Below the pieces are notes generated by a model. That model was not told the origin of the DNA, did no database searches, and was given only the letters and a program-made list of their open reading frames with translations. Source: Spirochaetia bacterium (GTDB lineage: Bacteria > Spirochaetota > Spirochaetia > B11-G9). Taken from it: a DNA stretch of 37,589 nt. Below, piece by piece: positions 1 through 37,589 of the stretch (the first letter of the stretch is position 1; every line of letters begins with the position of its first letter). The stretch spans positions 13,527 through 51,115 of the forward strand of contig JAOZPU010000005.1 in NCBI GenBank assembly GCA_029932585.1. Direction: 5' to 3'. Position numbers and translations under genes: made by a program.

Positions 1-1
1 A

Positions 2-43
2 GATAAAATGGGTGACACGTAGTGTTAGAGACCTATTTTAGTC
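2..43 (+). promoter_or_regulatory. Conserved stem-loop leader upstream of ABC substrate-binding protein gene (copy 1)
   Basis: GATAAAATGGG-TGACAC-GTA-GTGTTA-GAGA-CCTATTTTAGTC folds into an outer and an inner stem. It matches 32724..32765 at 34/42 positions without gaps and is followed by an AGGAG RBS (51..55) and ATG at 62. Confidence 0.7.
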
Positions 44-61
44 AAGAAAAAGGAGTGCATT

Positions 62-1312
62 ATGAGTAAAAGATTATTAATTTTGCTGGTTGTTTTTTTA
101 ATTATCGGCAGCAGTTTCAGTTTATTTGCTGTTGGGGCAAAAGAGGTTCCTGTTGATTATCCAGCAGAGATGGATGCCTGGCTTCAGGAAGCTAAGCTTG
201 GACCATATGAAGGAGAGCAGGACTGGGACGAAATAGAGAGACTGGCAAATGCAGAAGGAGAACTGGTTGTTTATTCTTCATCATCCAGGGTTGAAAAAGT
301 TGCTGCTGAATTTGAGAAGAAATATCCAGGGATCAAGGTTATGAGCCACGATCTTGGATCGGTAGGTACAGTAGAAAAAACAATAAATGAACAGGATGCA
401 AATCTGTTTAATGCAGATCTTATTACAACTGGAGGATCTGGTCAGGTTATACATGAATTGCTGAACAATTTTAGAATTGTAAATTTTGTTCCATCCATGT
501 TTGTGGATCAGATACCGGAAGAGTATAGAGAACCTCTTTTAAACAGAATTGTTGAAGGTTATGTTTTAATGTACAACAGAGAATTCTATGGAGATACACC
601 TCCAATTTCTAATGTATGGGAACTTACAGAAGAAAAATGGAGAGGTAAGATTGTTTTAAAAGATCCTATGGCTTCTCTTTCAAATAAAATGGGTCTGTGG
701 ACTATGGTTCAGCATGCAGATGAGTTTGCAAAAGCCTATAAAGATCTGACAGGTAATAAAGTTGAACTTCACGAAGGCGTTCCAGATGCCGGATATGAGT
801 TTATCTACAGACTTCTTCATAATGATCTTATAATACTGGGTTCAGGCAGCAAGGTTGCCAAAGCTTCCGGTGCAAAGGGCCAGACTAATCCTCCAATTTC
901 AATTACCGGTTATACATATATCAGGTACAATGAGTCTAAGGGCTATGTAAATGCACTTGTAACACCCCTTGCACCTTTTGAAAATATTATTACACCTGTA
1001 TATACAGCTATTGCACGACAGGCTGCTCATCCTAATGCAGCAAAACTTTTTACAGCTTTTCTTCTTGGGGACATTAGTATTACTCAGGACACTGTAATTT
1101 CCCAACCTTACAATGAGGGAGAAAGTGCAAAATTGCTTCAGGGACTTGGTCCTTATTATTCACCCGGATCAAAAAGCCCACGTGATACAGTTCCTGTAGC
1201 TGCTGGTGGTGAAAAATGGTATGACCTGGACAGCTGGTTTGTAGATCCTGATTTTATGTGGTTTGAAGGACAGAAAGTTCAGGACTTCTGGGTTCAGGAA
1301 GTTGGGAACTAG
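62..1312 (+). CDS. ABC transporter substrate-binding protein (Fe3+/polyamine/thiamine-like class; substrate unknown)
   Basis: Signal peptide ending LFAVGAKE; AEGELVVYSS, YPGIKV, W.GKIVL.DP and AAHPNAAKLF motifs; adjacent ABC ATPase; AGGAG RBS. The permease presumably lies upstream of the window. Confidence 0.85.
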   Translation: MSKRLLILLVVFLIIGSSFSLFAVGAKEVPVDYPAEMDAWLQEAKLGPYEGEQDWDEIERLANAEGELVVYSSSSRVEKVAAEFEKKYPGIKVMSHDLGSVGTVEKTINEQDANLFNADLITTGGSGQVIHELLNNFRIVNFVPSMFVDQIPEEYREPLLNRIVEGYVLMYNREFYGDTPPISNVWELTEEKWRGKIVLKDPMASLSNKMGLWTMVQHADEFAKAYKDLTGNKVELHEGVPDAGYEFIYRLLHNDLIILGSGSKVAKASGAKGQTNPPISITGYTYIRYNESKGYVNALVTPLAPFENIITPVYTAIARQAAHPNAAKLFTAFLLGDISITQDTVISQPYNEGESAKLLQGLGPYYSPGSKSPRDTVPVAAGGEKWYDLDSWFVDPDFMWFEGQKVQDFWVQEVGN

Positions 1313-1323
1313 AGGAAAAAATC

Positions 1324-2415
1324 TTGGATAAGATAATACTTTCAAATATAAGTAAATCGTACAGCGGTATTCCTGCTGTACGAAATTTAACACTTAATAT
1401 CAGAGAGGGTGAGTTTCTCACCCTCCTGGGTCCTTCTGGTTGTGGTAAAACTACAACTTTAAGGATGATAGCTGGCCTTGAAGATGCTGATACCGGGGAA
1501 ATAATTGTAGGAGAGCAAACTTTTTTTTCTCTTGCAAAAGGACTATACGTTCCTCCTGAGAAAAGAGATTTAGGCTTTATTTTTCAGAGTTATGCTTTAT
1601 GGCCCCATATGACAGTCAGAAAAAATATATCTTTAGGTCTGGAAGAGAAAAAGGTTGCTAAAGATAAAATTGAGGCAACTGTTAAAAATGCCCTAAAAAA
1701 GGTGCAGCTTGAAGGTCTGGAAGAGAGGTACCCCTCAGAATTATCCGGGGGACAGCAGCAGAGAGTTGCTGTAGCACGAATGGTTGCTGCAGAACCTCAA
1801 ATTTTTCTTATGGATGAGCCGTTGTCTAATCTGGATGCAATGCTTCGAATTGGTATGAGGGCAGAGCTGAAGCATCTTCACTATGAATTAGGTGCAACTA
1901 CTGTGTATGTTACACATGATCAGAATGAAGCCTTAACATTATCGGATAGGATAGTAGTTATGGAGTCAGGAGTTCTAAGGCAGATAGGAACACCTGAGGA
2001 GATATACAAAAAATCTGCAGACCTCTTTGTTGCAAGATTTGTAGGATCCCCTCAAATAAATATTATGAAAGGGCGTATTAAACTTGAAAATAATGAGCAG
2101 TTTTTTATAAGTGGGCCTATTAAGAAAAAAATATCTATTGATAAAAAATATCTCGATAAAGATCTTACTGTTACTATTCGCCCTGAAGAGATTAAAATTA
2201 AGAGTGAAAAAGATATGGCCTGGTTGGAATGTACAATTTATTCGGTACTTCCTGCAGGTTCGGAAACAATTATAACTGTAAAAAAAGATGATATGGATCT
2301 TACTCTTAAAATAAATGGTTTTGCTGCATTTAAAGTTAATGATAAGGTCTGGATTGATTTTGGTGCTGACCGTATGAACTATTATGATCCTAAGACTGAA
2401 AAATTGTTATTTTAA
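1324..2415 (+). CDS. ABC transporter ATP-binding protein (PotA/FbpC/MalK-like, C-terminal TOBE-like region)
   Basis: Walker A GPSGCGKT, FQSYALWPHM, signature LSGGQQQR, Walker B FLMDEP, H-loop VTHDQ; TTG start. Confidence 0.95.
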   Translation: MDKIILSNISKSYSGIPAVRNLTLNIREGEFLTLLGPSGCGKTTTLRMIAGLEDADTGEIIVGEQTFFSLAKGLYVPPEKRDLGFIFQSYALWPHMTVRKNISLGLEEKKVAKDKIEATVKNALKKVQLEGLEERYPSELSGGQQQRVAVARMVAAEPQIFLMDEPLSNLDAMLRIGMRAELKHLHYELGATTVYVTHDQNEALTLSDRIVVMESGVLRQIGTPEEIYKKSADLFVARFVGSPQINIMKGRIKLENNEQFFISGPIKKKISIDKKYLDKDLTVTIRPEEIKIKSEKDMAWLECTIYSVLPAGSETIITVKKDDMDLTLKINGFAAFKVNDKVWIDFGADRMNYYDPKTEKLLF

Positions 2416-2476
2416 TTGATAATTGGAAAAAGCATGCTTATATTATAGATCACAAAATTGTTTAAGGAGCACAACT

Positions 2477-3178
2477 ATGATATACGGCAATGAACAAACA
2501 TTTTCCAGGGCAGCAGACAGGGATAGAAGCCTAATAAAAAATGTGTACCTTTGGATGACAGCAGGCCTTGCTCTTACAGGTGTTGTGTCTTTTGGTCTGT
2601 CTTCTAATCAGTCTCTTATGATTGCACTGGTGTCGAATACTTTTCTATTTTTTGGAATAATTATTGCTGAACTGGCACTTGTTATGTATCTCTCTGCTCG
2701 TATACAAAAAATGAGCACTACAGCAGCAACCATGGCTTTTGCATTATATGCATTTCTAAATGGTGTAACTATGTCTGTAATATTCTTAGCATATACAGGG
2801 GCTACTATTTCTTTGGCCTTTTTTACCACAGCAGCAACTTTTGGTGCCATGAGCCTCTATGCTATGACAACTAAAAGAGATCTCTCGGGAGTGGGCCATT
2901 ATTTAATGATGGGAGTTTTTGGGATAATTATAGTATCAGTTATAAATATTTTTTTAAAAAGCCCTGCAGTATACTACTTAATTTCTTATGTCGGAGTTCT
3001 GGTTTTTATGGGTTTAACAGCTTATGATACCCAGAATATACTTAAGATGAGTGCCCAGGCTGGTTCTGCATCCGAAGAACAATATATTAAATTTTCAATT
3101 ATGGGTGCTTTAAAACTATATCTGGATTTTATAAATATATTTCTTTTTATGTTAAGAATCTTTGGCAGAAGAAGGTAA
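2477..3178 (+). CDS. Bax inhibitor-1/YccA family membrane protein
   Basis: About 7 hydrophobic segments; VYLWM, TAYDTQ and GALKLYLDFINIF motifs. Start moved from 2423 to the ATG at 2477, which follows AAGGAG (2464..2469). Confidence 0.93.
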   Translation: MIYGNEQTFSRAADRDRSLIKNVYLWMTAGLALTGVVSFGLSSNQSLMIALVSNTFLFFGIIIAELALVMYLSARIQKMSTTAATMAFALYAFLNGVTMSVIFLAYTGATISLAFFTTAATFGAMSLYAMTTKRDLSGVGHYLMMGVFGIIIVSVINIFLKSPAVYYLISYVGVLVFMGLTAYDTQNILKMSAQAGSASEEQYIKFSIMGALKLYLDFINIFLFMLRIFGRRR

Positions 3179-3188
3179 CTTCGATACA

Positions 3189-3239
3189 TTTGTAGGGGCA
3201 GGTATTATTTTGTAGGGGCAGGTCGCGACCTGCCCCTAC
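3189..3239. repeat. GTAG-type REP-like palindrome with a duplicated left half
   Basis: Perfect 28-bp palindrome GTAGGGGCAGGTCG|CGACCTGCCCCTAC at 3212..3239. TTTGTAGGGGCAGGT is directly repeated at 3189..3203 and 3209..3223. It lies just 3' of a stop codon. Confidence 0.75.
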
Positions 3240-3336
3240 GAAATAAATAAATATCTCTACTACAGTTAATATTGCTTACCTATTTCCCGATAAAATTAAA
3301 GTAGGTTTTTGTATTTTAATTAATTGTGGAGATAAT

Positions 3337-5559
3337 ATGGATACTAAAGTTTTAAAAAATGTATATATCTGGTTTATAGGTGCATTTCTCATGCCTCCTA
3401 TGGCCTGGCTTTTTCTTGCATGGTTTGCTCAAATTTGGAATTTTTCAGAACTTATACAGATAGTTGCTTCATTTCCAATATGGATATATAGTTTTGCTTT
3501 TCTAGGTGTTGCTGTAGGCTTTCTTCATTATAAACTAAAAATTATATCCAGATTTATAAAATCGGAAAATCCTGGGTCTATAAAGTTAGCTATGCCTGTA
3601 ATTAATTCTCTACCAGGATTATTTTCTTTTGGTGTTATTATTTATATTGCCATTGGTCCTTTTGTTGTTCTTTATGGTATGGACTTTATAAGTACCAGAG
3701 AGTTGTGGCTGGCTGAAGCAATTGGACTTCCTATTATTTTTCTTTTTGCTGCTCCTTTTTATATCCAGTTTTTAAAATCCATTGAATTGGCTACTAAAGG
3801 GTTGAAAATTGCAGATTCCTATTTTTTATATAAAATCAGAGGTAAAATGACAATGACTCTTGGTTTTACAAATGTAGGAATTATAGCACTCCTTGCAGTA
3901 ATTGCTGTTTCAGTAGTTAATTATAATCATGCTTTAACAGGAGATGACATTTTTCAACGTTTATTGTTTAAGAATGTTATTGGTGGGATTATTGCATTTA
4001 TTGTTCAAATGATGAATATTTTCTTTATTATAAAAATGGTAAACAGGCCTATTAATCTATTTGAAGGCAGCCTGGATTCAATGCTCAAGGATATTGATAA
4101 TGGAGTTGCAGATCTAACAGTCAGTATTGATCGTTCTACCTTGGATGAACTGGGTGTAATAACAGCCAAGTTTAACAATCTAATATTAAATATAAAAAAT
4201 CTGATCAATAATATTAAGGAAAATGCTGCAAAACTTAGTTATGCTTCAGATAATTTAACTGTTACAAGTAGTGAACTATCTAAGCAGGCTGATGGTATGA
4301 GCTCTCAGTCTGCACAGGTTGCTTCAGCTGCTGAGCAGATGGATATGAATATGAATACCATGGCTGCTACAACCGAAGAGATGAGTATGAACATAAGCTC
4401 TGTTTCATCTGCGTCCGAAGAGATGTCAAAAAATATTGGTATGTTAGCAGAAACAGTCGAAATGGTATCAGCATCTATGGATGGTATTTCAACAAGTGCC
4501 AGTGAATCTCATGAAATATCTGCTAATGCAGAGACCCTTGCTGTAAAAGCTATATCTACTATGGAAATTCTTGACAAAGCTGCCAATGAGATTGGCGTTG
4601 TAACAGATATGATAAAAAGAGTTGCAGAAAAAACAAATCTTCTTGCTCTAAATGCAACTATTGAAGCCGCATCAGCCGGGGATGCTGGAAAAGGCTTTGC
4701 TGTTGTTGCTTCGGAGATAAAAGAACTTGCAAATCAAAGTGCAGATGCAGCAGAAGATATTGCACAAAAAATTGAAGGTGTTCAAACAAATACAAGTAAT
4801 ACAAATGAGGCTATTAGGGCTGTTTCCAGTATAATTAGTCAGATATCAAAATCTTCAGAAGAGATAAATATTTCTGTAAAACAGCAGGCAACTGCCATGG
4901 AAAATATCTCCACAAATATTAGTGAAACCGAGAATGGAGTAAAAAATATTGCACGGTCAGTACATGAATTAACTATTGGAAGTAATGAAGTTTCTTCTAA
5001 TGCACAGGAAGCAGCTAAGGGAGTTAGTAATATTGCTGAAAATATTCAAACAATGAACAGTACTCTTATAAATAATAAAACCAACACCGGTAAATTGAAT
5101 TTTCTTTCTACAGAACTATTTGGTATAGCTGAACATATGGTTAAATCTGTTAGTTTATTTGTTATCGATGAGGTCGAAGTTGGAGTTACAATTCAGGGTG
5201 ATAATCTTGGAGTTGAAGAAATTCAAAAAAGTATTCTTGCGCATACTGCAAAGGGCGGGAAGTTGGAAAACATGCTAAATGGAGGCCCCGTTGTTCTTCC
5301 TATAGATTCCCATCATTGTGCATTTGCCAAATGGTACTATGGCCAGGGAAGCGAAAAGTGGAAACATCTTCCAGAATATGTGTCTATTGAGGAGCCTCAT
5401 GAAAATATACATAAACTAATGCAGGAGGTTTATAATCTTCATCAGGCTAATGATATTGATTTGGCCAGAGAAAAAATGTCTCAGTGGGAATCTTTATCAA
5501 ATCAGATTAAAACTACAACTAATCGTTTTCTGAATTTAATTCAGAACAATAAAGCTTAG
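3337..5559 (+). CDS. Methyl-accepting chemotaxis protein (multi-TM sensor, HAMP, long signalling domain, C-terminal CZB zinc-binding domain)
   Basis: About 6 N-terminal TM helices; HAMP-like [11 protein letters not shown]; hairpin tip [34 protein letters not shown]; CZB ligand pattern H...CAFAKWYY...H...H. Confidence 0.93.
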
Positions 5560-5569
5560 AGGTTAGATA

Positions 5570-6931
5570 ATGGGAAATTCTAGTAACATTGATAAGATTC
5601 TTGACAGGAATGAGATGTCCTTCCTTCAATATATTTCAACTGAAGATAAGCAAAATCTAAGAGATCAAAAAGGTGCTGAAAAATTAAATCTTCTTTTATC
5701 CCTTGTTAGAAAAGGAACTGAAAAAGAGTACGAGAAAAAAATATTACAGAATTTTGATAATCTTGTTGATATCAACTTTATGCCCAGAGTATATAATTAT
5801 TTGGCAGAAGAAAAACAAGATCTGATTGACGAGAGTAAAAATCCTTCAGATATCGATGATATGTTTAATAGATTAAAAAGGGTTTATCATCACCAAATTC
5901 AGTTCTGGAAATCTTTAGTAGATTTTATTCCGTCACCGGTCTTTATTATAAACAGAGACCGAAGTTTTAAATATTTTAATGATACATTTGTACAGTTTTC
6001 CGGGTGGGAAAGGGCTGAACTTTTTAATGTTGCCGGTGCCAGCGCTATATTCTGGCCACATGACCCCAAAAACTGCCCGGTTTGTGGAGTTGTCAAAAAG
6101 TATGATATGATATTAAAAAAAGCAGGAGTTGAAGAGTCCAGAATGATGAATAAAAATAAACAGGAAATACCTGTATATATTTTTGTTGTTCCTGTTTACC
6201 ATGAAGATGGATCTCTTCTTTATACTTTTGGAATTGTTCAGGATCGCTTTGAAGAATTTAAAAAACGTTCAGAATTTCTTAATATGGAAATTAGTCCTAT
6301 TGTTGATATCCTTGGTAAAATTGCTTCCAGAGATATAACCGGGCATCTGGAAATGGATCCTAAAAGTGAACTCTTTGCTCTTCAAAAACCTGTTAATGAG
6401 ATTATAAGTAATTTAACCAATATTATCTCTTCAATTTCTAATTCGACGGATTCTGTTGTTAATATGTCAGGGTCAGCAAAAAAATCTTTGAGTGATCTTT
6501 CTCATTGGTATAATGATAATTATTTATCCATACAGAATTCTCTTACCGGACTTGGAGAGGATCTGGGTTCATCAATTGATAAAATTGTTAAAATTATTAA
6601 TCTTATCCAGAATATTGCAGACAGAACTAATTTACTCTCTTTAAATGCATCCATTGTTGCAAATAAAGCTGGAGATTCAGGAAGAGGTTTTGCAGTTGTT
6701 GCTTCAGAAGTAAGACAGCTGGCAAAAAAGAGCTATGATGCTGCTAATGAGGTTGCAGGAATAATTAGTGAAATACAGGGCAACCAGCAGAATATGTCTG
6801 GTAAAATAGAGGAATCAAATAAGGAGAATCTTGTCCTTGAAAACTATATTCAATCTATTGAAAATAACTTTTCAAAAGTACAGGAAACAACTGTAGATCT
6901 TGCTGGTAATATTAAAGGTTTTACTTTATAG
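5570..6931 (+). CDS. Soluble PAS-domain methyl-accepting chemotaxis protein
   Basis: No TM segment; PAS start LVDFIPSPVFIINRDRSFKYFN; short signalling domain [34 protein letters not shown]. Confidence 0.88.
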   Translation: MGNSSNIDKILDRNEMSFLQYISTEDKQNLRDQKGAEKLNLLLSLVRKGTEKEYEKKILQNFDNLVDINFMPRVYNYLAEEKQDLIDESKNPSDIDDMFNRLKRVYHHQIQFWKSLVDFIPSPVFIINRDRSFKYFNDTFVQFSGWERAELFNVAGASAIFWPHDPKNCPVCGVVKKYDMILKKAGVEESRMMNKNKQEIPVYIFVVPVYHEDGSLLYTFGIVQDRFEEFKKRSEFLNMEISPIVDILGKIASRDITGHLEMDPKSELFALQKPVNEIISNLTNIISSISNSTDSVVNMSGSAKKSLSDLSHWYNDNYLSIQNSLTGLGEDLGSSIDKIVKIINLIQNIADRTNLLSLNASIVANKAGDSGRGFAVVASEVRQLAKKSYDAANEVAGIISEIQGNQQNMSGKIEESNKENLVLENYIQSIENNFSKVQETTVDLAGNIKGFTL

Positions 6932-6942
6932 GATATTTATAG

Positions 6943-9900
6943 ATGAGTGATATTGATGATGAAATGCTTAATGATTTTATTGAAGAATCTGAAGAGTTAT
7001 TAGATAGTATTGAAGAAGATTTTCTTTCTCTTGAAACTGCAGGTAATGATTCTGAACTGATAAATAGACTTTTTAGAGCTGTACATACTATTAAAGGAAC
7101 AGCAGGGTTTATTGGTTTAGCAAATATTGGGAAATTAAGTCATTCCATGGAAACTCTATTAGGATTTTTCCGGGAAGGGAAAGAGAAACCTTCAAAAGTA
7201 TATATAGATGCTCTCTTGTTAGGATCTGATAAATTAAACGAAAGTGACGGTATGGATATTACTGTTGAAAATGATTTATTGGTCAGGCTTAATAAACAAA
7301 TTGAAAATGGTGAACCTCCTCAGGCTCAGGTATCCGTCCCCCCTCTACCAAAACCTGAAAATTCTTCTATTACAAAATCAAATAATAACATAGATAATTT
7401 AGACAAAAAATTAGTTAGTTTATTTACAGTACAAGCTACAGAAGTTTTAGATTCTATTGATGGGTTTTTAGAAAATTTTCACAAATCAGATATGAAGTCA
7501 TCCGAATCTGAATTGAAACAAAAATGTAATAAAATTAAAGTTATTCAAGGTAGTTCTTCATATTTAGGTCTGGATTCAATATCAGAAATTGCTAAGTATT
7601 TAGAATTACAATTATCTGTATTGGGTACAGATAATTCAAAATCCATTGAAAATGAGCTAAAAATATTATTTGAAATTAAAGATAAAATGCAATTGCTGAT
7701 TGATGATGTATATAGTAGCGATAAAGAGGATATTAAAGATTTTATTAATAAAATTTCCAGTAATAACAATTTGCAGGGTAATAAAGACTTAGATTCTGCA
7801 GCTCCCGTTGAAGTTGTACAGGGTAATAAAGATGTACAAAATAAACCCAACACAACTCCCAAAAAAGAAAGTCTGCGGATTTCTGTTACTTTAATTGATC
7901 AGTTAATGAGACTTGCAGGAGAATTGGTTCTTATCCGTAATCAGCAATCACTTCAATTTAGAGAAGAGGCCATAGGGAGCAGGGAGTCCATTCAAAGACT
8001 TGACTCTGTAACTTCTGAACTGCAGGAATCTATAATGCATACCAGGCTCCAGCCTATAAGTAATGTTTTAAATAAATTTCCAAGAGTTGTACGTGATCTG
8101 GGTAATTCCCTTGGTAAGGATGTTGAATTAATTATTGAAGGTGGAGAAGTCGAGCTGGATAAGACCATAGTTGAACAGTTGGCAGGTCCTATGACTCATC
8201 TTGTAAGGAATTCAATTGATCATGGTATAGAGACGCCGGATGTTCGAAGGGGTAATGGCAAATCACCTACAGGCTCACTAACTCTTTCTGCTGTACATGA
8301 AGGTGGTATTATAACAATAACTATTAAAGATGATGGTAGTGGGATAAATACTGAATTTCTCAAAAATAAAGTATTGTCCAAAGGCCTTTTGCCCTCTACT
8401 GTTTTGGAAAAAATGTCAAAGGATGAACTTTTAAATTTAATTTTCCTTCCGGGGTTTTCTACAAATGAAGCTGTTTCAAGTGTATCTGGTCGTGGTGTAG
8501 GGATGGATGTTGTTAAAACAGCTGTAGAGGCTCTTAGTGGTTCTATAAAAATTGATTCTGTAATTGGCCAGGGGACTTCAATAATTCTTAAACTTCCCTT
8601 AACACTTTCAATTATTCCTTCACTTCTTATTAGATCATATAAACAGGTATTTGCTATACCTCAGGTTAACCTTGAAATTCTTGTTTCCCTCTCTTCTGAA
8701 GAAATTGCTGGTAAAATTGAAAAAGCAGGTTCTGAAGAGATATATAGAATACAGGATACTCTACTTCCTCTTGTAAGATTAAATGAAATATTAGCACGGA
8801 AAAATAGATTGTCTCTTGAAGATAAGTATGAAATAGTAAAAAAATATCATAAGGATGATGAATTAAATAGTACGAAAACACCTATGGTAATTGCTGTTCT
8901 GGGAGCAGGGAACAGCCGTTTTGGACTTATTGTTGATGAAGTTATAGGTGCTGAGGAAATTGTTGTTAATCCAATGCATCCTGCAATTAAGAATATTAAT
9001 ATATACTCAGGTGCTGCAATTATGGGCGATGGCTCTGTTGCATTGATTCTTAATGCTGATGGTCTTGCTTTTCATTCCAATGTCGAATTTAATGTAGATG
9101 AAAAAAGTGATCTTTTTGATCAGGATGATAAAGAACCCAGGGAATCGATTCTCTTATTTACTAATAGCAATGAGAGTGAACGATATGGAGTTTCTCTTTC
9201 TATTATTAAAAGAATAGTCGAAGTTGAACCTGAAGAGATTCAGAATCTAAGTGAAAAAGATTATGTAAGCATTGATAATAATCCTTGCCGGGTTGTCCGG
9301 TTGAATGAAGTTTTAGATGTCTCTCCAAATACAGATAATAAGCGCCAATTTTTAATAATTTTTAAACAAATTAAAAAACCTCTCGGTTTACTGGTTTCTG
9401 ATCTTCGGGATATTGCAGATGTAAGTATTGATATTGAAAACTCTGGATATATTCAAAATGGTATTCTGGGATCTGATGTTATAAATAATAAAATTACCAT
9501 GTTTATTGATATCAATGCAATTTTTTCAATGGCAGAACCCAAATGGTTTGAAGATTCCAGTCCTGTAATAAGCAGTTTTGATAAAACTAAAAAGAAAATT
9601 TATGTAGTAGATGATTCTTCAATATTCAGGCAGATGATTACTAAATATCTTAAAGAAGAGGGCTATATATTAAGTGTAGGTAAAAATGGAAGAGAAGCAT
9701 ATAACGCACTGGAACTTGAGGATTATGATATGCTTGTTTCCGATATTGAAATGCCGGAAATGAATGGTTATGAATTAATTAAAGCAGTTAGAAAGGGTTC
9801 CAAAAATCAAAATATAACTGCCCTTGCTTTATCCTCTCTAAAAATAGAAGAAGCCAGGGCTCCTGCAATTGCATTAGGGTTTGATGATTATCAGGTTAAA

Positions 9901-9963
9901 CTTGAGAAGAAAGATTTTGTTCAGAAGGTAGAATCCATGTTACTACAGGAGCATAAAATATGA
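6943..9963 (+). CDS. cheA: Hybrid chemotaxis histidine kinase CheA (HPt, HPt-like, dimerisation, HATPase, 2x CheW, REC)
   Basis: HPt LFRAVHTIKG; dimerisation LMRLAGELVL.RN; HLVRNSIDHGIE, DDGSG, FLPGFST, SGRGVGMDVV; two CheW-like domains; C-terminal receiver (VVDDS, SDIEMPEMNG). Confidence 0.96.
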   Translation: MSDIDDEMLNDFIEESEELLDSIEEDFLSLETAGNDSELINRLFRAVHTIKGTAGFIGLANIGKLSHSMETLLGFFREGKEKPSKVYIDALLLGSDKLNESDGMDITVENDLLVRLNKQIENGEPPQAQVSVPPLPKPENSSITKSNNNIDNLDKKLVSLFTVQATEVLDSIDGFLENFHKSDMKSSESELKQKCNKIKVIQGSSSYLGLDSISEIAKYLELQLSVLGTDNSKSIENELKILFEIKDKMQLLIDDVYSSDKEDIKDFINKISSNNNLQGNKDLDSAAPVEVVQGNKDVQNKPNTTPKKESLRISVTLIDQLMRLAGELVLIRNQQSLQFREEAIGSRESIQRLDSVTSELQESIMHTRLQPISNVLNKFPRVVRDLGNSLGKDVELIIEGGEVELDKTIVEQLAGPMTHLVRNSIDHGIETPDVRRGNGKSPTGSLTLSAVHEGGIITITIKDDGSGINTEFLKNKVLSKGLLPSTVLEKMSKDELLNLIFLPGFSTNEAVSSVSGRGVGMDVVKTAVEALSGSIKIDSVIGQGTSIILKLPLTLSIIPSLLIRSYKQVFAIPQVNLEILVSLSSEEIAGKIEKAGSEEIYRIQDTLLPLVRLNEILARKNRLSLEDKYEIVKKYHKDDELNSTKTPMVIAVLGAGNSRFGLIVDEVIGAEEIVVNPMHPAIKNINIYSGAAIMGDGSVALILNADGLAFHSNVEFNVDEKSDLFDQDDKEPRESILLFTNSNESERYGVSLSIIKRIVEVEPEEIQNLSEKDYVSIDNNPCRVVRLNEVLDVSPNTDNKRQFLIIFKQIKKPLGLLVSDLRDIADVSIDIENSGYIQNGILGSDVINNKITMFIDINAIFSMAEPKWFEDSSPVISSFDKTKKKIYVVDDSSIFRQMITKYLKEEGYILSVGKNGREAYNALELEDYDMLVSDIEMPEMNGYELIKAVRKGSKNQNITALALSSLKIEEARAPAIALGFDDYQVKLEKKDFVQKVESMLLQEHKI

Positions 9964-10457
9964 GTTCCGCCAAAAATGAAATAAATAAGAGCCGAAGACA
10001 ACAGTTTGTTACTTTTAGTATGGAAGGCAGTCTTTATGGAGTAGATATCTTAACAGTTAAAGAAGTAAGTTCTGATTATAATCTTACTCCAATTTATCAT
10101 GCTCCTGATACAGTTAAAGGCTATGTGAATTTAAGGGGTGAGATCTATCTTATCCTGGATTTAACTGTTGCTTTGGGGTTTGAAAATAGTTTGGAAAAAA
10201 AATCCAAGTTAATTATTTTTAAGAATATTGTTGATGATCCCTTTGGTATTATTGTTAATACAAGTGGTGATGTTGTTAGCATCGAAGAAGATCAGTTCCA
10301 GAAATTTAATTCTTCAGATACTCAAAATAATTTAAACACACTACATGATAAGCAAATTATCAATGGATTGTTTAAAACAGAAAATAATTTAATTATTAGT
10401 ATTGATGCCTACAAAATACTTTCTATATTAGATGAAGAAGGTGTGGAGGCGAAATGA
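9960..10457 (+). CDS. cheW: Chemotaxis coupling protein CheW
   Basis: QFVTF..EG.LYGVDI..VKEV and TPIYHAPD.VKGYVNLRGEI motifs; ATGA overlap with cheA. Confidence 0.93.
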   Translation: MSSAKNEINKSRRQQFVTFSMEGSLYGVDILTVKEVSSDYNLTPIYHAPDTVKGYVNLRGEIYLILDLTVALGFENSLEKKSKLIIFKNIVDDPFGIIVNTSGDVVSIEEDQFQKFNSSDTQNNLNTLHDKQIINGLFKTENNLIISIDAYKILSILDEEGVEAK

Positions 10458-11515
10458 CTAATAGAATACTTATTGTTGATGATTCAATATTATTTAGAAA
10501 GAGCCTTGAAAAAGTATTCTTAGAGATAAGTGAAATAGTTATTATAGATTCTGTGTGGAATGGTAAACTTGTCCTGCCCTATCTTACTAAAGATAAAAAA
10601 CCGGATTTAATTACTTTAGACATAGAAATGCCTGAAATGGATGGGCTTGAGACTTTAAAACATATTCAGAAATTTAATAATACTCTTATTCCTGAAGAAC
10701 GAATTGAGATATTAATGATTAGTTCAAAGACTGTCACTGGTGGAGCGATAACAATGAAAGCACTCAATTTGGGTGCTTTTGATTTTATTTTGAAACCAGC
10801 AGGTGAGAATCCTGAACAGAACTTACAATTACTAAGAATTCAGGTAGAAAATAAAATAGAGTTATTTCGAACTATTAAAAAAGATTCAACTGGAGTAGAA
10901 GCAAAAAATCCCCATAAATATTCTGAAATATTAGATAGTAAAAATAAATTTTCACTTATCGCTATTGGCATATCTACAGGAGGCCCTAAGGCTCTCATGG
11001 ATCTTTTGCCAGACTTAAGTAAAGCTACAGATCTTCCAATTATTATTGCTCAGCATATGCCTGAAGGGTTTACAAAATCTCTTGCAAGTATGTTGGATAA
11101 AGTTTGCGGGCATACTGTAGTTGAAGGTCGAGATGGAATGGATATAGAGAAAGGGAATATATATCTGGCTCCTGGTGGTTTCAATTTATTATTAAAAAAA
11201 ATAGATGACAAAGTTCATATAGCTATAAATAAAAATATTGCACAAAATAAGTATTCTCCTTCAGTTGATCAATTGTTTAGATCCGTAGCCTCCATATATC
11301 GGGACGAGCTTATTTCAATTATAATGACAGGGATGGGAAATGATGGAACAGCTGGTATATCAACAGTTAAACGTTTAGGAGGATATATTATTGCTCAGGA
11401 TAAAGAGAGCTCTATTGTATGGGGAATGCCTGGCAGAGCTATTGAAACTGGTCATGTAGATATAGTTTTAGGTATAAAAGATATTGCTGAACATATTAGT
11501 ACATTGTGTAGATGA
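10454..11515 (+). CDS. cheB: Chemotaxis protein-glutamate methylesterase CheB (REC plus methylesterase)
   Basis: REC (IVDDS, LDIEMPEMDG, KP); catalytic triad motifs GISTGGP, QHMP and MTGMGNDG. Confidence 0.96.
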   Translation: MTNRILIVDDSILFRKSLEKVFLEISEIVIIDSVWNGKLVLPYLTKDKKPDLITLDIEMPEMDGLETLKHIQKFNNTLIPEERIEILMISSKTVTGGAITMKALNLGAFDFILKPAGENPEQNLQLLRIQVENKIELFRTIKKDSTGVEAKNPHKYSEILDSKNKFSLIAIGISTGGPKALMDLLPDLSKATDLPIIIAQHMPEGFTKSLASMLDKVCGHTVVEGRDGMDIEKGNIYLAPGGFNLLLKKIDDKVHIAINKNIAQNKYSPSVDQLFRSVASIYRDELISIIMTGMGNDGTAGISTVKRLGGYIIAQDKESSIVWGMPGRAIETGHVDIVLGIKDIAEHISTLCR

Positions 11516-11523
11516 GTATATAA

Positions 11524-12360
11524 ATGGAAGATATAATTACTAAAACAGATTTTAAAATTATATCTGGGTTTATTAAAAAAATCTGTGGTATTTCACTGGA
11601 CTATAATAAAGAATATCTTATTAGACACAGATTATGTTCTCTTCTGGAAAAAAAGGGTTTTGATTCATATAGCAGATTTTCAAAATTTTTGGAGACGAAT
11701 TGTACAACTTCTTTTAATGAAGAATTGATTTCTTCAATTACTGTCAATGAGTCAATGTTTTTTAGAGATATGCATCCTTTTGATGCTCTTTCCGGAACTA
11801 TTTTGAAGGAGTTGTTTAGAGATAGAAAGAAGATAAATATCTGGAGCGCTGGTTGCTCTACTGGACAGGAACCTTATTCCATTGCCATGGTCATTGATAT
11901 TTTTGTTAAGGAAAACTCTCCTGAATTTGATGATGTCAAATATACAATAATTGCAAGTGATATAGATCCAAAGGTTTTGGCTTATGCTGAATCTGGTATC
12001 TATTCAAAATTTGAAGTTTCCCGTGGTCTAGATGATGAAAAACTGGCTCAGTATTTTACTAAGCAAAATAATGGTTATTATAAAATTAAGAGTTTTCTTA
12101 AAGAACATATAAAATTTGTTAAAGTAAATTTTAAAGATATGGATATTGAAATATTTCCAATGTTTCATCTTATAATGCTTCGAAATGTTTTAATTTATTT
12201 TTGTGGCGATTTGAAAACAAAAATTATTAAACAGGTTGAAAATATTTTGCATGAAGATGGTTATTTAATAATTGGATCTTCGGAAAACCTTTATAGTCTC
12301 CAACATAATTTCAAATATGAAATTATTGGTAATACATATTCTTTTAGAAAAATAGTTTGA
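11524..12360 (+). CDS. cheR: Chemotaxis methyltransferase CheR
   Basis: ITVNESMFFRD, IWSAGCSTGQEPYSIAM, ASDID, RNVLIYF and GSSE motifs. Confidence 0.96.
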   Translation: MEDIITKTDFKIISGFIKKICGISLDYNKEYLIRHRLCSLLEKKGFDSYSRFSKFLETNCTTSFNEELISSITVNESMFFRDMHPFDALSGTILKELFRDRKKINIWSAGCSTGQEPYSIAMVIDIFVKENSPEFDDVKYTIIASDIDPKVLAYAESGIYSKFEVSRGLDDEKLAQYFTKQNNGYYKIKSFLKEHIKFVKVNFKDMDIEIFPMFHLIMLRNVLIYFCGDLKTKIIKQVENILHEDGYLIIGSSENLYSLQHNFKYEIIGNTYSFRKIV

Positions 12361-12367
12361 GGTAAAT

Positions 12368-14032
12368 ATGGATAGATTGTCTTCAATAGCTTTGCTAAGT
12401 AATAATGAATTAAGTAAAGCCATAATAGGTTTAGAAGTAAAAAAACAAAATTTGGATTTTGCAGCCTATTCAAATACAAATGAAGTTTATGCAAATACCG
12501 GAAAACTTCTAATTATTGATATGGACAGTATAGAAGAATCTGCTTGTAGAACTATTCTTGAATCGATTAAGAAGGACGCAATTTATAATTTTACCTGTTT
12601 AACATTCAGTTCTGAGAGCAGTGGTCTTGATGCAGACTATATTCTCGAGAATGATTTTAGTAATTTAAAAGAAATCCTTTTAGATACAGATTCAAAAAAA
12701 ATAGCTTTGTCTCTACAAGATAATACATTGCCCTCTAAAATTAATTTAGAAGTTGATTATATTCAAAACAATTTTAATAATTTAAAAGAAATCCTTCTGG
12801 AAATTAAGGATAAACTATATATAAATCAGGGAGGAGTTAGTTCTGATATAGTTGTAGAAAAAAAAGAAGTAAAGCCCGAAGTAAAACCAGAAGTTACCAT
12901 ATCAAAAGTAAGAAGTATACGTGCAGCAAATACAGGTAAAACAACACCCGGTACATCTGTTATAGGTAATTTAAGTGTATTTTCAGAATCCTCTGAAAAT
13001 ACACATATACTACTTGCAGATGATAGTAAACCTGTTAGAAAATTTGTGACAAAAATTTTGGAGGAACAAAACTTTGATGTAACTACATTTGTAAATGGAC
13101 AGGAATTAATTGATTTTCTGAATGAAGGAAATGGTGGTGATATAATTTTGCTGGATAATCAAATGCCTGTAAAAGATGGTATGACAACTTTGCAGGAGAT
13201 AAAGGGTCATGAAAGCTGGAAAGATATTCCTATTCTCTTTTTATCTGCTATTACTGCAAAGGATCAGGTTGTTGAAGCACTTGTTCTTGGCGCAGATGAT
13301 TACATGGAGAAACCATTTAATAATAAGGAATTTTTAGCAAGAATAAATGTTCATGTTCGTATTGATCAATTGAAAAAAGCCATTGTTAAAGAAAAAGAAA
13401 AATCAGATAAATTAATTCTTAATACACTTCCTAAAAAAATTGTTGACGATCTTAAAATGTTTGGTAAAACATCACCGGAAACTTTTGAAGATGTAACGGT
13501 ATATTTTTCTGATATTGTTTCATTTACGAACCATTCTACAGGAATGGAACCTGCAGCCTTAATTGATGAATTAAATATTCTATTTACTGAATATGACACA
13601 ATAATGGAAAATCATGGTTGTGAGAGAATTAAAACAATAGGTGATGCTTATTTAGCTGTTAGCGGAATGCCTGTTGCAAATAAAAATCATGCATACAATA
13701 TGGCCATGGCCTCAATTGAAATTGCCCGTTTTATGCAGAATCGTTTTGATTCCCGTGAAAATGGCTGGGAATTAAGAATAGGGTTGCATACAGGTTCTGT
13801 TGTAGGTGGAATTGTAGGGGAGAAAAAATATCTCTATGATGTTTTTGGGGATACTATAAATACTTCTTCAAGAATGGAAAGCAATTCTCTTCCAATGCAT
13901 ATTAATGTTTCAGAAACTACATATGAATTATTAAAAGATGATTTTCCTTTTATAAAACGTGATTCTTTAAACGTAAAAGGGAAGGGCGAGATGGTTATGT
14001 ATTTTCTTGATTGGCCTAAGGTTGAAATCTAG
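12368..14032 (+). CDS. Response-regulator class III adenylate cyclase (degenerate N-terminal domain, REC, cyclase)
   Basis: REC LLADDS...LLDNQMP...KPF. Cyclase motifs FSDIVSFT, IKTIGDAY, RIGLHTG and YDVFGDTINTSSRMES. Lys and Asp at the specificity positions indicate ATP preference. Confidence 0.93.
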   Translation: MDRLSSIALLSNNELSKAIIGLEVKKQNLDFAAYSNTNEVYANTGKLLIIDMDSIEESACRTILESIKKDAIYNFTCLTFSSESSGLDADYILENDFSNLKEILLDTDSKKIALSLQDNTLPSKINLEVDYIQNNFNNLKEILLEIKDKLYINQGGVSSDIVVEKKEVKPEVKPEVTISKVRSIRAANTGKTTPGTSVIGNLSVFSESSENTHILLADDSKPVRKFVTKILEEQNFDVTTFVNGQELIDFLNEGNGGDIILLDNQMPVKDGMTTLQEIKGHESWKDIPILFLSAITAKDQVVEALVLGADDYMEKPFNNKEFLARINVHVRIDQLKKAIVKEKEKSDKLILNTLPKKIVDDLKMFGKTSPETFEDVTVYFSDIVSFTNHSTGMEPAALIDELNILFTEYDTIMENHGCERIKTIGDAYLAVSGMPVANKNHAYNMAMASIEIARFMQNRFDSRENGWELRIGLHTGSVVGGIVGEKKYLYDVFGDTINTSSRMESNSLPMHINVSETTYELLKDDFPFIKRDSLNVKGKGEMVMYFLDWPKVEI

Positions 14033-14768
14033 TAATTTTATTTATTAATTCAGGATCCCTGTTAGGAATTATTTCGGGTATTTCTCCTGACAACCCAATC
14101 TTGTTACCCTTAATAATTATTAATCCCAGAATATCCGGAATAGCAGATATCTTATTAAGAACCTTTTGAATATCACTTATTTTTTTTACCATATTACATG
14201 CCCTTGTGGCAGCAGCATCTGCAAGAGCTCCTGATTTTGAAAATACTGTAACAAGATCGCAGTTTCCCAGGCTATGCGAATGTCCCATAGTACTGGAAGA
14301 TGAGCAGACAGCCAGAGGTGTGTCTTCCGGTTTTATCAGGAATGCAAGTTTTCCTTCCAAAGATGCAACTCCAGAGTGAATTCCCAGAATAAGTTCATTT
14401 TTAAGGATCATAAAAATATCCCCGCCATTTTCTACAATAGCTTCTGTCTTATTTGAGTTTAGAAATGAACCTCCGTCCCCATTGGTAGCTCCTTTTTCTG
14501 CTGAAAGTTGAGCTATTGATCCAGCTACAGCAGCCATTGGGCCTACATTTGTCATATATGCTGCTTTTTGCATTATTTTGGCAATATGAGGGGAGTCTTC
14601 AGATAGCGGAGAAACAGGTATTAAGGACTCATAAAAATCCTGATTATTCACAATAAATTTTTCCAGAGTTTCTCTTTGAGTAATTATTGTATCTGTCACA
14701 GACTGCAGGTGCTCTGAAGCTATTCTATAATCAGCGTTTCTGTATGAAAATCTGGTAAAAGACCTCAT
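14016..14768 (-). CDS. UPF0280/COG2122 (ApbE-like fold) protein, putative sulfide mobilisation for Cys/Hcy synthesis
   Basis: VGPMAAVAG, IVENGGDI, VCSSSSTMGHSHSLG and ADAAAT motifs; operonic with the DUF39 and NIL-ferredoxin genes. Confidence 0.88.
   Translation of the reverse strand: MRSFTRFSYRNADYRIASEHLQSVTDTIITQRETLEKFIVNNQDFYESLIPVSPLSEDSPHIAKIMQKAAYMTNVGPMAAVAGSIAQLSAEKGATNGDGGSFLNSNKTEAIVENGGDIFMILKNELILGIHSGVASLEGKLAFLIKPEDTPLAVCSSSSTMGHSHSLGNCDLVTVFSKSGALADAAATRACNMVKKISDIQKVLNKISAIPDILGLIIIKGNKIGLSGEIPEIIPNRDPELINKITRFQP
14464..14481 (+). repeat. Dispersed GC-rich motif AATGAACCTCCGTCCCCA (copy inside the UPF0280 gene)
   Basis: Exact 16-bp inverted copy at 26147..26162, exact 14-bp direct copy at 35697..35710, and variants near 7333 and 25084. 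Confidence 0.6.
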
Positions 14769-14785
14769 TGCTGGTTTTTAACCAT

Positions 14786-15205
14786 CTACTTATCCTGAAA
14801 AATTGAACCACAGGCTCCAAAAGGGCAGTTTGGAATGCATCCCATACAATCGATACATAGATCCCGATCAAATTCTACTTTCATAGTATTTCTATCTTTT
14901 ATATGGAGTGCATCTACCGGACAATGGGTAAGGCAGTTACCACAGGAGGTACATATAGATTCATCCCACCTAAAAGCTTTCTGGGCATCATCAATTTTTA
15001 CACCTTCAGCAACAATAAATTTTATACCTTCTTCAATTTTGGCCGCTGAACCTGTAATATCCAGGACCATAAACCCTTCCTCTTCCTCAGTTATACTTGC
15101 TCTGTACAAATTAATTATCAGATCAAAATCTTTAACAAGATGGTAAACTATTGGTTTCTCTACAACTTTTTTGTTAAAAGTTAAAAGTAGTTTTTTTGTT
15201 TCCAT
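14786..15205 (-). CDS. NIL domain plus 2x[4Fe-4S] ferredoxin (MA1822/MJ0099-like)
   Basis: NIL-type PIVYHLVKDFDLIINLYRA; CTSCGNCLTHCP and CIDCMGCIPNCP. ATG at 15205 follows GGTGA and is preferred over TTG at 15220. Confidence 0.9.
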   Translation of the reverse strand: METKKLLLTFNKKVVEKPIVYHLVKDFDLIINLYRASITEEEEGFMVLDITGSAAKIEEGIKFIVAEGVKIDDAQKAFRWDESICTSCGNCLTHCPVDALHIKDRNTMKVEFDRDLCIDCMGCIPNCPFGACGSIFQDK

Positions 15206-15209
15206 AAAA

Positions 15210-16391
15210 TTATTCACCAACCTTCATGGATTTCATCCCCTGGTTTGGAGGAAGTGCCATATATGGTTTATTAAGGGTAAAAGAACCATCCTTAATTTCT
15301 GATTTTAATATCTCTGCAATAGTAATTGCTTTTTCATAAGAGGAAAGTGATGCAGTTTCTACTTCTTTTCCAAGAATATTTGCAGTTCCTGATTTTAATT
15401 CTTCATAATTTACAGTTGATAGGACTTTACCAGTTTTCATAGGGTAATCCATGGAATAATCAATTACCTGAGCTCGTATATCTCTATCTCTAATGGTAGT
15501 TTTAAGTAGAATTTCTTCATTTAATATGGGAATAGGTATACCTACTCCAAGAGCCAGAGAAACACCATAACCTTTAAAACTTACACCTCTGACATAATCT
15601 GCATCCATTTTTTTCATATCCCCGGTAAGAGCCAATGTCCCTGCTCCTTCTGCAGGAACATCATTTGCTGTTCGCTCAACTGCAGATGCATGCTGGGTTC
15701 CTTCTGAATAAACATGACCTTTGGCACCTGCAAGCCACACAGATGTTCCAACTCCTATGGTTTGATACAGTGGGTCATTTAAAAGGGGGGATAACTGCCC
15801 TGCTGATGAATAAGTAAGATTTCCCATATTAGGTTTAAGTTTGCCAAGATAGGTATATATAGTTTTATTTGATGTATTAATTGCTACATTATAGTTCTGA
15901 TAACAGTTTCTGGGATTTACCATAGTAGCCTGATTTAAGTCATCAATGGTGAACCGGGTTCTAATTTCTTTAAGGGGATACTCATCAGTACCGTAAGACA
16001 GAGCAAATAGCTGAAGTTCCTCACCTCTAATTAATTTTTCTATAACATGACCACCACCAAATTTGAATTCTCCAGGGTAATCTAAATTTGCAGGATCATT
16101 ATGACGAAGCTGAGTTGCTCCCATATAAAGATCTACTGCGGCAATTCCTGAATATGCAAGTACATCATCAATCCACGCTTCTGTAATTCTTATTTTAGGC
16201 TGGCTGTGTCCAAAGTTCATAAAACAACCAGAGGAACACATGGGGCCAAATGTTGCTGTTGTAACAACATCAACCTCTTTTGCAGCTTTCTCAATACCCT
16301 TTTCTTCTACATATTCAATTATTTCAGCAGCTGTAAGTACAACAGCTTTTTTTGAAACAATTTTTTCGTTTATTTCTTCATAAGTTTTCAT
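15210..16391 (-). CDS. Homocysteine biosynthesis protein DUF39/COG1900 (L-aspartate semialdehyde sulfurtransferase, MA1821/MJ0100-like, no CBS domains)
   Basis: KTYEEINEKI...AVVLTA.E, VDVVTTATFGPMCSSG, GGGHVIE, NPRNCYQNY, YSSAGQLSPLLNDP and GTQH motifs. Start at ATG 16391, alternatively 16400. Confidence 0.92.
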   Translation of the reverse strand: MKTYEEINEKIVSKKAVVLTAAEIIEYVEEKGIEKAAKEVDVVTTATFGPMCSSGCFMNFGHSQPKIRITEAWIDDVLAYSGIAAVDLYMGATQLRHNDPANLDYPGEFKFGGGHVIEKLIRGEELQLFALSYGTDEYPLKEIRTRFTIDDLNQATMVNPRNCYQNYNVAINTSNKTIYTYLGKLKPNMGNLTYSSAGQLSPLLNDPLYQTIGVGTSVWLAGAKGHVYSEGTQHASAVERTANDVPAEGAGTLALTGDMKKMDADYVRGVSFKGYGVSLALGVGIPIPILNEEILLKTTIRDRDIRAQVIDYSMDYPMKTGKVLSTVNYEELKSGTANILGKEVETASLSSYEKAITIAEILKSEIKDGSFTLNKPYMALPPNQGMKSMKVGE

Positions 16392-16397
16392 TGACAA

Positions 16398-16427
16398 CAT
16401 GCTATCAGATTATTAAAAAAATATCAA
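16398..16427 (-). promoter_or_regulatory. Putative sigma70 promoter giving a leaderless DUF39 mRNA
   Basis: Minus strand reads TTGATA-17 nt-TAGCAT with a TGn extended -10, then 7 nt to ATG 16391; no Shine-Dalgarno sequence. Confidence 0.45.
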
Positions 16428-16496
16428 TTTTACTCTTGCTAATACTTTGTAAACTATTACACTGATAATATAATAAAAACTCGGGAGGAAATTGTA

Positions 16497-16922
16497 TTGC
16501 AAACAGAAATTTTAGATAATATTGGTAGTAGTGGTATTAAACAGGATGGAACTCCTTATAGAGTTTTAATAGTAGATGATTCAAAATTTGTTAAGAAACA
16601 ACTTGGTAAAATTCTTGAATCAGAAGGATATGAAATTATAAGTACTGCTGCTCATGGAGCAGAAGCTGTTGATAAATATAAAGAGTTAAAAGAAAGTATA
16701 GATCTTGTCACTATGGATATTACTATGCCTGGAATGGATGGTGTTACAGCAATGGAAAAAATTGTTCAGTTTGACAATTCTGCCAAGGTTGTAATGGTCA
16801 GTGCCCTTGGAAAGCATGATCTTGTAAAAAAGTCCTTTATGCTTGGAGCAAGTAATTATATTGTAAAACCATTGAATCGTGATAAAGTTGTAGAAAGACT
16901 TAGTTATGTTCTGAATAATTAA
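16497..16922 (+). CDS. cheY: Chemotaxis response regulator CheY (spirochaete type with N-terminal extension)
   Basis: DGTPYRVLIVDDSKFVKKQLG, LVTMDITMPGMDG, SALGK and NYIVKPL resemble Treponema/Borrelia CheY as I recall them; GGAGG RBS; TTG start. Confidence 0.88.
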   Translation: MQTEILDNIGSSGIKQDGTPYRVLIVDDSKFVKKQLGKILESEGYEIISTAAHGAEAVDKYKELKESIDLVTMDITMPGMDGVTAMEKIVQFDNSAKVVMVSALGKHDLVKKSFMLGASNYIVKPLNRDKVVERLSYVLNN

Positions 16923-16937
16923 ATGTTTACCTCGATT

Positions 16938-16977
16938 GTCTCGATACATTTTGCCGGGGCAAAACACTCGACCACCG
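16938..16977. repeat. Intergenic hairpin element GTCTCGATAC-hairpin-CACTCGACCACCG
   Basis: TTTTGCC-GG-GGCAAAA stem (16949..16964) flanked by TCGA on both sides, directly after the cheY stop. TCGATACATTT also occurs at 3181..3191. Confidence 0.55.
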
Positions 16978-17009
16978 ATGTTTAGCAGGAAAGTGAGGAA
17001 TAGATAGAA

Positions 17010-17468
17010 ATGAAGAAAATAATTATAACAGTATCTGTGTTGATATTGCTGGCACTCTCTTCGTGTACTACTATGAAGGCAGTACCCAATGAAAAAGCAA
17101 TAGAAAGATTTATTGAATTATACAATACAGGAGATGCTATTCGTATAACAGAGATGACATCAATTCCTATGCTTATTGATGGTGAAATTGTTGCAAGAGA
17201 TAGTGATGCCGATTCCTTTTGGAATAGTCTTGCAAAAGCAGGATTTACCTTAAATGGAACAGAATCTTATACTGTAGAACCTTTAAATCCAAAATCCAGC
17301 TTGTACTTTGGAGATTCAATGGAAGTTTCTACATTTTTTACAAAGTATGTTCCGAAAACGGCTGTACTTGTAAGGGTAGAAGGTCCTGGAGGAGATTTTA
17401 TACTTCTCCTTTCAGGTAGAAAAGGTCCTTATCCATTCATTTTTGGTTTTACGGGGCCTTTATTATGA
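17010..17468 (+). CDS. Hypothetical lipoprotein
   Basis: MKK, a hydrophobic stretch and lipobox LSSC; GAGGA RBS; ATGA overlap with the next gene. Confidence 0.8.
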   Translation: MKKIIITVSVLILLALSSCTTMKAVPNEKAIERFIELYNTGDAIRITEMTSIPMLIDGEIVARDSDADSFWNSLAKAGFTLNGTESYTVEPLNPKSSLYFGDSMEVSTFFTKYVPKTAVLVRVEGPGGDFILLLSGRKGPYPFIFGFTGPLL

Positions 17469-18478
17469 AAAATATATTTTTAATTATTTTTACAATTGTT
17501 ATTGTATTAACAGCTTCCGGCCAGAATGCAGATTTAGTTTATGTTGATGGGTGGGTTGATATTAGGTCTGGTGGTGAAGTTTATGAAGCTTTACCTGGTG
17601 ATGTCCTAAGAGCAGGTGATTCGGTAATTACAAGTTCAGACAGTATTGCAGAATTGGAGCAGAAGGATCGAAGTAAAATAATAGTAAAACCTGATTCGAT
17701 TTTTACTATACGTGAAATTGAAACTGATTCAGGAAAAGAGACTGTTCTTGCAACAACAGTTGGAGCTGTTTCATTTAAATTTGGAAAACTTTTTGGTAAA
17801 GAACCTATTCTTGCCACTCCCAGTATGGTTGCAGGAATAAGAGGGACAGAGCTTACTGTTTATGCAGGAGAGGATGGATCTACGCTTATTGCAGTAGACA
17901 GTGGACTTGTTACAGTTGAATCCATGGGTGTTTCAGTTGATTTAGTAAAAGATGAGGGTGTAGAAGTGCTTCCTGGAGAGGTCCCTGGAGAAAAATTCAG
18001 TCTGCTGGGCAGAAATCTGGATTTTTCCAGTTGGAACGCGGAGAAATATGAAGACCTTATTGCTGAACCTATCCTGGGGCTTGAGCATCTGGGGAAACAG
18101 CTGGGAGAGTATATTAAGAAAATTGATAGTCATAATGATCTTTTTAATAACCTAAAATCTGAAAAAGAAGCTGCAAAAGAAGATTTACAGAAAATTATTG
18201 ATGAAAAAGGAAAGGATCAGGGGCGAATCTTTTTTAATGAGAATATTCATCCTATTGATTTAAAAACAAATAGATTGTTTTTAAATATAAGGTACTATAG
18301 CCTATCATCCCTTTCTTTTAGACGTTATATTTTGGGCAGATTGTATTTAGATATGAAGGGGCGATTTATTATGGATTCCAAAAATCCAGAATATATTCAA
18401 TTTTTATCAATTTATCAGGAAAAAATGAGTCTTTTTGAGGATAAGGTGGTACCTTTTCTTGATGTAAATGATATCTAA
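17465..18478 (+). CDS. Secreted FecR-domain protein with C-terminal helical region
   Basis: Signal peptide; FecR-like GD.L..GDSVITSSDS.AEL and TPSMVAGIRGT.L.V motifs. Confidence 0.8.
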   Translation: MKNIFLIIFTIVIVLTASGQNADLVYVDGWVDIRSGGEVYEALPGDVLRAGDSVITSSDSIAELEQKDRSKIIVKPDSIFTIREIETDSGKETVLATTVGAVSFKFGKLFGKEPILATPSMVAGIRGTELTVYAGEDGSTLIAVDSGLVTVESMGVSVDLVKDEGVEVLPGEVPGEKFSLLGRNLDFSSWNAEKYEDLIAEPILGLEHLGKQLGEYIKKIDSHNDLFNNLKSEKEAAKEDLQKIIDEKGKDQGRIFFNENIHPIDLKTNRLFLNIRYYSLSSLSFRRYILGRLYLDMKGRFIMDSKNPEYIQFLSIYQEKMSLFEDKVVPFLDVNDI

Positions 18479-18488
18479 GGGGATAATT

Positions 18489-18902
18489 ATGTATAAAAGA
18501 GTTTTTTTATTAGCGATTATTGCAATTTTGGCATTTATTATGAGTTCTTGTGGTGCTTTTTTAGGCGTAAGTATTGAAGATAGAATTACCCAGTTTGAAT
18601 CTGATTTAAATGGAAATAGAAGTAATATAATTGATAATTTTAGTGAAAGTTGTGATGATTATCCTGGGATGAACACATTAGCTTATTGGAATGATAGTGG
18701 TTCGTTTGATGATGATTATAAAAACTTTAATATTACTATACCAAGTAATCCTGATTCTACTTTCACTACTAGTTTTTCAGATACTTCTGGGGGAGGTCCT
18801 TATACAATAAAGTTTTATCTGATTGATGAAGGGGATTTCTTTTTAGGAGAAAACTGGAGAATCAGAAATATTTGGATTAGTGATACACTCTATATTGATT
18901 AG
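18489..18902 (+). CDS. Hypothetical lipoprotein
   Basis: ATG 18489 follows AAGGGGA; MYKR, a hydrophobic stretch and MSSC lipobox; acidic mature part. Confidence 0.75.
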   Translation: MYKRVFLLAIIAILAFIMSSCGAFLGVSIEDRITQFESDLNGNRSNIIDNFSESCDDYPGMNTLAYWNDSGSFDDDYKNFNITIPSNPDSTFTTSFSDTSGGGPYTIKFYLIDEGDFFLGENWRIRNIWISDTLYID

Positions 18903-18941
18903 ATCGGGTAGTGAAAAATATATTTATTTGCGGAGTCAATT

Positions 18942-19172
18942 TTGAAGAAAAAAAAGAAGCTTGTAGAAATTGATACAGACTTTGATGCAACTTTCATGGA
19001 TGGTATCTTGAATGAAAAAGAGATACCCCATGTAATGGTTTCCTACTCAACTTCCGCCTTCATCAATCTATTCCAAACTCAGAGTGGGTGGGGGCATATA
19101 AGTGCTCCCTCTGAGTTTCTAAAGGAAATAGAAAACATTTACGAAGAATTTAAACAATCACATGCAGAATAA
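18942..19172 (+). CDS. Small hypothetical protein (DUF2007-like)
   Basis: GGAG RBS and TTG start; the pattern FDA..MDGILNEKEIPH...GWGHI.AP resembles DUF2007-type small proteins. Confidence 0.6.
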   Translation: MKKKKKLVEIDTDFDATFMDGILNEKEIPHVMVSYSTSAFINLFQTQSGWGHISAPSEFLKEIENIYEEFKQSHAE

Positions 19173-19262
19173 TAATTATTATACTGTTCTAATTTGAAAA
19201 ATTTACTTAAATGAGATATATTATACTACGTTACTTTTTCTACTGATCTCTGGAGGTTAACA

Positions 19263-20141
19263 TTGAAAAGAAATATATTTGTGATAATTCTATTATTTTC
19301 TATATTATTCTGTGCTGCAGCAGATGATTTTCTTCTTGTATATGCAGAAGGTGATATTTTTGAAAGTGAAAACGGAACATGGTATGAACTGTTTATAGGT
19401 GATATGCTGACTGATAGCAGTACAATTAAAGTTGGACCTGATTCCATGGTAGAGATTGATGCAAATGGTAATACCCTGCTGTTAAATAAACCGGGAACTT
19501 ATAAACTGGGCGAACTTATTACCAAAACCAGTAAAGTTTCTGCATGGGGCAATAACCCTGTTTTTAAGAAATTCCTATCAGGTGATAATTCCCGTTCAGG
19601 TGTACAAACTGCAGTTATGGGAGTTAGAGGTTCTGCTACTGAAACAGATGATGTCGAATGGCTTTCTGAAGACAGCATGATAATTGATGAGGCTATTGAA
19701 ATGATAGAAGATGGTTCTTTTAATGATGCCATAGATTTCCTTTCTGAGGAGATGGAGTTTGCGTTTGATGAAGATCTTTCTGTTTATAATTATTATATAG
19801 GATACAGCTATTATATGCTGGGAGCTTCCGGAAGATCACTTTCCTATCTGGATGAAGTTGAGAGTGATTATGATGCCGAGTATTATCCTGATTTTGTAGT
19901 ATTAAAGGGAAGTTTGCTCCTGGAATCACTTGCTTATAATGATGCGCTGGATCTTTTTAATGATTTTCTAAGAAATGATGATTTTTCGGAGACTGCTCAG
20001 GCTGTAAATTATCTAAGCGCCAGTGCACTAAAAGGTCTTGGGAAGGATAGTGATGCAAAAAAGAAACTGGAAATTACTGTAAAAATGAATCCATCCAGTG
20101 ACATTGGAAAATCTGCGGATACTTTGCTAAATAATTTATAA
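19263..20141 (+). CDS. Secreted protein with FecR-like N-terminal beta domain and TPR repeats
   Basis: Signal peptide; IGDML...STIKVGPDS.VEI and AVMGVRG motifs; TPR-like YYIGYSYYMLG and YLSASALKGLG; GGAGG RBS. Confidence 0.75.
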   Translation: MKRNIFVIILLFSILFCAAADDFLLVYAEGDIFESENGTWYELFIGDMLTDSSTIKVGPDSMVEIDANGNTLLLNKPGTYKLGELITKTSKVSAWGNNPVFKKFLSGDNSRSGVQTAVMGVRGSATETDDVEWLSEDSMIIDEAIEMIEDGSFNDAIDFLSEEMEFAFDEDLSVYNYYIGYSYYMLGASGRSLSYLDEVESDYDAEYYPDFVVLKGSLLLESLAYNDALDLFNDFLRNDDFSETAQAVNYLSASALKGLGKDSDAKKKLEITVKMNPSSDIGKSADTLLNNL

Positions 20142-20159
20142 ATTTATATTTATTTTTTC

Positions 20160-20193
20160 AAAAAACCCGGCAATCAATAGTCGGGTTTTTTTT
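20160..20193 (+). terminator. Rho-independent terminator (possibly bidirectional)
   Basis: AAAAAACCCGGC-AATCAATA-GTCGGG-TTTTTTTT, beginning about 19 nt after the stop at 20141. Confidence 0.85.
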
Positions 20194-20214
20194 ATCGCAA
20201 AAAAAAATATATTC

Positions 20215-20243
20215 TTGAAAATTATTTTTTTTTAACATAACAT
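20215..20243 (+). promoter_or_regulatory. Putative sigma70 promoter
   Basis: TTGAAA-17 nt-TAACAT upstream of the GGAGGAG RBS of the gene at 20268. Confidence 0.4.
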
Positions 20244-20267
20244 ACAACTATAAGAGGGAGGAGTTTT

Positions 20268-20555
20268 ATGATAACTCAGGTATCAAGGTTTTATGTCAGG
20301 GTAAAAGAAGATCTGGAGAAGGCATTTACTGATTTTTTCCCCCATATGTCTTCAAATTATATTAAAATGGCAAATTTATTTGATAAAGATAAATGTTATC
20401 CTGTTTTGGCAGTTGAGAAAGTAGTTGTTTTTACAATTGATGGTTCAGAAGTAGAATCTGCACGTTTCCTTGTTCCTTCCGAAAATGGGAATTTTATATG
20501 GATTCAGTCAGAAATATTTGATTTTATGGGTTTTGAGGGTGCCTGCGGAGATTAG
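20268..20555 (+). CDS. Hypothetical protein (95 aa)
   Basis: Strong GGAGGAG RBS, its own putative promoter and normal composition; no family recognised. Confidence 0.75.
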   Translation: MITQVSRFYVRVKEDLEKAFTDFFPHMSSNYIKMANLFDKDKCYPVLAVEKVVVFTIDGSEVESARFLVPSENGNFIWIQSEIFDFMGFEGACGD

Positions 20556-20562
20556 ATCTGTT

Positions 20563-21852
20563 TTAGGTCTCATTTGTAATGTATTCTTTCAGTTTGTTAT
20601 AAACCTTAACAGGGACTCTTGCTTTTATAATTGATCCTGTTTCCTTATAATCTTCATCAAGAACTGTTCCTTCTCTATGGATCATTGAAATTAAATCGTA
20701 CCTGTCGGTTGGAATTAATAAAGATATGATATGCTTGTCTTTGTTGAGTATTTCTTCAACTTTTTCAAAAATTTTTTCTAACCCCTTTTCTGTTTTTGCA
20801 GATATATATAATGCATCCGGGTTGTCTATTTCTATGTTTAAGCTATCTGTAGTATTTGTATCCAAATCTATTTTATTAAAGACCAGTATCATTGGTTTTT
20901 CACCAGCACCCAGTTCATTCAGAACTTCCATTGTAATTCTATACTGTTCTTCCACTTCCGGATGAGATAAATCCAGTACATGGATCAGAAAATCTGCAAG
21001 AACTGTTTCCTCCAATGTTGATCTGAATGCATCTACCAGATCATGGGGTAGTTTCCTAATAAAACCTACGGTATCTGTCAGAAGAATTTTATGTCCTCCA
21101 GGCAGGACTACTTTTCTGGTGGTGGGATCAAGTGTAGCAAAGAGTTTGTCTTCAACAAAGGCATTGGAACCTGTAAGTGCATTTAATAGAGATGATTTCC
21201 CTGCATTTGTATAGCCTACAAGAGCTCCTGTAGGAATAGAGAGGGCAGACCTTTGTTTTCGTAATGTATCTCTATGAAGCCGCACTTTTAAAAGTTCTTT
21301 CTTTAAGCGGGTTATTTTGTTCATAACAATACGTCTGTCGACTTCAAGCTGGGTTTCCCCTTCTCCTCGTGTTCCCTTGGATCCTCCCCTTTGTCTTGAT
21401 AAATGTGTCCATGCCCTTGTAAGCCTTGGAAGACTATATTCCATTCTTGCAAGACCTACCTGTAGAACCGCTTCTCTTGTAGTTGCTCTTCCTGCAAAAA
21501 TATCCAAAATAACTTCGTGTCTGTCAATTACAGCTTTCCCTGAAAGTTCTTCAAAATTTCTTTGCTGGCCAGGAGAAAGATCATTATCAAAGATTATTAC
21601 TTCAGCTGATAATTTTTTTGCAAATTCTGTTATTTCATCAGCTTTCCCTGTTCCAACGAAAAACTTAGGGTTTCTTTTTTTTAGGGGTACAACCAAAGAT
21701 TTTACAGTTTCGGCTCCCATTGTATCTACAAGGCTTTCCAATTCTTTTAGGTGAATAAGTGCTTCTCCCTTACTCATTTCCGGGTATTGCATACAAACTA
21801 AAACAGCTTTTTGTTTTAATTCGGTGTCTGTTAAATTTATATTTATTTCCAT
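20563..21852 (-). CDS. hflX: Ribosome-splitting GTPase HflX
   Basis: LSPGQQRN, GEGETQLEVDRR, G1 GYTNAGKS, LFATLDPT, G3 DTVGFI and G4 NKID motifs. Confidence 0.97.
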   Translation of the reverse strand: MEININLTDTELKQKAVLVCMQYPEMSKGEALIHLKELESLVDTMGAETVKSLVVPLKKRNPKFFVGTGKADEITEFAKKLSAEVIIFDNDLSPGQQRNFEELSGKAVIDRHEVILDIFAGRATTREAVLQVGLARMEYSLPRLTRAWTHLSRQRGGSKGTRGEGETQLEVDRRIVMNKITRLKKELLKVRLHRDTLRKQRSALSIPTGALVGYTNAGKSSLLNALTGSNAFVEDKLFATLDPTTRKVVLPGGHKILLTDTVGFIRKLPHDLVDAFRSTLEETVLADFLIHVLDLSHPEVEEQYRITMEVLNELGAGEKPMILVFNKIDLDTNTTDSLNIEIDNPDALYISAKTEKGLEKIFEKVEEILNKDKHIISLLIPTDRYDLISMIHREGTVLDEDYKETGSIIKARVPVKVYNKLKEYITNET

Positions 21853-21893
21853 ATTGATTTATATACTACCCGGGACTACAATGTGTGTCTATT

Positions 21894-22082
21894 ATGAACG
21901 TACCTGACCGCCCACCAAATTGTCTTAAATGTATATATTTTGCAGTAACATGGGAACCCAATTTTCCCAGAAGTTGTAAGATGTTTGGTGTAAAATCAAA
22001 AAATCTTCCATCCTTAGTCGTAAAAAGAGCAACAGGTAAAAATTGTCCTGCTTTTAAAAAATCTCCAAAAATAAAAGATTAG
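21894..22082 (+). CDS. Small four-cysteine (putative metal-binding) hypothetical protein
   Basis: NCLKC.YF.VTWEPNFP.SC.MFGVKS..LPS..V...TG..CPAF pattern. TTGATT-17 nt-TACAAT lies just upstream, favouring ATG 21894 over GTG 21885. Confidence 0.75.
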   Translation: MNVPDRPPNCLKCIYFAVTWEPNFPRSCKMFGVKSKNLPSLVVKRATGKNCPAFKKSPKIKD

Positions 22083-22088
22083 TATTAT

Positions 22089-22874
22089 TTAACCGTAACT
22101 ATGTAATCCTGATAGCACAAAATTAACACCAAAAAATGTAAAAATTGTAAACACAAACCCTACAATGGCAAGAATTGCAGAAATTTTCCCTCTTAAACTT
22201 TTTACCAGTCTTGAGTGGAGATATGCCGTGTAGACCAACCATGTAATCAATGCCCATGTTTCTTTAGGGTCCCAGCTCCAGTAAGATCCCCATGCCGATT
22301 CTGCCCAGATAGCACCAAAAATAAGTGCTCCAGCAGTATAAATTGGATATCCTATGGCAATTGCGGTATATGTTAATCTGTCTGCATTAAGCTTTTTCTC
22401 TGCATCTTTTGTAAGCAAGTAATAAATAGCAGTAATAAAACTTAAAGCAAAAAAAGATTCTCCTATAAATGAAAAAGTTACATGAAGAACCAGCCACATT
22501 GATTGAAGTGCTGGAATAGGTGGTTGAATATCTTTCGGGGCTATAGGGGAGGAGGCTATTGCCAGTAAAATTAATGCTACAATTGTACTCCCGAATAATA
22601 TAAACTGAAGAACCTTCCACTTTTTTTGAATACGATAAAAATAAAGCAAGAGTGCAATTATACCAGAAAAGAATACAAGTGATTCAAAAGTATTTGTTAC
22701 GGCAACAAAATTTATTTGTATACTTCTTTGTATATTTGTTGCCAGAAGTAATAGAGCGCCTGCCAGTAAAAAATAATGTGAAAATGGATCAGGTTTATCT
22801 GTTTTTTTTAAAAGAAAGAAAATCTGAATTACAGCAGCAATACTCAGCATAAAAAAAGCAATAGTTGGCATCAT
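22089..22874 (-). CDS. ccsA: Cytochrome c biogenesis protein CcsA/ResC (System II)
   Basis: PALQS.WLVLHV, WWD domain WGSYWSWDPKETWALITW, YLH and C-terminal GLHSY. Confidence 0.95.
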   Translation of the reverse strand: MMPTIAFFMLSIAAVIQIFFLLKKTDKPDPFSHYFLLAGALLLLATNIQRSIQINFVAVTNTFESLVFFSGIIALLLYFYRIQKKWKVLQFILFGSTIVALILLAIASSPIAPKDIQPPIPALQSMWLVLHVTFSFIGESFFALSFITAIYYLLTKDAEKKLNADRLTYTAIAIGYPIYTAGALIFGAIWAESAWGSYWSWDPKETWALITWLVYTAYLHSRLVKSLRGKISAILAIVGFVFTIFTFFGVNFVLSGLHSYG

Positions 22875-23851
22875 AGTATGTCATCTCCCAATTTTTGATA
22901 GTAAGTTAAAAAAAGTCCAATTGTTAGTAAAATAAGGCCTATAAGAACTGTATAGTATCCAGGATCACTTACAATCTGGAGCCCTGTACTTAATTTAGTG
23001 TCAGTTCCTATTATTGTATAAATATCAATTTTATCTGCAATAGACAGGCTTACAGGGCCTTCTCCTTTGTTATTGACCCATTTTTCAAATATTATTGTAT
23101 TTTTTTCAGAGTCAGAGGGATCTATAATAATATCATTAAAAATAAGTCCGTAATCGCCAGCAGGTATCAATTGGCCAGGCTTGAGTTGGTATATCGTATT
23201 TGATGAGTCAGATATAAATAGTATATTTTTAGATGTATAAGATATTTGATATATTTTTTTATTTCCAGCTTTTAAAGGAGTGTTAACTTCAATAGAATAA
23301 GAGTCTTTAATTAGTTGTCCATTTTTATTTAGATCTACTGTAGATATCCAGTCTTTTGGTCTGCCATTTTCATATTTTAGAAATTCAAAATTTTTAAGTG
23401 TTAAAGTGTAGCCACCTGTCAGGTTTATTGTTTCACCCTCTTCCATTCTTACAAATGCTTCAGTCCTTCCTAAAAAAGTAATCATACCCCCAATAATTAG
23501 TAAAAGAAGTCCAATATGTAATATGTCAGGACCAAATCTCTTTTTTGCTTTCCTTTGAAGTCTTCCTTTTAGTCTGTCAAAAGTACATACAAAAAGATTA
23601 ATAAAAAACAAAACAGATGGTATAATAAAAATAAAGGATCTGAAAAAATTATTGAAACCTGTAGTTAAAATAAGCCAGGTCGCAAAAGAATTATAGGTTT
23701 CAGTATAAAAAACCAGATCTTTATTTTGTGGAATGAAAGTAGAGATAATAGCTGTTAATGTAATAATTAGAATTAATACTATAGCAAGTTTAACTGAGCG
23801 GAAAAATTTAAATATGCCTCCTGCCCAATTTTTGGATGTATTGTTACTCAT
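22871..23851 (-). CDS. ccsB: Cytochrome c biogenesis protein CcsB/ResB (System II)
   Basis: FFRSVKLAIVL, IPQ, NLFVCT, LHIGLLLLIIGG, IEVNTPL, YQ and TGLQIVSDPG motifs; overlaps the ccsA start. Confidence 0.92.
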   Translation of the reverse strand: MSNNTSKNWAGGIFKFFRSVKLAIVLILIITLTAIISTFIPQNKDLVFYTETYNSFATWLILTTGFNNFFRSFIFIIPSVLFFINLFVCTFDRLKGRLQRKAKKRFGPDILHIGLLLLIIGGMITFLGRTEAFVRMEEGETINLTGGYTLTLKNFEFLKYENGRPKDWISTVDLNKNGQLIKDSYSIEVNTPLKAGNKKIYQISYTSKNILFISDSSNTIYQLKPGQLIPAGDYGLIFNDIIIDPSDSEKNTIIFEKWVNNKGEGPVSLSIADKIDIYTIIGTDTKLSTGLQIVSDPGYYTVLIGLILLTIGLFLTYYQKLGDDIL

Positions 23852-24000
23852 ATTACATCTCCCCTTATATAGTATTAAATATGACTCTGCTAGTAATGTA
23901 TATTATAAATTAAATAGAATTTAGTCAAACGAAATGTATAAATATTAAAAAAACTGTAACAATAATATTAGAAAAGTATAATTATTATTAATAATAATTC

Positions 24001-25029
24001 TTAAAAATCAACAAGTGAAAAATTTGAGGATTTTAGCTGAAAGTATTCTTCCAGACCAGAACTTACAAATATCTTTTTATCTTTTGTTATAAAAATTCCT
24101 TCTAATTTGTCTGTAGACTCCAATATTTCCATACCCCTTATAAGGCCTGCTGAAAATACGACGGTTGAATATGCATCAGCCATTATTCCATTATGAGCTA
24201 CTATTGTTATGCTAAGCAAATTGTTCTCAACTGGATAGCCTGAATCCGGATCAAGAATGTGGTGGTATCTGTTACCATTTTTTTCGAAATAGCGTTCATA
24301 TATACCAGACGTAACTACTGCTGACTCGTCTGTTTCTATGGTCCCAATATATTGACCTCTGGAATCAATAGGATTCTGAATACCAATTTTCCAGAGTGTT
24401 TCCTTATTTTTTTTACCAAAGGTAAGTACATTACCACCAAGATTTATAATCCCCTTAGTAAACCCTTTATTAAGGAGGAACTCCTTTAAAATATCTGCAG
24501 CATAACCTTTTGCAATACCACCCAGGTCTATAGCCATATTTTTGTATTGCAGAAATACTGTTTTTTCATTGTTATTCAATAAAATATTTTGAGATCCAAT
24601 AAATGGGAGAACAGCTTCAATTGTATGAGTTTCAGGTACATTCTGCTTTTCAGTTCCTATTGCCCAAAGGTTAACAAGAGGTCCAATAGTAATATCAAAT
24701 TTACTTCCTGGTAAATTTGCATATTTTATTCCTTCTTCTATTACAAAAAATGTATCTTCGGATACTTTAACAGGATTAATACCTGCATTGGAATTTATCT
24801 GATCAAGTTCAGAATTTAATATTACCGGACTCATTTTATTTTCTATATTTTGAATAATTTTAAATGCTTCCTGAAAGGAAAAATCATTATTTTTCTCATA
24901 TAGAGTAATGGAACATACAGTGCCTAAAGCAAAGCTGGTTTCAGAATAAGGTTTTACATTATTACTATTACAGGACATAACAGTAAGAGAGATAACAAAC
25001 AGGATAAAAATTGAGTTAATCTTTTTCAT
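24001..25029 (-). CDS. apbE: FAD:protein FMN transferase ApbE/Ftp lipoprotein
   Basis: Lipobox VMSC; FALGT, FDITIGPL, DLGGIAKGY, NLGGN, TSGIYERY, HHILDP and ADAYST motifs. Confidence 0.95.
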   Translation of the reverse strand: MKKINSIFILFVISLTVMSCNSNNVKPYSETSFALGTVCSITLYEKNNDFSFQEAFKIIQNIENKMSPVILNSELDQINSNAGINPVKVSEDTFFVIEEGIKYANLPGSKFDITIGPLVNLWAIGTEKQNVPETHTIEAVLPFIGSQNILLNNNEKTVFLQYKNMAIDLGGIAKGYAADILKEFLLNKGFTKGIINLGGNVLTFGKKNKETLWKIGIQNPIDSRGQYIGTIETDESAVVTSGIYERYFEKNGNRYHHILDPDSGYPVENNLLSITIVAHNGIMADAYSTVVFSAGLIRGMEILESTDKLEGIFITKDKKIFVSSGLEEYFQLKSSNFSLVDF

Positions 25030-25170
25030 AGTTTTAAAACTCTAACATATTGGACTCAAGGTTTGCAATTACTGATTGGAGAGGGGGACGGGGGGGCCAA
25101 TAAAAATCTATATTTGCCAATAACTATATTCCTATGCTACTATGGTACAAATTATCAATGTGGAGTTCTT

Positions 25171-26166
25171 ATGTTAAATGCAATAACAGATATTCCCGGC
25201 ATTAAAGTCGGTCATGCTCAAAATATAGATGCAGGTACCGGCTGTACTGTAATTATTTGTGAAGATGGTGCTGTAACAGGTGTCGATGTAAGGGGTGGAG
25301 GCCCTGGTACTCGTGAGATAGCTGCACTTGATCCTGTAAACCTTGTTACCAAAGCTCATGCAGTATTTTTAGGTGGGGGAAGTGCTTACGGGCTGGATGG
25401 TGCTGCAGGAGTAATGCAGTATCTGGAGGAGAAGGAGATTGGTTTCAATGTTGGTGTAGGTGTTGTTCCCATAGTACCGGGGGCAGTGTTGTTTGATTTT
25501 TTTGTAGGTGATTATAAAATACGTCCGGATAAGGAAATGGGATACAAAGCATGTCTGGATGCTAAAGATAATAACAAGGCCGAAGGAAATATTGGAGCCG
25601 GAACCGGTGCTGCTGTTGGAAAGATAAAAGGCCCTGATTATTTTATGAAGAGCGGTATTGGTACAGCAAGCAGGCAAGTAGGAGATTTAATTGTTGGTGC
25701 CATTGTTGCTGTAAACTCTTTTGGGGATGTTATATGTCCCTTTACAGGACGAATAATTGCAGGGACTCTGGATGAGGAAAAGAAAAATCTTGCAGATACT
25801 ATGTCAATAATGTCTTCAACAGATGCCAGTGAGAGTACTGCTTTTTCAGGGAATACTACAATTGGGTGTATTGCTGTAAATGCCAATTTAACTAAAGCAG
25901 AAGCTACAAAAGTATCAATGATGGCTCATGACGGGTTTGCAAGAGCTATAAATCCAATACATACCATGTATGATGGAGATACTATTTTTTGTATGGCAAC
26001 AGGAAAAGTTAAGTCTGATCCTACAATAATAGGCGCTTTAGCCGCGGAAGTTATGGCAGATGCTATAGTAAATGCTGTTAAAAGTGCAGAAACAGCTTAT
26101 GGTATACCCTGTTATAATGATATTGCCAGAGAAGAGAGAAAAGAGAGGGACGGAGGTTCATTATGA
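25171..26166 (+). CDS. Peptidase S58/P1 (DmpA/OAT superfamily), Thr-nucleophile type like ThnT/NylC
   Basis: ITDIPGIKVGH, DVRGGGPGTRE, GGSAYGL, GNIGAGTGA, autocleavage GN|TT and HTMYDGD motifs. Start moved to ATG 25171 after GGAG. Confidence 0.92.
   Translation: MLNAITDIPGIKVGHAQNIDAGTGCTVIICEDGAVTGVDVRGGGPGTREIAALDPVNLVTKAHAVFLGGGSAYGLDGAAGVMQYLEEKEIGFNVGVGVVPIVPGAVLFDFFVGDYKIRPDKEMGYKACLDAKDNNKAEGNIGAGTGAAVGKIKGPDYFMKSGIGTASRQVGDLIVGAIVAVNSFGDVICPFTGRIIAGTLDEEKKNLADTMSIMSSTDASESTAFSGNTTIGCIAVNANLTKAEATKVSMMAHDGFARAINPIHTMYDGDTIFCMATGKVKSDPTIIGALAAEVMADAIVNAVKSAETAYGIPCYNDIAREERKERDGGSL
26147..26162 (-). repeat. Dispersed GC-rich motif copy (GGGACGGAGGTTCATT on the + strand)
   Basis: Reverse complement of 14464..14479. 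It encodes the S58 C-terminal tail and contains the GGAGG RBS of panE. Confidence 0.6.
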
Positions 26167-27104
26167 AAATATCAATAATCGGAGCAGGAGCTATGGGCTC
26201 ACTGTACGGTGGAAAATTATCCCTGTCTGGTAATGATGTTGTTCTCTACGATATTAATAAAGCTCATGTTGATACTATCAATTCAAAAGGTCTTATTATT
26301 GAGGAATCTGATACTGGAGAAAAAATAACTGCTCATCCAACAGCATCTTCTAATCCAGAGGATGTTTCAGGATCAGATTTGTTGATAATTTTTGTTAAAT
26401 CAACAGCAACTAAATTAGTTTCTGAGCAATTTGTAAAATATGCAAAACCTGAAACTATTGCTCTGACCCTCCAGAATGGTTTAGGTAATGAGGATATTAT
26501 AAGGGATTCCTTTGGAGCCGAAAGAACTGCAGCCGGAGTTACTTCCCAGGGTGCCACATTTCTTGGACCGGGGAAAATACGTCATGCTGGAAATGGCCCT
26601 ACTCACATTTGTATGTCAAATAAAGATAACACTAAACTTAAAGAAGTTATACGGGTTTTTTCAGAAAGCGGCTTTGAAATTCATATTGAAGAAAATATAG
26701 CAGATCTTGTTTGGAGCAAACTTGTAATTAATGTGGGAATTAACGCAGTAACAGCTCTTTCAGGTCTTGAAAATGGCAAACTTCTTGATTATTCCGATAT
26801 GAAATCTCTAATGGCAGATCTTGTTGGAGAAGCGGTAACGGTCGCTGAAAAAAAGGGAATAAAGCTTAGCTACGATGATCCTTTGCAGATTGTATACGAT
26901 GTTTCTGAAAAAACTGCTCTTAATAGGTCTTCCATGTTACAGGATTTTGATCGGGGAAGTCTTACGGAGATAGATTTTATTAATTATGCTATAGTAAGGG
27001 AAGGGGCAAAACTTGGAATTGCCACTCCGTTTAATAGTGCAATTTCAAAACTTGTTAAATCTATGGAACTTGTAAACAGGAGTAGGAAGGTTACAGATGC
27101 TTAG
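26163..27104 (+). CDS. panE: 2-dehydropantoate 2-reductase (PanE/ApbA family)
   Basis: GAGAMG Rossmann motif, FVKS, LQNGLGN, WSKLVINVGIN, SSMLQD and TEIDFIN. Confidence 0.92.
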   Translation: MKISIIGAGAMGSLYGGKLSLSGNDVVLYDINKAHVDTINSKGLIIEESDTGEKITAHPTASSNPEDVSGSDLLIIFVKSTATKLVSEQFVKYAKPETIALTLQNGLGNEDIIRDSFGAERTAAGVTSQGATFLGPGKIRHAGNGPTHICMSNKDNTKLKEVIRVFSESGFEIHIEENIADLVWSKLVINVGINAVTALSGLENGKLLDYSDMKSLMADLVGEAVTVAEKKGIKLSYDDPLQIVYDVSEKTALNRSSMLQDFDRGSLTEIDFINYAIVREGAKLGIATPFNSAISKLVKSMELVNRSRKVTDA

Positions 27105-28320
27105 TGATTTCGAAAAAAATCTTTTTAACTATATTGATGAAAATGAGCTTGTTGAACTTACTCGAAATTTGATCAAAATTGATTCTGTTATTCGTCCTGA
27201 AACAGGAAATACAGAAGCAAAGGTTGTTGAATTTATTGCAAACTGGATTAGAACAGAATTGGAACTGGAACCTGAAATTAATGAAGTTTTACCTGGAAGA
27301 GAAAATATTATTCTAAAAATTGATTCAGGAAGACCTGGTAAAACACTTATGTTTGAAGGTCATACTGATGTTGTTTCTGAAGGTGTAATCTCTCTTTGGA
27401 AGCATGATCCCTTTGGCGCAGTAATTGAAGATGGAAAGATCTATGGCCGTGGATCATGTGATATGAAAGCTGGAGTTGCAGTTAACCTGCTAACTGTAAA
27501 AGCTATGCTTAAATCTAAAGTTGAATTTAGCGGTAGAATAATTCTTGGTATTCTTTGTGATGAAGAAGATCTTATGCTTGGTGTTCAGGATTTTATTAAA
27601 CAGGGTCATGCTGATAATGTTGATGCCTGCCTTGTTTCAGAACCTGAGGAAAATCAGTTATGTATAAGTATGAAAGGAGCTCTTCGAATTAAACTTACAG
27701 TTCATGGGAAAATGGCCCATGGTGCTATGCCTCTTGCAGGAATAAATCCTAATACCAGACTTGCCTGGATAATTCTTGCATTTCAGGAATATGAGGAAAG
27801 CCTTAAAGAAGAATTTGGTGAGGATGAATATCTTGGCTGGCCTTCAGTAACTTTTACAGTTATTCAATCACCTCCACCACCAGAGCCTCCCCAGTTAAAT
27901 GTAATGCCTGGTGAATCTGTTGCATATGTAGATATTAGAACTATTCCCGGGCAGGACCATAAAGAGATAAAAGAAGCTTTAGGAAATATTCTAAAAGAAC
28001 TTGGTAATCAGGATCCTGATTTCAATGTTACAATGGACTATCTGGCAGACAAACCAGTGGTGAGTATGAGTAAGGATGAGCCCATTGTTCTTACTGCAGC
28101 AGCTGTTTATAAAGATCTGACAGGAAAAGAACCTGTTTATAATGGTGTTCCCGGAGCAACAGATGGTACATATCTTAGAGATCTAAAAGGTATTCCATGC
28201 CTTGTAAATGGACCAGGCCCCAGACATATTCCTCATCAGACAGATGAATATGTAGAAATTGATGAATTAGTAGAATCACTAAAACTGTATGTTTTAACAA
28301 CTTATAGGTTTTTAAATTAG
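27097..28320 (+). CDS. M20 family metallo-amidohydrolase (ArgE/DapE-like)
   Basis: GHTDVV, GRGSCDMKAG, DEE, EPE, GATD and HQTDE motifs. Confidence 0.93.
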   Translation: MLSDFEKNLFNYIDENELVELTRNLIKIDSVIRPETGNTEAKVVEFIANWIRTELELEPEINEVLPGRENIILKIDSGRPGKTLMFEGHTDVVSEGVISLWKHDPFGAVIEDGKIYGRGSCDMKAGVAVNLLTVKAMLKSKVEFSGRIILGILCDEEDLMLGVQDFIKQGHADNVDACLVSEPEENQLCISMKGALRIKLTVHGKMAHGAMPLAGINPNTRLAWIILAFQEYEESLKEEFGEDEYLGWPSVTFTVIQSPPPPEPPQLNVMPGESVAYVDIRTIPGQDHKEIKEALGNILKELGNQDPDFNVTMDYLADKPVVSMSKDEPIVLTAAAVYKDLTGKEPVYNGVPGATDGTYLRDLKGIPCLVNGPGPRHIPHQTDEYVEIDELVESLKLYVLTTYRFLN

Positions 28321-28385
28321 GCTTTTATAATGTTGCACAGCACAAAAAGCTATAAATGAGAGAAATTTGAAATAAAAGGATTTTT

Positions 28386-29078
28386 ATGTCGGGTGGAAAG
28401 AAATATATATGGTTTGATCTTGGGTATACTCTACTTAAATTGAAGAGAGAAGAGAGTTTTAGGAATATTCTTTCAGATCTTGGTTTCGAAGTATCAATTA
28501 GTCAAATTGAAAAAGCTTTTCATCTTACAGATAAACTTTTTATGAGAAAGTATCCAGGTGTTCTTGGCAAGAGTAGGGCGTTCTATATGCCTATGTATCT
28601 TGGGAATATGATATATGCTCTTGGTTTACGGACAGATATCTGTCCTCTTTTTTTGGAATGGAAGAAAAAACTTGAAAATCCATTTAAGGTCTGGGCTCCT
28701 TTTGATAATGTAAAAAATGAACTTAAAAATCTTGTCTCAGAAGGTTATCGTCTTGGAGTAATCTCCAATTGGGATAAAACTGCAGTTCCATTACTGGATC
28801 AGTTTGAACTTACCTCTTTTTTTGACAATATAATAATATCGTCAGAAGTAGGATGTGAAAAACCTGATATAAAGATATTCCAAATTGCTCTGGATAAGGC
28901 TTCAGTTCCTGTAGAGGATTGTCTTTATGTTGGAGACAATTATTATGATGATGGAATTGGAAGTAAGAATATTGGAATGGATTTTGTAATTATAAATGCA
29001 TATAGCGATCTGGGTGTTGAGGAACTGGATGATTGTAATATAATTACTGATATAACTCAGCTTAGGGAGTATTTATGA
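28386..29078 (+). CDS. HAD-superfamily hydrolase (subfamily IA)
   Basis: FDLGYTL, GVISNWD, EKPD and YVGDNYYDD motifs. Confidence 0.92.
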   Translation: MSGGKKYIWFDLGYTLLKLKREESFRNILSDLGFEVSISQIEKAFHLTDKLFMRKYPGVLGKSRAFYMPMYLGNMIYALGLRTDICPLFLEWKKKLENPFKVWAPFDNVKNELKNLVSEGYRLGVISNWDKTAVPLLDQFELTSFFDNIIISSEVGCEKPDIKIFQIALDKASVPVEDCLYVGDNYYDDGIGSKNIGMDFVIINAYSDLGVEELDDCNIITDITQLREYL

Positions 29079-29806
29079 AACTAACTGTAGTTGGTCACTG
29101 GGGAGCATATCCCGGCCCGGGAGGAGCCAGTTCCGGTTATTTATTAGAAGAGAACAATGAAAGTTTGTTGTTGGACTGTGGGTCGGGTGTGCTTGCAAAA
29201 CTGTATGAATATACTGATATCAGCCAGTTGAATAATGTTGTATTATCTCATTATCATTCAGATCATATAGCAGATATTGGATGTCTCCAGTATGCATCAA
29301 AGGTACAGTTAAGTCTTGGTGAGAGAATAGATCCCATATCTATTTATGGACACACACTTTCAGATTTTTTTAATAAATTAAGTTATGAAAATGCTTCAGT
29401 TGGAAAGCCTATACAAGAGGGTACCTCTGTTAGTATTGGCCCCATAACTCTTCATTTTAAGCATACAACCCATCCTGCTCCTGCTTTAGCAATGCGGATT
29501 GAATCTGAAAATGGTTCTATGGGTTATACAGCAGATACCGGGTGGAATGATTCTCTTATAGATTTTTTTAGTGGAGTAGATTTACTTCTTTGTGAATCAA
29601 GTCTATATAATAAATATAAGGGGAGAGTTGAAGGACATCTTACTGCTGGAGAAGCTGGTCTTCTTGCTAAAGAGGCCGGTGTCGGGCAGTTAGTTCTTAC
29701 TCATATGCCACATTTTGGTGATCATAATGAACTTAAAATAGAGGCTGGAAATGTCTATAGTGGAAAAATAGAACTTGCAGAGAGTGGTAAAGTCTGGATA
29801 ATCTGA
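29075..29806 (+). CDS. MBL-fold metallohydrolase (RNase Z/YhfI-like phosphodiesterase group)
   Basis: LLDCGSG, SHYHSDH, YTADT, CES, GHLT and LTH motifs. Confidence 0.92.
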   Translation: MKLTVVGHWGAYPGPGGASSGYLLEENNESLLLDCGSGVLAKLYEYTDISQLNNVVLSHYHSDHIADIGCLQYASKVQLSLGERIDPISIYGHTLSDFFNKLSYENASVGKPIQEGTSVSIGPITLHFKHTTHPAPALAMRIESENGSMGYTADTGWNDSLIDFFSGVDLLLCESSLYNKYKGRVEGHLTAGEAGLLAKEAGVGQLVLTHMPHFGDHNELKIEAGNVYSGKIELAESGKVWII

Positions 29807-29873
29807 AATTGTGAGAATTATATAGAAATGTATTTGTCTAATATATGATTTTTATGGCATACTTAGGGGTAAT

Positions 29874-30800
29874 ATGGAATTATTGTTATTTATTGTAAGA
29901 CGTTTTCTCAGATTGGTATTAACTATTCTTATTATCTCTACAATTATTTTTTTCGTGATAAGGGTTATTCCTGGTGATCCTGCTCTTGTAGTTGCAGGCA
30001 TTGATGCCTCGGATGATGATATTCAGGCTATTCGTGTTCGTCTCGGGACAGATGTTCCTGTAGGTGTTCAGTATGTACGGTGGTTATCGGATATTGTTCG
30101 TTTTGATTTTGGTGAATCCATGATATCCGGTGCTTCAGTTAATAAGCTTATTTTAGAGCGTTTTCCTTTAACACTTACTCTTGCTGTTTTAGGAATTATG
30201 CTGGGTATTATTGTTGCAATTCCTCTTGGGGTTCTTTCGGCTGTACATAGGTGGTCCTTTTGGGATTACTTTGGGATGGTATATTCACAGATGGGTATGG
30301 CCATACCAAGTTTCTGGCTGGGACTGATTCTATTACTTGTTTTTGCTGTAAAAATACCTCTGTTTCCACTGTTTGGGTCGGATAGTCTTAAACATTTAAT
30401 TCTACCTGCAATTGCTCTTGGTTTTGCCCGTGCTGCGGTTATTCTTAGACTAACCAGAGCTGCTATGGTGGAGGAACTAAGTAGAGAATATATTATAACC
30501 GCAAGAGCAAAAGGTCTGACAGACAGAATGATTCGATACAAGCATGCACTGCGAAATGCAATGATAGCTGTTGTAACTATAACAGGGATTCAGTTTGGCT
30601 ATATGCTTGGTGGAGCAATTATTGTTGAGCAGGTTTTTTCTCTGCCTGGTCTTGGTAGATTATTTTTATATGCAATTTATCAACGTGATTTCCCTTTAAT
30701 TCAGGGTGGTGTTGTTTTTATAGCTATTGTTTTTTCTCTGGTTAACTTTGCTGTAGATATTCTTTACAGTGTGCTTAATCCTAAGATAAGGATTTCATAG
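29874..30800 (+). CDS. Opp/Dpp/Nik-family ABC permease (DppB-like)
   Basis: IPGDPA, IPSFWLG, EAA-like EYIITARAKGL, KHALRNA and IVEQVFSLPGLGRL motifs. Confidence 0.95.
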   Translation: MELLLFIVRRFLRLVLTILIISTIIFFVIRVIPGDPALVVAGIDASDDDIQAIRVRLGTDVPVGVQYVRWLSDIVRFDFGESMISGASVNKLILERFPLTLTLAVLGIMLGIIVAIPLGVLSAVHRWSFWDYFGMVYSQMGMAIPSFWLGLILLLVFAVKIPLFPLFGSDSLKHLILPAIALGFARAAVILRLTRAAMVEELSREYIITARAKGLTDRMIRYKHALRNAMIAVVTITGIQFGYMLGGAIIVEQVFSLPGLGRLFLYAIYQRDFPLIQGGVVFIAIVFSLVNFAVDILYSVLNPKIRIS

Positions 30801-31786
30801 TGCTTGAAATAAAAAATCTTAACATAAGTTTCGTCCAGGGAGAAAAAGAGGCTAATGCACTTAGAGGTATTAGTTTAAGTCTTAAACGAAATGAAGTACA
30901 TTCTCTTGTTGGTGAATCCGGATCAGGAAAAACAGTAACATCTACCTGTATAATGGGACTTCTCCCTACACCTCCTGGTCGTATAAATTCCGGTCAGATT
31001 ATTCTTAATAATCAGGATCTTCTTCTTCTGGAGGAAAAGGATCAAAGGCAAATTAGAGGTAAAGAGATTGCTATGGTTTTTCAGGAACCTGCACGATATC
31101 TAAATCCCACTTTAAAGGTTGGAGATCAAATTACGGAGATGTTAATTCTTCATCTTGGTATGAGTAATATTGAGGCTGTAGATCGGGCACTAGAGATACT
31201 TGAACTTGTTGGCCTTGAAGGTGGCAAACGAATTCTTGACAGTTATCCTCATGAACTTTCAGGTGGAATGAAACAGCGAATTATGATAGCTATAGCTATA
31301 AGTTGTAATCCTGCTTTTTTAATTGCAGATGAACCAACAACAGCCCTGGATGTAACTCTTCAGCTTCAGATACTTAATCTTATGCTAAGTTTGAAAAACA
31401 CTCTGGATATGGGAATTTTATTTATTTCACATGATTTGCGAGTTGTTCATGATATTTCTGACTGGGTTTCGGTAATATATGCAGGAAGAATTGTTGAATC
31501 AACGTCTCGTAAAGAGCTATTTACGAATCCGAAACATCCATATACACGACTTCTTCTTGAATCTATTCCTGATGCAGATAAAAGAGGTCAAAGGCTTCAG
31601 ACTATACCAGGAAAAGTTCCTGATGCAGAGAATATACCTGGGGGTTGTGCTTTTCATACAAGATGTCCTATTGCAGAGGATATTTGCAAAACAGACTTAC
31701 CTGAGACAAAAGAAGTAGGTTCGGATAATTCTGGTACCTCTCATACAGCAGCATGTCACTTTATTGGAAAACAATGGAAAAATTAA
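30800..31786 (+). CDS. Opp/Dpp-family ABC ATPase (DppD-like) with C-terminal 4-Cys motif
   Basis: GESGSGKT, LSGGMKQR, ADEPTTALD, HPYT and GCAFHTRCPIAEDIC...AACH; GTG start overlaps the upstream TAG. Confidence 0.95.
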   Translation: MLEIKNLNISFVQGEKEANALRGISLSLKRNEVHSLVGESGSGKTVTSTCIMGLLPTPPGRINSGQIILNNQDLLLLEEKDQRQIRGKEIAMVFQEPARYLNPTLKVGDQITEMLILHLGMSNIEAVDRALEILELVGLEGGKRILDSYPHELSGGMKQRIMIAIAISCNPAFLIADEPTTALDVTLQLQILNLMLSLKNTLDMGILFISHDLRVVHDISDWVSVIYAGRIVESTSRKELFTNPKHPYTRLLLESIPDADKRGQRLQTIPGKVPDAENIPGGCAFHTRCPIAEDICKTDLPETKEVGSDNSGTSHTAACHFIGKQWKN

Positions 31787-32703
31787 TTGAATTAAAAAAT
31801 ATTATCAAGGTTTTCAAAAGCCACAAACTCATATCTGTAAAAAAGGATAACTACGTAGCTGTCAATAATGTAAGTCTTGATATACAGAAAAATACTATTT
31901 TCGGTCTGGTTGGTGAGTCTGGTTGTGGAAAAACAACTCTTGCCAGATCTGTAATGATGCTGGATCCTCCCAGTTCCGGAGAAATCATTTACAATGGGAA
32001 AAATATTTCAGGCATTTCAAGAAAAGAACTCCATCCATACAGGTCAAGAATGCAGATCGTCTTTCAGGATCCAAATAGCGCCCTTAATCCTAAAATGTCC
32101 ATATATAACTGTATGAAAGAAGGTTTGGTAAACAGAAAGTTTCCAAAAGATAAGATGGATAGTAAAATTAAGAGTTTGCTTGATCTTGTTGGAATTTCTC
32201 CAAATCATGTAAATCGATTTCCACACGAATTTTCAGGAGGGCAAAAGCAGAGAATTGTTATTGCCCGGGCACTTTCCATGGAACCGGAATTTCTTGTTTT
32301 GGATGAACCTGTTTCTAATCTTGATGTATCAATTCAGGCTCAAATAATAAATCTTTTACTGGATTTAAAAGATGAGTTTTCATTGACGTATCTTTTTATC
32401 TCCCATGACCTTAATCTTGTTTCATATTTAAGTGATGAGGTTGCTGTGATGTATAAAGGAGAGATTGTGGAGACTGCTAAAACAGAAAAAATTATGAAGA
32501 AACCCATGCATCCATATACTCTCAAATTGTTTTCATCTGCTCCAGGTAAAGATAGTAATAATCTTTTTGAAGCAGATGATAGCTACAGAGAAGGGTTACC
32601 TGAAAAATTTACATATTTCCCTCCAAATCCTGATTCTACTTTGCAGCTAATAGATATTGGAGAAGATCACAGAGTTGGTTGTTATACATTAAACGGATCG
32701 TAG
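31774..32703 (+). CDS. Opp/Dpp-family ABC ATPase (DppF-like)
   Basis: GESGCGKT, FSGGQKQR, LDEPVSNLD and HPYT motifs. Start probably ATG 31774, alternatively 31753. Confidence 0.95.
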   Translation: MEKLIELKNIIKVFKSHKLISVKKDNYVAVNNVSLDIQKNTIFGLVGESGCGKTTLARSVMMLDPPSSGEIIYNGKNISGISRKELHPYRSRMQIVFQDPNSALNPKMSIYNCMKEGLVNRKFPKDKMDSKIKSLLDLVGISPNHVNRFPHEFSGGQKQRIVIARALSMEPEFLVLDEPVSNLDVSIQAQIINLLLDLKDEFSLTYLFISHDLNLVSYLSDEVAVMYKGEIVETAKTEKIMKKPMHPYTLKLFSSAPGKDSNNLFEADDSYREGLPEKFTYFPPNPDSTLQLIDIGEDHRVGCYTLNGS

Positions 32704-32721
32704 ATTCGTAAAAAATATATA

Positions 32722-32767
32722 TCGATAAAATGGGCGATACGAAGTGTCAAGGTTCTATTTTAGTCGA
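32722..32767 (+). promoter_or_regulatory. Conserved stem-loop leader upstream of ABC substrate-binding protein gene (copy 2)
   Basis: TC-GATAAAATGGG-CGATAC-GAA-GTGTCA-AGGT-TCTATTTTAGTC-GA; 34/42 identical to 2..43; followed by AAGGAG and ATG 32781. Confidence 0.7.
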
Positions 32768-32780
32768 AAAGGAGTAACAT

Positions 32781-34286
32781 ATGAGAAAGGCAGCAAAATT
32801 TGGATTATTTCTTGTCATGATTATGCTTATGACAGGGATGCTGTTTGCAGCTGGGAGTAAAGAGGTTAAACCCCTCAATTTTGCTTTGGCTGGAAATCCT
32901 GATACATTAGATCCTCACAAAACTTCGGGGACTCTTACGTTTCAAACAGTTAAGAGTGTTTACGATACACTGGCAGAACCAGATGAAAATGGTGTTATTG
33001 TACCGGCTCTTGCTGAAAGTTGGGATGTCTCAGCTGATTCACTTACATGGACCTTTCATTTAAGAAAGGGTGTAAAATTTCATAATGGTGATGCTTTTAC
33101 ATCTGCAGATGTTAAGGCTTCTTTTGAAAGAGTTCTGGCAGAAGAAACAGCTTCTCCTCATAGAAAAGAGATGGGTATTATTGCATCTATGGATACACCT
33201 GATGATTTAACAATTGTATTTAATCTTTCTGGCCCACATGCTCCTTTTCTTGCAACCCTTGCTTCCGGTTGGAGTGCAATTCTTCCTAAGAGTCTGATTG
33301 ATACAGGTCATGATTTTGACTCTCTTCCTGTAGGAACCGGACCTTTTAAACTGGAAGAATGGGTTCGTGACAGTAAGGTTGTATTTTCAAAGAATGATGA
33401 TTACTGGATGAAAGGACTACCAAAACTGGATAAGGTTATTCTTCACATTATACCAGAGACATCTGTTGTTGTTCAGGGACTTATTTCCGGTCAGATAGAT
33501 GTAGTTTATATTGTTGACAGTGATGATATTCCAATGCTTGAAGCAAGTCCTGATGTTACACTGAAGGAGAATCTTACATCCCTTATAATGGTTATGCCAA
33601 TGAACACCAGCAAACCTCCTCTTGATGATATTAGAGTACGTCAGGCTATTAACTATGCTATTGATAAGCAGAAAATACTTGATATTGCATATGGTGGTGG
33701 TGAAACTATTGGAACATTTATGGATCGTGGGAATGCATACTATAAAGATTTTACAGATCTTTATCCATATAATCCCGAAAAGGCTAAAGCACTTCTAAAA
33801 GAAGCCGGTGTTGGTAATGATGTTGAATTAAAACTGTATCTTCCCCAAAATTATACCCTTCATGTTAAAGCTGGAGAGATGTATCAGGAGATGCTTACCA
33901 AGGTTGGCCTAAATGTAAAAATTCAGTTAATTGACTGGTCTACATGGATTAGTGATGTTTATAGAGCTAGTAAGTTTGACTTAACAGTTATTGGACATAC
34001 TGGAAAACTTGATCCTGATGGTACTCTTGGTGGTTATGGCGAAGGTAAATATGTTCAATGGTTTAATGATGATGCTGCAGGACTTATAAAGAAAGCAGCT
34101 GCAACAATTGGATATGAAGAAAGAAAGGTAATGTATGACCAGGTTCTTGAAATAATGGCAAAAGAAGTTCCTTTTGTTTACCTTGGTTCTTCCTATAGAA
34201 CAACTGCTTATCGATCTAATGTAACTGGATTTAGGATTACTCCGAACCTGGATACATTTGACTTCAGGTGGACAGAGTTTAAATAG
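32781..34286 (+). CDS. Family 5 ABC substrate-binding protein (DppA/OppA-like)
   Basis: Signal ending LFAAGSKE; PDTLDPH, LAESWDVS, LRKGVKFHNG, PVGTGPFKL, VRQAINYAID and YNPEKAKALL motifs. Confidence 0.95.
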   Translation: MRKAAKFGLFLVMIMLMTGMLFAAGSKEVKPLNFALAGNPDTLDPHKTSGTLTFQTVKSVYDTLAEPDENGVIVPALAESWDVSADSLTWTFHLRKGVKFHNGDAFTSADVKASFERVLAEETASPHRKEMGIIASMDTPDDLTIVFNLSGPHAPFLATLASGWSAILPKSLIDTGHDFDSLPVGTGPFKLEEWVRDSKVVFSKNDDYWMKGLPKLDKVILHIIPETSVVVQGLISGQIDVVYIVDSDDIPMLEASPDVTLKENLTSLIMVMPMNTSKPPLDDIRVRQAINYAIDKQKILDIAYGGGETIGTFMDRGNAYYKDFTDLYPYNPEKAKALLKEAGVGNDVELKLYLPQNYTLHVKAGEMYQEMLTKVGLNVKIQLIDWSTWISDVYRASKFDLTVIGHTGKLDPDGTLGGYGEGKYVQWFNDDAAGLIKKAAATIGYEERKVMYDQVLEIMAKEVPFVYLGSSYRTTAYRSNVTGFRITPNLDTFDFRWTEFK

Positions 34287-35105
34287 ATGATAATAAAAGG
34301 AAAGAACTGGGTTTTTAATATTTCAGTTCTGTTTATAATTCTTTTAGGGGCGGCTGCAATTGCAGCCCCCCTGGTTTCTCCATATAGTCCTACTGATCAG
34401 AATATTGATCGTAGGTTTTCAGCACCGGATTCTATTAATATTCTTGGTACAGATAATTTTGGAAGAGATATTCTTAGTCGAATTATTTATGGTTCCAGAT
34501 CTGCACTCCTTGTAGGAATAGTTTCTGCTTCCATAGCTGTTACTATTGGAATGACTGTAGGGCTTATTGCCGGCCTTGGAGGTAATTGGGTAGATAACCT
34601 GCTTATGCTCCTTATGGATTCGCTTTTATCGTTTCCTACAATTTTACTTGCAATTACGGTTGTTTCCTTTTTTGGCTACGGCCTCGTACAGGTTATGTCT
34701 GCTATTGGAATAATATACAGTCCTGTTTTTGCAAGGCTTGTAAGGGCAGAAACACTGGCTATAAAAACAGAGAGTTATATTGAAGCATCCCGTGCATTGG
34801 GTACACCTGTTATTAAACGGGTTTTTATTCACATTATTCCTAATCTTCTGGGAAAAGTTATAGTTCAGCTTACAATTACTTTTGCTCTTGCAGTTGTTAT
34901 TGAAGCATCTCTCTCTTATTTGGGTTTAGGTACTCAACCACCTGCACCAAGCTGGGGGTTAATGCTTAAAGATGCAAAGAATTATCTAATACAGGCACCA
35001 TGGATGGCAATATATCCTGGTCTTGCACTGGCTTTTACTGTATTTGCTTTTAATTTGATTGGTGATACTTTTGCCGAAAAACTTAATCCCAGAGTTCTAA
35101 AGTAG
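34287..35105 (+). CDS. Opp/Dpp-family ABC permease (DppC-like)
   Basis: LGTDNFGRDILSR, YIEASRALG, HIIPN and LSYLGLG.QPP.PSWG motifs. Confidence 0.95.
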   Translation: MIIKGKNWVFNISVLFIILLGAAAIAAPLVSPYSPTDQNIDRRFSAPDSINILGTDNFGRDILSRIIYGSRSALLVGIVSASIAVTIGMTVGLIAGLGGNWVDNLLMLLMDSLLSFPTILLAITVVSFFGYGLVQVMSAIGIIYSPVFARLVRAETLAIKTESYIEASRALGTPVIKRVFIHIIPNLLGKVIVQLTITFALAVVIEASLSYLGLGTQPPAPSWGLMLKDAKNYLIQAPWMAIYPGLALAFTVFAFNLIGDTFAEKLNPRVLK

Positions 35106-35119
35106 AGCGGGAACTGGCA

Positions 35120-35938
35120 ATGAAAATAGGTATACTCTCTGATATCCATGTTGATATAAATTTTACAGATAAGGATATTATTACTCCATCAATCTGCAAT
35201 AATATTAAAGATAATGCTCTGGATATGATAATTATTGCCGGAGATGTTGCCAGCAATTATAAACTTATTCTAACAACTCTTGAAGAGATTGAAAAACAGA
35301 CAAATATTCCCTGTCTCTATGTCCCGGGTAATCACGATATCTGGGTAGAAAATTATCCTGAAAAGACATCCTGGGAAATTTATGAATTATTAAAATCTTA
35401 TCCCCACAATCTTGCAAATGGACCTTATGTTATAAATAATGACTGGGTAGTTATTGGAGATCTTGGTTGGTATGATTTTAGTTTTGGAGATTCAAATAAA
35501 TACAGTTTTGATGATTTTAGTAATATGAAATATGAAGAGAGAGTTTGGCAGGACAGTATTAAAGCTGTATGGAATAAGTCCACTCAGGATATGCATAGAT
35601 ATTTTATGGATAAACTGGAAAAACAGTTAAAAATGTACCAGAATAAAAATATTATAGTTGTCACTCATGTTCTTCCTATAATTGATTTTACAGTTCAACC
35701 TCCGTCCCCAATGTGGGAATATATGAATGCCTTTTTAGGAAGCTCAGAATATGGAGAGTTAATTTTAAAGTATCCAAATGTAAAATATGCTGTTTCGGGG
35801 CATGTCCATTACAGAAAACGTAAAAAAATAAATGAAACTGAGTTTATCTGTAATTGCCTTGGATACAAAAATGAGTGGTATAAGAATGATGATGCGGAAG
35901 TTGAAGTTGATAAGGCTTTGATGACTATTGGTATTTAA
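35120..35938 (+). CDS. Calcineurin-like metallophosphoesterase
   Basis: SDIH, AGD, GNHD, GWYDFSF, VTH and SGHVH motifs. Confidence 0.92.
   Translation: MKIGILSDIHVDINFTDKDIITPSICNNIKDNALDMIIIAGDVASNYKLILTTLEEIEKQTNIPCLYVPGNHDIWVENYPEKTSWEIYELLKSYPHNLANGPYVINNDWVVIGDLGWYDFSFGDSNKYSFDDFSNMKYEERVWQDSIKAVWNKSTQDMHRYFMDKLEKQLKMYQNKNIIVVTHVLPIIDFTVQPPSPMWEYMNAFLGSSEYGELILKYPNVKYAVSGHVHYRKRKKINETEFICNCLGYKNEWYKNDDAEVEVDKALMTIGI
35697..35710 (+). repeat. Dispersed GC-rich motif copy (AACCTCCGTCCCCA)
   Basis: Identical to 14468..14481; read in frame as QPPSP in the metallophosphoesterase. Confidence 0.5.
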
Positions 35939-36009
35939 TTTTGTTGATATCCTTCTTTAATATATAAATAATAGACTGGCGCAAAAAGTTTTTATAACAT
36001 TCTTACTAC

Positions 36010-36037
36010 TTGACTAATATAGCCCGTAGGCTATAAT
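36010..36037 (+). promoter_or_regulatory. sigma70 promoter with overlapping palindromic operator for the toxin-antitoxin operon
   Basis: TTGACT-16 nt-TATAAT; inverted repeat TATAGCC-CGTA-GGCTATA (36018..36035); ATG only 6 nt after the -10 box. Confidence 0.75.
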
Positions 36038-36043
36038 TATACT

Positions 36044-36397
36044 ATGTGGCAAATTGAATATACAGATGAATTTGAGCTGTGGTGGAGAAGTCTATCTGAG
36101 CATGAACAAATTGATCTGGTAGCAAGTATTGATCTTTTGGAACAAATTGGACCCAATTTGGCCCGACCTTATTCAGATACATTAAGAGGTTCAAAACATA
36201 CAAATATGAAAGAGCTAAGAACTCAGAGTAAAGGAAAACCACTACGAACTTTTTATGCATTTGATTCTCGTCGATCTGCTATTTTATTAATTGGTGGAGA
36301 TAAAACCGGAGATGATCGTTTCTATGAAAGAATGATACCTCTGGCAGATCGTTTATATGATGAACATCTTAGAGATATTAAAAGAGAGGAGTTCTAA
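36044..36397 (+). CDS. Type II toxin, RelE/ParE superfamily (HigB/Gp49-like)
   Basis: W.IEYTDEF..W, GP.L.RPYSDTL.GS...NMKELR and R.FYAFD..R.AILLIGGDK motifs; lies upstream of an HTH gene. Confidence 0.92.
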   Translation: MWQIEYTDEFELWWRSLSEHEQIDLVASIDLLEQIGPNLARPYSDTLRGSKHTNMKELRTQSKGKPLRTFYAFDSRRSAILLIGGDKTGDDRFYERMIPLADRLYDEHLRDIKREEF

Positions 36398-36399
36398 TA

Positions 36400-36702
36400 A
36401 TGGCTCAAAAATTTGAAAAACTTAAGAAAGAGATGAAACTGGAAAATATTCAAAAAGCAAAGATTAAAACAAATGAAATGATGGCAGAGATGTTGTTGAC
36501 TGAAATTCGTAAGGAAGCTGGTTTTACTCAAAAAAATCTGGCAGAAACAATGGGAGTTAAACAACCCAGTTTATCAAAACTTGAATCTCAGAATGATATG
36601 CAGATAAGTACACTTCAACGCCTTGTTAAAGCTCTTGGAGGGCAATTAGAAATGATTGCCCATATGCCTACTGGTGACATTAGATTAAGACAGTTTAAAT
36701 AA
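36400..36702 (+). CDS. XRE-family HTH antitoxin (HigA-like)
   Basis: IRKEAGFTQKNLAETMGVKQPSLSKLE HTH and ISTL...V.ALGG.LE; GAGGAG RBS; 2 nt after the toxin stop. Confidence 0.92.
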   Translation: MAQKFEKLKKEMKLENIQKAKIKTNEMMAEMLLTEIRKEAGFTQKNLAETMGVKQPSLSKLESQNDMQISTLQRLVKALGGQLEMIAHMPTGDIRLRQFK

Positions 36703-36912
36703 AAAGCTCTATTGACTAGTTCCTTTTTACAGTATATTCTGCTTTTATCCCTACTTAGTTTATCAATAATTTAGTTATTTTGCAATTTTTAGCAGTAAAA
36801 GTTGTAAATACCTATAAATTTATTAATAAATTAGAAAGGATATGATTGTGTCAAATCTTATAACATAGAATACAGGTTCTAAAAATCTGTAAGAATAAAA
36901 GGAGAAATTAAT

Positions 36913-37589
36913 ATGAGTGACGTTATTATAAAAAATTCAAGAAACACGGAAAATGCACCCAAAAGTTCTTTTTCTACACAAACTGTAGCTTTTTCTCATT
37001 ACAATAATATTTCAGCTCAATTACCTGTAGACCCTAAAACCGGTAAAATTGTAGCTGGTGGAGCTAAAGAGCAGGCAAAGCAGTGCTTAGCAAATATTAA
37101 AGCAATTGTACACAGTATTGACCATGTTATGGATGATGCTGTTAAAATTACTGTATTTCTTAAGAATATCTCAGATATTGATGCTGTAGATGAAGTTTAT
37201 ACATCATTCTTTCACAGTGATCTTCCTACACGGACAACAGTTGCAGTTGCAGCTTTACCTATGGATGCTTTAGTACAAATTGAAGCAGTTATTTCCAACG
37301 GTGAAGGTACACATCCACAAGCGAGCTTAGATCTAATAAAAGTTTCAAGAAACACAGAAAATGCTCCAAAAGGTGTATATTCTCAAACTGCAGCTTTTTC
37401 TCATTACAATAATATTTCATCTCAACTACCTGTTGATCCAAAATCTGGTAAAATTGTAGCTGGTGGAGTAAAAGAGCAGGCAACCCAGTGTTTAAACAAC
37501 ATTAAAGCAATTTTAGAAAGTATTAACCACGTTATGGGCGATATAGTTAAAACAACTATATATCTTAAAAACATCTCTGATATTGAAGC
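36913..37589 (+). CDS. Multi-domain (tandem) Rid/YjgF/UK114-family protein, truncated by the window end
   Basis: Not in the ORF track. AAAGGAG RBS and ATG 36913, open to the window end: MSDVIIKNSRNTENAPK...QLPVDPKTG...EQAKQCLANIKAI...VKITVFLKNISD...LPTRT...VQIEA, then a second copy SRNTENAPK...QLPVDPKSG...EQATQCLNNIKAI. Confidence 0.92.
   Translation, partial: MSDVIIKNSRNTENAPKSSFSTQTVAFSHYNNISAQLPVDPKTGKIVAGGAKEQAKQCLANIKAIVHSIDHVMDDAVKITVFLKNISDIDAVDEVYTSFFHSDLPTRTTVAVAALPMDALVQIEAVISNGEGTHPQASLDLIKVSRNTENAPKGVYSQTAAFSHYNNISSQLPVDPKSGKIVAGGVKEQATQCLNNIKAILESINHVMGDIVKTTIYLKNISDIE

Follow-up and report, generated by a model that had tools for sequence, protein, structure and literature searches.

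The two 42-nt hairpins that stand before ABC binding-protein genes in this spirochaete DNA are members of a family of small dispersed palindromic repeats (hairpin of 42 to 43 nt), and both are lineage-specific insertions. The window, by which we mean the whole stretch of 37,589 nucleotides analyzed here, is G000:C112:13527-51115, G000 being the genome from which it comes. It seems quite probable that the family is a selfish or near-neutral mini-element akin to REP, MITE, or MIRU repeats, with the hairpin kept because the copying machinery reads it and with the surviving copies being those that leave the Shine-Dalgarno (SD) sequence and start codon intact. The original prediction had taken the two copies for a cis-acting RNA element, such as one raising binding-protein levels over permease and ATPase, or a site for an RNA-binding regulator. 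The two hairpins do not act as a signal controlling transporter binding proteins.

The sequence features first described for the pair proved accurate. Copy 1 (2..43) and copy 2 (32724..32765), both on the + strand, match at 34 of 42 positions, with 8 differences and no gaps, and the likeness is far above chance, with covariance-model E values around 1e-13 for both (8e-14 for copy 1 and 8e-13 for copy 2). Folded as the + strand, each gives the two-helix hairpin that had been proposed: an outer helix and, beyond an internal loop of four bases on the 3′ side, an inner helix of 5 to 6 bp with a 3-nt loop. The fold of copy 1 (-11.8 kcal/mol; z, -3.1) is equaled by 1 of 200 shuffles; that of copy 2 (-7.1 kcal/mol; z, -1.5) is equaled by 17 of 200 and is thus thermodynamically unremarkable by itself. 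Each copy ends 4 to 7 nt 5′ of an AGGAG, in keeping with the predicted position near a ribosome-binding site (RBS). For copy 1, the AGGAG is at 51..55 and the ATG at 62, and for copy 2, they are at 32770..32774 and 32781; sequence and orthologous spacers identify both as part of a native AAGGAG SD (50..55 and 32769..32774, + strand). A 100-N scaffold gap lies directly 5′ of the window start, so that the bases 5′ of copy 1 fall within it.

The genes that follow do encode different kinds of binding protein, as had been claimed. Downstream of copy 1 is an open reading frame for a putative solute-binding lipoprotein of 416 amino acids (62..1312, + strand), with matches to SBP_bac_11 (E, 4e-5) and SBP_bac_1 (E, 1e-4) that are both below the Pfam cut-offs; an ATPase gene of the MalK type comes after it. 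Downstream of copy 2 is an OppA-like gene of the SBP_bac_5 family (32781..34286, + strand; Pfam E, 9e-103). Copy 2 is indeed internal to an operon-like string of opp genes, ordered oppB/oppD/oppF-element-oppA-oppC, and the stop codon of the OppF-like ABC ATPase gene (31753..32703, + strand; Pfam ABC_tran and oligo_HPY) lies 20 nt 5′ of it.

The element had not been recognized as a known riboswitch, and Rfam 15 likewise gives no match there: at the gathering score there were 0 matches in the window, and among Rfam models at E ≤ 1 in five loci, nothing overlapped the element. A scan of 32400..33000 found no consensus intrinsic terminator at copy 2; just 4 T residues follow the G+C-rich core (at least 5 were called for), and all of them belong to the outer stem. 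The TAAAAT within GATAAAAT was considered as part of a promoter and set aside, no promoter-like site being reported around copy 2.

Covariation alone cannot tell regulatory RNAs and selfish palindromes apart, but presence or absence at orthologous sites can. At the copy 2 junction, the oppF-oppA spacer aligns on both sides, without the element, in all five congeners (L112 to L116); in G000, roughly 50 additional bases stand immediately before the shared AAGGAG, and the AAGGAG-to-ATG spacing is unchanged in all five element-free orthologues. At the copy 1 junction, the element is absent from the orthologous spacer in three of three congeners (L118 to L120). The SD-to-ATG stretch there, AAGGAGTGCATT-ATG, is identical in L118 and L119, and L120 has AAGGAGTGTTTT-ATG, with the same SD, the same spacing, and three spacer bases changed. 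The absence of the element from these orthologous spacers argues for a dispensable, recent insertion and against a conserved leader.

Filled and empty sites are found throughout the family. Of the junctions filled in relatives, 16 are empty in G000, 2 are filled, 1 holds a different repeat, and 1 has a scaffold gap at the expected repeat start. Where filled and empty alleles of a single copy were compared (thirteen cases), the filled one exceeds the empty one by 40 to 53 nt, with a median of 50, which corresponds to the hairpin plus 7 to 8 nt. Some copies are decaying (L064 and the yidC copy of G000).

The family is small and narrowly distributed. A third copy in G000 lies between fabG and fabF, where a scaffold gap splits it and its inner stem is fully compensated; a fourth was found by pattern search in a congener, in the spacer that separates the genes for an oxidoreductase and an aminotransferase. 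Three copies were used to build a covariance model (R1), which was run on 11 genomes of the bacterial family. At E ≤ 1, it matched all seven genomes of the window's genus, g1 (7 matches in G000, 22 in G006, 8 in G001, 18 in G004, 15 in G003, 2 in G002, and 9 in G005), and 0 of 4 genomes in two sister genera. Over 151 genomes of the class, R1 at E ≤ 0.001 matched just four g1 genomes and one outsider, G116, a member of another family of the class with two weaker matches at E ≤ 10. Apart from those two weaker matches, the family is found in one uncultured Spirochaetaceae genus only. A strict 28-letter degenerate pattern gave 27 loci in six spirochaete metagenome-assembled genome (MAG) records from a collection of 185,579 species and, in metagenomes, 35 loci with 36 copies; in viral contigs, it gave 0 matches.

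Within G000, nhmmer listed seven copies: two on C112, one on C68, two on C9, the split copy on C144, and one on C36 that is interrupted by another repeat. An eighth, diverged copy before yidC was missed by both the covariance model and nhmmer. All of the genomes are fragmented MAGs, and copy numbers are therefore lower bounds. In this MAG, three or more scaffold gaps fall where these repeats do; gaps are present at C112:13427, C144:4551, and C133:7764. The idea that acpP is hidden in the C144 gap splitting the fabG-fabF copy was discarded: acpP is on C207, and metagenome contig L141 has an intact 42-nt copy at the same site. For the analyses that follow, 65 loci were fetched and 63 searched; the acpP locus, L004, was excluded, as was L025 because of its overlap with L014. 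They yielded 73 matches at E ≤ 0.01 in seven genomes, one of which is a reverse-strand echo of L002, leaving 72 sense hits.

If the element were a leader specific to ABC binding-protein genes, raising binding-protein output over permease and ATPase, such genes should recur behind it. Both window copies do precede binding-protein genes, and two further family sites precede a phosphonate-type one. However, among 48 downstream proteins sent to Pfam, 42 of which had matches, only 4 are binding proteins (three by Pfam, plus the weak one at window position 62), and the other 44 are not. The products include ribosomal proteins S18 (rpsR), L9 (rplI), and L27 (rpmA), NifU, CarB, DnaN, YidC, BamA, and FliQ, as well as a CheY-like receiver, thioredoxin, desulfoferrodoxin, aminotransferases, rhodanese, an aldo-keto reductase, and others. 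With the two transporter operons of the window free of the element in 5/5 and 3/3 congeners, we give the binding-protein leader next to no credence. By manual grouping, the copies occupy about 35 distinct junctions, and those filled in two to four species are nifS-nifU, rpsR-rplI, ychF-reductase, and a TPR gene. The copies are thus scattered over gene classes, as those of a generic repeat would be; their orientation, however, is not scattered, and covariation is present.

The usual layout is stop codon, hairpin, SD, and ATG. Among 61 noncomposite copies (the composite repeat is described below), the nearest downstream open reading frame of at least 80 amino acids is on the strand of the element for 49; 6 have none, and 6 have one on the opposite strand. 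Two of those last six are copies within a + strand gene (L041), two (L019 and L056) have a Pfam-supported + strand gene at 48 and 63 nt, one (L027) has an overlapping + strand frame that begins directly after the element, and in L042, the next array copy comes after the element. None of the 61 is shown antisense to a supported gene, the opposite-strand frames being ORF calls only. Counted from the listing, the start codon lies 12 to 27 nt 3′ of the element in 32/61, and an SD such as AAAGGAG starts some 3 to 6 nt 3′ of it. On the other side, also by count from the listing, the upstream stop codon in 22/61 either lies no more than 5 nt from the element or coincides with the TAA of its GATAA. 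For the remaining copies, a second copy or one of two other small repeats intervenes before the gene. The metagenome copies have the same layout. All seven G000 copies are on the G-rich strand, as are their genes, and orientation to replication and orientation to transcription are therefore inseparable.

Copies are also found inside genes. A NuoF/HydB-like gene of G006 carries two tandem in-frame 51-nt units directly before the conserved CNADEGDPG motif, adding 34 amino acids as two copies of a 17-residue peptide; the insert is missing from six of six orthologues (92 to 96% identity), whose frame has 588 residues. The two units are bounded by three perfect TAAGGGA sequences, and empty alleles have one. 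A TPP-dependent enzyme gene of G002 holds one in-frame 51-nt unit (+17 amino acids) with an imperfect flanking repeat. The upstream frame at two junctions, nifS-nifU and bactofilin-like/TPR, continues into the element and terminates within it or beyond. Since nifS and nifU overlap natively, the element there sits in the last nifS codons, directly before the nifU SD.

The copies also mix with one another and with other repeats. Neighboring copies are all direct repeats, with periods of 50 to 54 or 96 to 97 nt; tandem 50- to 54-nt periods occur at six loci (L017, L024, L041, L049, L059, and L153). A CRISPR reading of the 96-nt arrays in G006 was rejected, as their 53-nt "spacers" (at L014, L031, and L042) do not differ from one another and are themselves copies of another repeat. 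A composite repeat of about 190 nt, with terminal inverted repeats of its own, holds 11 of the 72 hits, mostly in G004, where seven are identical; these composite copies lie in divergent or antisense contexts and near contig ends. A second repeat family interrupts copies at differing positions (L056, L058, C36, L150, and L154).

The hairpin itself is well supported. The compensatory inner-stem changes pointed out in the original pair are real and recur throughout the family, and covariation, which had been proposed as a check, is strong. Standard pairs fill 96.3% of cells, compared with 86.9 ± 0.5 in shuffles; double-sided changes are seen in 15 of the 17 pairs, compared with 7.8 ± 1.2 in shuffles; and 0 of 500 shuffles match the observed value on any pairing measure. 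Sliding the partners by one to three columns brings pairing down to 33 to 40%. The alignment behind these numbers was fitted to the R1 model, and a further check was therefore added: 57 distinct copies were aligned with MAFFT without regard to structure, and from that alignment RNAalifold gave the same two helices. Near-invariant unpaired bases are the 5′ GATAA, the GAA loop (third base A in 56/57), and the GGGA internal loop.

What stands of the proposed cis-acting RNA element is therefore a real hairpin, with covariation, on the sense strand directly 5′ of an RBS; what does not stand is the link to binding proteins and the idea of a conserved leader. The hairpin may have an effect at the RNA level. 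One can envision a selected cis-acting module, a sense hairpin kept 4 to 8 nt before the SD for its action on the polycistronic mRNA. Such a module might serve as a barrier or a processing site, leaving the downstream cistron with a stable 5′ end of its own; it might instead protect the upstream message or attenuate weakly. The near-constant SD distance is consistent with this, as are the lack of any noncomposite copy shown antisense to a supported gene, the strong conservation of the unpaired GAA loop and GGGA internal loop, and the compensatory changes that keep the hairpin at orthologous nifU and rplI sites in three to four species. Pairs of G and U outnumber A-C combinations by 35 to 10, implying that the gene-sense strand is the one kept foldable, and the downstream genes, such as those for ribosomal proteins and NifU, are often expected to be highly expressed. 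Against it, the same junctions do without the element in sister species, which marks it as dispensable; nested insertions break hairpins whose sites are nevertheless kept (L056, L058, and C36); some copies decay, and others lie within coding sequence. The two strands fold about equally well (sense, -12.99 kcal/mol; antisense, -12.39 kcal/mol; sense better in 31/57), and the element has no consensus terminator or promoter and no Rfam match. On balance, we consider selection for such an RNA role unlikely.

A mixed history can also be imagined, in which a mobile hairpin cassette homes to SD-like octamers, which would account for its sense-only position ahead of the RBS, and has been co-opted as a portable intercistronic RNA module, providing a structured 5′ boundary for rplI, nifU, and oppA. 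We hold this to be rather improbable; if it were true, a transposed RNA part of 50 nt would be re-tuning gene expression without promoters.

The folded form could also be DNA, with the hairpin or a cruciform bound by a host protein or used in replication or recombination. The BIMEs of Escherichia coli bind IHF or gyrase. The nearly equal folding of both strands and the invariant unpaired bases would suit such a site. The C-GAA-G triloop offers a hint in the same direction, being a motif of very stable DNA mini-hairpins (PMC13037366, PMC3201870). However, constant sense orientation and SD adjacency would not be expected of a DNA-level site, the excess of G-U over A-C pairs indicates that one strand is favored, and the copy number is low, at 2 to 22 per genome. 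We find a DNA-level function very improbable.

We therefore return to a selfish or near-neutral mini-element and to how it may move. Imperfect flanking repeats are seen at L009 and at the fliQ, phosphonate-SBP, TPP, and composite-repeat sites, and in tandem pairs, the spacer repeats the left flank. Over 64 distinct copies, flanking direct repeats were not significantly above shuffled pairings (permutation P, 0.08), and copy 2 has no clean target duplication. Target duplication is cleanly shown at one site only, by TAAGGGA in the NuoF/HydB-like gene of G006, and is imperfect elsewhere. Taken together, a surplus that stays at about 8 nt, the TAAGGGA duplication, which is perfect, the imperfect repeats, and the tandem-spacer pattern favor transposition with a target duplication of 7 to 8 bp. 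Native sequence at several sites resembles the element ends, as with GATAAAAT at the FtsX and rhodanese sites of G000, and some empty G000 sites already hold the first eight bases of the element; this end-like native sequence would fit recombination or copying based on microhomology, or imprecise loss, equally well.

No inserting enzyme was found among the candidates checked, which were eight loci with Y1-transposase genes. Such genes (PF01797) occur in all seven g1 genomes, and R1 at E ≤ 10 gave 0 copies around them in those eight loci (23,334 bases; 8 of about 30 matches). The inverted repeat that borders the Y1-transposase gene of G000 is not the element. When G000 was scanned under loose criteria for a parent insertion sequence (both element ends, 300 to 4,000 nt apart), only noise was returned.

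The element behaves as a nonautonomous unit, mobile or recently mobile, that comes and goes between sister species and is duplicated in tandem. Insertion may be catalyzed in trans by an enzyme that recognizes the folded strand, and the invariance of the unpaired GATAA, the GAA loop, and the GGGA internal loop could point to a protein reader. The target would be an SD-like octamer, rich in purines, of which insertion makes a second copy; a duplicated target of this kind would account for the constant spacing to the SD and also for the one orientation. Copies settle or survive on the sense strand between the upstream stop codon and the next SD, with the native SD-to-ATG stretch untouched, and the element is also carried in frame within genes and inside the larger MITE-like repeat and serves as a landing pad for the second repeat family. 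Once transcribed, the hairpin is probably near-neutral, changing mRNA decay or readthrough at the junction modestly at most. Both window copies were inserted in the G000 lineage, and they would stand before two binding-protein genes by chance.

For annotation, these results keep a covarying hairpin before transporter genes from being filed as a riboswitch or leader. The roughly 35 junctions with and without a 17-bp hairpin 5 nt 5′ of the SD amount to a natural experiment, offering a ready test of its effect on operon expression. The in-frame 17-residue peptides inserted into conserved enzymes speak to protein tolerance.

The closest parallels are with known families of small repeats, and in the literature on small palindromic repeats, most subscription journals being outside coverage, we found no description of this one. 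REP and BIME sequences are described in one review as dispersed imperfect palindromes of 21 to 65 bp that are transcribed in operons, are often intercistronic in transporter operons, and form mosaics (PMC3184786). Like the REP/BIME families of enterobacteria and pseudomonads (including REPINs with RAYT), the element is a short, imperfect, dispersed, and mostly extragenic palindrome, here of 42 to 43 nt, and it forms mosaics with two other repeat families. Its copies, however, number in the tens, not the hundreds; neighboring copies are direct tandems and not the inverted doublets of REPINs; and in contrast to REP/REPIN-RAYT systems, no copy lies at the eight Y1-transposase loci examined. The 5′ end of REP is the tetranucleotide GTAG, whereas that of the element is GATAA. 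In addition, the element is sense only and stands before the SD instead of after the end of the upstream gene.

MIRUs are units of 40 to 100 bp that lie in operons in the orientation of the flanking genes, abut stop and start codons, have filled and empty sites and tandem copies, and are thought to disturb downstream expression little on insertion (PMC3184786, PMC12548453). The element shares with them its location in operons, its gene orientation, its contact with stop and start signals, its tandem units, and its filled and empty sites. It differs in being a compact hairpin, without sequence similarity and in a different phylum, and in keeping the native SD, whereas a MIRU has a relay open reading frame coupled to the downstream start. 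A relay frame was considered here and rejected: of 57 copies, 36 have U and 21 have C in the column that would provide the ATG, and the base there changes together with the one it pairs with. The mini-frames of the window copies (in copy 1, one that stops after 4 codons; in copy 2, one of 15 codons that ends 3 nt before the start codon) are no family trait.

Neisseria REP2 and the IR repeats of Borrelia plasmids have internal stem-loops immediately upstream of many genes, by the RBS (PMC3184786). The element adjoins the RBS as they do, but they bring their own promoter, RBS, and ATG; the element leaves the SD-to-ATG stretch native, and no promoter-like site was found. Rickettsia palindromic elements (RPEs) insert in frame into protein genes or extend their 3′ ends (PMC3184786). 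The copies in the NuoF/HydB-like gene (+34 amino acids) and the TPP enzyme (+17 amino acids) and the C-terminal tails of the NifS-like and bactofilin-like proteins are similar, although RPEs measure 105 to 146 bp, and the element is a 51-nt unit with mostly intergenic copies. As in MITEs, such as the Correia element, there are inverted-repeat ends, no coding capacity, presence/absence polymorphism, nesting, and one perfect 7-bp flanking duplication; unlike in MITEs, the 42 to 43 bp consist of two arms and a loop, the loose G000 scan turned up no parent insertion sequence, and target duplication does not show as a general trait. Cyanobacteria provide a further parallel in their very small dispersed repeats. 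The element thus fits the definition of none of the families compared, with no RAYT link at the loci examined, no inverted doublets, relay frame, or RBS of its own and with target duplication unproven. It represents a previously undescribed repeat family, in an uncultured spirochaete genus of the marine-sediment type, whose address is unusually strict: the sense strand, in the gap between stop codon and SD.

The 42/43-nt hairpin element is also carried inside a larger MITE-like composite, roughly 190 nt long, with inverted repeats of about 19 nt at its termini. Copies of this composite were found in the congeners G004 (loci L010, L016, L022, L028, L032 to L035 and L045), G003 (L011) and G001 (L047), and at three metagenome loci (L125, L146 and L155). 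Seven copies of the 42/43-nt module within the G004 composite repeats are identical, and many are located at contig ends, which suggests recent activity. One neighbouring copy of the composite is devoid of the module.

Two further repeats keep company with the element. The first, a small hairpin with a unit of about 38 to 40 nt, is recognized by its core (CTGGTCG..AA and GCTGCTCG.C), which matches about 47 times on the scaffolds of the window's genome, G000; the 37,589-nt window contains no copy. Examples lie at C36:6788-6825 and, on C61, upstream of proS. Many G000 scaffold-gap edges carry it (those of C139, C211, C182, C76, C14 and C93, for instance), and it interrupts copies of the 42-nt element at differing positions (C36, L056, L058, L150 and L154). 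The other repeat, with the core AGAGACTTTC, a short loop and then GAAAGTGCTCGAAAGC, is frequently placed directly after the element, as on G000 C144, just 3′ of the fabG-fabF copy; it was also seen at L006, L020, L037, L014, L031, L042 and L057. About eight core matches are present in G000, and in the congener G006 this repeat and the element together make tandem arrays with a period of 96 to 97 nt.

The set also has a counterpart outside the genus. G116, a genome from a different family within the class, contains a diverged hairpin copy (L121, C89:3109-3240) followed by relatives of the two other repeats, one nested in the other. The set of three therefore either predates the genus or was transferred.

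Three 100-N scaffold gaps in G000 coincide with sites of the element: C112:13427-13526, just before the window, C144:4551-4650 and C133:7764-7863. On a metagenome contig (L141) matching the C144 gap, both element halves adjoin with nothing between them.

Coding sequence is affected as well. A NuoF/HydB-like flavoprotein of G006 (P0001; L041/L101, C237:10850-12703) has a 34-residue in-frame insert that consists of two element copies and directly precedes the conserved CNADEGDPG motif; none of the six orthologues has such an insert. Within copy 2 in the window, a 15-codon frame (32731..32778, ATG at 32731) ends 3 nt before the start codon of oppA (32781..34286, + strand). Its counterpart in copy 1 stops after 4 codons, ACG replaces the ATG in 21 of 57 family members, and the frame is probably incidental.

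G000 has a Y1 (IS200/RAYT-type) transposase gene (L099, C144:10510-13854) with copies of GGGACGGAGGAATA.. in inverted orientation on either side; the same motif is found at the edge of a scaffold gap. The gene and its flanking repeats may represent a separate REP-RAYT-like system.

Follow-up and report, generated by a model that had tools for sequence, protein, structure and literature searches.

The cluster described here lies at positions 25171..35938 of a window of 37,589 nucleotides, the whole stretch of DNA analyzed, and its host is a spirochaete from marine sediment. It comprises 11 open reading frames, all on the + strand, with a widest intergenic gap of 77 bp (32703/32781) and six overlapping or abutting junctions; the first-pass annotation had described co-directional genes with gaps of 77 bp or less and several overlaps, and its coordinates agree with ours, as do its names for the 11 families with the results of Pfam and NCBIfam searches. 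The first three genes encode an S58/P1 self-cleaving Thr amidase of the ThnT/NylC-like type (25171..26166; PF03576, 1.9e-47), a PanE/ApbA-family 2-dehydropantoate reductase (26163..27104; TIGR00745, 266 bits, cut-off 141) and an M20 deacylase of the ArgE/DapE family (27097..28320; TIGR01910, 258 bits, cut-off 218). They are followed by a HAD-IA family hydrolase with an atypical motif I (28386..29078; PF13419), a phosphodiesterase-like MBL-fold metallohydrolase (29075..29806; PF12706) and the genes of an ABC importer, namely a DppB/NikB-type permease (29874..30800; PF00528 and PF19300), ATPases of the DppD/OppD (30800..31786) and DppF/OppF (31753..32703) types, each with PF00005 and PF08352, a family-5 solute-binding protein with a signal peptide (32781..34286; PF00496, 9e-103) and a DppC/NikC-type permease (34287..35105; PF00528 and PF12911). 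A cytoplasmic metallophosphoesterase (MPE) completes the set (35120..35938; PF00149; TIGR03729, 176 bits, cut-off 148). A family scan of the 36 ORFs in the window finds no panB, panC or panD, as had been stated before, and neither a Nudix protein nor an aminotransferase able to feed a 2-oxoacid reductase.

The S58 frame is open from a TTG at 25063, and we take as its start the ATG at 25171, which is common to all aligned homologues. A predicted G-N|T-T self-cleavage site (N228|T229, within G227-N228-T229-T230) is encoded at 25849..25860 on the + strand, just where a GN|TT Thr autocleavage site had been noted at first pass; N228, T229 and T230 are invariant in an alignment of 11 S58 homologues, and in ThnT and the solved nylon hydrolase 9cxr the aligned residues are NTT. 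PDB sequence matches comprise nylon-6,6 hydrolase 9cxr (1.6e-65), ThnT (1.2e-49) and NylC (4e-34), with no match to DmpA or BapA at E 0.001. We propose that the protein is a pantetheine (pantothenoyl-amide) hydrolase. Its homologues adjoin panB, a PanT-like ECF component, coaX or panBC: in Clostridia the PanT-like ECF S component lies 3' of S58 (19 of 80 genome loci) and coaX accompanies it (7 of 80). For 53 of 80 S58 homologues in other taxa, the surrounding 6-10 kb contains none of PanB, PanE, M20, ECF-S and CoaX. S58 is part of a panB(E)C operon for biosynthesis in two other phyla (L072, L118), so that panB linkage alone is no proof of catabolism.

The PanE-like gene is the sole copy found in the window's genome (G000), an assembly 92% complete and in 293 contigs, for which “not found” therefore does not equal absent. 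The best PDB matches of its product are ketopantoate reductases (3hwr, 2e-45; 5hws, 3e-44). We propose, from family membership and context, that it would run as a pantoate dehydrogenase; pantoate oxidation by PanE is thermodynamically uphill, which counts against a catabolic reading. For the M20 protein all DapE and ArgE equivalog models fall below their cut-offs, and residues H89, D122, E156, E157, E182 and H380 are invariant across 10 orthologues. Of 80 metagenome loci, 25 have PanE next to the M20 orthologue, 10 a PanT-like ECF S component as its neighbor and 4 a PanF-like gene, and PanE and M20 are adjacent in 11 of 12 further loci of the class, further families included. Altogether 44 of the 80 M20-centered loci hold PanE, PanB, S58, a PanF-like gene, a PanT-like ECF component, VorB or CoaX, and 36 have no pantothenate-linked neighbor, among them 8 of the 26 loci that extend 3 kb or more to each side. 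We put the M20 deacylase forward as a candidate pantothenate amidohydrolase (pantothenase).

The same families could instead make up a general operon for taking up and hydrolyzing uncommon peptides or N-acyl amino acids, with substrates such as the β- or D-amino-acid peptides of DmpA and BapA and with a PanE-like protein that would be a broad 2-hydroxyacid dehydrogenase. Importers of the Dpp/Opp type and peptidases of the S58 and M20 families are indeed classic peptide-use genes, 3wfi, presumably a D-mandelate dehydrogenase, is among the PDB matches of the PanE-like protein, and the 53 S58 homologues mentioned above lack a pantothenate context. We nevertheless judge such an operon distinctly unlikely: DmpA and BapA stay unmatched at E 0.001 where ThnT matches at 1e-49, the window offers no aminotransferase to supply a 2-oxoacid reductase, and linkage to panB, PanF, the PanT-like component, coaX and VorAB recurs across several phyla.

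S58, PanE and M20 form a conserved triad, found again in 8 of the 11 relatives' genomes examined. All 11 genes keep the same order in one genome of the same genus, 10 of the 11 in two genomes of the same family, and nine together with a broken M20 in one genome of another family; the gene order is not chance. In the relative G011, HAD, MBL, ABC and MPE genes occur alone on another contig, with HAD as the first gene, and so constitute a separable module. Conservation of linkage elsewhere, which the first-pass annotation had named as a test, thus holds for the triad, and the single 11-gene pathway it envisaged gives way to two modules, with its assignment of the triad retained.

In relatives and other phyla the neighbors of the triad are panB, the pantothenate carriers PanF and the PanT-like ECF component, whose cluster is named “PanT family” in Atlas (score 0.96), coaX, VorAB (2-oxoisovalerate:ferredoxin oxidoreductase), FolD and Fhs. 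Among 18 relatives with an S58 match, 11 have panB no more than 1.5 kb away from the S58 gene; in G018 the order is panB-PanF-S58-PanE-M20 (PanF, TIGR02119 560 bits, cut-off 328), an arrangement that would leave S58 without an obvious role were pantothenate the sole import. The S58-linked panB shares an operon with VorB (NF005507, 547 and 486 bits, cut-off 399) and has FolD and Fhs as neighbors; genes for a phosphotransacylase and for a kinase of the acetate/butyrate type lie beside the triad or within it. The presence of VorAB, FolD and Fhs next to panB would be explained just as well by ketopantoate synthesis in the reductive direction, from isobutyrate and formate. The S58-linked PanBs group in a single clade (100/100, 15 rows); those linked to PanC or PPS in the same class fall outside it. 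In G000 itself the bona fide panB (TIGR00222, 313 bits, cut-off 208) is on another contig (G000:C85), unlinked to the cluster, which counts against our best explanation.

The genome surveys point the same way. Across 201 genomes of the class, PanC is found in none of the 21 M20-positive genomes and CoaBC in two of them; across 41 relatives, of which 27 have PanB, 5 PanC and 4 archaeal PPS, no PPS is found in the 15 M20-positive genomes, no S58 or M20 orthologue in the 9 PanC- or PPS-bearing ones, and S58 is present in 15 of the 18 that have PanB without PanC and PPS. CoaD and CoaE are found in G000, and no PanK of type I, II or III, CoaBC, PanC, PPS or PanD is found in this 92% complete assembly, which implies that pantothenate cannot serve there as a vitamin. 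The gene families, their conserved linkage and the content of the genomes are established, and it is from these that we infer every substrate and flux direction. The first-pass proposal that S58, M20 and PanE act on the pantetheine, pantothenate and pantoate part of CoA finds support in gene context over several phyla and in carriers without PanC or PPS.

On balance, we consider it probable that the triad, as module 1, supplies the upper steps of a route by which the vitamin B5 core of coenzyme A is broken down anaerobically. S58 would hydrolyze pantetheine, or a pantothenoyl amide like it, to pantothenate and cysteamine, M20 would cleave pantothenate to pantoate and β-alanine (the orphan activity pantothenase, EC 3.5.1.22), and PanE would oxidize pantoate to ketopantoate, from which PanB in reverse would yield 2-oxoisovalerate and 5,10-methylene-THF. 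VorAB would then convert 2-oxoisovalerate to isobutyryl-CoA, a phosphotransacylase and kinase would turn this into isobutyrate and ATP, and FolD and Fhs would release the C1 unit as formate with further ATP. The genes for this presumed lower route lie next to the triad in relatives and elsewhere in G000, which encodes VorAB, FolD, Fhs and phosphotransbutyrylase-like and acetate-kinase-like proteins; the pathway drawn at first pass had ended at PanE and missed this downstream half outside the window.

Were the triad to serve salvage only, with S58 freeing pantothenate from pantetheine for the cell's own CoA synthesis and no energy use, the clostridial association with the PanT-like ECF component (19/80) and coaX (7/80) and the S58 genes within panB(E)C operons would find a ready explanation; the reported selectivity of CoaX-type kinases for pantothenate and not pantetheine (PMC11487621, in the portion available) would accord with it. 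This is very unlikely, given that searches of G000, G007 and G011 find neither CoaBC nor a pantothenate kinase of any type, so that freed pantothenate would be barred from CoA synthesis there, and that M20, PanE, PanB, VorAB and FolD/Fhs would be left unexplained. Least credible of all is a new biosynthesis, in which PanB and PanE would make pantoate and S58 and M20, acting as transferases or in reverse, would build pantetheine or 4'-phosphopantetheine in place of the missing PanC, PanK and CoaBC. It would account for the retention of PanB, PanE, CoaD and CoaE with all known steps between them missing, for the tightly conserved PanB clade and for adjacent VorAB, FolD and Fhs as possible providers of precursors; yet no ATP-dependent ligase, kinase or decarboxylase is in or beside the cluster, four importer types adjoin the triad, and amide bond formation without activation is unfavorable.

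The breakdown route may be fed, in this cluster, by module 2. Its HAD protein carries D-L-G-Y-T as motif I, without a second Asp in 8 of 8 orthologues; Asp+2 of this motif is typical of HAD phosphatases, and the removal of the 4'-phosphate that had been ascribed to it is therefore doubtful. The MBL protein has an HxHxDH motif, a best NCBIfam match to a cyclic-nucleotide phosphodiesterase (145 bits, under the cut-off of 400) and a PDB match to 6kns (7e-65), labeled a putative metal-dependent hydrolase. In the MPE the motifs DxH, GD, GNHD and GHVH are intact, and its gene follows permC in every locus holding it. Named equivalog models of the binding protein are all below cut-off, and its best PDB match is AgaA (6hlx, 1e-69). 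At the positions of D408 and R355, the peptide-anchoring residues of DppA, it has K and Q, conserved in four orthologues; we count this replacement in favor of a nonpeptide cargo and against the peptide operon considered above. What comes after the importer in orthologous loci is a metallophosphoesterase, a ComB-type phosphatase or a PLC-like zinc phosphoesterase, with SurE near one, and this varied company makes a phosphorylated cargo probable. The binding protein thus probably takes a nonpeptide phosphoester, which the importer would bring into the cytoplasm for removal of its phosphoester groups. Fusion of module 2 to module 1 here and in another family makes a phosphorylated pantetheine derivative the most likely such cargo; 4'-phosphopantetheine, dephospho-CoA or CoA itself we name only tentatively.

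Rather unlikely, in our estimate, is that vitamin B5 concerns the triad alone and that module 2, merely adjacent in this lineage, handles an unrelated phosphorylated compound such as a phosphopeptide, a nucleotide conjugate or a phospho-sugar opine. Such independence would fit the solitary module 2 of G011, the binding-protein orthologues in genomes without an S58 or M20 orthologue (G034 and G038 and, as weaker cases, G014 and G020), the opine binder AgaA as best solved relative, and the LIV-type ABC importer that is the usual partner of the triad in the class (8 of 12 further loci, with PanF elsewhere). It fits less well with the fusion of module 2 and triad in two arrangements and two families, with full-length MPE homologues in 12 of 41 relatives, all 12 S58-positive, with a 35% MPE homologue after coaX in G031, or with a binding protein present in 10 of 21 M20-positive versus 24 of 180 M20-negative genomes, a count that ignores kinship. 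Taken as a whole, the cluster most likely imports CoA fragments and breaks down their vitamin B5 core for energy, as judged from sequence and gene context; that pantothenate is scarce as a growth substrate counts against this catabolic reading. We found no published description of such a breakdown cluster.

Several known systems bear comparison. The importer shares its five-gene architecture and SBP_bac_5 fold family with family-5 importers of nonpeptide cargo, namely AgaA (agropinic acid, 6hlx), AccA (agrocinopine), NikA, GsiB and YejABEF, and differs from them in reaching no equivalog cut-off and in being regularly followed by a cytoplasmic phosphoesterase. De novo synthesis (PanB, PanE, PanC) and its archaeal pantoate kinase/PPS variant have the PanB and PanE families in common with the proposed route, whereas carriers of the latter lack a found PanC or PPS, and their PanB belongs to a separate clade whose neighbors are amidases, importers and VorAB and not PanC, PanD or CoaBC. 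In thienamycin biosynthesis in Streptomyces cattleya, CoA is reportedly trimmed by ThnR (Nudix), ThnH (HAD) and ThnT, work attributed to Freeman et al. 2008. Between the window's S58 protein and ThnT the match is 1.2e-49 and spans residues 3-292, with the N|T self-cleavage sites in register, and the idea of an amidase acting after phosphoesterases is the same. ThnT, given as the sole microbial pantetheine hydrolase known in the portion available of a 2026 review (PMC13602198), belongs to secondary metabolism and supplies cysteamine, whereas the context in the window is one of primary metabolism. Unlike the thienamycin system, the window has no Nudix counterpart of ThnR, its HAD has an atypical motif I, and its proposed pathway continues through M20, PanE and PanB.

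The aerobic Pseudomonas route, known from the enzymology of the 1960s-70s, runs through pantothenase (EC 3.5.1.22), pantoate 4-dehydrogenase, aldopantoate dehydrogenase and dimethylmalate dehydrogenase. It has in common with the route proposed here the first step, from pantothenate to pantoate and β-alanine, and the end product 2-oxoisovalerate; the latter route would oxidize C2 by PanE instead of C4, and would pass the hydroxymethyl group to THF by PanB reversal where the Pseudomonas route loses CO2. If our reading is true, such a route suits anaerobes, with ATP gained via Fhs and acyl-phosphate, and genes can be named for enzymes known since the 1960s as activities alone; the protein behind the pantothenase activity is still described as unknown in the consulted part of PMC10393543. 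Finally, NylC-type nylon hydrolases (9cxr, 5xyt, 9z0a) are the closest solved structures to S58 by sequence, and 9cxr has its NTTIG site in common with the window's protein. Nylon is not a natural substrate, and the available portion of a nylon-hydrolase screening paper (PMC10858056) gives no native function; to judge by the gene contexts presented here, at least some members of the NylC-type subfamily may have pantothenoyl amides as their natural substrates.

The first-pass annotation described eleven co-directional genes at 25171-35938, and these are borne out as open reading frames (ORFs) separated by gaps of at most 77 bp, with six overlaps or abutments, in the Pfam and NCBIfam families it had named; likewise, the 36 window ORFs scanned include no member of the PanB, PanC or PanD families, as it had reported for panB, panC and panD. 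The genome that holds the window (G000) amounts to 3.19 Mb in 293 contigs and is 92.1% complete. Divergent ApbE, ResB and CcsB genes bound the cluster upstream, and a Gp49/HigB-like toxin gene (PF05973) with an HTH antitoxin gene (36044-36702) lies directly 3' of it; the pair is not at the corresponding place in the same-genus relative G001, where RidA directly follows the metallophosphoesterase (MPE) gene. An ORF at 36913-37587, which runs off the window's end, encodes two tandem RidA/L-PSP domains, and the homologous G001 stretch gives three staggered RidA matches over ~1.2 kb and thus holds a multi-RidA protein or a gene array. A promoter and terminator scan of 24900-37000, compared with shuffles, showed no excess (38 promoter-like sites vs 44.8 expected; 9 terminators vs 7.0), and the best promoter-like site (36010-36037, 11/12 matches) is 3' of the cluster, ahead of the toxin gene. 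By eye on the translations, the N-termini of the cluster's enzymes have no obvious signal peptide and that of the binding protein has a hydrophobic stretch resembling one. No RNA runs are listed among the public runs containing this DNA; the DNA runs carry the labels hydrothermal vent metagenome and marine sediment metagenome. Elsewhere in the window are a chemotaxis operon (3337-14032; two MCPs, CheA with a receiver domain, CheW, CheB and CheR), which ends with a response-regulator-coupled adenylate/guanylate cyclase, and, at 14786-16400 on the minus strand, a homocysteine-biosynthesis sulfur-incorporation gene (PF01837, 483 bits) adjoining a NIL-domain ferredoxin gene.

We searched 41 related genomes for the S58 protein and compared the window's proteins by tblastn with 13 loci from 11 of the genomes that match it. 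S58 matches were found in 18 of the 41, 17 of them strong and one a 20-residue fragment at a contig end. All eleven genes recur in the same order in G001, and ten, with the gene for the MBL-fold hydrolase (MBL) missing, in the same-family genomes G007 and G008; G013, from another family, has S58, PanE, a broken M20, MBL, the importer and MPE, with HAD missing. S58-PanE-M20 occur alone in G011, G018 and G031, and again in G010, where the contig stops inside the first permease. S58 is present without PanE or M20 in the stretch covered in G025, G032 and G027, and likewise at the loci of two putatively secreted paralogues (L024, L025). This pattern of conservation marks S58 (25171-26166), PanE (26163-27104) and M20 (27097-28320), all on the plus strand, as a stable core, with HAD and MBL variable. 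In G011 the HAD, MBL, permease, two ATPase, binding protein, permease and MPE genes lie on a contig apart from the triad, in the order they have in the window, which argues that the window cluster is a fusion of two modules.

A Pfam scan of neighbours and a whole-genome PanB search placed panB within 1.5 kb of S58 in 11 of the 18 S58-matching genomes (G002, G007-G011, G013, G018, G025, G031 and G032), mostly divergent from it. The order in G018 is panB, PanF, S58, PanE, M20, and its symporter reaches 560 bits against the sodium/pantothenate symporter equivalog TIGR02119 (cut-off 328). The S58-linked panB of G013 (same strand) and G031 (convergent) is directly beside VorB, of 2-oxoisovalerate:ferredoxin oxidoreductase (Vor), with 547 and 486 bits to model NF005507 (cut-off 399); in G039, where S58 was not found, the gene beside panB matches POR_N at Pfam level. 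FolD follows panB in G011, with Fhs nearby, and in G013 and G031 both genes are in the vicinity of panB. In G031 and G011 the triad is broken up or bordered by genes for a phosphotransacylase (PTAC/PTB) and a kinase of the acetate/butyrate family. At 12 additional loci, in other families within the class, PanE and M20 are adjacent in 11, S58 and PanB are each present in 7 and a LIV-type binding protein in 8, VorAB is beside PanB in 3, FolD with Fhs in 2, and coaX follows M20 in 1.

In the window's own genus panB lies away from S58 (G000:C85, locus L035, 15459-19780; L129 in G001; L130 in G006), and the slot that panB has in relatives is taken in the window by the cytochrome c maturation genes (ResB, CcsB) and ApbE. 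The G000 panB, on another contig, has a multihaem cytochrome gene on one side and on the other a dCache histidine kinase gene and, beyond it, one for a LuxR-type regulator; the G006 panB is likewise flanked by genes for a multihaem cytochrome c and a dCache histidine kinase, and in G001 the kinase again follows panB and the upstream gene has no Pfam match. At the G025 locus (L015, 7840-12747), genes for a long acyl-CoA dehydrogenase, ETF alpha/beta and a nitronate monooxygenase-like protein converge on S58/panB, and their products might handle isobutyryl-CoA or beta-alanine-derived intermediates.

The S58 protein matches PF03576 over profile positions 1-301 of 307 (162.7 bits, cut-off 23.9; 1.9e-47), and no NCBIfam model matches it. 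The GN|TT threonine autocleavage site proposed for it at 25849-25860 (plus strand; N228-T229-T230) is confirmed as a sequence motif: the three residues are invariant in 11 aligned homologues and align with the NTT of ThnT, the pantetheine hydrolase of the thienamycin pathway, and of 9cxr, a solved nylon hydrolase. As far as a motif can tell, the protein therefore belongs with the ThnT/NylC branch, having an Asn|Thr site with Thr as the predicted new N-terminal nucleophile. DmpA and BapA are absent from the 17 PDB sequences that match it at E 0.001, and a DmpA/BapA-like beta-peptidase was rejected for want of detectable sequence similarity. We infer a pantetheine hydrolase, releasing pantothenate and cysteamine, from the gene context of homologues, in which a PanT-like component, coaX, panB or panC adjoins S58: these are settings where pantothenate would be the useful product, and ThnT, the nearest characterized relative, is itself a pantetheine hydrolase. 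CoaX-type kinases are reported not to use pantetheine (PMC11487621). Its nearest matches among solved structures are “nylon hydrolases,” engineered or mined (9cxr, 1.6e-65), for which the available text of a nylonase screening paper (PMC10858056) gives no native substrate for the NylC type, and whose natural substrates may be pantothenoyl amides. Two S58 paralogues (L024 in G013, 1908-4292; L025 in G032, 12894-14039) have long hydrophobic N-terminal extensions, which we take as export signals, and one of the two adjoins a 65% M20 orthologue; these paralogues may carry out the same chemistry outside the cell.

The PanE-like protein has both PF02558 and PF08546 and exceeds the TIGR00745 cut-off (266.4 bits vs 141.35), and it reaches no equivalog-level NCBIfam model (best NF005092, 197.8 bits vs 500); it is the sole copy found in G000, and its best solved relatives are true ketopantoate reductases. 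M20 (PF01546, PF07687) matches TIGR01910 (257.8 bits, cut-off 217.6), and its residues H89, D122, E156, E157, E182 and H380, which we take to be metal ligands, are invariant in the orthologue alignment. DapE or ArgE proper was rejected, every equivalog being below cut-off (NF006399, 204 vs 381; TIGR01892, 154 vs 298). Members of the ArgE/DapE family strip N-acyl groups from amino acids whose carboxylate is free, a description that pantothenate (N-pantoyl-beta-alanine) fits, which suggests a pantothenate deacylase. Its assignment to this step is also favored since M20 joins S58 only where PanE and PanB are present, and the arrangements PanF-M20, panB-M20-PanF and ECF-S-S58-M20 tie it to pantothenate itself.

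Genome content points the same way. PanB is present in 27 of the 41 relatives, PanC in 5 (each with panB and panC adjacent) and the archaeal phosphopantothenate synthetase (PPS) in 4; the M20 orthologue occurs in 15, all S58-positive, and none of the 9 PanC- or PPS-positive genomes has S58 or the M20 orthologue. Fifteen of the 18 PanB-positive genomes without PanC and PPS have a full-length S58, the remaining three being G002, with the S58 fragment beside panB, and G003 and G039, where S58 was not found. In an even class sample of 201 genomes, for which at least 90% completeness was requested, the M20 orthologue occurs in 21, PanC in 28 and CoaBC (DFP domain) in 106, leaving 95 where CoaBC was not found; M20 coincides with PanC in 0 of the 21 and with CoaBC in 2, overlaps for which Fisher values overstate the association because relatives are not independent. 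In the PanB tree the 15 S58-linked PanBs form one clade (100/100) that excludes the class's PanC-linked and PPS-linked PanBs, and the PanBs nearest to it, from Chloroflexota, Acidobacteriota and Symbiobacterium, are also S58-linked. That PanB without PanC always signifies catabolism was rejected, as four such class genomes carry PPS. The panB neighborhood, scanned in two of these four (L038 in G040, 5644-9391; L039 in G037, 5077-10874), is an operon of archaeal type without PanC, comprising genes for a GHMP-family kinase (at a guess, pantoate kinase), PPS (PF02006), PanB, a PLP-dependent decarboxylase and CoaBC; going by its predicted products, it is an archaeal CoA route in bacteria.

The pantothenate-linked context of the triad genes recurs in relatives, in other families of the class and in other phyla. 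In an S58 alignment scan with one genome per species (80 loci, 45-63% identity; Bacillota, Chloroflexota, Acidobacteriota, Proteobacteria and others), with neighbors counted by tblastn, neighbor clustering and Pfam, an ECF S component is directly downstream of S58 at 19 loci, PanB and/or PanE near it at 7, a type III pantothenate kinase (coaX) at 7, an SSF symporter below PanF equivalog level at 9, a Dpp-type importer at 3, and a HAD, MBL or MPE homologue at 0. At least one of PanB, PanE, the M20 orthologue, ECF-S and CoaX is present at 27 of the 80 loci and none at 53, and in the S58 tree these pantothenate-linked contexts are scattered over the whole subfamily. No NCBIfam model matches the ECF component, whose nearest Atlas cluster is the “pantothenic acid transporter PanT family” (score 0.96); a PanT-like pantothenate transporter is thus a lead. 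At two loci (L072, L118) PanC lies between panB (plus PanE in L072) and S58, so that S58 there rides on a biosynthetic operon. An M20-centred scan of metagenome contigs (80 loci, 42-100% identity, many contigs short) found PanE nearby at 25, S58 at 18, PanB at 14, the PanT-like ECF component at 10, a LIV-type binding protein at 7, and PanF-like proteins and VorB at 4 each; at least one pantothenate-linked neighbor is present at 44 of the 80, and at 18 of the 26 with at least 3 kb on both sides.

The sequence pantetheine-pantothenate-pantoate proposed in the first-pass annotation is therefore well supported by gene context; the CoA-level phosphoester steps are conjecture. We extend the pathway by PanB, VorAB, the one-carbon half and the genome-content argument, and infer a division of labor in which S58 would release pantothenate, M20 would cleave it, PanE and PanB would run backwards, and FolD and Fhs would take the one-carbon unit to formate with a gain of ATP. 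Several observations argue for the catabolic direction: no pantoate consumer is present; four importer types (Dpp-type, LIV-type, PanF and ECF) adjoin the triad; VorAB, phosphotransacylase and kinase are available downstream; and FolD with Fhs could carry the one-carbon unit to formate, with ATP gained. No type I, II or III pantothenate kinase, CoaBC or PanD was found in G000, G007 or G011, and CoaD and CoaE were found in all three; pantothenate would thus be neither made nor used by a known route in G000, and the objection that no cell would burn its own vitamin falls away. Of two further genomes checked, G013 gives no more than a partial match to a Fumble-type (type II) kinase, and G018 has CoaBC. 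The sole coaX match in G011 (G011:C45:26934-27448), interrupted by TAA and TGA stops, looks like a pseudogene and fits the early part of the CoA pathway having been lost in this group. Other contigs of G000 hold genes for VorAB (68-71% identical to the pair linked to panB), for FolD and Fhs, and for PTB-like and Ack-like proteins. The catabolic reading has weak points: VorAB, FolD and Fhs would serve synthesis just as well, PanE is uphill in the oxidative direction, and the G000 panB is not beside the triad.

The second module is less easily placed. The HAD-IA hydrolase (28386-29078, plus strand; Pfam HAD_2) had been assigned a CoA-level phosphatase step, which now looks doubtful: phosphatases of this superfamily have motif I DxDx(T/V), the second Asp of which is the general acid/base, and here the motif is D-L-G-Y-T in 8/8 orthologues, with that Asp missing. 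The catalytic motifs of MBL are intact, and MPE (35120-35938, plus strand; PF00149, 61.4 bits; TIGR03729, 176.5 bits, cut-off 148.25) has its DxH, GD, GNH(D/E) and GH motifs in 8/8 aligned sequences, with full-length homologues in 12 of the 41 relatives, all 12 S58-positive. At a G031 locus (L223, 4350-6239) a 35% MPE homologue lies 4 bp after the gene for a type III pantothenate kinase.

The family-5 binding protein is far from the equivalogs GsiB (202 vs cut-off 594), DppA (188 vs 1005) and NikA (184 vs 393), and has K at the position of DppA D408 and Q at that of R355, both kept in 4 orthologues; the DppA residues presumably hold the two ends of the dipeptide ligand. Among solved proteins it is most similar to the opine binder AgaA (1e-69), more so than to DppA; uptake of nickel or opines was rejected, with all equivalogs below cut-off and no opine dehydrogenase/oxidase present. 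Orthologues occur in 20 of the 41 relatives, including G034 and G038, which have no S58 or M20 orthologue (weaker matches, G014 and G020). The last permease is adjoined by MPE in G011 and G023 among the loci examined, by a ComB-type phosphatase in G034, by a PLC-like zinc phosphoesterase in each of G038 and G031, the latter also having SurE close by, and in G032 by a gene without a family match. Judged from these neighbors and residues, the cargo is probably a phosphoester rather than an ordinary peptide. A CoA fragment as cargo is possible, if rather doubtful, and is suggested by the module's fusion to the triad, the link to coaX and the enrichment of the importer in CoaBC-less genomes (27/34 importer genomes lack CoaBC vs 68/167 of importer-negative ones, uncorrected for kinship). 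The importer as a universal answer to CoaBC loss was rejected, since 68 of the 95 CoaBC-less genomes also lack it.

Less probable still is that the locus forms a complete CoA-fragment economy for organisms keeping only CoaD and CoaE. The importer, with MPE and MBL as phosphodiesterase-type partners, would then be a bacterial uptake system for CoA fragments (CoA, dephospho-CoA, 4'-phosphopantetheine or phosphopantetheinyl peptides that acyl carrier protein has released), 4'-phosphopantetheine would be delivered straight to CoaD and CoaE, and the surplus would be burnt via an S58 pantetheinase, an M20 pantothenase and reversed PanE and PanB. Consistent with this are the importer contrast just described and the 19 of 21 M20 genomes without CoaBC, likewise uncorrected for kinship.

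The locus and its relatives offer candidate genes for pantothenase and for a pantetheine hydrolase of primary metabolism, and bear on CoA supply in spirochaetes without PanK and CoaBC (the latter missing in 95/201 sampled genomes), on the natural role of NylC-like “nylonases,” and on vitamin B5 turnover in sediments and guts. Should the proposals hold, S58 would be the first primary-metabolism pantetheinase, M20 the long-sought pantothenase and the importer a bacterial CoA-fragment uptake system. To our knowledge, the orphan status of the pantothenase activity dates back to the 1960s. Its protein identity is given as unknown in a 2023 paper (PMC10393543), and a 2026 review (PMC13602198) names ThnT, from an antibiotic pathway, as the only microbial pantetheine hydrolase known. 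A 2025 review of CoA in gut bacteria (PMC12570885), searched by term, mentions neither “pantothenate degradation” nor “CoA degradation,” and the pantetheinase passages so located concern gut and serum enzymes, none bacterial. In the literature outside subscription journals and supplements, we found no paper that describes pantothenate or pantoate catabolism genes or a primary-metabolism bacterial pantetheinase.

Two known systems invite comparison. The thienamycin pathway trims CoA with a Nudix enzyme, a HAD phosphatase and ThnT, whereas in the window no Nudix CoA pyrophosphatase adjoins the amidase, the 36 scanned ORFs including no Nudix family member. The Pseudomonas pathway proceeds through pantothenase, pantoate 4-dehydrogenase, aldopantoate dehydrogenase and dimethylmalate dehydrogenase, and PMC10393543 gives its genes as unidentified; the present locus, by contrast, suggests an oxygen-free route in which the “biosynthetic” enzymes PanE and PanB run backwards and ATP could be drawn from both products.
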